DNA from: an uncultured Thermotogae bacterium
GTDB taxonomy: Bacteria; Bipolaricaulota; Bipolaricaulia; UBA7950; UBA9294
Length of the DNA stretch: 36,957 nucleotides
Assembly: GCA_964635895.1 (NCBI GenBank)
Contig: CAZWQN010000004.1
Coordinates: 1 to 36,957 of the forward strand
Direction: 5' to 3'
Shown here one piece after another: positions 1 through 36,957 of the stretch. Under the pieces are notes generated by a model that saw nothing but the letters and a program-made list of their open reading frames with translations, did not search any database and was not told where the DNA came from. The position numbers and the translations under genes were made by a program. Position 1 is the first letter of the stretch, and each line of letters begins with the position of its first letter.

Positions 1-894
1 TGGTCGCACCACGCGTTGCTCCTCCGAACACACGGACCCGAGGGTTCTGGCGCAGCGCCAGGGTCGCGTTCTCCCCAGCGCTCGCTGTACCGCTGCCTGC
101 AAAAACCGCAACCGGCGTCGAGGAATTCCGGAGCGCGTACCGGTGCTCGCCAAGGTCGTAGAGCACCGACTCGGGCTGCAGGCCTCCGGAGCTGGCCGCC
201 GCTTTCAGGAATACACCGTCGCGGAAGAGGAGCCAACCGACGATCTGGGGAGCGCCGTCCGCTGCAGGGATCGCGTGACCGTACAACCGACCTTCGACTA
301 GGAAGGGATGGAACCCGATCCATCGGGCGGCTCCGTATCCGCCGACGTCGGCGCGCAGGTCGACGATCCACCCTCGCGGTTGTTCGGCATCGAGCACCCG
401 AACGAGACGTACAAGTGCGTACCCCATCTCTGCGATCGGCTCCTCTGCGCCGAGCATCCGGGCGGAGGAGTCGGGGGGGATCGCGATGTACGCGAACCCT
501 TCCTCGAGGATCCGAGCGTTCATACCGTAGGGATTCTCTGGCCCTCGCCCGGGGTGTGAGGCGTGCGCCCGTCGGCCCACGCGGCCTGGTTCTCTTCCAC
601 GATTCCGGGCAGGACCAGCTCGGAGTGAACGTCGCAGTGCCCTTCGAGAAGCTCGAACATCCGCCGAAAGACCTCGAGGCATTCCGACTCGGTTCCGAGG
701 TTGTACGGCCTGGCGGTCTTCTCGACCTAGGCTCGAAACACGTCCCAGTCGATCTCGTAGCGGAGGATGGAGTTCTCCTCGAAGAGGTGCACGATGTGGT
801 CATCCCAGTCGATCGAGGTCTGCTCCGCACTTCCGAGGATGCCCGATAGGACCACGACGACAAGGACGACGCCCATACGAACCGTCGAGCGCAT
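1..894 (-). pseudogene. S41-family (tail-specific/C-terminal-processing-like) peptidase, disrupted; 3' end runs off the window
   Basis: My minus-strand translation gives three pieces. (1) 894-730 has a GGGAGGAG RBS, then MRSTVRMGVVLVVVVLSG signal peptide, then ..IDWDDHIVHLFEEN..EIDWDVFRA. An in-frame TAG lies at 727-729. (2) 726-523 reads VEKTARPYNLGTESECLEVFRRMFELLEGHCDVHSEL.., resembling the S41 N-terminal helical domain with its DGH-type motif, and ends TGA at 520-522. (3) A different frame from ATG 523-521 to the window edge reads NARILEEGFAYIAIP..GWIVDLRADVGG..VAVFAGSGTASAGENATLAL, i.e. the S41 DLRxNxGG and G-T/S-A-S-A-x-E Ser-nucleophile motifs. Confidence 0.6.
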
Positions 895-1058
895 GCCGTT
901 CTCCTCCCGACACCTGAGGTATCCCATTGCAGAAGCAACGACGAGGAAACCATACGCCAAGGGGAAGACCTACGAAGCGGGAACAGACGGTCGCGTCTCG
1001 CCAGGTGGTGGGCGATCTCCCTGTCGCGCGGGCTGCGCTGCGGGCGCCGCGGGAGCAT

Positions 1059-1508
1059 CTACCGAGTCCCAGTGACGTCCTCCGGTCGGCGGCGGATCAT
1101 CCAGCGATCCCCCACCTCGATCGTTCGGAAACCGCCGTACTCGCTGTACAGGCTCTGAGCGTCTCGCGTCGCAAGGATCATCAGTCGAAGATCGCGGAGC
1201 GCCGGGTGCTCCACGACGGCCTGGATGAGTTGTTTCCCCAGCCCGAGGCCGCGGTGGGATTCGAGGACGAACACGTCGCAAAGCCAGGCGAACGTCACGT
1301 AGTCGGTGACGACGCGGGCGAACCCGACCTGGGCAGGCCCATCGTACGCCCCAAAGCAGAGGGAGTTCTCGACCGATGCCCGAACCTGTTCCATCGAACG
1401 TCCCTGGGCCCAGTACGAGAATCGGCACAAGAAGCCATGAATGCGCTCGATGTCGAGGCGTGCCTTGTCGGTGCTGATCTCACAGTCTCTGTCCGGTCTC
1501 TTCGTCAT
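1059..1508 (-). CDS. GNAT-family N-acetyltransferase
   Basis: ORF 1059..1547. It carries the acetyl-CoA loop VLESHRGLGLGKQLIQAVV (R-x-x-G-x-G). The internal ATG at 1508 (MTKRPDRD) is the likelier start; 1547 is also possible. Confidence 0.8.
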   Translation of the reverse strand: MTKRPDRDCEISTDKARLDIERIHGFLCRFSYWAQGRSMEQVRASVENSLCFGAYDGPAQVGFARVVTDYVTFAWLCDVFVLESHRGLGLGKQLIQAVVEHPALRDLRLMILATRDAQSLYSEYGGFRTIEVGDRWMIRRRPEDVTGTR

Positions 1509-1764
1509 GGGCTCTCTTGGGGATGACGAACGCTGAGAACTGTACATGACTCAAGGCGGAACGGAGAACCCCATGCCCTGGCTCTCCCATGGGTGGAAAC
1601 GCTGTGAGCTTGCACATCCTATATAGATGACTTTGTTTCCCGTAGTTTCCTGCGCGAAATAGACTACAATGCGAGCGCGGATGGGCGGGGTCGGAAAGGA
1701 GAGTGACGAGGGCTTCTACGGCTTAGCTGCAGACCGGGCGGGGCCGTCGTAGAAGAGCTGCGGC

Positions 1765-3285
1765 GTGGGCAAAGACCGGCGAGTGCAGGACGCGGATCCT
1801 CTGTCGGAGACGATCCTTCGACTGAGCCAGTGCACGGGCGTCGATGACATCTGTGAGCTCGCTGCTTCGGCCGTCTACAACCTTCTTCCGAAGGCCTACG
1901 TGATCGTGACGCTGTACGACTCCGAGGTTGGCGCCATTCGATGGCGTTGCGACCGCGGCCTCGGTCCTCACGAGGACTTCTTCAACCGCTTGGTCGGCTC
2001 GAACCGCACCGAGAGGACCTTCGACCACTCCGCGGCGACGGGGGGAGCCGCTGCGGACGCCAGCGGACGGCTCATCGCCTACCCAGGCGGCCTGTTCGAG
2101 CTTCTGGGGGGGACGGTTCCGGAGCCGGTCTGCACCCTGCTTCGCCGGACGCTTGGCGTCGGCTCGGTGTACCACGTCGCGTTCTCTCTCGACGGCAAGC
2201 CCATCGGAGGCGTCACTCTGCTCCTGCGACGTGGCGCTCTACTGAGTCACGCCTCGATCATTGAGGGAATCGCGCGCCACGCCTCGGTCGAGATCCTTCG
2301 GCTGACCGCGCAGGTCGAGGTGCGCCAGATCGCGAGCCGGCTGGCCCTGGCGACCGAGTCGGCGCGGATCGGAGTCTGGGATCTCGACCTCGTCCACGAT
2401 CGGCTCACCTGGGACTCGCGGATGTTCGCGTTGTACGGAGTCTCTCCCGCCGGGTTCGCGGGGTCGTACGAGACCTGGCGGCAGGCTCTTCATCCGGACG
2501 ATGTCCCAGCCGCAGAGGAAGCCATTCAGGCCGCGATTCACGGCGAGAGGGGGTATCACACGCACTTCCGAACGGTCTGGCCGAACGGCGACGTGCGCCA
2601 CATCGAAGCCCACGCTGTGGTCCTTCACGGCGAGAACGGAGTCCCCGAGCGCATGATCGGGGTCAACTGGGATGTGACCGATCGAATGTTGGCGGAAGAG
2701 CGGCTGAGAGCCCGATTGGAAGGGACGGTTCGGGCGGTGTCGGCGCTGACCGACCTACGGGATCCGTACACGGCCGGTCACCAACACAAGGTCACGCGGT
2801 TGGCCTGCGCGACGGCGGAGGCGTTGGGCTTTTCCCCCGACCGTCTGGAGGGGCTGCGCGTGGCCTCCCTGTTGCACGACATCGGCAAGATGTCGGTTCC
2901 CGCGGAGATTCTTGCCAAGCCGAGCCAGTTGACGCCGGCCGAGTTCGGGCTGATTCAGGCTCACCCCCGCGCGGCGTACGACGTTCTTCGAAGCATTGAC
3001 TTCCCGTGGCCGGTGGCGGACATCGTCCTTCAGCACCACGAGTGCCTCGACGGCTCGGGGTACCCACAGGGCCTGTGCGGCGACGCCATTCTCCTCGAGG
3101 CCCGGATCCTCGCGGTGGCCGACGTAGTCGAGGCGATGTGCTCTCACCGTCCGTATCGGCCCGCGGTCGGACTTCCGGCGGCGCTCCAGGAGCTGCAAGC
3201 GAATCGGGGCGTTCTCTACGACCCGGACGTTGTCGACGCGTGCATCGGAGTCTTCTCGCGAGGAGGGTTTGCCTTCGGACCGTAG
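1765..3285 (+). CDS. GAF-like / PAS / HD-GYP domain signalling protein (putative c-di-GMP phosphodiesterase)
   Basis: A PAS_3-like block (IGVWDLDL..LTWDSRMFALYG..WRQALHPDD..GVNWDVTDR) is followed by HD-GYP signatures GHQHKVTRL, LLHDIGK and HHECLDGSGYPQG. The GTG start at 1765 is uncertain. Confidence 0.85.
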   Translation: MGKDRRVQDADPLSETILRLSQCTGVDDICELAASAVYNLLPKAYVIVTLYDSEVGAIRWRCDRGLGPHEDFFNRLVGSNRTERTFDHSAATGGAAADASGRLIAYPGGLFELLGGTVPEPVCTLLRRTLGVGSVYHVAFSLDGKPIGGVTLLLRRGALLSHASIIEGIARHASVEILRLTAQVEVRQIASRLALATESARIGVWDLDLVHDRLTWDSRMFALYGVSPAGFAGSYETWRQALHPDDVPAAEEAIQAAIHGERGYHTHFRTVWPNGDVRHIEAHAVVLHGENGVPERMIGVNWDVTDRMLAEERLRARLEGTVRAVSALTDLRDPYTAGHQHKVTRLACATAEALGFSPDRLEGLRVASLLHDIGKMSVPAEILAKPSQLTPAEFGLIQAHPRAAYDVLRSIDFPWPVADIVLQHHECLDGSGYPQGLCGDAILLEARILAVADVVEAMCSHRPYRPAVGLPAALQELQANRGVLYDPDVVDACIGVFSRGGFAFGP

Positions 3286-3367
3286 TCTTGCGGCCAGGGT
3301 CCACGGCGCTCGTGACGATTCCTGCGTGCCGAGCGGCGTGGAGCCGGCGCTCGACTACAATGCGGGC

Positions 3368-4828
3368 ATGACGACCAAGCGATCGCACGTACGAAGGTCG
3401 GCGGGAAGGATGGGACGGCCGTCGGCGTGGCTTGGGTTTCTCTTAATCTCTGTGGCTGCGTTTCCGGCGAGCGGGACGGACGGACCGCTTCCCTCCGAGA
3501 ACGTCTGGACGCGGGTTCGTCCGACAGCCGTGTGGTGCGGCGACCGCAACTCCACGGTCACGATCGAGGCACACATCGTCGGACGCGACGATGTGGCGGC
3601 GGCGCGCGTGGTCGGCCCAAACGAGGTCTTCGAGCTGCACGACGACGGCACCCACGGTGACGTCACAGCCGGGGACGGTGTGTTCACCGCCGCGGACGTT
3701 CGTCCATACTGCAGCAGCCGCTTCTCGCTTCGGTACGGGAGTGCCGTTGGGACATGGTACGGGACACTTGAGGTCACGCTCGCGAGTGGACAACGGCTCC
3801 TCGACGGGAAGTTCCTGCGCATCGGGCTCGTGCATCCGCGCTACGGCAACGCCTTTCGCCTCGAGAGCTACGGCGACGGCCTCTCCGCCACCGCGTACGC
3901 TTTCTTTATTGAAGACATCGACCGGGCCCTGTTCGACGGGTACCCTGTCTCCTCGACGATGCCCGAAGTCGCGGCGCGAGAGGCGGTGCGAAGGTTGTAC
4001 CGCGTCTTCCCCGATGCGTTCGACCTCGCCCTCGTGGTGCCCTCGATGCCGATCTTCGAAACCCTCGACCTCGGAGAGGTCGCGTCGTTGTCGCTGCGCG
4101 TAGCGAATAACGTCGAGCACATCGGCCTTCCCATCTTCGACCGTGGGGCCGAGTACGGGTCCGGCGGCCTCTTGCAGGGTGTCGTCTACCACTCGTTTGG
4201 CGGGCTCGATCTGGTCGACGTCGAAATCGCAGGTCTTTGGGGAGCTGACATCGGGGCGGCCGTGGGGGTGTCGGAAGAGGTTGGCGAGGGTCACTACCTG
4301 TGGAGTCCCCTCTCTGACGTCGGTGGGCAGCTCGCGTCCTACTACACCTCGGACGACGGCCTCATCGGGCGCTTCGAAGCGAACTCGGACGGAACGTGGC
4401 GGTTCGTCACGGCGGTGGAGAATGTTCGCTACGCGCCGCTCGAGCTCTACACGATGGGGCTCTTGAAGGCGGAGGAGGTTCCTCCCGTGCACGTGCTCGT
4501 CGATCCCGACCTTACGGATCCGCTGTCGGTCATCCCAGCCTCCGCGGTCACGGTGACCATCGACGATCTTGTCACGGCCCACGGCGGGGCCCGAACGTAC
4601 TTGGCGAGCCAAGGGCCGGTGGAGTTCTCGGTCGCGTTCATCGTGGTGGGCGATGAGCCGTTCACGTCGGCCGAGTACGCCTACTTCTCGCTTCTGTCGT
4701 ACGAGCTGACGACCAAGGCGGCGCCGTCGCCGTCGGACTACTACGCGCCGTTCTACTGGGCGACCGGGGGGCGAGCGACGCTCAAGGTGTCCCTTCCGGT
4801 GAACTTCCCTGGCCCCCTGGGACCGTAA
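3368..4828 (+). CDS. secreted hypothetical protein (signal peptide; HDDGTHGDVTAGDGVFT motif)
   Basis: ORF 3230..4828. ATG 3368 lies downstream of the HD-GYP stop (3285) and yields a basic N-terminus plus hydrophobic core (MTTKRSHVRRSAGRMGRPSAWLGFLLISVAAFPASG). No catalytic motif such as HExxH was seen. The opposite-strand 535-aa ORF is Arg-rich and looks like an artefact. Confidence 0.7.
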   Translation: MTTKRSHVRRSAGRMGRPSAWLGFLLISVAAFPASGTDGPLPSENVWTRVRPTAVWCGDRNSTVTIEAHIVGRDDVAAARVVGPNEVFELHDDGTHGDVTAGDGVFTAADVRPYCSSRFSLRYGSAVGTWYGTLEVTLASGQRLLDGKFLRIGLVHPRYGNAFRLESYGDGLSATAYAFFIEDIDRALFDGYPVSSTMPEVAAREAVRRLYRVFPDAFDLALVVPSMPIFETLDLGEVASLSLRVANNVEHIGLPIFDRGAEYGSGGLLQGVVYHSFGGLDLVDVEIAGLWGADIGAAVGVSEEVGEGHYLWSPLSDVGGQLASYYTSDDGLIGRFEANSDGTWRFVTAVENVRYAPLELYTMGLLKAEEVPPVHVLVDPDLTDPLSVIPASAVTVTIDDLVTAHGGARTYLASQGPVEFSVAFIVVGDEPFTSAEYAYFSLLSYELTTKAAPSPSDYYAPFYWATGGRATLKVSLPVNFPGPLGP

Positions 4829-4897
4829 GGGGCTGCCCCGTCGCCGTGAGGCGTGACTCGCTCGAGAGCAAGAGCTGTTCGTCCAGGAAGGAGAGCC

Positions 4898-5368
4898 GTG
4901 GCGGATATCGGGATCAGATCCGATGCTGTCGTCAGCCTGCGCGAGGTGACCGCGGAGACCGTCGGCGCCATTTGCAGGCTGAGCGACACGCTCTTCGAAC
5001 CTCAGAAGAAGATGGTCGCAGCGAATGCCGTGTCGATCGCCCAAGCGCACTTCGAGCCGAAGGCGTGGTTTCGGGCAGTCTACGCCGATGAGACGCCGAT
5101 CGGGTTCGTCATGCTCTACGACGATCCCGACAAGCCGAACGGCTATCTCTGGCGGCTCATGATCGGCGGACCGTACCAGAAGAAAGGATTCGGACGGAAG
5201 GCGATGAACCTGATCCTGGATCGGGCTCGCTCACGTCCGAACGCCACCGAGATCACGCTCTCCTACGTGCCGATCGAAGGGAGCCCCGAGCCCTTCTACT
5301 GCCAGATGGGCTTCGAGCCGACGGGAACGATGGACGACCGCGAAGTCGTCATGCGCCGGTCCCTCTGA
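4898..5368 (+). CDS. GNAT-family N-acetyltransferase (diamine/spermidine acetyltransferase-like)
   Basis: Acetyl-CoA loop YQKKGFGRKAMNLIL (Q-x-x-G-x-G). GTG 4898 is preceded by GGAAGGAG five nt upstream, in frame with track ORF 4853..5368. Confidence 0.8.
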   Translation: MADIGIRSDAVVSLREVTAETVGAICRLSDTLFEPQKKMVAANAVSIAQAHFEPKAWFRAVYADETPIGFVMLYDDPDKPNGYLWRLMIGGPYQKKGFGRKAMNLILDRARSRPNATEITLSYVPIEGSPEPFYCQMGFEPTGTMDDREVVMRRSL

Positions 5369-5385
5369 AGGGCAGGCCAGGTCTC

Positions 5386-6627
5386 CTACGGTGACTCTCT
5401 CGTCCGGGCGCTGATCCAGGCCTCGAGGTCGGCGAGCGCGGTCTCATCGAGGGGACCGAGGACCTGCAGCACCTGACGCAGGTGTTGCTCGGACTCGGAT
5501 AACGGAGCGAGCAGAACGAGCCCCGCGACCTCGGGCCGAGCCTGAGCGACGGCGGTCCCCGTCGCGGCGCTCTCTCCGTACGCTACGATCGTGATCCCCT
5601 TTCCGGCGGCTTCCGGCTGCTCGAGCAGGACGTCGAGGGCCCCGAGAGCGACCGCAAGATCGTCTTCGGGCGCGGTGCCCACCGGCGCCGAGTCAAGTCG
5701 CAGGACGACGCATCCGCGGGCGGCGAGGTACTCGGCGACCTGCGGGAGAGGGTCTGCCGCGGCATCGGCGCCCGGAATGAGAAGCGCCGCTCTCTGGGCG
5801 TTCTCGGAAGCGGCGAGCAGGGCTCGTCGGCCGGATGGGAGTGTGATCTCCCGCTCCGTGAAGGCGCTCGTCACGGCGGGAGCCTCGGTTGGGGCGCCTT
5901 CTGCTTCGCGCAGAGACAGGGCGGCCACGGCCTCCGTCAAGGCATCGATCTTGCCCAATCGCTCGGAGACGTCCGCGAATCCAGCGGCCGTCACGGCCTC
6001 GATCCCTGCCAGGCGTTCCTCGCCCTGGGTCGCCTGCATGGTCTCCGCGGCGGACAGGCTGTCGAGCGTTGTTTGAACCGCCCTCATGGTCGACGCTTGC
6101 TGATCGGCGAGTCGTTGCGTCTGCTCGACCAAGCCCGCCACGTCCCGGTTCAAGGCGCTTCGCTGGACGAGCGCGTGGATGGAGAAGGCGATGAGAGCGA
6201 CGCCGACTGCGAGGGCGGCAACCACAAGCAGACGGGTCGATCGCTCCAATCGGGTTTCCGCCTTGACCTTGGCGATGACCTCGCGCTCGGCGGCCGAGAG
6301 GTGCCTTCGTTTCCCGATCGTCAGGCGGGCGTGTCGCGCGTCGCGTACCACCCTTTCAACTCGCTTCTTCTCATCGAGTCGCTGCCGCTGGGCCGGGGTC
6401 AGGCAGGCTACGGCCTGCGTCTTGGCCGACAGATTCAGCCGGCCGGTCTGCTTGGCTGATCCCCTGGCGGGAGATGTGGTGTGTTCCGCGTTCAACGGGG
6501 ATGCCGACGGCTCCCTGGGGGAGCTGTCCTCGACTCGGCTGTGGTCCTCCATCCGTTGTGACTGCCCCTGGGTGAGGGAAGCCTGCTCCTGCTCGCGTGC
6601 ATCGGAGACGGTATCGTTTGTAGTCAT
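5386..6627 (-). CDS. membrane-anchored hypothetical protein: disordered N-terminus, one TM segment, coiled coil, alpha/beta-hydrolase-like C-terminus
   Basis: 413-aa ORF. TM segment LLVVAALAVGVALIAFSIHALV. The C-terminus LLIPGADAA..VVLRLD..ITIVAYGESAATG..LVLLAP resembles a dienelactone-hydrolase-type fold with a G-E-S-A-A nucleophile-elbow variant. Confidence 0.6.
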   Translation of the reverse strand: MTTNDTVSDAREQEQASLTQGQSQRMEDHSRVEDSSPREPSASPLNAEHTTSPARGSAKQTGRLNLSAKTQAVACLTPAQRQRLDEKKRVERVVRDARHARLTIGKRRHLSAAEREVIAKVKAETRLERSTRLLVVAALAVGVALIAFSIHALVQRSALNRDVAGLVEQTQRLADQQASTMRAVQTTLDSLSAAETMQATQGEERLAGIEAVTAAGFADVSERLGKIDALTEAVAALSLREAEGAPTEAPAVTSAFTEREITLPSGRRALLAASENAQRAALLIPGADAAADPLPQVAEYLAARGCVVLRLDSAPVGTAPEDDLAVALGALDVLLEQPEAAGKGITIVAYGESAATGTAVAQARPEVAGLVLLAPLSESEQHLRQVLQVLGPLDETALADLEAWISARTRESP

Positions 6628-6770
6628 CGTGGTCCGTGTAACCTAGTTACGATAGTGTGGAAAGCGGGCCAATGCAACGTTGGGGGGTGCGCCGCTGTAC
6701 CCAAGGGCGCTTCGATAGATGATTGCCGTGCGGCGTCGCCCAGCCAGCGCGCGGGTCCCGCGCGTTACCC

Positions 6771-6800
6771 TTGACACTTGGCCCTCCGAAAACGTATCTT
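6771..6800 (+). promoter_or_regulatory. sigma70-like promoter: TTGACA, 18-nt spacer, TATCTT
   Basis: TTGACA at 6771-6776 and TATCTT at 6795-6800, read directly from the sequence. It lies about 215 nt upstream of the NifU-like start at 7016. Confidence 0.5.
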
Positions 6801-7015
6801 AACGGTAACGTGTCGTCTCCGGACGGCGCGTTTCCTTTTCAACCCACCTCACCGGTCGCCATCTCCGCGTCATCCCGTCGAGATTGCCCCCGCTGTCGTT
6901 CGACCTCGGGCCGAGCCGAGCGGCAGGCCGCAAGGTCACGCAGGCCGAGACCGGGTATCCTCGGGGGCGCAGCCGCGACATTCGGCGGCCCGGGCTCGCC
7001 GAGAAGGAGACCGAT

Positions 7016-7237
7016 ATGCTGAACGAAGTCCAAGAGGCCTTGGAAAAGATCCGGCCGATGCTGCGTGCCGACGGCGGCGACGTGGAACTCGTCGAGGTCA
7101 CCCCTGACGGCGTGGTTCGAGTCCGCCTTGAAGGAGCCTGCCACGGCTGTGTGATGTCGCGCATGACGCTCAAGGACGGGATCGAGCGGGTCATCAAGGA
7201 ACAGGTCCCCGGCGTCACCGAGGTCGAAGCCGTCTAG
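7016..7237 (+). CDS. NifU-like (Nfu-type) Fe-S cluster scaffold/carrier domain protein
   Basis: MLNEVQEALEKIRPMLRADGGDVELVEV..VRVRLEGACHGCVMSRMTLKDGIERVIKEQVP is the typical NifU C-terminal domain with its CxxC. ATG 7016 has GAAGGAG seven nt upstream. Confidence 0.85.
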   Translation: MLNEVQEALEKIRPMLRADGGDVELVEVTPDGVVRVRLEGACHGCVMSRMTLKDGIERVIKEQVPGVTEVEAV

Positions 7238-7280
7238 TCTTGAAGCGATCGGCTCCCGGCGCCCTCCGACGCGGGCCGCT

Positions 7281-8063
7281 CTAGACCGCCGAAGGCCGTT
7301 CATCCGCCGCCGCCTCGAGGGAGCGAAGAACCTCTGCCGCTTCCTGCTTGAGCGCCGCCGTGTTCGCAAGCGTGTGCACTGCGGAAAGATGCTCGCGCTT
7401 CCACTGCAGGTGGTCCTCGCCGGCCGCCATGACGTGGTGGGCAGCCAGCGCGTCGACGTCCGGGAACTGCATCCGACACAGCGCACACGTTTGTGCCAGG
7501 GGGCGGGGCTGCCACCCGGCAAGCGATCGGCCGAGGGAGGCCGCCTCTTCGAGCTTGGCCGGCAGGTCCGCAACCGGCCCCTTCGCGGCGTGGTGGCGGA
7601 TGACATCCAGCCTCATGCCGCACCACTGCGTGATCGATTCGAACATCCGCACCACCAGATCGACCCCGTAGGGATCCTCGGCGATGTAGGACAGGATCAC
7701 GACCAGTCGCTTCTTGGCGAAGTTGTGATGGGCGTCGTAGATGAGGAATGGGTGCATTCGATCGATGAACGCCTTCATCTGTGCACACAGGTGCCACCAA
7801 TAGATCGGCGAGGCGAAGACGATAAGGTCGGCTGCGCGGAACGCGGGCGCGATCTCGCGGAATCCATCCTCGACGACGCACCCCGCGAACGGAGGACGAA
7901 AGCAGGAGTTGCAGCCGCGGCACGGCCCGACGGGCGTCTCATCGAGCGAAAACTCGGTGATCTCTCGCTCGCCGGCGTCGCGCAAGCCGCGGACGAACGC
8001 ATCCGCGAGCGTCGCCGTGTTCCCGTCTTTCTTTGGGCTGGCCTTGAGAATGAGGGTCTTCAC
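7281..8063 (-). CDS. flavodoxin-fold NAD(P)H-dependent FMN reductase / iron-sulfur flavoprotein (Isf)-like, with a C-terminal C2H2-like extension
   Basis: VKTLILKASPKKDGNT.. is a flavodoxin-like N-terminus. It carries a compact Cys motif C-RG-C-NS-C-FRPPFAG-C (CX2CX2CX7C, as in Isf 4Fe-4S sites). GTG 8063 is preceded by GGAGGAGG seven nt upstream. The tail contains CALCRMQFPDVDALAAHH. Confidence 0.8.
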   Translation of the reverse strand: MKTLILKASPKKDGNTATLADAFVRGLRDAGEREITEFSLDETPVGPCRGCNSCFRPPFAGCVVEDGFREIAPAFRAADLIVFASPIYWWHLCAQMKAFIDRMHPFLIYDAHHNFAKKRLVVILSYIAEDPYGVDLVVRMFESITQWCGMRLDVIRHHAAKGPVADLPAKLEEAASLGRSLAGWQPRPLAQTCALCRMQFPDVDALAAHHVMAAGEDHLQWKREHLSAVHTLANTAALKQEAAEVLRSLEAAADERPSAV

Positions 8064-8087
8064 GCGGTACCTCCTCCCGGACGGAGC

Positions 8088-8102
8088 GTTGTTCGGAACA
8101 AC
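8088..8102. promoter_or_regulatory. perfect inverted repeat GTTGTTC-g-GAACAAC (candidate operator) upstream of the Isf-like gene
   Basis: Read directly from the sequence: 7-bp arms, 1-nt spacer, 25-39 nt upstream of the GTG at 8063. Confidence 0.3.
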
Positions 8103-8170
8103 AACAACGTCGCACAGGGACGTATCGCCATCGTCTCGACGTTCCTCGTGCAACTCACGCCGGCTAAGAA

Positions 8171-8218
8171 GGGAGGTTGAGAAAGAGAAGGCCACCGTCC
8201 AGGACGAGGGCGGTGGCC
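8171..8218 (-). terminator. intrinsic-terminator-like hairpin followed by a pyrimidine tract
   Basis: GGCCACCGTCC (8190-8200) pairs with GGGCGGTGGCC (8208-8218) around a 7-nt loop. On the minus strand it is followed by TTCTCTTTCTC, 29 nt after the stop of the 8247 gene. Confidence 0.55.
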
Positions 8219-8246
8219 GGCTGGGGGTAGCGGCTGGAGGGCTGAG

Positions 8247-9110
8247 CTACGCCTGGCCCAACTTCAGCTCCAGAACGCGAATCAGCTCCTCGAGAATCGG
8301 GAGCCCGCCTTCGCGTTCGGACGGGGCTTCCATTCTCCAGAACCCGACTGCGTTTCCTGTTTGTCTCTGGATGAAGCGCATGAGAGGACCTTGCCCGCTG
8401 CGAGTTCCGCTGGGCGACGAAGTTGACGGCGCGGTTTCGGCATCCGCCTGCGGGGAGGTCTCCCCCCACCGCTCTTGCCCTTCGAGCGCGCCGGGCATGG
8501 CCCAACCGAATCCCCAGTTCATCGTCGCCCGCGGCGCCGGATCGCCTTCCGACCGGTTCAAGCCTGCCGAAGCGCTTCCTTTCAAGCTCAGCCACCGCAT
8601 GCCCCGACCTGTTTCTCCGCTTCTGATCTGGGCGCGGATGTCGCCGGTGAGAGTTCCGTCGAGCCGCGGAAGGATTCGCTCAAGAAGCACGCCCTGGTTG
8701 TACGTGAGAAGCTCGCCGAGCTCCTCGAACGCTGTGGTATGCCCGTCGCGGGACGACTTGAGCATGGCGGCGACCTCCGCCTGGTACGCTGCAAGACGAG
8801 CGTCAAGCTCTTCCTCAGTTCCTCGGAACGCGATCATCTCGGCCTCGAGGGCGGCTCTCTTGTCCTCGAGCGCGACGCGGAGGCCATCCCGCTGATCGAC
8901 GATGCCGACCAAGGTGTCGTGGAGCGTCTGCATCTGTTCCTTCGTGAGTTCCATCCGATTGACCAGAATGACCAGATCGAGGTTGACGTCTGACGTGGCG
9001 CTCGGCGCGGTGTCAGTTTCGCTTCCTGAAAGTGTCGACGCCAGGACGGGGATCACCACGGCGGCGACCACCAGGGCGATGAACGGAGCGGCTCTCTTCA
9101 CGTGCTTCAT
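8247..9110 (-). CDS. periplasmic LTXXQ-motif (Spy/CpxP/ZraP-like) protein
   Basis: ATG 9110 has GGAGGT five nt upstream. Signal peptide MKHVKRAAPFIALVVAAVVIPVLAS. Two LTXXQ motifs are present (ELTKEQMQTL and LLTYNQGVL). Confidence 0.7.
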   Translation of the reverse strand: MKHVKRAAPFIALVVAAVVIPVLASTLSGSETDTAPSATSDVNLDLVILVNRMELTKEQMQTLHDTLVGIVDQRDGLRVALEDKRAALEAEMIAFRGTEEELDARLAAYQAEVAAMLKSSRDGHTTAFEELGELLTYNQGVLLERILPRLDGTLTGDIRAQIRSGETGRGMRWLSLKGSASAGLNRSEGDPAPRATMNWGFGWAMPGALEGQERWGETSPQADAETAPSTSSPSGTRSGQGPLMRFIQRQTGNAVGFWRMEAPSEREGGLPILEELIRVLELKLGQA

Positions 9111-9275
9111 GGGTACCTCCCAAGGAACGTATCCAACCGATGCCACTCTGCCGGGAGGAGTTGACGCGCCTCGGTCAGAGTTGTGGCAGAGATGTGGTCC
9201 GCGTCGTGCCGCCCGGCCCACGGCTCGCCTTCCTCGCTGCGTCCCGCTCTGGTACGATCTTCTCGGTGATCCGCG

Positions 9276-9821
9276 ATGCCTGACATCCTGGTGAATCGTG
9301 CTCCGGTCTTGATCCTCTGGGCAACGGTGGTTGCACGAAGGCTGGGCTACAAGGAAGAGGAAGCCCTCACCCTGGGAAAGGCCGTCGCGGGGCAGACGGC
9401 GGCAGCCAAGGGCAAACGCCTAGGGCTGTACGCCGGCAAGACGACGAGCGAGGCGGAGACGCTTCGCGAGAAGCGGCAGGATCTCGGGGCAGGCCTCGTC
9501 GAGTTCATGGGGCGTGCCATCCCGTGTCTCCGGACCGACGGAGGCTTGCGGGCGCTGGACGAGGCGCGACCGACGGATCCCGAGGCGGTCCGGCGCTACC
9601 TGGCATCGAGGTTCGGTGAGGCTCTGTCGAGCGTTCGCGATCGACTCGAGGCTCTTGCCGCCGCGCACGCGCCTGCAGAACTCGAACGGGCGGCGATGGA
9701 CCTCTACATGCAGTTTCGCCCTTCTGCGCCGCCCGGAGCGTCGGGATGGGGACAGCGAGGCCGGCTTGATCTCGACGAAATAGAGCGGTTGGCGACCGCA
9801 CGGCGCCGGCGCGGTTCGTAG
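9276..9821 (+). CDS. conserved-looking hypothetical protein
   Basis: 181-aa ORF with protein-like composition (MPDILVNRAPVLILWATVVARRLGYKEEEALTLGKAVAG..). I recognised no motif. Confidence 0.6.
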   Translation: MPDILVNRAPVLILWATVVARRLGYKEEEALTLGKAVAGQTAAAKGKRLGLYAGKTTSEAETLREKRQDLGAGLVEFMGRAIPCLRTDGGLRALDEARPTDPEAVRRYLASRFGEALSSVRDRLEALAAAHAPAELERAAMDLYMQFRPSAPPGASGWGQRGRLDLDEIERLATARRRRGS

Positions 9822-9879
9822 TTCGGCCCTCGACAAGCCCGTTGCATGGAACGAGCCGCCTCCGTAGGATGGATCGGAG

Positions 9880-10212
9880 GTGATCTCGTTGAACAGAGAC
9901 GATGAGAACAGGGGGTACAGGCCCCCCTATGTATCGCCCGTGCATCCCAGCCATGTGCAGGAATGGCTCGCTCGGCCGAAGGACAAGCCTCACATGACGT
10001 GGGGGACGTCGAATCTCTCTCAGCTGGGATACTTCCTGGCGGCCGCCGGCGTCATGATGATGATCGTCGACCTTGCCGGTACCCGAGTCGACCGCTTCAG
10101 CCTTGTCTTCATCTGGGGGCCGATCGTCGGAGTGACGACCGCAGTCGTCCTCTGGAGGGGCCTCTCGTGGATGCAGCGACGCAGGATGTACCGATCGAAG
10201 CCTCTTCACTGA
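9880..10212 (+). CDS. small membrane protein (two predicted TM segments); start uncertain (GTG 9880 or ATG 9994)
   Basis: Hydrophobic stretches LGYFLAAAGVMMMIVDLAG and LVFIWGPIVGVTTAVVLW. The third codon position is strongly G/C from 9994 onward. Confidence 0.5.
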   Translation: MISLNRDDENRGYRPPYVSPVHPSHVQEWLARPKDKPHMTWGTSNLSQLGYFLAAAGVMMMIVDLAGTRVDRFSLVFIWGPIVGVTTAVVLWRGLSWMQRRRMYRSKPLH

Positions 10213-10245
10213 CCTCAGGAGCGCTTCGGGCGGGCCCTGCGAGGG

Positions 10246-11508
10246 CTACGACGGCGCCGCGGAGTCGAAGAGGACCTCACCCGAGCGGATCGTCATCCGG
10301 ACCGAGAGATCGCTGTCCAGGAGCACAACGTCCGCGACGGCGCCGGGGTGGAGTCGCCCGAGGTGGGTTTCTCCTAAGACGTCGGCCGGATTCCGGGTCA
10401 CGAGCTGAACTGCGTGCGGGATTGAGAGATCGGTGAAGCGCACGGCGTTCCGCAGAGCCTCGTCGAGCGTGAGCGTCGAACCGGCCAGCGTGCCGTCGGC
10501 GAGGCGCGCGACGCCATCATGCGCTGTTCCTGCGAGGCTCCCCAGCGTGAAGCCGCCGTCCGCGGACCCGGCGGCGCGGATCGCATCGGTGACGAGAGAA
10601 AGGCGCCCCAGCTGTCCCCGAGCGGAGAGGTCGTCGACGAGGAAACGAACTACGGCCGGATGGACGTGGAGCCCGTCAGCGATCAACTCCAGGGTGACGC
10701 GGCCGTCGAACAGCGCGGCGCCGAACACACCGGGGGCGCGGTGATCCAGGCCTGACATGGCGTTCCCGAGGTGCGTCACGTGGCCCACTCCCTGTTCGAT
10801 CGCCGCACAGGCCTGTTCGTAGGTCGCGTCGGAGTGGCCGATCGCTGCGACAGCGCCGACGTCCAACACGGCTTCCAAGAGGCCGGCCGCACCGGGAAGC
10901 TCCGGCGCGAGGGTGACGATGCGAACGCTGCTCTCGAACCCGGCGACCAACTCTCGGAATCCTCTGCCATCCGGGGAGCGCAACAGGGCGCGGTCAAGCG
11001 CCCCTCGCTTCGTCGGAGAGACGTACGGGCCCTCGAGGTGAATGCCGAGAAGGCCGAGCTTCGGACGATCGGCGAGAATCGCCATCGCTTGGCGAAGCCG
11101 GGCGAACTCCATCGGAATGAGGGAGGCGACGGCACGCGTGGTGCCGTGCGCGGCGTGGAAGTCGAGCACGATCTTCACGGCATGAAGCGAACCGTCGGCG
11201 AAGTCGGCGCCCGCTCCTCCGTGGACATGAAGGTCGACGAAGCCCGGAACGACCCAACACCCGGCTGCGTCGATCACCAGGTCGTCGGGAGCCGGCTCCA
11301 CCGACCCCACCCGCACGATCCGGTCTTCGATCACGAGGACATCGGCCTGGGATTCGTCTCCGTCCGGAAGAATAGAGCGGCCTCCGACGATCGCGATGCG
11401 ATGAGGAGCTGTCTTTGACGTCGGCACCATCTCCTCTTCCGACTCGGGCGCCCGTTCCCTTCTTGCGTCCGAAGCACCGCCCTCCAAGGCCCGGATCGTT
11501 CGCAGCAT
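10246..11508 (-). CDS. nagA: N-acetylglucosamine-6-phosphate deacetylase
   Basis: PGFVDLHVHGGAG, GIHLEGPYVSP, AAIGHSDATYEQ, HLGNAM, LIADGLHVHP, LVTDAI and TLAGSTLTLDEALRN are the characteristic NagA amidohydrolase blocks. The start is either 11508 or the internal ATG at 11430. Confidence 0.9.
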   Translation of the reverse strand: MLRTIRALEGGASDARRERAPESEEEMVPTSKTAPHRIAIVGGRSILPDGDESQADVLVIEDRIVRVGSVEPAPDDLVIDAAGCWVVPGFVDLHVHGGAGADFADGSLHAVKIVLDFHAAHGTTRAVASLIPMEFARLRQAMAILADRPKLGLLGIHLEGPYVSPTKRGALDRALLRSPDGRGFRELVAGFESSVRIVTLAPELPGAAGLLEAVLDVGAVAAIGHSDATYEQACAAIEQGVGHVTHLGNAMSGLDHRAPGVFGAALFDGRVTLELIADGLHVHPAVVRFLVDDLSARGQLGRLSLVTDAIRAAGSADGGFTLGSLAGTAHDGVARLADGTLAGSTLTLDEALRNAVRFTDLSIPHAVQLVTRNPADVLGETHLGRLHPGAVADVVLLDSDLSVRMTIRSGEVLFDSAAPS

Positions 11509-11544
11509 ACACGATTCGGCGTTCCGGAAGGGCGTGGCGACGGG

Positions 11545-12282
11545 TCAGCGGTCGGGTGTCGAATCCGCTGGAGACGATCGGAGGGACGTCGCTCGTCGCA
11601 GCCGGCGGGCGGTACGGACGACCCATCCGACCGCACCCACGAGCGTGGCGCAGGCGACGGCCGGGAAGAGGACCCGGCCGATCCCCGCGGCGGTTCCCAT
11701 GCGAGGCGTGAGGGCCGTCGCAATCAGCGTGAAGTCGTAGGTGCCGTGAACCAGAATGGCGGCAGTCAAGCACCGGGAGAGGACGCCTCGATCGTCCGGC
11801 GTGAGGCGGGCCCTCACGACGCCGTAACCCAGCATGGCCCCGGTCGCTGCGTTGATCGGCACTGCGGTGACCGCCCGGAGGACCGCGGCAAGCCACCCGC
11901 CCTGAATGACGTAGAGGGCGTTCTCCAGCGTGCCGAAACCCAGCGCGGCCGTAATCCCATACACAAGGCCGTCCGAGGCATCGCGCAATCCGGGGCGCCG
12001 TACGCTGTACACGTGGACCACGAGCAGTTTCAGAACCTCTTCGGGGATAGCCGTCAAGGCGAACGCCCCGACCGCCGCAGCAAGCCATGGTGAAGAGGTC
12101 GACGTCAGGGAGGCGACGGCGACGAGGGCTATCGCCGGGAACGCCGCGAGGAAGCCAAGGACAAACGTGCCGAGGAGGGCCAGTGGGACATCGCGCCGAG
12201 CGTTCCGACGGGCGAACCAGCCGATTAGGACGAGGACCGGAAGGACGGCCAACGCGCCGGCGAGAACCAGCCTTCCCGCCAC
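11545..12282 (-). CDS. PrsW-family intramembrane metalloprotease
   Basis: Multi-TM protein carrying AIPEEVLKLL (E-E-x-x-K), GFGTLENALY and HGTYDF (H-x-x-x-D), which are the PrsW-family signatures. Confidence 0.8.
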   Translation of the reverse strand: MAGRLVLAGALAVLPVLVLIGWFARRNARRDVPLALLGTFVLGFLAAFPAIALVAVASLTSTSSPWLAAAVGAFALTAIPEEVLKLLVVHVYSVRRPGLRDASDGLVYGITAALGFGTLENALYVIQGGWLAAVLRAVTAVPINAATGAMLGYGVVRARLTPDDRGVLSRCLTAAILVHGTYDFTLIATALTPRMGTAAGIGRVLFPAVACATLVGAVGWVVRTARRLRRATSLRSSPADSTPDR

Positions 12283-12344
12283 CGATCCCTCCCTTCGATC
12301 GCCGCGTACTTCTGCGGCTTAGCCGTGTTCCTATCCGGACGCGG

Positions 12345-13331
12345 CTATGTTACATCATCCGGGAGGCAGATAGCGAACCTGCACCAGGGATCGCCGCGGA
12401 GCACGGTTTCGATGACCTCGGCTCGGAGAGACCTGCCGAAGATCACGTCGTACGGCTTCTTGTGGAACGCGGCGCTGCAGTTGCAGAACGTCGCAGGGAC
12501 TGGCGTCTCCCCATCGCGCAGCGACTCCCGCGCCCACGGGCAGTGGCAGTAGAGGTACGCCCTTCTCCTCGGGTCGCTCTCCGCGAGGAACTCGACGGCC
12601 ATGTACGGGATCTTCGCCTCGTAGATCACGTTGCCGACCCGAACGCCTTGTCGAATCTCCGGATGGGCTTCCACGTAGGCAATGACGTCGTCCGTGATGG
12701 GCTGATTGAAGTAAAGGCTCCTCTCGTCGCGGATCTTCTCAAGCTCCGCGATGAACCCGTCGCCCTTCTCCGCGAGATAGGCGTCGATCCCTCCCGCCGC
12801 CTGGTATTTCCTCTTCTCGTCGGTGAATCCTTCGTCCGGTAGGTCGCGCAGTCCTGTCCCGAGGATCTCAGCACACCGCTTGGGGCCGATGTCTCTTTCT
12901 AACCGCTCGATCACCACGCGCATGGCTCGGTGCTTCTCCGTGTTCGGGGTGCCGAGCGGAGGAAGGGGGACCCCGCGGAAGACCCGATCGCGCTCGTCCG
13001 CTCCGAGGTTGTCGGCGAGCTTCGCAAACAGGTTGCCGAGGACCTCGTGCCCGTCGATGTACTCGAGAGCGGCGGCGAAGACCTCGTAATTGCCGGCGAA
13101 TCGCCCGCTACGGGCAACGGTTAGGTACGTCTCCCACGTGTTGGCATCCTCTTCGATCAGAGCGGCCGAGAACGCGTTGACATCCTTCCTCGTGGCCGTC
13201 GCAAGATCGCGTGGAGGCTTCCGCATCCGAAGGAACGTCTCGAAGCGTTCCACAACCTTGATGGACTCCTTGACCTGATTCTCGGTGAGCCCCCGCTCCT
13301 GCAGGTAACGGCGGAACCCCTCGCGATCCAT
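12345..13331 (-). CDS. hypothetical protein with a SAM-like/core-binding-like N-terminus and a Cys-rich C-terminus
   Basis: ATG 13331 follows a GAGGAGGAGGAG run. N-terminus MDREGFRRYLQERGLTENQVKESIKVVERFETFL. C-terminus YLYCHCPWARES..FCNCSAAFHKK..WCRFAIC contains six Cys. The 544-aa track ORF extends upstream only as an Arg-rich artefact. Confidence 0.7.
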   Translation of the reverse strand: MDREGFRRYLQERGLTENQVKESIKVVERFETFLRMRKPPRDLATATRKDVNAFSAALIEEDANTWETYLTVARSGRFAGNYEVFAAALEYIDGHEVLGNLFAKLADNLGADERDRVFRGVPLPPLGTPNTEKHRAMRVVIERLERDIGPKRCAEILGTGLRDLPDEGFTDEKRKYQAAGGIDAYLAEKGDGFIAELEKIRDERSLYFNQPITDDVIAYVEAHPEIRQGVRVGNVIYEAKIPYMAVEFLAESDPRRRAYLYCHCPWARESLRDGETPVPATFCNCSAAFHKKPYDVIFGRSLRAEVIETVLRGDPWCRFAICLPDDVT

Positions 13332-13496
13332 CTCCTCCTCCTCACGAGACAAGCTCTTCCGATGACTCTCGGGGCGAGCGGCAGACGACCTCTGATCCGT
13401 ACACGACGCGCCCACCGAAGCATTGTTGCCGCGCAGCGTCTCGGCTCCGTTGCGCCCCTGGCGACACCAAAACCTCCCTCCGGTAGAATCCTGGCC

Positions 13497-14216
13497 GTGT
13501 GCCGAATGCTCGCTGCTCCGCTCGGACTGCCAGGTCACGCCGTCCTCGGGCCGTTTCGCGCGATGGCCCGCGGGGAGAACCCCGCGAGGAAGCACAGCAA
13601 CGCGTGGGACCACCCACACGGCTGGGGAGTCGTCTACGAGGAGAGAGGGCTCCTTCGCGCGTACCGAAGCGCTCGACCCTGCTGGCAGGACCCAACCTTC
13701 GATGCGTTCGGTGAGGCCCGCATCCTTCTCCTCCACGCGCGACGGGCGACCAACGGAGCCGTCTCCGCGGAAAACGCGCACCCATTCTCCCTCGATGTGG
13801 CGGGGCGAACGTGGTTCTTCTGCCACAATGGCACGGTTCACGATCCACTCCCTGCCCCTGCAGAGTCTAGGCTCGCCGCGACGACGGATTCCTACCGGAT
13901 GTTCTTTCGGCTGGCCGGGGAGGGTTTGGGCACCGACACGTCGGCCACACTCTGCTCCGTCTACGGGTCGCTCGCCCACTACACGTCGCTCAATACGTTC
14001 CTGCTCGAGGAAGAGGAGCTGTGGACCGTCTGTCGTTGGGCGAAGGACTCAGCGTACTACACCCTCTACCAGAGCGAGGCGGGCGGCGGACCGGTGGTCT
14101 CGTCGGAGCCTCTCCCGGAGCTCGCTGGAGCGTGGACGGCCATGGCTAATGGAGCTGTGCTCCATGTCGACCGGCGAACCGGCGCCGCCGAGCGAACGAC
14201 TCTTCTGCAGCCGTAG
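13497..14216 (+). CDS. class-II (Ntn-type) glutamine amidotransferase, YafJ-like
   Basis: GTG 13497 is directly followed by TGC, giving the obligatory N-terminal Cys after Met removal (V/M-CRMLAAP). Also present: HPHGWG, LLHARRATNG..NAHPF and FCHNGTV. Confidence 0.8.
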   Translation: MCRMLAAPLGLPGHAVLGPFRAMARGENPARKHSNAWDHPHGWGVVYEERGLLRAYRSARPCWQDPTFDAFGEARILLLHARRATNGAVSAENAHPFSLDVAGRTWFFCHNGTVHDPLPAPAESRLAATTDSYRMFFRLAGEGLGTDTSATLCSVYGSLAHYTSLNTFLLEEEELWTVCRWAKDSAYYTLYQSEAGGGPVVSSEPLPELAGAWTAMANGAVLHVDRRTGAAERTTLLQP

Positions 14217-14384
14217 GAGGTGTGTGCTGTGCCGTCGCTCGAAGAGGCTCGCCACTTCTCTTCTTGTAGGTGTCGGCCCATACAGCTTGTTGCCTGCCGA
14301 AGGGAACGGCGCAGGCGTCCTCAGGGGCCGCTTTCGAGGGGAGGGTCGAATGAGCCCTTGCCCTCGAGCCTTCGAACGCGGCGC

Positions 14385-14425
14385 GTGAGGTAGAAGAAAG
14401 ACAGAGGGGCCCGGATGGGCCCCTC
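14385..14425 (-). terminator. intrinsic-terminator-like hairpin (perfect 9-bp GC stem) plus a U-rich tract
   Basis: GAGGGGCCC (14404-14412), loop ggat, GGGCCCCTC (14417-14425). On the minus strand it is followed by TGTCTTTCTTCT, 22 nt downstream of the stop at 14447. It lies in a convergent gap and may serve both genes. Confidence 0.6.
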
Positions 14426-14446
14426 ACCGGAGATTGCCGATGCTCG

Positions 14447-17400
14447 CTAACGGTCGATGAACACGGTGCCCTTGGCGGACGGCGTGTTGGCCGGGGTGAA
14501 GGTGTTCGTCCCGTCCGTCGCCGTTATGACGTAGAGGTACGGGCCGTTCGCCAACGCTTCGCCATCGTCGCTCATACCGTCCCACACGACGTTCGTCGCG
14601 TCTACCTGTGTGGTCGCCCATACGAGGTGGCCGTTGAGATCGTAGATCAGAACAGAGAACTGCGTCGCGACCCCAGAGCCCTCGTACGCAAACGTCACGC
14701 TCCCGGGGAACGGGTTGGGCGCTGCGTAGAACTGCGTCACCAAGAGCGCGCCCGCCACGATCACCACCGTGTCCGAACTTGTGTCGGTCGGGTCCGTCGG
14801 GTCGGTGTACGTCGCTGTCAGCACGTCGCCGACCGCCACGTCGAGTTCGAGTGGATCGGTGACGAACATGTGGCTCTGGCTTCCGTACGTCGTCAGGTCG
14901 TACGCGACGCCGTCGATGGTGACGGCGTCGGACAAGGAGACGTCCAGCGCGTGCGAAACATCGGTGACTCGAACGCGGATGCAATCCCCCGGCGTGTAGC
15001 TGGTGACCTCGTTCCCCGCAGAGTCGATGAACGCCGTCGACGAGCCTGGAGTGGTCGGGGCGCCTCCGCCGACCGAGGTCTTGATCGCGATCATCGCCGC
15101 GTCGGAGTGGTTCGACGGATCCTGGTAGAAGGCGACGATCGTGTCGCCCGGAAGGACGTCGAGCGTTGGCACACACGGGTAGACCGCAGTCAGATCGACG
15201 CAGATGACGGACATGAACGTCCCGCTGCCTACCCGCGTTTCGAGCAGGTCGAGGGCCGCCCAACGGCCGCTGCGCGGGTTCAAGACGTAGACCCTCGGCG
15301 CTCCGTCATAGGCGTCGTTCGGGTACGGATTGGGCGAGTCGTTGAAGATGTTCGTGTCGCCGAGCAGCGCGTTGACGGGGTGCGTGTTGACGCGGTCCGG
15401 GATGCAATCGAACTCGTTCAGCGGCAACGGGCCAAACGGGAGGTTCTGCCCCCCGTCCCAGAACCCGGCCACGCGCTCCCGGCGGAACAGGTCCTCGTTC
15501 TGATCGTCGTCCGTGACCTCGAGGAACACGCAGTCCGAGTTCACGTAGCCGGTGACGGCGTTTCCGTTGCGATCGAGGAAGCGCATCCTTGTCGTGGTGC
15601 CGTCGTAGACCTGCGTGTCGGCAATCGACATCAGGTCGAACGAGACATCGTTCGACGCGCGAATCCGATCGATGCGCGGACCCGAGTACGCCGTGTACGT
15701 GTCCTCGTCGCCGAGCCCGAACATCCCTTGGTCGTTGTTCACGTAGTAGACGTCGTTGTAGCGGACGTAGACGTCATCTTCATTGAACACCTCGAGCTTC
15801 CAGTTGTCGAGGACGAGCTGATAGCCCCCGAGGAGGCCGGCCAGGCCGACGCCGAGCGCGTCCCACACCGGGAGAAGCTGCATTCCCGCGCTCGAGAAGA
15901 AGGTGGACGAGTTCGACGATGTCTCGTCGAGAATCCAGAACTCACCGTCGTCCTCATCGTGCGGGTCGCAAAGATGGACGACGACCTGCTCTGGGCAGCA
16001 CGGGTCGGCGTTGGCATTCTCGTCGATCACCTGAACGTAGATCGCATCGCGGCCGATCCAGTAGACGTCTCGGTCTTGGCGGGACGCGTCGGTGAAGCTC
16101 GTCGCCGAGTGCTGCCGCTCCCCGATGTACGCGGTCGCCAGCTTGAAGTCGTCCTCGTCGTTCGGATCGAGGTAGTAGGCGACGAGCACGTCGCGCACGT
16201 TCAGGCTCAAGAACCCGAGGTCTACGAGGATCGAGTTCAGCCTGAGCTCGAACACGCCGGTGTTCGTCCCGGTTTCTCGGGCGTAGAACGAAACGGCCGT
16301 GACTCCGTTTGCGCTCACCGTGTCGAATAGCGATCCGTGATACTCGAGATCGAACACCCCGCGCTTCGGATACTGGATGTAGTAGCGGCCGTCTTTCGCG
16401 CCCTTGCTCCCGTAGTCGTTCTTCTCCGCGTTGTAGATGTTGAACCACCGAATCGGCCGGTTCGACAGGTCGCCGCTTGTGCCATCCGGCATCACCGCGC
16501 GGTCGGTCGTCCCGATGTAGCTTCCGTCGACTCCGCCGGTACGCTTCAGCATGCAGAAGTTGGTGGCATTGTCGCCGGTAGTGCTCGTCGCGACGTCCTC
16601 TGAGTTCGTCGGATTCCACGACCCGGGGTTCACGATGATGAACACGGGAACGACTTCGACCCGGTTGCAGTTTAGGTTCTCGTCCGGGTCCACGATCGTG
16701 ATCGTCGCGGCCTCGTTCCCATCCTTGTAGACGACTCCGTTGCCCTTCGAGCTTCCACCTTCCCAGGTGATGGTTGCTTCCGTGTCGATGATCTTCATCA
16801 TCTCGACGGCGACGTCAGTCTCGTCGTTCTGATCCTGGACCATGCCGATGAGCGTGTCCATGTTCTCGAACCGCCCGATCAGCCAGTAGTCCACCAGGTC
16901 GGTCGTTCTCGCGGAGTCGAGTTCAGAGGGCAGCACGCCGGCCCAGAGAGGGAGGAACGCGAGATCCCTCATCACGAGCCCCGACTTGAACGCCACGGAG
17001 TTGAATGGCTGAAAACCGACCCAACAGAGGACGTCCCCGTGCGTGATGTCCCCGGGCTTCGTGTCGGTGAACAGGGCGACGTGGGAGTAGGCGCCCCACT
17101 TGAACGAGCGCGGTTCTGCGACGAGTGGTTTGGCGACAATGTGGTTGTTCCCGGCCACCGCACCTCCGGTCGGCAGATCCACGACGTGGGTCCCTTTCCA
17201 CGGCTCGCTCGAGGCGAAGCTCTCGCGCGTGCCGATCTGGAACGGCCGCTTGCTCACGAAGATCCCCGTGTCGGCGCCGGTCTCCTCGAAGTAGTCCCCG
17301 GCGAGCGACCCGGGGTTCCCGGGGTAGTGGCCCTTATAGGGAACGGAGGTGACATGATTGTTCTGGTTGGCGTTAAGCGGGTGCGCTGCCTTGAAGCCAA

Positions 17401-17671
17401 TCGTCTCGCGGTTGCTCGTCCAGACGATGGACGCGCCGGTCTTCGGGTCCATCAGCTTGACGTCGGTCCAGATCTTGTCCCGCACGTCGCAGTCGATGTT
17501 CTCATCCGGGTCGTACAGGCAGATCCAGACCTCGGTTCCTTCCTGGACATTCGTCACGCGGGTCGCGCCGCCCTTGTCGGACGAGAAGTACATCTCGGCC
17601 GTGGACGCCCCCAGCGGGAGCGCCGCGACGATCAAGGCAACGCCCATCAATCCTAGGCACTTCCGTATCAT
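14447..17671 (-). CDS. large secreted repeat protein with a C-terminal FlgD-Ig / T9SS-type sorting-like domain
   Basis: Signal peptide MIRKCLGLMGVALIVAALPLGAS. Recurrent beta-strand plus acidic motifs: LYDPDENIDCDV, IVDPDENLNCNRVEV, VIDENANADP, LEVTDDDQNEDL, YLDPNDEDD, YTDPTDPTD. The C-terminus AAPNPFPGSVTFAY..VLIYDLNGHLVW..VWDG..NGPYLYVI is typical of FlgD-Ig/Por-secretion tails. Confidence 0.85.
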   Translation of the reverse strand: MIRKCLGLMGVALIVAALPLGASTAEMYFSSDKGGATRVTNVQEGTEVWICLYDPDENIDCDVRDKIWTDVKLMDPKTGASIVWTSNRETIGFKAAHPLNANQNNHVTSVPYKGHYPGNPGSLAGDYFEETGADTGIFVSKRPFQIGTRESFASSEPWKGTHVVDLPTGGAVAGNNHIVAKPLVAEPRSFKWGAYSHVALFTDTKPGDITHGDVLCWVGFQPFNSVAFKSGLVMRDLAFLPLWAGVLPSELDSARTTDLVDYWLIGRFENMDTLIGMVQDQNDETDVAVEMMKIIDTEATITWEGGSSKGNGVVYKDGNEAATITIVDPDENLNCNRVEVVPVFIIVNPGSWNPTNSEDVATSTTGDNATNFCMLKRTGGVDGSYIGTTDRAVMPDGTSGDLSNRPIRWFNIYNAEKNDYGSKGAKDGRYYIQYPKRGVFDLEYHGSLFDTVSANGVTAVSFYARETGTNTGVFELRLNSILVDLGFLSLNVRDVLVAYYLDPNDEDDFKLATAYIGERQHSATSFTDASRQDRDVYWIGRDAIYVQVIDENANADPCCPEQVVVHLCDPHDEDDGEFWILDETSSNSSTFFSSAGMQLLPVWDALGVGLAGLLGGYQLVLDNWKLEVFNEDDVYVRYNDVYYVNNDQGMFGLGDEDTYTAYSGPRIDRIRASNDVSFDLMSIADTQVYDGTTTRMRFLDRNGNAVTGYVNSDCVFLEVTDDDQNEDLFRRERVAGFWDGGQNLPFGPLPLNEFDCIPDRVNTHPVNALLGDTNIFNDSPNPYPNDAYDGAPRVYVLNPRSGRWAALDLLETRVGSGTFMSVICVDLTAVYPCVPTLDVLPGDTIVAFYQDPSNHSDAAMIAIKTSVGGGAPTTPGSSTAFIDSAGNEVTSYTPGDCIRVRVTDVSHALDVSLSDAVTIDGVAYDLTTYGSQSHMFVTDPLELDVAVGDVLTATYTDPTDPTDTSSDTVVIVAGALLVTQFYAAPNPFPGSVTFAYEGSGVATQFSVLIYDLNGHLVWATTQVDATNVVWDGMSDDGEALANGPYLYVITATDGTNTFTPANTPSAKGTVFIDR

Positions 17672-17745
17672 GACTCGCCCCTTCCCTCTCCTTCGGAACC
17701 CTCCGACGATAGATCGCTGTCGATCTCGGACGGCCGGTTGCGATC

Positions 17746-17774
17746 AAAGTACGCACCGCAAATGACGTTGTCAA
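17746..17774 (-). promoter_or_regulatory. sigma70-like promoter: TTGACA, 17-nt spacer, TACTTT (minus strand)
   Basis: The reverse complement of 17769-17774 is TTGACA and that of 17746-17751 is TACTTT. It sits about 75 nt upstream of the 17671 start. Confidence 0.5.
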
Positions 17775-17850
17775 GTCACCTTGCGCGCCCCTCTGGGGAC
17801 CCGTGTCTCGGCCGGGGCGCGCGTCCGTCGTCCCGGGCCTTGCTTCTGGC

Positions 17851-18921
17851 TCAACGGGGGGGACTGAACCGGACGACGACCACGTCCCCGTCCTGGATCT
17901 CGTAGTCCCGGCCTTCGAGCCGCCTCTTTCCCGCCTTGGCCGCGGCGGCCTCGGATCCGCACTCGACCAGGTCTGCGTAGGCGATGACTTCCAGGCGGAT
18001 GAACCCTCGCTCCATGTCGGAGTGGATTCTCCCCGCCGCAGCGGGAGCCTTCTCCCCGCGCCGACAGGTCCACACGTGGACCTCCTTCTCGCCCGCGGTG
18101 AAGAAGTCCACCAGCCCGAGCTCGCGATAGGCGGCGTGGAGCAGTCGATCGATCGACAGCTCCTCGAGCCCGAGTTCGGCGAGGAACGGCTCCCGGTCGC
18201 TCGGCGCGAGCTCGCTGATGTCGGCCTCGTCGCGCCCGCACACGGCAATGACCTCGCAGCGCTCCGCCGACGCCCGCTCGCGGAGGGCGATGACGCCATC
18301 GCCCTCGACATCTCGTGGTGACCCGACGCTGGCGACGTAGAGAACCGGCTTCTGCGACATGAGGTGGCAGTCCGCGACGCTGGCTTGCTCCGCGTCCGCG
18401 AGCCCTTGGTTCCGCACGGGGGTCCCTGCGTGGAGACCACGGAGGACCCGGTTGCAGTCCGTGGCCTCGCGAACGGCATCCTTGTCCCCAACTCGAACTC
18501 GCTTCGCGAGGCGCTCGATCTTCCTCTCGATCGTCTGGGAGTCGGCGACCATCAGCTCGAGGTCGACGGCTTCGACGTCGTGAAGGGGACTCGGGGGCCG
18601 TTCAGGAGCTGCGAAACAACGGACGACATGGATCAGCGCGTCCGCCTCTTTGATGTGAGTCAGTAGGCGGGCGCCCCGCCCGCCCTCCGCTGTCGACCCA
18701 TGCGAAAGGCCGGGGATGTCGACGATCTCCACACTGGCGCGGACGATCTTGGGCGGGTGGTAGAGGTTCACGAGGCGAGCGACGCGTGGGTCCGGCACGG
18801 CGACAGTGGCGCGATGCGACTCTGCCCCGTCGAAGATCGACATGCCGGCCGACGTGACCGCGTTGTAGATCGTGGTCTTCCCACACCCGGGAACCCCGAC
18901 GAGACCACAACGAAGCGGCAT
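17851..18921 (-). CDS. ychF: ribosome-binding ATPase YchF/OLA1 family, divergent G-domain
   Basis: N-terminal P-loop GLVGVPGCGKTT, then DIPGL and HVVRCF. The C-terminal TGS-like block FFTAGEKEVHVWTCRRGEKAPAAAGRIHSDMERGFIRLEVI..LEGRDYEIQDGDVVVVRF closely matches the YchF C-terminus. Confidence 0.8.
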   Translation of the reverse strand: MPLRCGLVGVPGCGKTTIYNAVTSAGMSIFDGAESHRATVAVPDPRVARLVNLYHPPKIVRASVEIVDIPGLSHGSTAEGGRGARLLTHIKEADALIHVVRCFAAPERPPSPLHDVEAVDLELMVADSQTIERKIERLAKRVRVGDKDAVREATDCNRVLRGLHAGTPVRNQGLADAEQASVADCHLMSQKPVLYVASVGSPRDVEGDGVIALRERASAERCEVIAVCGRDEADISELAPSDREPFLAELGLEELSIDRLLHAAYRELGLVDFFTAGEKEVHVWTCRRGEKAPAAAGRIHSDMERGFIRLEVIAYADLVECGSEAAAAKAGKRRLEGRDYEIQDGDVVVVRFSPPR

Positions 18922-19014
18922 GGCGAGACGACCCCTTTTCGCTTGAGGATGAGAAACACGACGTACGGATGAGGCCGATTCTAGCGGCCGCCCCGTGCGA
19001 ACTCCAGGTCTCCC

Positions 19015-19686
19015 TTACAGCGGGCGTGGAACGAGGTACAGAAGGATCGCGACATAGTGGCACACGCTTCCGCCAAGCACGAACAAGTGCCAGATGGCGT
19101 GGTTGTACGGCAAGCGCTTCCACGCGTAGAAGACGACTCCGACCGTGTACGAGAGGCCGCCCGCCGCGACGTAGGCGATCGCCTCGTGCGGCACCCGAAT
19201 CCACGCCTCGCGGGCGGCGACAACGATCATCCACCCCATCGCGACGTACAGGACGACCGACGTCTTCTGAAGCCGGCCGATGAACAGGCTCTTGAAGACA
19301 ACCCCCGCGACGGCCAACGACCAAATCGCAATGAGGAGAGTGAGTCCCCATCGTCCCCACAGCGAAAGCAGCAGGAACGGGGTGTAGGTCCCCGCAATCA
19401 GAAGATAGACCGAGCAGTGGTCGAAGATTCGAAACACCCTCCGGGCTCGCGGAGGACGGAGAGCGTGGTAGAGGGTCGACGCCAGATGCAGGAGGAAGAG
19501 GGTGGCGCCGTACACCGTGAAGGCGACGACGTGACGAGCCGAACCCCCGAGCACGGCGTAGTAGAGCAGAAACGCTGTCCCTACAAGACTCAGCACGGCG
19601 CCGATGCCATGGGTCACGCTGTTGGCGATCTGCTCGCCGGGTGAGTACTCCGGGAGTTCGCAGCGGGACGACGCTTCCTTGTTCAT
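19015..19686 (-). CDS. hemolysin-III / PAQR family membrane protein
   Basis: From ATG 19686: EQIANSVTHGIGAVLS, TLYHAL, FDHCSVYLLIAGTYTP and YNHAIWHLFVLGGS, with seven hydrophobic segments. The 450-aa track ORF upstream extension is Arg/Pro-rich junk. Confidence 0.85.
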   Translation of the reverse strand: MNKEASSRCELPEYSPGEQIANSVTHGIGAVLSLVGTAFLLYYAVLGGSARHVVAFTVYGATLFLLHLASTLYHALRPPRARRVFRIFDHCSVYLLIAGTYTPFLLLSLWGRWGLTLLIAIWSLAVAGVVFKSLFIGRLQKTSVVLYVAMGWMIVVAAREAWIRVPHEAIAYVAAGGLSYTVGVVFYAWKRLPYNHAIWHLFVLGGSVCHYVAILLYLVPRPL

Positions 19687-19739
19687 CCGCCCGATCGTAC
19701 CCACAACGCGCCGCCGCGTCTCCCCGGTACGCCGGACGG

Positions 19740-20507
19740 CTAGCCGCCTACGTTTCGCTGGTAGAGAACCGAGTTTCCACGTCGGCCCGTCGGTACGAGG
19801 ATGCCCATTCCCCGGAGGACGTAGGCGATCTTCTGAGCCATCCACCGGGGCTGTCCGATGGATTGAGCGAGATCCGCCGTCGTGAACGGTTCCTCGAGTT
19901 CGGCGGGGACGACCGCAAGGTAGTCGGCCGGATGGTGGAACGACAAGCAGTCGACGACCTCGACGAGGTGGCGCTCCTCGCGGAACGAGCCCCTTCTTCC
20001 GCGAGGAGATGCGCTGGCCCGTCGAAGCTCCGTCTCGTGGATCAGCAGCGCGTCGATCGATAGGTTCGTGTCCCCGAGAAGGTCGCGGAGGGAGACGAGC
20101 TCCCGAAATGCGTCCACGGCACGGCCATGCCGCGGAGACGTTCGAGCCCGTCGGTCGCGGTGCGGCTCGTCGAGGCGGACGATTGTGCGCACGGCGGGAA
20201 TGGGGAGGACCAGACGAACCCGACGGTGCTTCAGCAGCGCGCGCAGCTTGCGCTCGAGCCCCGACGCTGATCCCGTTTGGATCTCGATCGCCGTCTCTCC
20301 GCGAAGGATGTCGACGACGAACCCGTCCACCAAGACCTCGAATCGGTCCCCCTCCTCCGCGAGCCACGCCTTGAGCGCTGCGTGCAGCGGCTTCTCGTTC
20401 AGCGTGCCGATGTGAGGCGCACTCCCGCTCGGGGACCCTCGTCCCCGGCAGCGCCTTCGAGCGGCCTCCGGGTCTGTCTCGTCTCTTCTTTGGACCGCCT
20501 CATCCAC
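19740..20507 (-). CDS. hypothetical protein: PD-(D/E)xK-nuclease-like N-terminal half, wHTH-like C-terminus
   Basis: GTG 20507 has AGAGGT eight nt upstream. IGTLNEKPLHAALKAWL..FEVLVDGFVVDILRGETAIEIQT..LVLPIP shows a D..E-x-Q/K arrangement reminiscent of restriction-endonuclease-fold proteins. The C-terminus FTTADLAQSIGQPRWMAQKIAYVLRGMGIL is HTH-like. Family assignment is inference. Confidence 0.6.
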   Translation of the reverse strand: MDEAVQRRDETDPEAARRRCRGRGSPSGSAPHIGTLNEKPLHAALKAWLAEEGDRFEVLVDGFVVDILRGETAIEIQTGSASGLERKLRALLKHRRVRLVLPIPAVRTIVRLDEPHRDRRARTSPRHGRAVDAFRELVSLRDLLGDTNLSIDALLIHETELRRASASPRGRRGSFREERHLVEVVDCLSFHHPADYLAVVPAELEEPFTTADLAQSIGQPRWMAQKIAYVLRGMGILVPTGRRGNSVLYQRNVGG

Positions 20508-20607
20508 GAGCGATGACCTCTTTCGAGCTGCCGAAGCACTCGCTGCGCGTCAAGCAAGAACTAGCTCATCCCGCTGCTCGAGCCGCCCGGTCGCACGTAG
20601 GGCCCGG

Positions 20608-21321
20608 CTATGTGGCCGACCGGCGTGCCTGTCCGATCCGGTCGATGAGATCGTAGACGAAGCCGCATTGCCCGGGGAACAGCAAGAGGAGCGCGAGCGC
20701 CCGATCCCGGTCGCCGGCGGGCAGGCGCGGCGCCCCGGCTTGATCGCGGGACAGAAGGATCACCGTCTCCAGCTCGCCAAGCTGCGGGTCGACGTCGCGG
20801 ACGGCGTCCGGGGGCAGATCCAGTCGGGCCAGCTGCTTCCGCATCGCATCGAACGAGAGGTTGCCCGCGTCCGTGCGGAGCGCCGCGGTGAGTGCCGCGC
20901 AGAGATCCTCGGCGGCGCGGGCCAAGAGGACGACGACAACGCGGAACAGCCCTCGGGTGTACGCGAGCTGCGCGTCACGGCCGCTCTCGACGACGAGGGT
21001 CGACGCACGTCCTTGGGACTGCTCCGTGATGCGAGCGACGTATGCGTCCGAATCGTGGACGAGAACGGCCCCGCCCTCGAGGCTCTGGGCGCCGTACTCC
21101 GTCACGTGGACGAACGGCAGGTGGAGGTTGAGCGAGTTCTTGCCGGGAGCGAGGACTCCCTGAACGAGGAGGTCCCAGACGATCTCGTGCACCAGCAGCG
21201 CGTCGGCGCGCTCGTACTCCGTCACTCGTTGCCGGATCTCGTTCTCGATCGCGTGAAGGTGGGTTTGTGGGGTCCTGCGAAGGATCTCGAACACCACCGG
21301 TCGCAACGATGCCTTGTCCAT
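20608..21321 (-). CDS. hypothetical protein (unknown function)
   Basis: 237-aa ORF. ATG 21321 has GGGAGG four nt upstream. The composition is ordinary and I recognised no catalytic motif. Confidence 0.6.
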   Translation of the reverse strand: MDKASLRPVVFEILRRTPQTHLHAIENEIRQRVTEYERADALLVHEIVWDLLVQGVLAPGKNSLNLHLPFVHVTEYGAQSLEGGAVLVHDSDAYVARITEQSQGRASTLVVESGRDAQLAYTRGLFRVVVVLLARAAEDLCAALTAALRTDAGNLSFDAMRKQLARLDLPPDAVRDVDPQLGELETVILLSRDQAGAPRLPAGDRDRALALLLLFPGQCGFVYDLIDRIGQARRSAT

Positions 21322-21439
21322 GAGCCCTCCCGTGCGCGGCCCCGCGAAGCGCGAGAGGATAGCGTTCCGGGGAACCGGGCCACAACTCGAGTAGTTGTCG
21401 ACCTCTTCCGCAGGGCGTATCGTTGCCTCCGGTGAGGCT

Positions 21440-22501
21440 ATGGCAAGGTTCGTGAGGCAGACAGAGCGAACGGCTGGGCAGCTCCCCGGCGCCCTGGTTC
21501 ACGTTGGGGATGCACGCCCGGAGACGATCTGTCTGACGCTGTTCCGGTTCGACGAAACGACGTTCGAGGAAACCCACCCGGAGCTCTCGTGCGCCCTGCC
21601 CACGAACGGACCGACCGGAGTCCTGTGGCTGAATGTCGACGGCGTGCACGACGCAGCGGTCGTCGAGGAGATCGGGCGGATGGGCGACATTCACCCGCTC
21701 CTCCTTGAGGACATCATGCACACCCTGCAGCACCCGAAACTGGAGGACTACGGCTCGCTCCTGTTCGCATCCTTGCGCATGCTTCAATACCACGAGGAAC
21801 GTCGGGAGATCGAAGACGAGCAGGTGAGCCTCGTGCTCGGCGCGTCGTGGCTCGTCTCGTTTCAGGAGACGCCGGGTGACGTGTTCAATTCCGTCCGGGA
21901 GCGGATTCGAAACGGGCGCGGCCGCCTTCGCCGCGCTGGGGCCGACTACCTCTTCTATTCCCTGATCGATGCGATCGTCGACAACTACTTCGTCGTGCTG
22001 GAGCACATCGGGGACTGGGTCGAGGAAGTCTACGAGCACGTGACGCGGTCCCCGGCGCAGTCGGACGTGGACGAGATTCGTCTCCTGCAGCGCGAGCTTC
22101 TCTACCTGCGGAAGTCCGTGTGGCCGCTGCGGGAAGTGCTGAGCTCCCTAGAGCGCGGCGACTCCCCTCTTCTCGCTCCCGAGACGCTGCCGTACGTCCG
22201 CGACGCCTACGACCACGCCGTTCAGATCATCGACACAGTGGAGACGTTCCGCGAGATGTTGAGCAGCGTGATGGATGTCTACCTGTCGAGCCTCAGCAAC
22301 CGGATGAACGAAGTCATGAAGGTACTGACCATCATCGCCACCCTCTTCATGCCGTTGTCGTTCGTCACCGGGGTGTACGGGATGAACTTCCGGTGGATGC
22401 CAGGGCTGGGGTCGCGGTACGGCTACTTCGCCGTCGTGGGATTCATGAGTCTGATGGCGCTCGGGATGCTCTATTACTTCCGTCGGCGACGCTGGCTGTA
22501 G
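21440..22501 (+). CDS. corA: CorA-family magnesium/cobalt transporter
   Basis: C-terminal TM pair with the signature GVYGMNF (YGMN motif). The cytoplasmic N-domain is typical (HPLLLEDI..). ATG 21440 is preferred over the track start at 21395. Confidence 0.9.
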   Translation: MARFVRQTERTAGQLPGALVHVGDARPETICLTLFRFDETTFEETHPELSCALPTNGPTGVLWLNVDGVHDAAVVEEIGRMGDIHPLLLEDIMHTLQHPKLEDYGSLLFASLRMLQYHEERREIEDEQVSLVLGASWLVSFQETPGDVFNSVRERIRNGRGRLRRAGADYLFYSLIDAIVDNYFVVLEHIGDWVEEVYEHVTRSPAQSDVDEIRLLQRELLYLRKSVWPLREVLSSLERGDSPLLAPETLPYVRDAYDHAVQIIDTVETFREMLSSVMDVYLSSLSNRMNEVMKVLTIIATLFMPLSFVTGVYGMNFRWMPGLGSRYGYFAVVGFMSLMALGMLYYFRRRRWL

Positions 22502-22660
22502 CTCCAGACGAAGAAAGGCGGAAAGCCTCCTCGAGGCTCTCCACCCTTCGCCGCGCTGTCCCCTGCCGAACCTGCAGGGAAGACACCGCCTGACTAGGAG
22601 AGTGCGGCTTCGACCGAGAGGCGCCGGTCTGTTCCCAGCGTCGCTCGATCTCTGGCGCCG

Positions 22661-22873
22661 CTAGATGTAGTCGTCCTCCTCTTCCTCTTCGTCGAGGTCG
22701 TCCTCTTCGTCGAGGTCGTCATCCTCCTCGATCCACTCCAGCCGGATCGGATCTTCGTCGACGACCTCGAGCAATGCCTCGCACTCCTCGCACCGGAGGC
22801 GGTTGAACAGGGAAAGCTCGTCCTTGTCCACATCGAACACCGCGTCGCACACAGGGCAGATCACTTTGCTCAT
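22661..22873 (-). CDS. LysW-like zinc-ribbon protein (amino-group carrier protein family) with an extended polyacidic tail
   Basis: MSKVICPVCDAVFDVDKDELSLFNRLRCEECEALLEVVDEDPIRLEWIEEDDDLDEEDDLDEEEEEDDYI. The CPxC...CxxC spacing and LEVV..DP.RLE follow the LysW pattern. ATG 22873 has GGAGGG upstream. Confidence 0.7.
   Translation of the reverse strand: MSKVICPVCDAVFDVDKDELSLFNRLRCEECEALLEVVDEDPIRLEWIEEDDDLDEEDDLDEEEEEDDYI
22685..22720. repeat. perfect tandem duplication of an 18-bp unit (CTCTTCGTCGAGGTCGTC x2)
   Basis: 22685-22702 and 22703-22720 are identical. On the minus strand they encode DDLDEE twice within the acidic tail of the LysW-like gene. Confidence 0.9.
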
Positions 22874-23258
22874 GTTCCCTCCACGAAGCCACCCTTCCTG
22901 GTGGTGAAGGACCCAGCCCACCGGAAGCGCATCTTCTCCAACATCGACCGCTCTTGCCAGTCTACAGCTTCGTCATCACCTCCGACCGCAGGCCGCGCCG
23001 CCTCTCCCGCCCAGCTTGCGCGCCGCTTCGTCGCATCCTCCGGCATTCCCTCCCTCCGCTGTCATTCTCTCCTCGCATCTCTACGCTCGGTCGGTGTGGG
23101 TTCACGAAGTGAAGAGCCACTCTGCGATAGAGGCACGCAGGATAGCGGCTTCGGCCGCCGGGAGTCAATAGGCGCACGCGTGCCGTGTGTCCCACTTCGT
23201 CCAATGGGCGCGTGCGGGCACGTCTCAAAGGACACGAATTCCGTTGCGCGGCTTCGGT

Positions 23259-24626
23259 TCATCGACGCGCTCCTGAGTTGCGCGCGATCGGGATGGTCAT
23301 GACATCGATCGTCAAGGCGGCGAGAAGGCGAACTGCCAGTCCGAGCGCCCGTTCGTCGAAGTCGAACACGGGGGTGTGTGCGCCGAGCACGCGAGAGCGA
23401 TCGGGGTCGTCCCAGCAAACGCCGTGGAGGTCCGCGCCGATGCCGATGTTTGTCGCCAGGCCCCCGCGGGCCTGAACTCGGCGCATCATCTCCGTGAAGT
23501 CCTCGCTTCCACCCATTCGCTTCACGTCGTGGAAGGTGCACTCCCCCAGTTCGGCGCCGACTTCCTTGACTCGCCCGACCAGCACAGCGTCGCTCGCAGC
23601 GGTCGCCGCTTCGCCCATAGGGCGGACGCGCGCCTCACAGCCGAACATGGCCGCGGAGGATTCGACGACGCGAACGGCGCGCTCGTACATCGAATCGCAT
23701 AGGGCTGACGTTTCCCCGCGCACCTCCGCCACGAGGAGGGCGCGGTCGGGGATGATGTTCCGTGCGGTTCCCGCTTCGAGGCGTCCGACGTTCACCCGCG
23801 TGAACCCGGAGCGGTGACGAGGCAGCGCATGGAGCCCAACGGCGGCGTTGGCCGCCGCCAGGAGTGCATTGCGGCCCTGCTCAGGGGCGCCCCCGGCGTG
23901 GGCCGCCTCGCCTTCAAACGTCACGTCGAACTTGCGGGTCGCCGCGTATCCGCCCATCCCGGCGGCGGTCTCCCCCAGGCCCCATCCACTGAACACGTGG
24001 TGTCCGATGAGAACGTCCGCGTCGTCCAGGTGACCGGCCTCCACGATCGAGCGAGCTCCGCGGACCCCTTCCTCCGCCGGCTGGAAAACCAATTTGACGG
24101 TCCCTCGCAGCGAGCGGCGCAGTTCGGCGAACACGCCGGCCAACCCCAGCCCAACGGCGGCGTGCCCATCGTGTCCGCACGCGTGGCAGCTCCCCGGGTT
24201 CTGTGACGCGAACCCTTCGCGGACCGGGCGGTGAGTGAGCGACTCGCTCTCGATCAGATCGAGGGCGTCGATGTCGAACCGGAGGGCGACCGTCGGACCG
24301 TCTCCGCTCCCGAGCGATGCTACGACCCCCGTGAATCCACCGCGCGCGGCTTCGATGTACTCCGGGTCGCCGCCTTGAGCGATCGCCCGGGCGCTGTGCT
24401 TCTCGAGGACCTCCTCCGGGGGTACGCCCATTCGCGCGTCGGCCGCGCAGACGCTCCGCCCCGCGAGGACCTCGAAGCCGAGCTCCTTGAGGCGACGCGC
24501 GATTCTCGACGACGTCCGGAACTCGGTCCAGCCGGACTCGGGGTACCGATGGAAGTCCCGGCGATCCGTCACCAGACGCTCCGCGGACGTGGCTCGCTCG
24601 ATGGATTGAATGAGGTCGCGGTTCAC
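23259..24626 (-). CDS. M20-family amidohydrolase/carboxypeptidase (M20D, hippurate-hydrolase/AbgA-like)
   Basis: SCHACGHDGH, FQPAEEG and the dimerisation insert are characteristic of M20D amidohydrolases. GTG 24626 lies 7 nt after the M29 stop. Confidence 0.85.
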   Translation of the reverse strand: MNRDLIQSIERATSAERLVTDRRDFHRYPESGWTEFRTSSRIARRLKELGFEVLAGRSVCAADARMGVPPEEVLEKHSARAIAQGGDPEYIEAARGGFTGVVASLGSGDGPTVALRFDIDALDLIESESLTHRPVREGFASQNPGSCHACGHDGHAAVGLGLAGVFAELRRSLRGTVKLVFQPAEEGVRGARSIVEAGHLDDADVLIGHHVFSGWGLGETAAGMGGYAATRKFDVTFEGEAAHAGGAPEQGRNALLAAANAAVGLHALPRHRSGFTRVNVGRLEAGTARNIIPDRALLVAEVRGETSALCDSMYERAVRVVESSAAMFGCEARVRPMGEAATAASDAVLVGRVKEVGAELGECTFHDVKRMGGSEDFTEMMRRVQARGGLATNIGIGADLHGVCWDDPDRSRVLGAHTPVFDFDERALGLAVRLLAALTIDVMTIPIARNSGARR

Positions 24627-24633
24627 GGTGCGT

Positions 24634-25743
24634 TCACTCGCCGATCAGGAACCGGCCGCTGTCGTAGATCAGTGTGTCGTCCACGTGAATCCGGCCGCCC
24701 TTCGTCAGATCGCAGACGATGTCCCAGTGGATCGCCGACTCGTTCCGACTCCCGGTCTCGGGCATTCCTGCGCCAAGCGCCATGTGGAAGCTGCCGTTGA
24801 TCTTCTCGTCGAACAGCGTGTTTCCTGTCGCTCGTGTGATCCCCCGGTTCGTGCCCACGGCGAACTCCCCCACATAGCGCGCCCCCGCGTCGACGTCGAG
24901 CGTTTTCTGGAGGAACTCCTCCCCCGTGTCGGCCTCGGCTCGAACGACCTTGCCCTTCTCGAACCAGAGTCGAACTCCGTCGACCTTCCGCCCTTGGTAC
25001 ACCGTCGGGTACGAGAACCGGACGTGCCCCTCGACGCTGTCCTCCACGGGCCCTGTGAAGATCTCCCCGTCCGGCATGTTGTTCTTGCCGTCGCAGTTCT
25101 TGAACGTTCGTCCCGCGATCGTCATGCGCAGATCGACGTCCGGACCCTCGACGCGAAGCTTCTTCTTCCCGTCGAGCCAGTTGACGAGCTTCTGCTGCCA
25201 GATCGAGAGCTTCTTCCAAACCGCGACCGGATCCTCGAGGTCCGGCAGGCACGCGCCGTACACGAAGTCCTCGTACTCATGGAGCCCCATCTCGGCGTCC
25301 TGCGCGTAGGCTTCCGTTGGGTACAGCGTGCCGACCCATCGGAGTTCCTGCGTGGCCACTCGCTGCATGAACGTTCGGAAGATGTCCTTCGTCGCCTGGT
25401 TCGACAAGACGAGCTTCTCCGGGGGAACGCTCGTCAGGGACTTCGTGTTGTCGGAACTCCAGAAGGTGATCATCGCGTCGTACGACTCGTAGATGACGCG
25501 GGTGGGTTCGGGAACGTGGCGGAGCTGCGCGTCCGAGGCGTGCCGGAAGACGAGTTCGTCCAGGTCGGGGACCGTCATTCGCGTGTAGGGGTGTCCGCCC
25601 GATCGGAGAACCTCTACGACGACCGCCTTGATGAGCGGGATCGCCGTGGGTCCCCCCTGAATGAACACGGTGTCGTTCGGCCGGACGCCGACCGAGTATC
25701 GGACCAACACCTCGGCCAACTTGGCGATGCGAGGGTCGAACAT
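24634..25743 (-). CDS. M29-family aminopeptidase (AmpS/PepS/aminopeptidase T-like)
   Basis: MFDPRIAKLAEVLVRYSVGV..GD, NMPDGEIFTGP, EFAVGTN, DEKINGSFHMALG and HWDIV are M29 blocks. ATG 25743 has GGAGGAGG seven nt upstream. Confidence 0.85.
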   Translation of the reverse strand: MFDPRIAKLAEVLVRYSVGVRPNDTVFIQGGPTAIPLIKAVVVEVLRSGGHPYTRMTVPDLDELVFRHASDAQLRHVPEPTRVIYESYDAMITFWSSDNTKSLTSVPPEKLVLSNQATKDIFRTFMQRVATQELRWVGTLYPTEAYAQDAEMGLHEYEDFVYGACLPDLEDPVAVWKKLSIWQQKLVNWLDGKKKLRVEGPDVDLRMTIAGRTFKNCDGKNNMPDGEIFTGPVEDSVEGHVRFSYPTVYQGRKVDGVRLWFEKGKVVRAEADTGEEFLQKTLDVDAGARYVGEFAVGTNRGITRATGNTLFDEKINGSFHMALGAGMPETGSRNESAIHWDIVCDLTKGGRIHVDDTLIYDSGRFLIGE

Positions 25744-25830
25744 CGGATTGCCTCCTCCGAGCAGGTGCCGGGCTTCTTCCGCCCGATCAGACCTCCTTGA
25801 CGGTATCGGGTCACGTCTCCCTAAACAAGA

Positions 25831-26607
25831 TCAAACCTCTGCAAGAGAGAGGTCCCGCGCCGTGGATACCCGCACGCCTTCTGGGAGAACGGCGATGCGT
25901 CGTCGTCCGCCTCCATACGCTCGCGATGTGAAGATCGTCAAGCAGCGGTCTCCGAACAAGTACGTCGGAGCATCCGGCTGGTGCGATCGGACCAGCACGG
26001 GCACGCCCAAGCGGCGAGACCGCTCCTCGAACGTGGCCGCACCGTACGTCGGGCGCCCCGTGACCGTGATGGGTGCCTCCGCGTGGGCGTCGCTTCGCCA
26101 GTCGCCCCATGTGATGTCCCGCCACTCCGGAGAGCCAAGCTCGACATCCTCGATGGCGTCGAGGCATGGCAGATCGGGGAGCGCGCCATGGAGAGCCAGG
26201 ACGCCCGCGGGGTGCCACGCGGCGAAGGGAAGCCGAGGGAGAACTCGGTCGAGCGCCGCCTCCTCGTCCGGGGCCAGGCTCTCCCAGAAATCGGCCGGCG
26301 AGAACCTCGCCACGCTCCACGCCTCGTGGTTCCCCATCAGGAGGATCGTCCGCTCGGGATCTGCAGACACTGCGGCGAGAATTCGTCCCAGGTTCTCTCT
26401 CGATCGCGGACCGCGGTCAACCGAGTCCCCGAGGAAGACGATGGCCGTGTCCGGCGCGGAGAACCGCCGGAGAACCTCCTCGGTCGCGTTGAGATCCCCG
26501 TGCGTGTCTCCGACGAACACCGCCCGTCGATCCGGACGAAGTCGGACCACCCGGCGCTGCGCGCGGAGCACAGGCTCCGCCGCGCGAAGGACTTCGAGGA
26601 ACTCCAG
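25831..26607 (-). CDS. PPP-type metallophosphoesterase (Ser/Thr phosphatase-like); start unresolved
   Basis: GDTHGD, GDSVDRG and GNHE motifs. The only ATG (26775) would overlap mscL by 131 nt. Candidate non-ATG starts are CTG 26607 (after GGAGAAGGGAG) and GTG 26571. Confidence 0.75.
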   Translation of the reverse strand: MEFLEVLRAAEPVLRAQRRVVRLRPDRRAVFVGDTHGDLNATEEVLRRFSAPDTAIVFLGDSVDRGPRSRENLGRILAAVSADPERTILLMGNHEAWSVARFSPADFWESLAPDEEAALDRVLPRLPFAAWHPAGVLALHGALPDLPCLDAIEDVELGSPEWRDITWGDWRSDAHAEAPITVTGRPTYGAATFEERSRRLGVPVLVRSHQPDAPTYLFGDRCLTIFTSRAYGGGRRRIAVLPEGVRVSTARDLSLAEV

Positions 26608-26644
26608 CGTCGCTCCCTTCTCCGGTCTCCTGTTCCTGAGTGAG

Positions 26645-27082
26645 CTACACCTCCGACGTGCAGTGAGGACACCGCGTGGCGGCGAGCGGGATCTGCGTCC
26701 GGCAGCGCGGGCACTCCTTCGTCGTCGGCGCCGCCGTCTCGGCCTTCTTCTGCATTCGGCTGAACACGCGGACAAGGAGGAACATGACCCACGCGACGAT
26801 CAGGAATGTGATCAAGGTGTTGATGAATGCGCCGTAGTAGATCGCCGCAGCGCCCGCCTCACGCGCGGCGGCCGCGGACTCATACGTTTCACCGGACAGG
26901 ACAACGTAGAGGTTCGCGAAGTCTACGTTCCCGATCAGCTTGCCGATGATGGGCATGATGAGATCATCGACGAACGACTTCACCATGGTCGCGAACGCCG
27001 CGCCCATGACGAAGGCGATGGCCAACTGAAGCAGGTTCCCCTTGGTGATGAACTCCCTGAACTCCTTTCGCACCTCGGTCAC
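26645..27082 (-). CDS. mscL: large-conductance mechanosensitive channel MscL with a C-terminal zinc-ribbon extension
   Basis: FREFITKGNLLQLAIAFVMGAAF..DLIMPIIG..INTLITFLIVAWVMFLLV matches the canonical MscL layout. The tail reads KECPRCRTQIPLAATRCPHCTSEV (CxxC-x10-CxxC). Confidence 0.85.
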   Translation of the reverse strand: MTEVRKEFREFITKGNLLQLAIAFVMGAAFATMVKSFVDDLIMPIIGKLIGNVDFANLYVVLSGETYESAAAAREAGAAAIYYGAFINTLITFLIVAWVMFLLVRVFSRMQKKAETAAPTTKECPRCRTQIPLAATRCPHCTSEV

Positions 27083-27533
27083 CTCCGTGTCTTGCTTCGC
27101 TCATCGTAGTCGGAACGAGCGGGCGGGAGAAGGCGCGCTGCCGGCCGCGAACGACTGGAGCCGACAGGCAGTCCGTGGCGCGCTCCCTTGCCTTTCCCAT
27201 GGCACAGGTCACAGGGGGACAGAGGGCTGTTGCGGGTTCGACGCTCTCCGGCGCCCTCCTCGGACCGTTCTCCCTGCGGACCTGACCACGACGATGAACT
27301 GGCCTGCGGGCTCGCTGGCGGCGTCGAACGCTCCGGCGAGGATCTCGGCGTGATCCGCGTCGTGTCGGCGTGGTCTGCCTCAGGGCGGGCTCAGTTGTCG
27401 ATGAGCGAGCCTCGTTTGTGGCGGGGGGGAGGGAAGAGACTGGGCCGGAGTCGGCGAGGCGCGGAGGCGGTGATGCGGGTGACAACGGGGTCGGAAGGTT
27501 GTCTGCATTACACGCAACCCGTGACCTTTCTCG

Positions 27534-27539
27534 TATAAT
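27534..27539 (+). promoter_or_regulatory. consensus -10 box TATAAT placed 6 nt before an ATG (leaderless-mRNA geometry)
   Basis: TATAAT at 27534-27539, ggggcc, then ATG at 27546. No SD is possible in that space. The -35 region is weak (CACGCA at 17-nt spacing). Confidence 0.4.
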
Positions 27540-27545
27540 GGGGCC

Positions 27546-27980
27546 ATGGCCACGTTGGATGAAGTGGCGCGCTTCCTCGGGCTCTCGAAGCGCGCTGTGC
27601 GGTTGAGGGTCGACGCTCTCGGCGAAACCCTCCAGAGGTATCTCACTCGAGGAGAGCGAAACCGGCTGATCTTCCGTGGGGAAGCCGTGGCCATCCTGCG
27701 CCGTCTCGAGGAGTTGCGTCGAGAAGAGGGGCTTCCGATCCGCCAGGCGGCCGATCGGCTGCGGGGCGAGTTGGGCGACGACGAGACCACGTCCGGGATC
27801 TGTATCGTCCTTCGCCCCGAGGTGGAGTTCGCTCTCGCTCACGAGCTGCTGCAGGAGGCGACTCGCGAGCGCGACCAGTGGCGGGAGTACGCAACAGCCC
27901 TCCAGTCGGTTCTTCCTCCCGAGCTCAAGTGGCTGAACTCCGTCTCGCCGGCGACGTCCGGCGACCGGCGGATGAACTAG
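27546..27980 (+). CDS. HTH DNA-binding protein (MerR/excisionase-like), hypothetical
   Basis: MATLDEVARFLGLSKRAVRLRVDALG is an HTH-like N-terminus, followed by a coiled-coil-like remainder. 144-aa ORF. Confidence 0.55.
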   Translation: MATLDEVARFLGLSKRAVRLRVDALGETLQRYLTRGERNRLIFRGEAVAILRRLEELRREEGLPIRQAADRLRGELGDDETTSGICIVLRPEVEFALAHELLQEATRERDQWREYATALQSVLPPELKWLNSVSPATSGDRRMN

Positions 27981-28008
27981 CCATCCCCGGGCTTGATCCG
28001 GCGCGCCC

Positions 28009-31000
28009 CTACTCGCCCTCCGGATCGGGGAGGTCTTCCCGAGATAGGAACCGAGGGAGAATCCGTCCCTGCGCCCCGAGTGGCAGGCGGTCCCCGGGCT
28101 TCGCATCCGCCCACGTTCCCTCCGCCCCCGCGCCTCTTGGCAGGTTCACCAGAGCAATCGGCGTTCCTGGAGGAAGCGTCCCCGGGTCGCTCTCCGCGAG
28201 GGCCATTCCGACCTGAAGCCCTCCCAGACTCACGCAGCTCGTCACTCGGCCGAGAACTGCTCCGTTCCTGTCGAGCACGAGTGCCCCGTCGCGCACGGGG
28301 CGGGCTCCCTCGTCGACCTGGAAACGGACGATCGATCGCTTCGCTCCGTCCGTGTAGAGCCGCCGGCACGTCGAGCGGCCGACGAAGAACGCCTTGTGGA
28401 GCTTGATGTACGACCCGAAGCCGGCCTCGTACGGGTTCACTCCATGGGGCCCTGCCAGTTCGTGTCCGTACAGCGGGAGTCCGGCCTCTGTTCGGGTCGA
28501 GTCTCGTGACGCCAACCCGCACGGCAGGAGGCCGAGCGGCCGACCGGCGTCAAGCAGGCGGCTCCACAGCCATGCGGCGTCGGGAGCGGCGGAGTAGATC
28601 TCGTAGCCCGTGGGCTCCCCCGTGTAGCCCGTTCGGGCCACCAGGAGCTGGTGCCCCTCCGCGACAACCTCGGCGAACTGTGTCCGGTCGAGCGACGCGA
28701 TCGCTCGGCGCTCCTGCGGTGCCAGGACGAGGTTGAGGATTTGGTGGCTCCTCGGTCCCTGAAGGGCCACGTCGACGACGCCGCGCTCCTTCTTGAGGTC
28801 GCGGATCGTGACCTGCGGGCCGGGGCGGCAAGACGGGTGGTCGCGGTCGATGAGGTAGGTCCCTGCATTGACGCCGCACAGCCAGTCCCAGTCCTTCTGC
28901 TCGTTGGCGGCGTTCACCACGACGAGGAATCGGTTTCTTGCCCGGCGGTACACCATGATGTCGTCGATCACCCCTCCGTCGGGGTCGAACAGGTAGGCGT
29001 ACTGCGATTGCCCGATCTCGAGCCATCCCGCGTAGTTCGACGAGACCGCATTGAGGAAGTCCACGGCGTGCTCGCCCTCCACTTGGAACACGCCCATGTG
29101 CCCGAGATCGAACAGGCCGGCGGCCTTGCGCACGGCCGCGTGTTCTTCAAGCGCCGACGTGTACCAGACGGGCATTTCCCAGCCGGCGAACGCCACGAGC
29201 CTCGCCCCGAGGGCCGCGTGGGCGTCATAGAGAGGCGTCCTTCGCAGGGGTTCTTGGGCCGGCGCCCACCGGAACTCCGCTGGGGGTGCGGCGGGAACCG
29301 GCGCCGGGAGGCGATCCCTGCCGACGAAGTACGGTTTCTCCGGCGCAAAGCGATCCGGATGCCTGGAGAAGATCTCGCGGATGTCCTTGCCCGCGGCATC
29401 TTCGCCCGGCGCGGCCGGCTTCCATGCCCGGGCCGCCGGGGGCAAAGCGCTCGTTGCCGCCTCCTCGATGACGGCGGGTCCCTGAACCTTCCGCAGGACG
29501 TCCACCGGGTCGAAGAGCGCGTAGCCGTCGGCCAGCCCGGTCAGCCATTCCCTGACGGCGCGTGCGTTCTCTGCCGGCGCGTAGAGGAGGTAGTCGTCGC
29601 GGCCGAGCGACCCGGCGATCACGTTCGACACGGCTTGTCCGTTCTCGTCGAACAAGTACGCATGGGCCGCCGCTCCGGAGGGGAGGGCGAACAGGTCGAC
29701 CGTCAGGCTCTCTTGCAGGAGGGCGCCGGCGCGGCCGCCGCGGATCCGAATCGCACACCATGTTCCGTCGTTCGTCGCCGGGCGAGCGTCTCTCGGCGCA
29801 CCTCCCACCCGAGGGTCGACCCGGCCGATGAGTTCTCTCACGTCGCGTTTCGCCGCCTCGAGCACGGGCAGCGGGACCTTCCCCCGCGAGGACTCGCCGC
29901 GCAGCCCGCAGTACGAGAAAGGGCGGATGGCCTTTAGAACATCGGCGATGATCTTGGCTAGGGCTCGCATGTCCCCCTCGCCCATTCCGCGTTGCGTCAC
30001 CCATGGCGTTCCGAGGCGGATCCCGTGGGCATCCGCCGCGCTGCGATCGCCGGGGAGGGTGTTCTTGTTGCAGACGATCCCGGCGAGGTCCAGGATGCGC
30101 GCCGCGATCTCCCCCATCATCACGAACCCGGTGCCGCTCGGGAGCGGCTTCAGGTCAACGAGGAGAAGGTGGGTGTCGGTTCCTCCGTAGGCGAGAGTGA
30201 GTCCGTGGGCCTCGAGCGCCTTGGCCAGAGCCTTCGCGTTCTCGACGATGCGGCGCTGCAGCGCCGCGAACTCCGGCTGCTGGGCCAGTTTGAGAGCCAC
30301 GGCCAGAGCGGCGAACTTGTTCACGTGGGGTCCGCCCTGCTGGCCGGGGAAGATCGACGAGTCGAGCTTCGCGGCGATGGCCGGGTCGGTGGACAGGAGC
30401 ACCGCGCCCCGTCCACCACACAGGGTCTTATGGGTCGTGAACGACACCACGTGGGCGTGGTCGATCGGGTTCGGGTAGACCCCTCCGACGATCAGGCCGG
30501 CCGTGTGGGCGACATCGGCGAGCAGAATGGCCCCGACCGCGTCGGCGATTTCGCGGAACTTCCTCCAATCAGCCTGCCACGGGTACGACGTGAATCCGCC
30601 GATGATCATCCGCGGTCGATGCTCCTCGGCGAGACGACGGATCTGGTCGTAGTCCAGCTTTCCTGTCGCCGGATCCACCGCGTACGAGACGATCCGGTAG
30701 CGGCGGCCCGTGACGTTGAACTCGGATCCGTGGGTGAGGTGGCCGCCCTCGGTGAGGGCCATGCCCATCACCGTTTCTCCCGGCGCGACGAACGCCTCGT
30801 ACACGGCCAGATTTGCGGCGGCGCCGGAGAGCGCCTGGACGTTCACGTAGATCCTTTCAGCGGGAACGTCGGGAGTCGCGAAGCACTCCGCGGCGCGTCG
30901 GGCGGCGAGCGACTCGACAAGGTCCGCGATCTCCACGCCTTTGTAGAAGCGGCGGTCGGCGTAGCGTCGATAGTTCGCGAGTTGCAGGTCGATGTCCGCG

Positions 31001-31221
31001 AGCTGCTCGACGGTTCCTCTCATCATCGCCTTGCGGGGATACCCCTCGGCGTACACGCTCGTGAACGCCGAGCCGAGGGCCTCTCGAACCGAGGCGGGCG
31101 TCAAGGACTCGGACGGGATCAAGATGATCTTCTCCCGTTGGCGACGCTCCTCGGCGGCGATGAGCGCCGCCGTCTGAGCGTCCACGTCAAGCACGCGCTG
31201 GTTGAGTTGAGATGGGCTCAT
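28009..31221 (-). CDS. fusion protein: serine hydroxymethyltransferase (N-terminal ~440 aa), a partial GcvT-like module, and a full aminomethyltransferase (glycine-cleavage T protein, C-terminal ~410 aa)
   Basis: SHMT blocks: LIPSESL, VYAEGYP, NVQALSGAAAN, GGHLTHGS and VVSFTTHKTLCGGRGA, with the PLP Lys codon at 30427-30429. GcvT blocks: RTPLYDAHAALGARLVAFAGWEMPVWY, GLFDLGHMGVFQVEG, YAYLFDPDGGVIDDIMVY, LVARTGYTGEPGYEI-like, ASRDSTRTEAGLPLYGHEL. It is one uninterrupted 1070-codon frame. AGGAG lies five nt before the ATG at 31221. Confidence 0.85.
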   Translation of the reverse strand: MSPSQLNQRVLDVDAQTAALIAAEERRQREKIILIPSESLTPASVREALGSAFTSVYAEGYPRKAMMRGTVEQLADIDLQLANYRRYADRRFYKGVEIADLVESLAARRAAECFATPDVPAERIYVNVQALSGAAANLAVYEAFVAPGETVMGMALTEGGHLTHGSEFNVTGRRYRIVSYAVDPATGKLDYDQIRRLAEEHRPRMIIGGFTSYPWQADWRKFREIADAVGAILLADVAHTAGLIVGGVYPNPIDHAHVVSFTTHKTLCGGRGAVLLSTDPAIAAKLDSSIFPGQQGGPHVNKFAALAVALKLAQQPEFAALQRRIVENAKALAKALEAHGLTLAYGGTDTHLLLVDLKPLPSGTGFVMMGEIAARILDLAGIVCNKNTLPGDRSAADAHGIRLGTPWVTQRGMGEGDMRALAKIIADVLKAIRPFSYCGLRGESSRGKVPLPVLEAAKRDVRELIGRVDPRVGGAPRDARPATNDGTWCAIRIRGGRAGALLQESLTVDLFALPSGAAAHAYLFDENGQAVSNVIAGSLGRDDYLLYAPAENARAVREWLTGLADGYALFDPVDVLRKVQGPAVIEEAATSALPPAARAWKPAAPGEDAAGKDIREIFSRHPDRFAPEKPYFVGRDRLPAPVPAAPPAEFRWAPAQEPLRRTPLYDAHAALGARLVAFAGWEMPVWYTSALEEHAAVRKAAGLFDLGHMGVFQVEGEHAVDFLNAVSSNYAGWLEIGQSQYAYLFDPDGGVIDDIMVYRRARNRFLVVVNAANEQKDWDWLCGVNAGTYLIDRDHPSCRPGPQVTIRDLKKERGVVDVALQGPRSHQILNLVLAPQERRAIASLDRTQFAEVVAEGHQLLVARTGYTGEPTGYEIYSAAPDAAWLWSRLLDAGRPLGLLPCGLASRDSTRTEAGLPLYGHELAGPHGVNPYEAGFGSYIKLHKAFFVGRSTCRRLYTDGAKRSIVRFQVDEGARPVRDGALVLDRNGAVLGRVTSCVSLGGLQVGMALAESDPGTLPPGTPIALVNLPRGAGAEGTWADAKPGDRLPLGAQGRILPRFLSREDLPDPEGE

Positions 31222-32357
31222 GGTCGCTCCTTTTCACCGCCGAACGGATCCGGGTGAAGTCTACGGACTACGTTTCGCGCTTTCCAGCAGGCTTCTGCCG
31301 CGAGGTAGAGCCCTCCGCTGACGAGGCTGTGCCCGCCGAGGACGACGGGGACGCGGCACTGGATCGCCGCCTCGGTGAAGCTCCGCCAGACGGGGTCGTC
31401 GACTTCATCGAGCAGGAAGAGGTCGCTCGCGAAGCGCTCCTTCGGCGGAGGCAGGACGCCGCCGAAGGAAAGGAGCGGTCGCGTGTCGATCCATGCGGCG
31501 TCGGCGGCCTCCTCGAGGCGGTGGAAGAACCGCTCCGCTCCGTCCTCGAGGAGTGTCCGCCGCACCCAAGGTATGTGGCGGGACGCCGACGCGCGCATCC
31601 CGCGGCCCTCCACGAGGGCACTCGTCCGACAGGCGACTTCTTGCTCGAAGTGGCTCCACGTCGTCGGGTTCACGCGTCCGACAAGCATCGTCGACGCCGA
31701 GCGGTCGGCGAGCACGGCCAGCGCCCGGTCTATGGACGGATGACTCCATGGGCGGCCCTCGAGGAAGCGGCGAAGCCCTGCGTGTCCGCGGTCGGTGCGC
31801 GCGAGCAGGTGAACGTCGGACGGCGTATCGATGTCGAACTGCGTCGACGCCGAGCGGGGCATCGACAGGCAGCGAATCCCGGCGTCGGAAAGGGCGAACC
31901 CGAGCGGATTATCTGCGGCGGGGAGGTTCAGTTTGACCAGGCGCTTCGCATCGGTGAAGGCGGCGAAGTCGCAGGAGTAGAAGTTGTTGAAGACGGCCGA
32001 CCCTGAGCTGGCCTGAGCAAACACGATCAGACTGCGGATCTCCTCGTCCGAAAGGAGGCCGCCGCTTCCGCTGCCGAAGTACAGGAGGCCCTCGACATCG
32101 AGGTCGAGGATCAAGCGCTGAAGCGCGCGCCCAAAGTGAAAGGACGCCTCCTCGGCGTCCGGCGAGGTGCGCACTTTCGCGTCAAAGGCCCCTTCTTGAA
32201 CCACCTCCGCGGTCGTCACGACGATCGGATCGAGGCCGCACGCGTTCAGGCGGGAGCATAGATCTCGGGTCGACGCCCGCCGGGCTTCCTCTACGATGCG
32301 TTCGCCGGGACTCACGCCGACCGGAGCGTGGAACACAAGAGCCGTGACGCGTCTCAT
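31218..32357 (-). CDS. hypothetical protein; the N-terminal half weakly resembles a MobA/CofC/DUF2064-type (GT-A-like) nucleotidyltransferase fold
   Basis: ATG 32357 has GGAGGT three nt upstream and overlaps the helicase TGA (ATGA). Its own TGA overlaps the fusion ATG (ATGA at 31218-31221). Motifs LLYFGSGSGGLLSDEEI and FDIDTPSDV recall NTP-transferase-fold proteins. The C-terminal ~170 aa are unassigned. Confidence 0.65.
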   Translation of the reverse strand: MRRVTALVFHAPVGVSPGERIVEEARRASTRDLCSRLNACGLDPIVVTTAEVVQEGAFDAKVRTSPDAEEASFHFGRALQRLILDLDVEGLLYFGSGSGGLLSDEEIRSLIVFAQASSGSAVFNNFYSCDFAAFTDAKRLVKLNLPAADNPLGFALSDAGIRCLSMPRSASTQFDIDTPSDVHLLARTDRGHAGLRRFLEGRPWSHPSIDRALAVLADRSASTMLVGRVNPTTWSHFEQEVACRTSALVEGRGMRASASRHIPWVRRTLLEDGAERFFHRLEEAADAAWIDTRPLLSFGGVLPPPKERFASDLFLLDEVDDPVWRSFTEAAIQCRVPVVLGGHSLVSGGLYLAAEACWKARNVVRRLHPDPFGGEKERP

Positions 32358-34576
32358 CGGACCTCCCCTCGGTTCGCATCGGCCAACAGGGCAAGGATGC
32401 GCATCGCCCCCGACTTCGACAACGGCTGGTTCTGGCTCCCACAGCGGGGGGAGAGCAGGCACGCCGGGCACCCTGCCTCGCACGGACACCGCGAGACCAT
32501 ATCGTGCGCGGCCGCCGCGAGGCGAGACCATTCCTCGAACAGCACCTCCGCCAAGCCGGCGCCGTCTTCGATGGCGTCGAAGAGAAGGACCGTCGGCGCC
32601 CCGATCTGGGGATGGAGAGGCATGGATGCGCCGGCGATATCGGCGGCGTCGCACAAGACGAGAAGCGGAGCCATCGAGATCAGCGCGTGTTCGGCTCCGT
32701 GCAGGGCTCCCAGGAGATCGACTGCGGCGGTTTCCGGCGGGAGGTCCCGAAACGCTGCCCACAGCCCGTCGCTCTCGTAGGTGTGTGGCGGAAGCGCGAG
32801 CGGATGGAGCGACACGCTACGATCGTTGTGGACTGACGTGTAACCGACGAACGACTCGGTCACGCGAACCCGGCCGTACGCGACCTGCGCTGTTCCCGAG
32901 AGGACCGCTGGCTCCGCGCTGACGATCTCGACCGTGCTGGCTCGGAGCCCCTGCGTCGAGTAGTCGACATCCTCGCGGGCTGCAGTCGCCACTCCCTCTT
33001 CCAGGTCGAGCGCATGGACGACGTACGTCTCTCCGCGGTGGAGGAGAACGGCGCCCGGATAGGCGTCGCGGCGCGCACGAACCGGATCCATCGTCTCGAT
33101 CGTTCGTCCGTCACACACCAGCCGCACGGTCTCGCCGGCCATCTCTTCGAGGGGGAACGCTTCGTGAGCGCGGCGCAGCCCGCGGTAGATGTATCCGGAC
33201 GGTGTGCCGGCCAGAAGTCGGCCGTCGCGCAGCGTCTCCACCGCCTCCCTGTCCGACTCGTCGATCTCATTCTCCCCAAGGGGAAGCTCGGCCGCGGCAC
33301 AGGCAAGGTGCCCCGCGCGTTGACGGAGCGTTCGGCGCGGCAGCACCAGCCGCTCGCCGGTGTGGGCGAGGAAGCGCTCCGGATCGCGCAGGAAGTACCG
33401 ATCGAGGGGGTCTTCGTACGGGATGTACACGATTAACGAGGGTCGGGAGCCCCGCCCCGCGCGGCCCGCCTGCTGCCATGCGGAGAGAAGGCTTCCTGGA
33501 AACCCGACAAGAATCGCCGCGTCGAGTCCGCCGATGTCGATGCCCGACTCGAGAGCCGACGTCGAAACGACGCCACGCAAGCGACCCTCGCGGAGGTCGG
33601 CCTCAAGCGCTCTTCGAGCTTCCGGGAGGTAGCCGGCACGGTAGGCCTGAATCGTCTCCGTCGCGGACATCTTCCGCGCCAGGCTCGCCACTCGCTCTGC
33701 CATGACGCGCGATCGTGCGAAGCAGATTGTCTGCGCCCCCTGTTCCGTGAGGAACGAGAGCAGCGTCGCCGCTTGACGAGTCGTCGACGAGGTCGGATCA
33801 GCCAGCGGATCCCAGAACACGACGCTCCGCGGTCCCCGCGCGGACGCATCGTGGTCGACCGGGATCGCGTCCCGTCCCGTGAGGGAACGGGCGAACTCGC
33901 CGGGGTTTGCGATCGAGGCCGACGAGACGATGAACCGCGGGTGGGCGCCGTAATGCTCGAGGATGCGCGACAAGCGGGACAGAAGCTGCGCGACGTTCCC
34001 GCCCATCACGCCTCGGTAGTGGTGAGCTTCGTCGAGTACAACAAGCTTGAGGTTGGCGAAGATGCGGGCCCATTGGCTGTGCCAGGGAAGGTACTGGTGA
34101 AGCGCGTGGGGGTTTGTCAGGATGACGCGGGCGGAGCGCCGGATCCAGGCCTTCTTCTGCGGCGGCGTGTCGCCGTCGTACGTGCTAGGCCGAAGGTCCG
34201 TGCCGCACGCCTCATCGAGGGCGCGGAGCTTTTCCAGCTGGTCGTTGGCCAGTGCCTTGAGTGGGTAGAGGTAGAGGGCCGTCGCACTCGGATCCTCGCT
34301 CAGCCATTCGAGGGTGGGAACTTGGAAGGCGAGGGTCTTTCCCGATGCCGTGGCGGTCGTAAGGACGACGTCACGCCCCGCGCGCAACGCTTCGATCGCT
34401 TCGACCTGATGCCGATAGAGGCGCACTCCGCGCTCGTGGAGCGTTGCCGCCAGCTCCGGGCGCAGCGTGACGTCTCGATACGCCGGCGCGTGAGCCGGGA
34501 GGGAGGCTGCATGGACGACCTGACCCCGGTAGCGGGGATCTTGATCCAACGCGGTCAGAAACGCATCAAGTCGCAT
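32354..34576 (-). CDS. DEAH-box helicase with a C-terminal DUF1998-type four-Cys module (MrfA/YprA-like)
   Basis: LTTATASGKT (Walker A), VVLDEAHHYRG (DEAH), SSASIANP, a helicase C-domain (..GIDIGGLDAAILVGFPGS..QQAGRAGR), and the C-terminal SRCPCEAGCPACLLSPRCG. ATG 34576 has GAGGGGG upstream. The track ORF start at 34867 is an upstream extension. Confidence 0.85.
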   Translation of the reverse strand: MRLDAFLTALDQDPRYRGQVVHAASLPAHAPAYRDVTLRPELAATLHERGVRLYRHQVEAIEALRAGRDVVLTTATASGKTLAFQVPTLEWLSEDPSATALYLYPLKALANDQLEKLRALDEACGTDLRPSTYDGDTPPQKKAWIRRSARVILTNPHALHQYLPWHSQWARIFANLKLVVLDEAHHYRGVMGGNVAQLLSRLSRILEHYGAHPRFIVSSASIANPGEFARSLTGRDAIPVDHDASARGPRSVVFWDPLADPTSSTTRQAATLLSFLTEQGAQTICFARSRVMAERVASLARKMSATETIQAYRAGYLPEARRALEADLREGRLRGVVSTSALESGIDIGGLDAAILVGFPGSLLSAWQQAGRAGRGSRPSLIVYIPYEDPLDRYFLRDPERFLAHTGERLVLPRRTLRQRAGHLACAAAELPLGENEIDESDREAVETLRDGRLLAGTPSGYIYRGLRRAHEAFPLEEMAGETVRLVCDGRTIETMDPVRARRDAYPGAVLLHRGETYVVHALDLEEGVATAAREDVDYSTQGLRASTVEIVSAEPAVLSGTAQVAYGRVRVTESFVGYTSVHNDRSVSLHPLALPPHTYESDGLWAAFRDLPPETAAVDLLGALHGAEHALISMAPLLVLCDAADIAGASMPLHPQIGAPTVLLFDAIEDGAGLAEVLFEEWSRLAAAAHDMVSRCPCEAGCPACLLSPRCGSQNQPLSKSGAMRILALLADANRGEVR

Positions 34577-35555
34577 CGGGCCCCCTCGGCAGCAGGGCGC
34601 GGAGAAGCCGCGCGAGGTTGACGACATCCTGCCGGTTGTGGTCAAGGATCGGTCGGAGGGGCGCTGGGCTTCCAGTCTCCAGGTACATCGAGTAGAACTG
34701 CGGGACGAGCGAGCCCGGCAGGTCGCTCGCGCGGCGAACACCGAGCACCTTCTCTTCGACGGTTCCGAGGTGAGCGTCCGGAAGAACACCCGCGAATTGC
34801 CGGCGGACGTGGTGGAGAAGGTCTGCGTGGATCCCGACCGGCGGGAGATTCCTCCCGTAGTAGGCACATCGTTGTCGCAGGAGGCTCCAGTCGAACGCCT
34901 TCCCGTTGTACGACACGAGGGCGGTGGCTCCCTTGAGCTCGCGGGTGAAGCGCGCGAGAAGGGCGTCTTCCCCGGCGAGCGACGGCGCGAGGAACTGACG
35001 AACGGTCAGGGTGCGGTCCCCGAGCCGTGCTGTCGCGATCAGAAAGATGGGGGCGTTCGACAGCCCCAGCGTCTCGAGGTCGAAGAAGAGAACGCGCTCG
35101 CGCGGAACGAATCCCAGAGCGGCGAGGAGTCGTGGGTCTGAAGCAGGCAGCCACGTTTCGAGAGTGGCGAGGACGGCCTCGACGTCCCACGCTGTGCCCC
35201 ACTCGGCGAGAAGCGCGCGTGCGCTCTCTCCCCATCGCGGGTGAGCGGCGAGGTCGGCGAGCGTCTCGTAGCCCTGTTGGCGGAGCTGTTCCCGGCGGCA
35301 CGTTCCGATGCCGTACAGCAGATCGAGCATGCGCTCCACGCTCGCACGAAGGTGGTCCATCGGTGGGAAGCGGAGCTCGAAGGACTCCTCGGACTCGAAC
35401 GTAAGAACGTCGTGGAATCCATGTTCTCGAGTTCCGGAATCGAAGAGCGCGTCGGTCGTCTCGTCCAGCGAACCGGGAAGGCCTGCGGTCTCCTGGGCGG
35501 GTTCTCTGGGAGTCGCTCGGCCGGCGAGCCATCCTGCAAGCCGGTCGTTCCTCAT
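34566..35555 (-). CDS. RNase-H-fold (DEDD-type) exonuclease, YprB/MrfB-like, with an N-terminal HhH-like segment
   Basis: LFFDLETLGL (D-x-E), SYNGKAFDWSLL, HADLLH and HNRQDVVNL. The HhH-like segment is LLYGIGTCRREQLRQQGYETLADLA. The stop overlaps the helicase start by 11 nt. Confidence 0.75.
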   Translation of the reverse strand: MRNDRLAGWLAGRATPREPAQETAGLPGSLDETTDALFDSGTREHGFHDVLTFESEESFELRFPPMDHLRASVERMLDLLYGIGTCRREQLRQQGYETLADLAAHPRWGESARALLAEWGTAWDVEAVLATLETWLPASDPRLLAALGFVPRERVLFFDLETLGLSNAPIFLIATARLGDRTLTVRQFLAPSLAGEDALLARFTRELKGATALVSYNGKAFDWSLLRQRCAYYGRNLPPVGIHADLLHHVRRQFAGVLPDAHLGTVEEKVLGVRRASDLPGSLVPQFYSMYLETGSPAPLRPILDHNRQDVVNLARLLRALLPRGPDAT

Positions 35556-35592
35556 GGGAAGCGGCGCGCGCGGAGGGCGGCCCGCTTGGGCC

Positions 35593-35829
35593 TCAGCGAC
35601 GGACCTTCATCGCTTCTCTCTCCCCCACGTAGGGGAGCAGAGCGAGCTTTCGGGCGCGGTTGATCTCTACGGCCAGGCGCCGCTGATGCTTCGCACACAG
35701 GCGTGTGGCCCTCTTGGGCAGGATTTTGCCGAGCCGATTCATGTACTGCTTCAGCTCTTCGGGCTTCTTGTAGTCCAGGCTGACCTGGTTCTCGCACGCA
35801 CGACACTTTCGTCTTCGCTTGTGGAACAT
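35593..35829 (-). CDS. rpsR: 30S ribosomal protein S18
   Basis: CRACENQVSLDYKKPEELKQYMNRLGKILPKRATRLCAKHQRRLAVEINRARKLALLPY is canonical S18. Confidence 0.95.
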   Translation of the reverse strand: MFHKRRRKCRACENQVSLDYKKPEELKQYMNRLGKILPKRATRLCAKHQRRLAVEINRARKLALLPYVGEREAMKVRR

Positions 35830-35832
35830 AAC

Positions 35833-36252
35833 CTAGAAAGGAACCTCCTCCTCAGGCGGCTGACCTTCGTCACTCGTCGCCGGCGCGGTGACCGTGCCCG
35901 CCTCATCGCTCGATCGTGCCGGCCCGCCGAGGAATTGAACGGTTGACGCCACGACCTCGGTGATCTTGACCCGCTCGCCTTCCGCGTTCTCGAATGAATC
36001 GATTCGTAGACGACCCTCAACAGCGACAGATCGTCCTTTCCGTAGGTAGTTGGCGCAGTTCTCCGCCTGCGAGCCCCACGTTACGATCGGGACGAACGTG
36101 ACCTCCTCTTGGAGCTGCCCCGAGGCGTCCTTGTACTGCCGGTTGATCGCAATGGCAAACCGCGCCCGAGCCGTCCCGCCCGGGGTATACCGCAACTCAG
36201 GGTCCCCCGTGAGGTTTCCGATCAAGATGACGCGGTTCAGACTCGCAGCCAT
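35833..36252 (-). CDS. ssb: single-stranded DNA-binding protein
   Basis: LNRVILIGNLTGDPELRYTPGG..VTWG..AENCANYLRKGRSVAVEGRL forms the OB fold. A Gly/Pro/acidic linker leads to the C-terminal tip EEEVPF. Confidence 0.95.
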   Translation of the reverse strand: MAASLNRVILIGNLTGDPELRYTPGGTARARFAIAINRQYKDASGQLQEEVTFVPIVTWGSQAENCANYLRKGRSVAVEGRLRIDSFENAEGERVKITEVVASTVQFLGGPARSSDEAGTVTAPATSDEGQPPEEEVPF

Positions 36253-36258
36253 AGTCCT

Positions 36259-36543
36259 CTAGTTCTTCACCACGATCTGGTAGCGAAGCAGCTCTTCGTC
36301 AATGTTCAGTCGGTCTTGGATGGACTTCACGGCGGCGGGTGGAAGGCGGAACTCCGTAAAGCCGTAGACCCCGTCCGTGAAATGGCGAATCTCATACGCC
36401 AAGACGCGCCGTCCCCACTCCTCGGTCTTCACGAGGTCTCCGCCGCTTTCCGTAATCAGCGATTGGATTCTCCCGACCTTCGCCGCGCGCTGTTCGTCCG
36501 TCAGGTCCGGCCGAATCACGTAGACAATCTCGTACTCTCGCAC
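36259..36543 (-). CDS. rpsF: 30S ribosomal protein S6 (GTG start)
   Basis: REYEIVYVIRPDL..WGRRVLAYEI. GTG at 36543 with GAGGTG five nt upstream. Confidence 0.9.
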   Translation of the reverse strand: MREYEIVYVIRPDLTDEQRAAKVGRIQSLITESGGDLVKTEEWGRRVLAYEIRHFTDGVYGFTEFRLPPAAVKSIQDRLNIDEELLRYQIVVKN

Positions 36544-36786
36544 TCTGACACCTCTCAGTTGGTCTTCGGGAAACTGTATCGCTGCCTCACGGGGAAGTCA
36601 AACTGCGGCGGGGCGCGGGGTTTGGCGCTCTAGCCCCCTTGGGGGAAACGGCGGCGCCCCGGCCGTCTCCTCTCGATCGGCCCCCGGTGGGCCGGTCGAG
36701 CGCCCGGCTGCCGAAGGATCCGGCCCGGAGGTGACCGGCGTCCTTGGGCAGAATGCTGAGGGTTGACGTATATCTAATATGCAAAG

Positions 36787-36815
36787 TTGATGAAAGAAGC
36801 ATGGATGGTTATTCT
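36787..36815 (+). promoter_or_regulatory. candidate promoter TTGATG, 17-nt spacer, TATTCT within an AT-rich island (divergent region)
   Basis: TTGATG at 36787-36792 and TATTCT at 36810-36815. It is followed by the hairpin GCGGGGG-cgag-CCCCCGC (36828-36845) and the start at 36876. Confidence 0.35.
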
Positions 36816-36875
36816 ATATCCTCGGTGGCGGGGGCGAGCCCCCGCGGGCGGAATACTAGAGGTGAGGAGGTAGCG

Positions 36876-36957
36876 ATGAAGTGGGGCGGGTTCAACAAGA
36901 AGGGGGAGGAGAAGATGAAGAAGCTACTGGGCGGGAAGGCGGCGTTCTACCTGGTGT
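36876..36957 (+). CDS. hypothetical protein, N-terminal fragment (runs off the window)
   Basis: GAGGAGG lies upstream of ATG 36876. An in-frame second ATG at 36915 is also preceded by GGGGGAGGAG, giving MKKLLGGKAAFYLV, which is signal/TM-like. Confidence 0.45.
   Translation, partial: MKWGGFNKKGEEKMKKLLGGKAAFYLV

Follow-up and report, generated by a model that had tools for sequence, protein, structure and literature searches.

Seven consecutive minus-strand genes in the window analysed here, a stretch of 36,957 nucleotides of DNA assigned to Candidatus Bipolaricaulota, raise the question of whether DNA repair and one-carbon metabolism are functionally connected at this locus. rpsF-ssb-rpsR is followed by genes for a MrfB-like exonuclease, a MrfA-like helicase, an orphan protein of 379 aa and an SHMT-GcvT fusion of 1070 aa. 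The initial annotation had proposed that the latter four form a module for the one-carbon-dependent modification or repair of DNA or nucleotides, with operon compaction as the fallback. Our analysis favors another reading, which we consider probable: the string is composite, made up of three separable units, with a functional link between the orphan and the gcvT-containing gene that does not mechanistically require MrfBA.

The junctions were read directly from the sequence, and all coordinates and overlaps given in the initial annotation proved correct. Between the end of the rpsR stop at 35593 and the exonuclease ATG at 35555 lies a gap of 37 nt (35556-35592). The helicase begins (ATG at 34576) before the exonuclease ends (TGA at 34568-34566), giving an 11-nt overlap, and ATGA overlaps connect helicase and orphan (32357-32354) as well as orphan and fusion (31221-31218). 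An overlap of 4 nt is by itself commonplace; what stands out is its conservation among relatives. The longest open reading frames for the helicase (837 aa) and the orphan (514 aa) were rejected in favor of shorter starts (740 and 379 aa) that are backed by homologues: the MrfA alignment (PDB) begins at helicase residue 39, and the same start methionine occurs in all orphan homologues. An SD of its own, claimed earlier for each downstream start, is present ahead of the helicase (GAGGGGG), the orphan (GGGGAGG) and the fusion (AAGGAG), i.e., for three of the four, but none is visible upstream of the exonuclease ATG (gcgccgcttcccATG). A 380-aa reading frame at 26964-28106 was considered spurious, as it overlaps the conserved genes for HTH and MscL proteins and has no family match. 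The last position of the operon is 28009, where it faces a conserved convergent HTH-like gene of 144 aa (27546-27980, plus strand; weak MerR/HTH matches), which bounds the string with 28 nt separating it from the stop codon of the fusion and occupies the same position in 25/44 related loci at 62-94% identity.

The first unit, rpsF (36259-36543; Pfam Ribosomal_S6, E 7.5e-27), ssb (35833-36252; Pfam SSB, E 1.5e-34) and rpsR (35593-35829; Pfam Ribosomal_S18, E 1e-20), would represent an ordinary ribosomal-protein/SSB operon. The sole sigma-70-like site of the region (36601-36573, minus strand; TTGACT-17-TACAGT, 9/12, a consensus match only) lies about 30 nt 5' of rpsF and is a candidate promoter for the whole string. 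Terminator-like matches occurred five times, compared to 4.9 expected from shuffles, and all five fell within coding sequence. From the spacing of the genes we infer that all three units are here probably co-transcribed from a single promoter 5' of rpsF.

Gene order was compared among 62 species-level Bipolaricaulota, with 58 loci being informative for orphan-fusion and 56 for MrfBA. The initial annotation had made its proposal dependent on synteny in related genomes, and 27 related species were indeed found to have exonuclease, helicase, orphan and fusion in synteny and with translational coupling, with the helicase/orphan ATGA conserved in 24 of 28 loci. In addition, pairwise identities correlate between helicase and orphan (r = 0.95) and, similarly, between orphan and SHMT (0.93), which fits vertical co-divergence and not repeated insertion. 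These observations speak for a joint role of the four proteins in the proposed one-carbon-dependent modification or repair or, in a softer version, for adduct repair that is co-expressed, as protection, with the main source of CH2-THF and formaldehyde equivalents. We nevertheless regard such a joint role as very unlikely. MrfBA is located beside orphan-fusion in 27/56 species and absent in 29/56. Where MrfBA is lacking, orphan-fusion is kept and rpsR is followed by a spacer of 117-491 nt, usually with a strong hairpin and T-tract (18/29 loci). Among loci with MrfBA, a terminator match was obtained in only 2/23, both about 170-180 nt past rpsR and probably within the exonuclease gene; the 37-nt spacer of the window is without a terminator. 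As a terminator is usual after rpsR where MrfBA is absent, orphan-fusion looks, by this comparison, like a transcription unit of its own. In one relative, part of the helicase C-terminus (residues 704-732, E 2e-6) has survived in the spacer, documenting that MrfBA was deleted. Judged from the gene order in these genomes, MrfBA is an ancestral neighbour of orphan-fusion that can be dispensed with. Also, no CH2-THF-using domain for the modification of DNA or nucleotides is present in any of the four proteins (Pfam, NCBIfam), and repair genes within ribosomal-protein operons, such as E. coli rpmBG-mutM, are common anyway.

The orphan family outside the Bipolaricaulota points in the same direction. 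Loci from other phyla, mostly Anaerolineae/Chloroflexota, have the orphan ahead of the fusion or of a stand-alone gcvT, often continuing into gcvH-gcvP; the operon takes the form (alr)-orphan-glyA::gcvT-gcvH-gcvPA-gcvPB. A stand-alone gcvT directly 3' of the orphan was identified by Pfam in locus L136 (GCV_T + GCV_T_C, 365 aa), and L129 appears to have the same arrangement by tblastn. No MrfA helicase was detected beside the orphan in Anaerolineae/Chloroflexota or Limnochordia loci, and the only three helicase matches of an independent metagenome sample all came with rpsR or a Bipolaricaulota layout. A functional module of four genes is therefore not upheld. Some link to repair genes does recur, with a MrfB-like RNase_H_2 exonuclease and fpg just 5' of the orphan in three loci of an Anaerolineae clade and in two metagenome loci, and with fpg near the orphan in two further loci; a looser functional tie of the orphan to DNA repair may exist.

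The fallback of pure operon compaction would regard the orphan as an unrelated housekeeping gene, its adjacency to glyA::gcvT being inherited order devoid of a functional link. This was nearer to the truth than the module, but it misses that orphan and gcvT form a strongly conserved unit. The orphan is followed by the fusion on the same strand in 57/58 informative Bipolaricaulota species loci, in 9/15 other GTDB loci (from Anaerolineae/Chloroflexota or divergent Acetothermia) and in 30/48 informative loci of the metagenome sample; overall, the adjacency is seen in 97/126 informative loci. Among 71 related Bipolaricaulota loci, 41 have the orphan/fusion ATGA and the rest range from -41 to +17 nt, with AAGGAG conserved in all 71. 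The adjacency is kept in at least two phyla, between which the orphans are 30-40% identical, and it has outlasted the insertion of a toxin-antitoxin pair in one locus, a relocation on the complete chromosome CP070725 to another context without rps genes, and the change from fused to unfused gcvT in L136. Other locations of the orphan speak for compaction: three Limnochordia-type loci have it between hpf and secA, a Chloroflexota locus has it after hpf, elsewhere it comes after a PfkB kinase gene or rpiA, and in divergent Acetothermia it precedes rplM. No gcvT was found near the orphan in the Limnochordia-type and Chloroflexota hpf loci or in several metagenome loci (with hpf, PfkB kinase or rpiA as neighbours), indicating that the link to glycine cleavage is frequent, not universal. 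On balance, we consider pure compaction unlikely.

The second unit consists of the facultative pair mrfB-mrfA. The exonuclease (34566-35555; 329 aa) matches Pfam RNase_H_2 (E 4.8e-35) and MrfB (PDB 8un9, E 4.5e-30), carries the DEDDh 3'-5' exonuclease motifs FFDLET, YNGKAFDW and DHNRQD, and its homology in relatives begins at residues 1-6. The SF2 helicase (32354-34576; 740 aa; Pfam DEAD, Helicase_C and MZB) aligns with YprA (PDB 6znp, E 5e-125) over residues 39-708 and contains TATASGKT, the DEAH box VVLDEAHH and the C-terminal MZB (DUF1998) Cys cluster RCPCEAGCPAC...RC. The earlier assignment as MrfA/MrfB homologues thus stands. The YprA family has branches for repair as well as for defence (bioRxiv 10.1101/2025.09.15.676423), and PADLOC models (SngC, BrxH, DruE, DpdF) match the core of the helicase (E 1e-39 to 1e-20), which might point to an anti-phage module. 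These matches are, however, confined to the generic SF2 core; B. subtilis MrfA is the best full-length match, the partner is MrfB, and MrfB-associated helicases fall in the repair branch (bioRxiv 10.1101/2025.09.15.676423). As exonuclease, orphan and fusion are without a PADLOC match and the pair is vertically inherited within a housekeeping locus, a defence function appears exceedingly improbable. In the favored composite reading, the pair would be a DNA-adduct repair exonuclease and helicase that has resided at this position since early Bipolaricaulia, co-diverged with its neighbours and was then lost by deletion from roughly half of the species; here it would be co-expressed with orphan-fusion, yet mechanistically unneeded by it.

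The third unit would be a one-carbon module, in which the orphan is translationally coupled to a GlyA-(partial GcvT)-GcvT fusion. The fusion (28009-31221) has the Pfam architecture SHMT + GCV_T (+ GCV_T_C), and both enzymes named in the initial annotation exceed curated NCBIfam cutoffs. The SHMT part (29821-31221; Pfam E 2.2e-119; PRK00011, 434 bits, cutoff 335) includes the PLP lysine K265 in TTHKT. The GcvT part with the stop codon (28009-29232; GCV_T at residues 664-936, E 2.9e-82; GCV_T_C at 962-1016) reaches 317.5 bits with PRK00389 (cutoff 300) and 263.9 with TIGR00528 (cutoff 235.85). The 'linker' region (residues 490-568; 29518-29754) represents an extra, partial and degenerate GCV_T domain (profile positions 50-128, E 1e-8, 35 bits). 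A literature search found no paper describing a glyA::gcvT fusion of this kind.

The orphan (31218-32357) has no match to any Pfam or NCBIfam model; sub-threshold CTP_transf_3, DUF2064 and NTP_transf_3 matches were sporadic and limited to a few of the 50-odd family members that were scanned. Its predicted N-domain (residues 1-210; 31728-32357; AF2 pLDDT 88.8, pTM 0.89) appears to adopt a CofC/FbiD-like GT-A nucleotidyltransferase fold by Foldseek (2i5e, E 3.8e-8; 6bwg/6bwh, 7p97 and 3cgx at TM (target) 0.57-0.71), in line with the nucleotidyltransferase-like character suggested before, and N124, N125, S128, D130, D149, N150, D175 and D177 are invariant family-wide. The alpha/beta C-domain (residues 212-379; 31221-31724; pLDDT 84.8) has no close solved relative (Foldseek against PDB: best E 8.7e-3, TM <= 0.4); G227, R228, E250, R252, D291, R293, D312 and G341 are invariant and R308, G342 and H343 nearly so.

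Most likely, the orphan would be a Mg2+-dependent nucleotidyl- or phosphoryl-transfer enzyme, with a phosphate-bearing small molecule held at a three-aspartate site of the N-domain and the Arg-rich C-domain providing the remainder of the pocket. It may serve the T-protein/SHMT reactions, e.g., through the synthesis, tailoring or recycling of a phosphorylated metabolite or of the pterin carrier required there. Since other phyla join the orphan to gcvH/gcvP operons or stand-alone gcvT, the unit is placed in serine/glycine cleavage or synthesis, where SHMT would convert serine and THF to glycine and CH2-THF, and GcvT would convert H-protein-bound aminomethyl and THF to CH2-THF and NH3. Candidatus Bipolaricaulis is predicted to use the glycine cleavage system and the THF pathway to break serine and glycine down to formate (PMC6092417), and the Limnochordia 'Darwinibacteriales', which carry orphan homologues, are predicted to run a reverse Wood-Ljungdahl pathway plus glycine cleavage (PMC12663870). 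The noteworthy part of the locus is an uncharacterised enzyme-like protein directly 5' of a fused serine/glycine one-carbon enzyme in hundreds of uncultured bacteria.

Compared to known systems, the first unit shares order and tight spacing with rpsF-(priB/ssb)-rpsR-rplI operons, and its SSB ends in an acidic tip (...PPEEEVPF). rplI usually comes after rpsR in such operons; in the window, as in the relatives examined, the genes 3' of rpsR are instead mrfBA or, behind a terminator, orphan-fusion. The closest structural group of the orphan N-domain are CofC/FbiD (2-phospho-L-lactate, PEP or 3-PG guanylyltransferases of F420 biosynthesis) and MobA-like GT-A nucleotidyltransferases, with 2i5e, 6bwg/6bwh and 7p97 as best matches (probability 1.0, about 210 aligned columns, TM target 0.64-0.71). 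Identity to CofC/FbiD is only 13-17%, the orphan has an additional conserved C-domain of 170 aa, and its neighbours in annotated loci are gcvT-type genes, with no cofD, cofE or fbiC beside it. CofC usually has an N-terminal basic NTP-binding motif, P-x-K...K-[ST]-R-L; as a Gly/Ser-rich loop with an invariant Glu takes its place, the orphan may not be a nucleotidyltransferase at all. FbiD holds the PEP phosphate via two Mg2+ bound by D116, D188 and D190 (PMC6450877), and the invariant D130 (or D149) and D175-x-D177 of the orphan family resemble this three-aspartate site in motif order, not by superposition.

Bacillus subtilis MrfA/MrfB (YprA/YprB), which act in mitomycin-C repair, resemble the local pair in full-length helicase similarity including DEAH box and Cys cluster, in the MrfB core with its DEDDh motifs, and in adjacent, overlapping genes. 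Unlike in B. subtilis, the exonuclease gene comes first, and the pair is wedged between rpsR and the one-carbon unit, overlapping the next gene; it scores 668 bits against the TIGR03817 cutoff of 874, half of the related species do without it, and its adduct activity is a prediction from sequence. Finally, the canonical gcvT-gcvH-gcvP operon with separate glyA (E. coli, B. subtilis) shares SHMT and GcvT parts with the fusion, which in Anaerolineae is likewise followed by gcvH and gcvPA/PB. In contrast to the canonical operon, a search for a glycine riboswitch found none, glyA is fused to gcvT via the extra partial GCV_T domain, and the orphan heads the operon.

On the minus strand, the genes rpsF (36259-36543), ssb (35833-36252) and rpsR (35593-35829) are followed by those of an exonuclease (34566-35555, RNase_H_2), a helicase (32354-34576, DEAD/Helicase_C/MZB), a 379-aa protein assigned to no Pfam family and referred to here as the orphan (31218-32357), and a 1070-aa SHMT-GcvT fusion (28009-31221, SHMT and GCV_T), all assignments being those of Pfam. 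The junctions described in the initial annotation were all exact on reading of the sequence: rpsR and the exonuclease gene are separated by 37 nt, exonuclease and helicase genes overlap by 11 nt, and ATGA overlaps join helicase to orphan (32357-32354) and orphan to fusion (31221-31218). An SD sequence of its own, which had been claimed for each downstream start, is missing at the exonuclease start and present at the other three (helicase, orphan and fusion). The window has a G+C content of about 66%, and the sole promoter-like site of the string is located 5' of rpsF, while terminator-like matches are as numerous as expected from shuffled sequence and every one lies within genes. The 3' boundary is formed by a convergent gene for a 144-aa HTH-like protein (27546-27980, plus strand) at a distance of 28 nt; a 380-aa ORF overlapping it (26964-28106) was rejected as it lacked support.

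Several observations concern the surroundings of the string. The HTH-like protein occupies the same place in 25 of 44 related loci and is 62-94% identical among relatives, a conservation above that of the orphan, and may act as a local regulator. Further downstream, the genes for MscL, Metallophos, Peptidase_M29 and Peptidase_M20 proteins (23259-27082, minus strand) are ordered as in relatives, which marks the window as a typical stretch of Bipolaricaulota chromosome. In relatives, two to four tandem copies of a gene of 45-47 aa, MKWGGFNRKAEEKVRKLLGAKAACYLVSLAMLGLLLCESFKWRPG (e.g., 4845-5308 in locus L007), are oriented divergently to rpsF; the window holds the start of the first copy (36877-36957, plus strand), truncated at the window end and preceded by an AT-rich stretch at about 36760-36830. 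The product, which has no family match, would seem to be a small protein that is hydrophobic in its C-terminal part. In addition, a 1074-aa protein (14447-17671, minus strand) matches solely C-terminal FlgD_ig, CHU_C and Por_Secre_tail sorting-type domains, which are unusual in this phylum.

The helicase possesses a DEAD (Pfam, E 1.1e-30) and Helicase_C (E 1.7e-13) core with the Walker A motif TATASGKT and the DEAH box VVLDEAHH, a C-terminal MZB (DUF1998) domain matched over its full length (1-80/80, E 1.3e-20), and a zinc-binding Cys cluster, RCPCEAGCPACLLSPRC. It aligns end to end with B. subtilis YprA/MrfA (PDB 6znp; residues 39-708 on 42-731, E 5.3e-125) and scores below the cutoff of NCBIfam TIGR03817 (668 vs 874 bits). 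The exonuclease matches RNase_H_2 (E 4.8e-35) and MrfB (PDB 8un9, E 4.5e-30), and its DEDDh residues are intact (DxE, D and H-x4-D motifs). By sequence, the two are thus predicted members of the MrfA/YprA family, known for 3'-5' helicase activity and for its part in repairing mitomycin-C adducts, and of the MrfB/YprB family; their genes are referred to here as the MrfBA pair. An anti-phage defence system of the DISARM, Dpd or Druantia type was considered and rejected, as PADLOC found no system-specific partners beside the helicase: only the generic core of the helicase was matched, and nothing in the exonuclease, the orphan or the fusion. A recent survey assigns YprA helicases associated with MrfB to the family's repair branch (bioRxiv 10.1101/2025.09.15.676423).

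The initial annotation had suggested that this predicted repair pair and the downstream genes might form a module for one-carbon-dependent modification or repair of DNA or nucleotides, or might reflect no more than operon compaction. Gene order within the phylum was compared in 62 species-level GTDB loci and 11 loci from exact-protein look-ups. Of 58 informative GTDB loci, 57 had the orphan followed by the fusion in the same orientation; across 71 loci, AAGGAG is conserved 5' of the fusion start, and 41 have ATGA at the orphan/fusion stop-start junction, the others a junction of between -41 and +17 nt. The rpsF-ssb-rpsR genes are located upstream in nearly all loci, an exception being the complete chromosome L069, in which the orphan-fusion pair is located elsewhere. 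MrfBA, by comparison, occurred in 27 species and was missing from 29, scattered over the orphan tree. The helicase/orphan ATGA was kept in 24 of 28 loci carrying the pair. Where the pair is missing, rpsR and orphan are separated by a spacer with a median of 160 nt, and a strong hairpin with T-tract occurs in this spacer in 18 of 29 loci; only two of 23 MrfBA-carrying loci gave such a match, both about 170-180 nt beyond rpsR and probably inside the exonuclease gene. Once MrfBA is lost, the orphan-fusion pair would work as its own transcription unit.

A lineage-specific insertion of MrfBA was considered and rejected, as the distribution is patchy, the proteins have diverged together (pairwise identities correlate with r = 0.95 for helicase vs orphan and 0.93 for orphan vs SHMT), and the spacer of locus L034 still contains a leftover fragment of the helicase C-terminus (E 2e-6). 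These results indicate that MrfBA is old at this position, vertically inherited and repeatedly lost. Two further observations were made. In the spacer of L061 (about 7550-8000), the 5' end of the orphan gene is repeated in tandem and a stretch of N comes next, which probably reflects misassembly of that MAG. Also, a pair of genes for an HD_5/HD-domain and a DUF5317 protein is located close to the orphan, divergent from rpsF in Bipolaricaulota (L001, 6197-8061; L003; L007; L011) and downstream of the orphan in a Limnochordales genome (L094, 5130-7116), representing either a second cross-phylum neighbourhood or an old gene order.

Beyond the phylum, the next-best GTDB matches of the orphan belong to Anaerolineae/Chloroflexota (37-41% identity), where a glyA::gcvT fusion follows the orphan in 9 of 15 informative loci and is itself followed by gcvH and gcvPA/PB, with alr often 5' of the orphan. 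Among 80 diverse loci sampled independently from metagenomes, 48 were informative; 29 of these had a fusion or SHMT match, and one other had a stand-alone gcvT. In L136 (6857-7954), alr and the orphan are followed by an ordinary stand-alone 365-aa GcvT, and L129 has the same layout as judged by tblastn, suggesting that the partner of the orphan is the T-protein and not the fusion as such. On a Chloroflexota-type contig (L096, 10254-10864), orphan and fusion have stayed together despite the insertion of a DUF433/DUF5615 (PIN-like) toxin-antitoxin pair between them. Other contexts of the orphan were hpf-orphan-secA in three Limnochordia-type Bacillota loci, hpf-orphan in one Chloroflexota locus, hpf-PfkB kinase-orphan in others, an rpiA gene overlapping the orphan start, and orphan-rplM in divergent Acetothermia. 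The MrfA helicase was not detected next to the orphan in Anaerolineae/Chloroflexota or Limnochordia loci, and the three helicase matches of the metagenome sample all came with rpsR or the Bipolaricaulota layout. As a separate observation, two metagenome loci (L127 and L130) and an Anaerolineae clade (L080, 1595-3820; L086; L091) have, directly 5' of the orphan, an RNase_H_2 exonuclease fused to TPR repeats and then fpg, a second case of DNA-repair genes beside the orphan, with the helicase missing.

The sole association that holds across phyla is therefore that of the orphan with a gcvT-containing gene. This adjacency outlasts fusion and fission, insertions and relocation, which we take as the signature of a functional link. 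The link between MrfBA and the orphan is limited to about half of one phylum; on this comparison the repair/one-carbon module is unsupported, and we read the string as an rps operon, MrfBA as a dispensable passenger, and a putative one-carbon unit of orphan and fusion. That MrfBA is co-expressed with this unit to repair damage by formaldehyde equivalents arising from its flux we regard as improbable. Tight overlap alone is a poor guide to function, since MrfBA is equally tightly coupled here, yet demonstrably dispensable.

In the fusion, the SHMT part scored 434 bits against NCBIfam PRK00011 (cutoff 335), with K265 in TTHKT as the PLP-binding lysine, and the GcvT part scored 317.5 against NF001567 (cutoff 300) and 263.9 against TIGR00528 (cutoff 235.85). 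GCV_T_C stayed under the Pfam cutoff (18.2 vs 25.9), as it did marginally in an Anaerolineae fusion (24.4). Within the 'linker', residues 490-568 match a partial extra GCV_T domain (E 1e-8). Fusing GlyA and GcvT is biochemically sensible as both halves draw on the same THF/CH2-THF pool. Neither gcvH nor gcvP was found in the annotated parts of the window, which comprise the string, adjoining genes and some ten of the largest ORFs elsewhere. In metagenome loci and Anaerolineae, both lie directly 3' of the orthologous fusion. Around the orphan, both in the window and in 16 loci, a search for a glycine riboswitch or any other Rfam family returned only unrelated tRNAs.

The orphan has about 500 close homologues, all of 370-390 aa and none with an assigned name; the nearest from a named organism are those of Candidatus Bipolaricaulis. 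An exhaustive search (E <= 1e-3) yielded 549 clusters at 50% identity, and relatives occur in 535 stretches of GTDB representative genomes, taken as roughly 535 species. The window protein had no match in Pfam (E <= 0.01) or NCBIfam (E <= 1), nor among PADLOC and PDB sequences; PDB profile matches to integrin and OhrR (E about 0.1) were dismissed as noise. No family member among those scanned (10, 50 and 10 more) exceeded a Pfam threshold, and no CofC-type Pfam or NCBIfam model matched among 10 and then 50 members (E <= 1 and E <= 10); sub-threshold matches were to CTP_transf_3, DUF2064 and NTP_transf_3. Conserved motifs are FHFG, YFGSGSG, NNFYSCDF, DN, QFDIDTP, GR, EGRGMRA, DTRPLL, RFASDL and LGGHSLVSGG. 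A few long homologues of about 440-460 aa (P0208, P0173, P0375) end in a ligand-binding domain of the TrkA_C (RCK_C) type, which hints at small-molecule regulation.

An AlphaFold2 model of the orphan from a 31-sequence alignment (pLDDT 88.8, pTM 0.89) was compared with the PDB by Foldseek. Top matches were CofC (2i5e, E 3.8e-8), FbiD (6bwg/6bwh), 3-PG guanylyltransferase (7p97) and a DUF2064 protein (3cgx), followed by KdsB, GlmU and IspD, all confined to the first 210 residues or so, for which a MobA-like GT-A fold is predicted. For the C-terminal 168 residues, of which a separate model was made (pLDDT 84.8), there was no significant structural match; alpha/beta folds of the carbamoyltransferase, type II dehydroquinase and lumazine synthase type were rejected as relatives (best E 8.7e-3, TM <= 0.4). 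In FbiD, D116, D188 and D190 hold two Mg2+ ions that anchor the PEP phosphate (PMC6450877). The invariant D130, D149, D175 and D177 of the orphan family follow the same order, matched by motif order only, and D130 (or D149) together with D175-x-D177 may represent a retained metal/phosphate site.

Our best guess is that the orphan would be an Mg2+-dependent enzyme transferring nucleotidyl or phosphoryl groups and acting on a pterin or a small phosphorylated compound, and that its reaction would serve the SHMT and GcvT enzymes. This is suggested by the fold, the invariant aspartates and arginines, occasional kinase and sugar-phosphate neighbours, and the automatic 'MocA / CofC family' labels of JGI; that the usual basic loop for NTP binding is absent weakens it. 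Published genome interpretations agree with a one-carbon context, and a Limnochordia order with orphan homologues is also predicted to rely on the reverse Wood-Ljungdahl pathway and glycine cleavage (PMC12663870). We tentatively raise the possibility that the orphan founds an unrecognised enzyme family and fills a gap in the serine/glycine one-carbon metabolism of Bipolaricaulota and Chloroflexota, probably also of Limnochordia. It would then be a transferase of CofC/MobA fold for making, tailoring or recycling a phosphorylated metabolite or the pterin carrier of T-protein/SHMT, and would work stoichiometrically with the GlyA-GcvT fusion. Glycine cleavage and SHMT have a central place in the folate-based breakdown or synthesis of glycine and serine by anaerobes, as in the reductive glycine pathway and in syntrophic acetate oxidation in digesters. 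To our knowledge, the list of glycine cleavage components, the T, H, P and L proteins, is regarded as complete. A conserved, translationally coupled extra gene before gcvT in hundreds of uncultured species suggests an overlooked accessory step. The orphan-fusion pair is thus a solid lead for the one-carbon biochemistry of uncultured anaerobes, and the orphan, at about 1.1 kb, a concrete clonable target for giving function to a large 'hypothetical protein' family.

In the literature, we found no description of a GlyA-(half GcvT)-GcvT fusion, of the orphan family or of their conserved coupling. The GT-A fold is common to the orphan and CofC/FbiD, but the orphan falls outside the CofC/FbiD sequence models. 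Whereas CofC/FbiD work with CofD/FbiA and F420 genes, no F420 biosynthesis genes occurred among the annotated neighbours of the orphan (source Pfam tables and scans of recurrent neighbour clusters). The string is not a new DNA-repair system: MrfAB, GlyA, GcvT and the rps operon are already known, and what is new is the unassigned extra component in a glycine-cleavage/SHMT operon.

Follow-up and report, generated by a model that had tools for sequence, protein, structure and literature searches.

An SHMT–T-protein fusion in uncultured Bipolaricaulota and Chloroflexota

The fusion locus and its upstream neighbour

The window, by which we mean the whole 36,957-nt stretch of Bipolaricaulota DNA that was analyzed, carries on its reverse strand a single open reading frame of 1,070 amino acids plus a stop codon (28009..31221), encoding an SHMT module, a T-protein remnant (T') and a complete T-protein (T). 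There is no internal stop anywhere in the frame. The integrity of the gene was checked in Logan contigs from three metagenome runs of separate samples (X1, X2 and X3; 20–32x depth). These independent assemblies reproduced the reading frame with at most one mismatch each and no indels, and contigs of all three runs spanned the junction between the modules (29250-29950) together with most or all of the gene, with no joints in this region. Thus, the misassembly or missed stop at the junction that had been raised as a concern was not observed, and the original prediction of an SHMT, a partial GcvT-like module and a complete GcvT in this order within one polypeptide is upheld by the frame, the profile searches and the homologues. 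The AF2 monomer model of the fusion has a pLDDT of 82.6 and a pTM of 0.78. Metatranscriptome contigs with 98–99% identity also map to the gene, but they are short and of low depth and may include DNA carry-over.

Immediately upstream lies the gene for a 379-aa orphan protein, p378 (31218..32357, reverse strand), with a stop codon that overlaps the start of the fusion in an ATGA junction. The orphan is co-transcribed with and translationally coupled to the downstream fusion, and is the least understood part of the locus. Searches with Pfam and NCBIfam assigned no family to this protein, and a sequence-profile search of the PDB gave no match. Membership in the CofC family (PF01983) is not indicated by sequence, with one of 26 relatives matching at E 0.13 and no match for the window's protein. 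The AF2 model (pLDDT 87) was most similar in Foldseek to 2I5E (E 6.5e-8, TMt 0.69), followed by 6BWG and 7P97, which points to a predicted nucleotidyltransferase (MobA-like) fold, here of the CofC/FbiD type, followed by an unassigned C-terminal alpha/beta domain. The N-terminal approximately 200 residues share the fold of these CofC/FbiD guanylyltransferases (Foldseek probability 1.0, TMt 0.63–0.69), as well as a conserved DxD-bearing motif, FDIDTPTD. However, the identity is only 15–18%, neither Pfam CofC nor NTP_transf_3 matches above noise, no clear Lys-rich NTP motif is seen at the N-terminus, and there is an extra C-terminal domain of about 170 aa. The neighbour is moreover a glycine/serine enzyme rather than a set of F420 genes.

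No gcvH or gcvP gene had been noticed in the window, and phmmer searches of its six-frame translation with GcvH, GcvPA and GcvPB as queries likewise found nothing. An Rfam scan of the window detected neither a glycine riboswitch nor any other family.

Modules of the fusion polypeptide

The N-terminal module (aa 1-431; 29929..31221, reverse strand) is a fold-type I PLP enzyme, in agreement with its earlier identification as an SHMT. It matched PF00464 with E 2e-119 (399 bits against a cut-off of 27) and scored 434 bits with NF000586, for which the curated cut-off is 335. The identity to solved bacterial SHMTs is 41–43%, with TMt values of 0.88–0.90. Residue correspondence was taken from an alignment to the Thermus SHMT 2DKJ, and conservation was scored over 39 aligned fusions. 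The PLP lysine, K265, was located as predicted in FTTHKTL (codon 30427..30429, reverse strand), within the invariant stretch T262-T263-H264-K265-T266. Also invariant, along with H264 and K265, are S37, Y57, E59, Y93, H161, D236, H239, R271, R402 and N385/N387. We take the E. coli SHMT equivalents of this set to be S35, Y55, E57, Y65, H126, D200, H203, H228, K229, R235, R363 and the folate Asn of NKN. D236, H239 and H161 would accordingly hold the pyridine ring, R402 would serve as the substrate-carboxylate Arg, N385/N387 (in VNKN) would contact folate, and Y57, E59 and Y93 would form the catalytic Glu/Tyr set of the AEGYP...YY loop.

The fold, the PLP lysine in TTHKT, the catalytic residues and the folate Asn are thus common to the module and to bacterial GlyA (T. 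thermophilus 2DKJ, G. stearothermophilus 1KKJ and E. coli 1DFO), whereas the fusion differs in having SES for SEN, an insertion after AEGYP and a C-terminal hairpin-helix, followed by T' and T. The first of these differences, LIPSES in place of the canonical LIASEN, had been pointed out before and was confirmed; in addition, ALSGAAAN stands where SHMT has PHSGSQAN. The lineage-specific insertion, previously estimated at about 25 aa, comprises approximately 27 aa (aa 63-90; 30952..31035, reverse strand) in the active-site and dimer-interface loop AEGYP...RFYKG, with query residues 63-91 aligned opposite 2DKJ 57-59. All 39 aligned fusions carry it, and within it L74, R85, R86, Y87, D89 and R91 are invariant. 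The insertion is not confined to the fusion, since the stand-alone SHMTs P0195, P0204 and P0214 have it as well. The insertion and the dimer-interface loops have low pLDDT in the monomer model.

The SHMT module is prolonged by a C-terminal extension (aa 432-473; 29803..29928, reverse strand), delimited from the AF2 model and from invariant columns. It is modelled as a beta-hairpin (strands 433-438 and 443-449) and a helix (451-468), with P434, Y437, R446 and K448 invariant. The extension is alignable to the NF010094 model (PRK13580-type glycine hydroxymethyltransferase, 496 aa) up to position 483. Assignment of the SHMT half to NF010094 was rejected at 320.5 bits against a cut-off of 735, and the three stand-alone, insertion-type SHMTs also fall under this cut-off.

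Next in the chain is T' (aa 486-590; 29452..29766, reverse strand), which hhalign aligned to aa 707-811 of the T module (99.2%, E 1.2e-19). The excised middle segment (approximately aa 518-596) matches positions 50-128 of the Pfam GCV_T profile. The module has not retained the catalytic IDD/NAAN positions, so that the catalytic Asp is lost, and is modelled with a pLDDT of about 90. In longer relatives, a nearly whole second T copy occupies the same position. T' is a degenerate, truncated version of an entire T-protein, from which internal sequence has been deleted. Hence, the partial GcvT-like module originally placed at aa ~488-586 is a true T-protein fragment, but not the working folate-binding half that had been suggested. 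The ordered connector that follows (aa 591-655; 29257..29451, reverse strand) was recognized from its conservation and a pLDDT of 72–92. It contains the KPYFVG motif (aa 629-634; 29320-29337, reverse strand), in which K629 and Y631 are near-invariant and F632 and G634 invariant, and was aligned by hhalign, in a further match with a probability of 80%, to HKxFFVGR in the T module. Across T' and the connector, W559, G566, Y567, F570, D574, K578, G581, P582, F632 and G634 are invariant in two phyla.

The complete T-protein (aminomethyltransferase) module, including its predicted C-terminal barrel, spans aa 656-1070 (28012..29256, reverse strand). A full aminomethyltransferase beginning at nt ~29250 had been predicted, and the GcvT profile scores exceed their cut-offs (TIGR00528, 263.9 against 235.85 bits; NF001567, 317.5 against 300). 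Pfam GCV_T is covered from position 1 to 253 of 255, and the profile-matched span is aa 659-1016. Against B. subtilis GcvT 1YX2 the T half gave E 3e-68, with TMt 0.90 and rmsd 3.0. In alignments to 1YX2, 1WOO and 1VLO, the motifs HMG, IDD, NAxN, GYTGE and RDSxRxE are invariant among the 39 fusions, including the Asp pair D753/D754 (28960-28965, reverse strand), N770/N773, G865-E869 and R906-D907; we take IDD to be the E. coli D97 region. The putative C-terminal barrel matched GCV_T_C (PF08669) weakly, at 18–21 bits against a cut-off of 25.9; AF2 places beta strands at 963-1055, and the 1YX2 alignment covers 409 columns. Compared with GcvT/AMT proteins (B. subtilis 1YX2, T. maritima 1WOO, E. 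coli 1VLO/3A8I), the Asp, Asn and Arg motifs are common. The fusion's T module differs in having an insertion of about 15 aa near aa 785-805 and a divergent putative C-terminal barrel, and in continuing from the conserved connector (KPYFVG...F.W) rather than standing alone.

Distribution and genomic context

Searches of NCBI, JGI, ENA and Logan yielded more than 120 close homologues of 1053–1077 aa with the same architecture, forming approximately 65–70 clusters at 50% identity. The best 80 genome loci all contained fusions, and all belonged to Bipolaricaulota or Chloroflexota. The SHMT-T'-T fusion is thus common in both of these anaerobic phyla. The representatives also included SHMTs of the insertion type, T'-T proteins and T proteins that stand alone, some of which may be contig fragments. 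The orphan lies immediately upstream of the fusion in all Bipolaricaulota-type loci with upstream sequence, and near the fusion in loci L039, L054, L057 and L062.

In some Anaerolineae the fusion sits at the usual gcvT position of the operon. The order is fusion-gcvH-gcvPA-gcvPB in loci L054, L058 and L062 and gcvPA-gcvPB-fusion in L055, and a glycine riboswitch (66 bits) precedes the operon in L054. The fusion of these relatives thus holds the same place beside gcvH and gcvPA/PB as GcvT.

For the closed genome of Ca. Bipolaricaulis anaerobius, the table in supplementary file 3 of PMC6092417 lists BARAN1_v2_0410, 'glyA/gcvT', for both EC 2.1.2.10 and EC 2.1.2.1, with gcvH/PA/PB (0562-0564) and lpd (0087) apart from it. 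The double annotation in this table, rather than a sequence comparison, suggests that BARAN1_v2_0410 is the same protein as the fusion. A full-text literature search on the fusion and on glycine cleavage in Chloroflexi and Bipolaricaulota/Acetothermia found no paper describing an SHMT-GcvT fusion and no biochemical study.

Predicted function and alternative readings

We consider it rather likely that the fusion is a bifunctional SHMT/T-protein for glycine-serine interconversion, working alongside GcvH, GcvPA/PB and Lpd from genes elsewhere. The N-terminal PLP-dependent module would catalyze Ser + THF <-> Gly + 5,10-CH2-THF, and the T module would convert aminomethyl-dihydrolipoyl-GcvH and THF reversibly to dihydrolipoyl-GcvH, 5,10-CH2-THF and NH3, the two being joined by the ordered, catalytically dead second T-protein copy T'. 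The net reaction would be 2 Gly + NAD+ <-> Ser + CO2 + NH3 + NADH and reversible. Since the same cofactor pair is made and used at both sites, the fusion would fix a 1:1 stoichiometry and set CH2-THF production beside its consumption. The gcvT slot in the gcv operons of relatives and the single 'glyA/gcvT' gene listed for both reactions in Bipolaricaulis suggest that the organism relies on the fusion as its regular SHMT and T-protein, and it is probably the sole SHMT and the sole T-protein in the lineage. Both activities and the dependence on GcvH are assigned by prediction; the protein presumably dimerizes through the SHMT module, and a physiological direction such as the reductive-glycine one seems reasonable. 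Counted against the bifunctional reading are the 27-aa insertion in the active-site loop, SES for SEN, the weak GCV_T_C match, the absence of gcvH, gcvP and lpd from the window, and the T-module N-terminus, which is buried inside the fusion and not free. In E. coli, a free N-terminus of the T-protein has been reported to be important for H-protein binding.

Three alternatives depart from this reading. That separate glyA and gcvT genes were misjoined, or a frameshift between them missed, draws solely on the prior that metagenome bins carry such errors; it is refuted by the three concordant, indel-free assemblies and by hundreds of full-length homologues from differing sources that share length and order, and has virtually no chance of being correct. 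Functional drift of the SHMT-like module is very improbable; in that case it would not be the cell's SHMT but a different PLP aldolase or transaldolase, for example a threonine or alpha-methylserine aldolase that does not depend on THF. The unusual insertion in a loop lining the neighbouring subunit's active site, the SES and ALSGAAAN replacements and a sub-threshold match to a fluorothreonine transaldolase model are consistent with such drift, but the score exceeds the SHMT subfamily cut-off, all mappable catalytic and folate-contact residues are invariant, and the Ca. B. anaerobius table gives the SHMT reaction to its 'glyA/gcvT' gene. To our knowledge, every known natural fusion with a GcvT-like domain works by trapping C1 on THF. 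The T module might act without H-protein and trap C1 (formaldehyde or iminium) from the adjacent domain, as GcvT-like domains do in dimethylglycine oxidase/dehydrogenase, sarcosine oxidase alpha and TMAO demethylase, in line with sub-threshold matches to the Tdm, SoxA and DmdA models and to DMGO/DMGDH structures. These scores are, however, far under their cut-offs whereas the gcvT equivalog model is passed, the closest solved structure is that of a true GcvT, the module takes the gcvT place in gcvH-gcvP operons of relatives, one of them preceded by a glycine riboswitch, and SHMT hands its own C1 unit to THF with the folate-binding residues kept. We therefore find C1 trapping quite improbable. 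The fusion does resemble the dimethylglycine oxidase-type proteins, for which an internal tunnel is known, in combining a C1-releasing reaction and a GcvT-fold THF site in one chain. Their partner domain, however, is a flavoprotein or DUF1989 unable to use THF, and their GcvT-like domain makes no use of H-protein, whereas here the partner, SHMT, uses THF in its own right and the T module resembles true GcvT.

The remaining alternatives accept both activities and concern what the fusion adds. The chances are a little short of even that it serves merely co-expression and stoichiometry ('Rosetta stone'), with CH2-THF equilibrating with the bulk and T' being a spacer from a decayed duplication. 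The missing catalytic Asp of T' and its internal deletion relative to the long relatives are as expected of a decaying domain, and stand-alone insertion-type SHMTs and T'-T or T proteins exist, some of them perhaps contig fragments. Conversely, invariant residues in T' and the connector over two phyla, and their ordered, packed modelling within the whole chain, would be unexpected for a passive spacer. Direct hand-over of folate between the SHMT and T sites is plausible, though a somewhat doubtful prospect. Unlikely, although conceivable, is a dedicated glycine<->serine machine together with the coupled CofC-fold partner, in which a bound (poly)glutamylated folate would swing between the T and SHMT sites, dead T' and the SHMT insertion would dock GcvH or hold the folate tail, and the 379-aa protein would be a new gcv accessory factor that might modify or load a cofactor or the H-protein.

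The SHMT-T'-T protein, for which we favour the bifunctional reading, is a new variant built from known enzymes. In one-carbon metabolism, SHMT and the glycine cleavage system are the two main points of entry and exit. They also lie at the heart of the reductive glycine pathway, which is now the subject of engineering for the assimilation of formate and CO2. Plant mitochondria carry out the same net GDC-SHMT reaction, and channelling of CH2-THF between the two systems has long been debated there. The reaction pair and the shared CH2-THF/THF pool are the same in plant GDC-SHMT, the reductive glycine pathway and the fusion, but T-protein and SHMT are separate in the former and covalently joined here. 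Annotation pipelines name the fusion by one half only, and metabolic reconstructions can therefore wrongly call gcvT or glyA missing. A natural SHMT-T-protein fusion found across hundreds of uncultured anaerobes is a ready test case for CH2-THF channelling and could provide synthetic C1 pathways with a compact component, and its conserved dead T' domain and CofC-fold partner may be new parts of glycine cleavage.

The SHMT and T modules

Translation of the window showed a single open frame of 1070 codons and zero stops (28009..31221, minus strand), as the original prediction had stated. The encoded fusion combines serine hydroxymethyltransferase (SHMT), a degenerate copy (T') of the glycine-cleavage T-protein GcvT, and a complete T module. 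The N-terminal part (aa 1-431) had been read as an SHMT, and a profile search agreed, NCBIfam NF000586 giving 434 bits where 335 is the cut-off. This module shares 41-43% identity with solved bacterial SHMTs, and its modelled fold matches the same structures with TMt 0.88-0.90. The PLP lysine was located in FTTHKTL as predicted (K265, codon 30427-30429), and LIPSES is indeed present where LIASEN is canonical.

In alignment A1, which contains 39 fusions from two phyla, residues S37, Y57, E59, Y93, H161, D236, H239, H264 and K265 were invariant in 39/39, as were the further SHMT-mechanism residues R271 and R402 and the folate contact N385-K-N387. We take S37, Y57, E59, Y93, H161 and D236 to be equivalent to S35, Y55, E57, Y65, H126 and D200 of E. 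coli SHMT, and H239, H264, K265, R271, R402 and N385-K-N387 to H203, H228, K229, R235, R363 and N347. The insertion noticed earlier was recovered as approximately 27 additional residues separating AEGYP from RFYKG in the alignment with Thermus SHMT 2DKJ. It is found in 39/39 fusions, with L74, R85, R86, Y87, D89 and R91 invariant, and also in the stand-alone SHMTs P0195, P0204 and P0214, so that it is a feature of the lineage rather than a by-product of the fusion. The only low-confidence stretches in the AlphaFold model were the insertion and loops (53-63, 84-98, 165-171, 292-297) that in genuine SHMTs belong to the dimer interface. Membership of NF010094 was rejected, its cut-off being missed by the fusion and by the same three stand-alone SHMTs. 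A repetitive GGDRKGGDRKGGD insertion was observed in the Anaerolineae fusion L061, in the linker loop between the SHMT large and small domains (A1 columns 399-425).

The predicted complete aminomethyltransferase begins near aa 659. The T module (aa 656-1070) passed the gcvT equivalog model, scoring 263.9 on TIGR00528 (cut-off 235.85) and 317.5 on NF001567 (cut-off 300). It matched B. subtilis GcvT both in sequence (E 3e-68) and in structure (TMt 0.90, rmsd 3.0), and the motifs HMG, IDD (D753/D754), NAxN, GYTGE and RDSxRxE were invariant across the 39 fusions. The sole part weak by Pfam was the C-terminal barrel, with 18-21 bits against a cut-off of 25.9.

The middle module and the spread of the fusion

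The middle of the protein had been described as a partial, folate-binding half of a GcvT domain. The likeness to GcvT held, in that positions 50-128 of the Pfam GCV_T profile match at about aa 518-596, but neither the catalytic Asp position nor that of the NAAN motif is conserved, so that T' is catalytically dead. In a profile-profile comparison, family residues aa 470-655 matched their own T module with 99.2% probability (E 1.2e-19), T' (aa 486-590) aligning with T-module aa 707-811. A second, weaker alignment (80%) paired KPYFVG(R/Q) of the connector between T' and T (aa 591-655) with HKxFFVGR, the opening motif of the C-terminal barrel of T. The longer relatives P0149, P0133 and P0123 (1228-1339 aa) have a nearly full T', covering T positions 2-314. 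The ancestral architecture was thus SHMT-T'-T, and T' in the 1070-aa form of the window is internally deleted. Despite this deletion, W559, G566, Y567, F570, D574, K578, G581, P582, F632 and G634 of T' and connector are invariant in A1, and both segments are ordered in the AlphaFold model (pLDDT about 85-94; whole-chain pTM 0.78).

The SHMT+GCV_T architecture, for which a wider search had been proposed, was found in more than 120 homologues, 1053-1077 aa long and 64-96% identical, that carry PF00464 as well as PF01571 (NCBI, JGI, ENA, Logan). A species-level scan, using one genome per prokaryotic species, yielded at least 575 confirmed relatives, and the best 80 of these were all fusions (80/80), some ending at contig ends. 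Among the matches listed, loci with 59-84% identity belong to Bipolaricaulota, several having been deposited under the names 'Thermotogae' or 'Atribacteria', and loci with 47-54% identity are mostly from Chloroflexota (Anaerolineae, Thermoflexia), apart from one bin each labelled Fraserbacteria, Myxococcota, Spirochaetes and Pirellulales. When the representatives at 50% identity were searched exhaustively with HMMER, approximately 65-70 clusters had a length of 1000 aa or more and aligned over both halves.

Gene neighbourhood and the CofC/FbiD-like partner

The fusion gene is the last of a minus-strand run that contains, in this order, SSB, an RNase_H_2 exonuclease, a DEAD/MZB helicase and a 379-aa orphan protein (31218..32357). 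An ATGA overlap joins the helicase gene to the orphan gene, another joins the orphan to the fusion, and a purine run resembling a Shine-Dalgarno sequence lies ahead of each. In L002, a relative with 70% identity, rpsR is directly followed by the orphan, and the exonuclease-helicase pair is missing from this position; thus, the conserved unit is orphan plus fusion. The orphan lies immediately upstream of the fusion in all Bipolaricaulota-type loci having upstream sequence and in the Fraserbacteria locus L039, and 0.1-1.1 kb upstream in the Anaerolineae loci L054, L057 and L062.

No family was found for the orphan in Pfam or NCBIfam, and every one of its approximately 500 homologue clusters is named 'hypothetical protein'. 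AlphaFold modelled the orphan confidently (pLDDT 87, pTM 0.87), and Foldseek matched the N-terminal 200 or so residues to the CofC/FbiD guanylyltransferases 2I5E, 6BWG and 7P97 with probability 1.0, TMt 0.63-0.69 and an identity of 15-18%; the C-terminal 170 aa or so extend beyond the matching part as an unassigned region. Conserved motifs include FHFG, LLYFGSGSGGLL, NNFYSCDF and TQFDIDTPTD, and the acidic residues D129, D174 and D176 are candidates for the metal-binding Asp triad of FbiD. The close linkage to the fusion across phyla, once within a glycine-riboswitch operon, suggests that the orphan acts in the same process.

Several other features were observed. The exonuclease (34566-35555, minus strand) resembles MrfB and the DEAD/Helicase_C/MZB helicase (32354 to about 34576, minus strand) resembles MrfA of the MrfB/MrfA DNA-repair pair; together (32354-35555) they are inserted between rpsF-ssb-rpsR and the orphan-fusion unit, to which they are translationally coupled. 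A 144-aa ORF (27546-27980, plus strand) is convergent on the fusion and is conserved, in the same place, in 20 Bipolaricaulota loci; it gave zero Pfam or NCBIfam matches, and its N-terminus has a helix-turn-helix look by eye. The MscL mechanosensitive channel (26645-27082, minus strand) carries an additional C-terminal zinc-ribbon (UPF0547, 30 bits). A 1074-aa ORF (14447-17671, minus strand), in which first-position GC is unusually low (0.58) and GC3 high (0.87), matched only a C-terminal FlgD_ig/CHU_C (T9SS-type sorting) domain and probably encodes a large protein that is secreted or located at the surface. Upstream of rpsF in the Bipolaricaulota loci L001 (3738-4356) and L002 (7024-7483), 3-4 tandem genes of 44-46 aa without a Pfam match, beside an HD-domain protein and DUF5317, may represent a small-peptide array.

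Glycine cleavage and the proposed activity

A search of the window bore out the predicted absence of gcvH and gcvP, and no riboswitch was found within it. Elsewhere, the operon order is fusion-gcvH-gcvPA-gcvPB in L054, L058 and L062 and gcvPA-gcvPB-fusion in L055, all gcv partner genes exceeding NCBIfam cut-offs. The series orphan-fusion-gcvH-gcvPA-gcvPB of L054 follows a glycine riboswitch (RF00504, 66 bits), and the fusion there occupies the exact usual place of gcvT. Short metatranscriptome contigs with 98-99% identity map on the fusion gene, and one from a related strain crosses the orphan/fusion junction, hinting that the gene is expressed. A closed genome exists for Ca. Bipolaricaulis anaerobius, which we take to be of the window's own genus. 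There, supplementary file 3 of Hao et al. 2018 (PMC6092417) assigns both EC 2.1.2.10 and EC 2.1.2.1 to BARAN1_v2_0410 'glyA/gcvT', and lists gcvH, gcvPA and gcvPB as 0562-0564 and lpd as 0087. From this double annotation, we infer that BARAN1_v2_0410 is the counterpart of the fusion.

The best-supported reading is that the fusion would be a bifunctional SHMT/T-protein, serving as the housekeeping enzyme of the lineage for both reactions. An assembly artefact ranks lower: Logan contigs from three sequencing runs of separate samples (X1-X3, 20-32x) each span the suspected junction at 29250-29950 plus most or all of the ORF, and they agree with at most one mismatch and zero indels, so that a mis-joined junction was dismissed. 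Also ranked lower is an SHMT-like domain turned to another aldolase activity; all SHMT-mechanism residues that could be mapped are invariant in A1. A DMGO-type 'C1 trap' acting independently of H-protein likewise ranks lower, since the T module scored far under the cut-offs of the TMAO demethylase, SoxA, DmdA and LigM models but passed the gcvT equivalog model.

As a bifunctional SHMT/T-protein, the fusion would work with H, P and L proteins encoded by separate genes. Because its SHMT and T sites would both interconvert THF and 5,10-CH2-THF, it would be suited to the net reaction 2 Gly + NAD+ <-> Ser + CO2 + NH3 + NADH, and the glycine-riboswitch control seen in the Anaerolineae locus L054 suggests that glycine is consumed in that relative. 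Bacterial SHMT is an obligate dimer, and the predicted assembly would therefore be an SHMT2 core bearing two T'-T arms. A putative direct hand-over of folate between the sites is attractive, and we consider it possible rather than probable.

The fusion was already visible in databases, and is tabulated as 'glyA/gcvT' in the supplement of one paper (PMC6092417); a full-text literature search found no paper describing or testing an SHMT-GcvT fusion. T' and the CofC-fold partner are two conserved elements that go with the fusion. SHMT and GcvT are themselves textbook enzymes, and what is new is the domain architecture that joins them.
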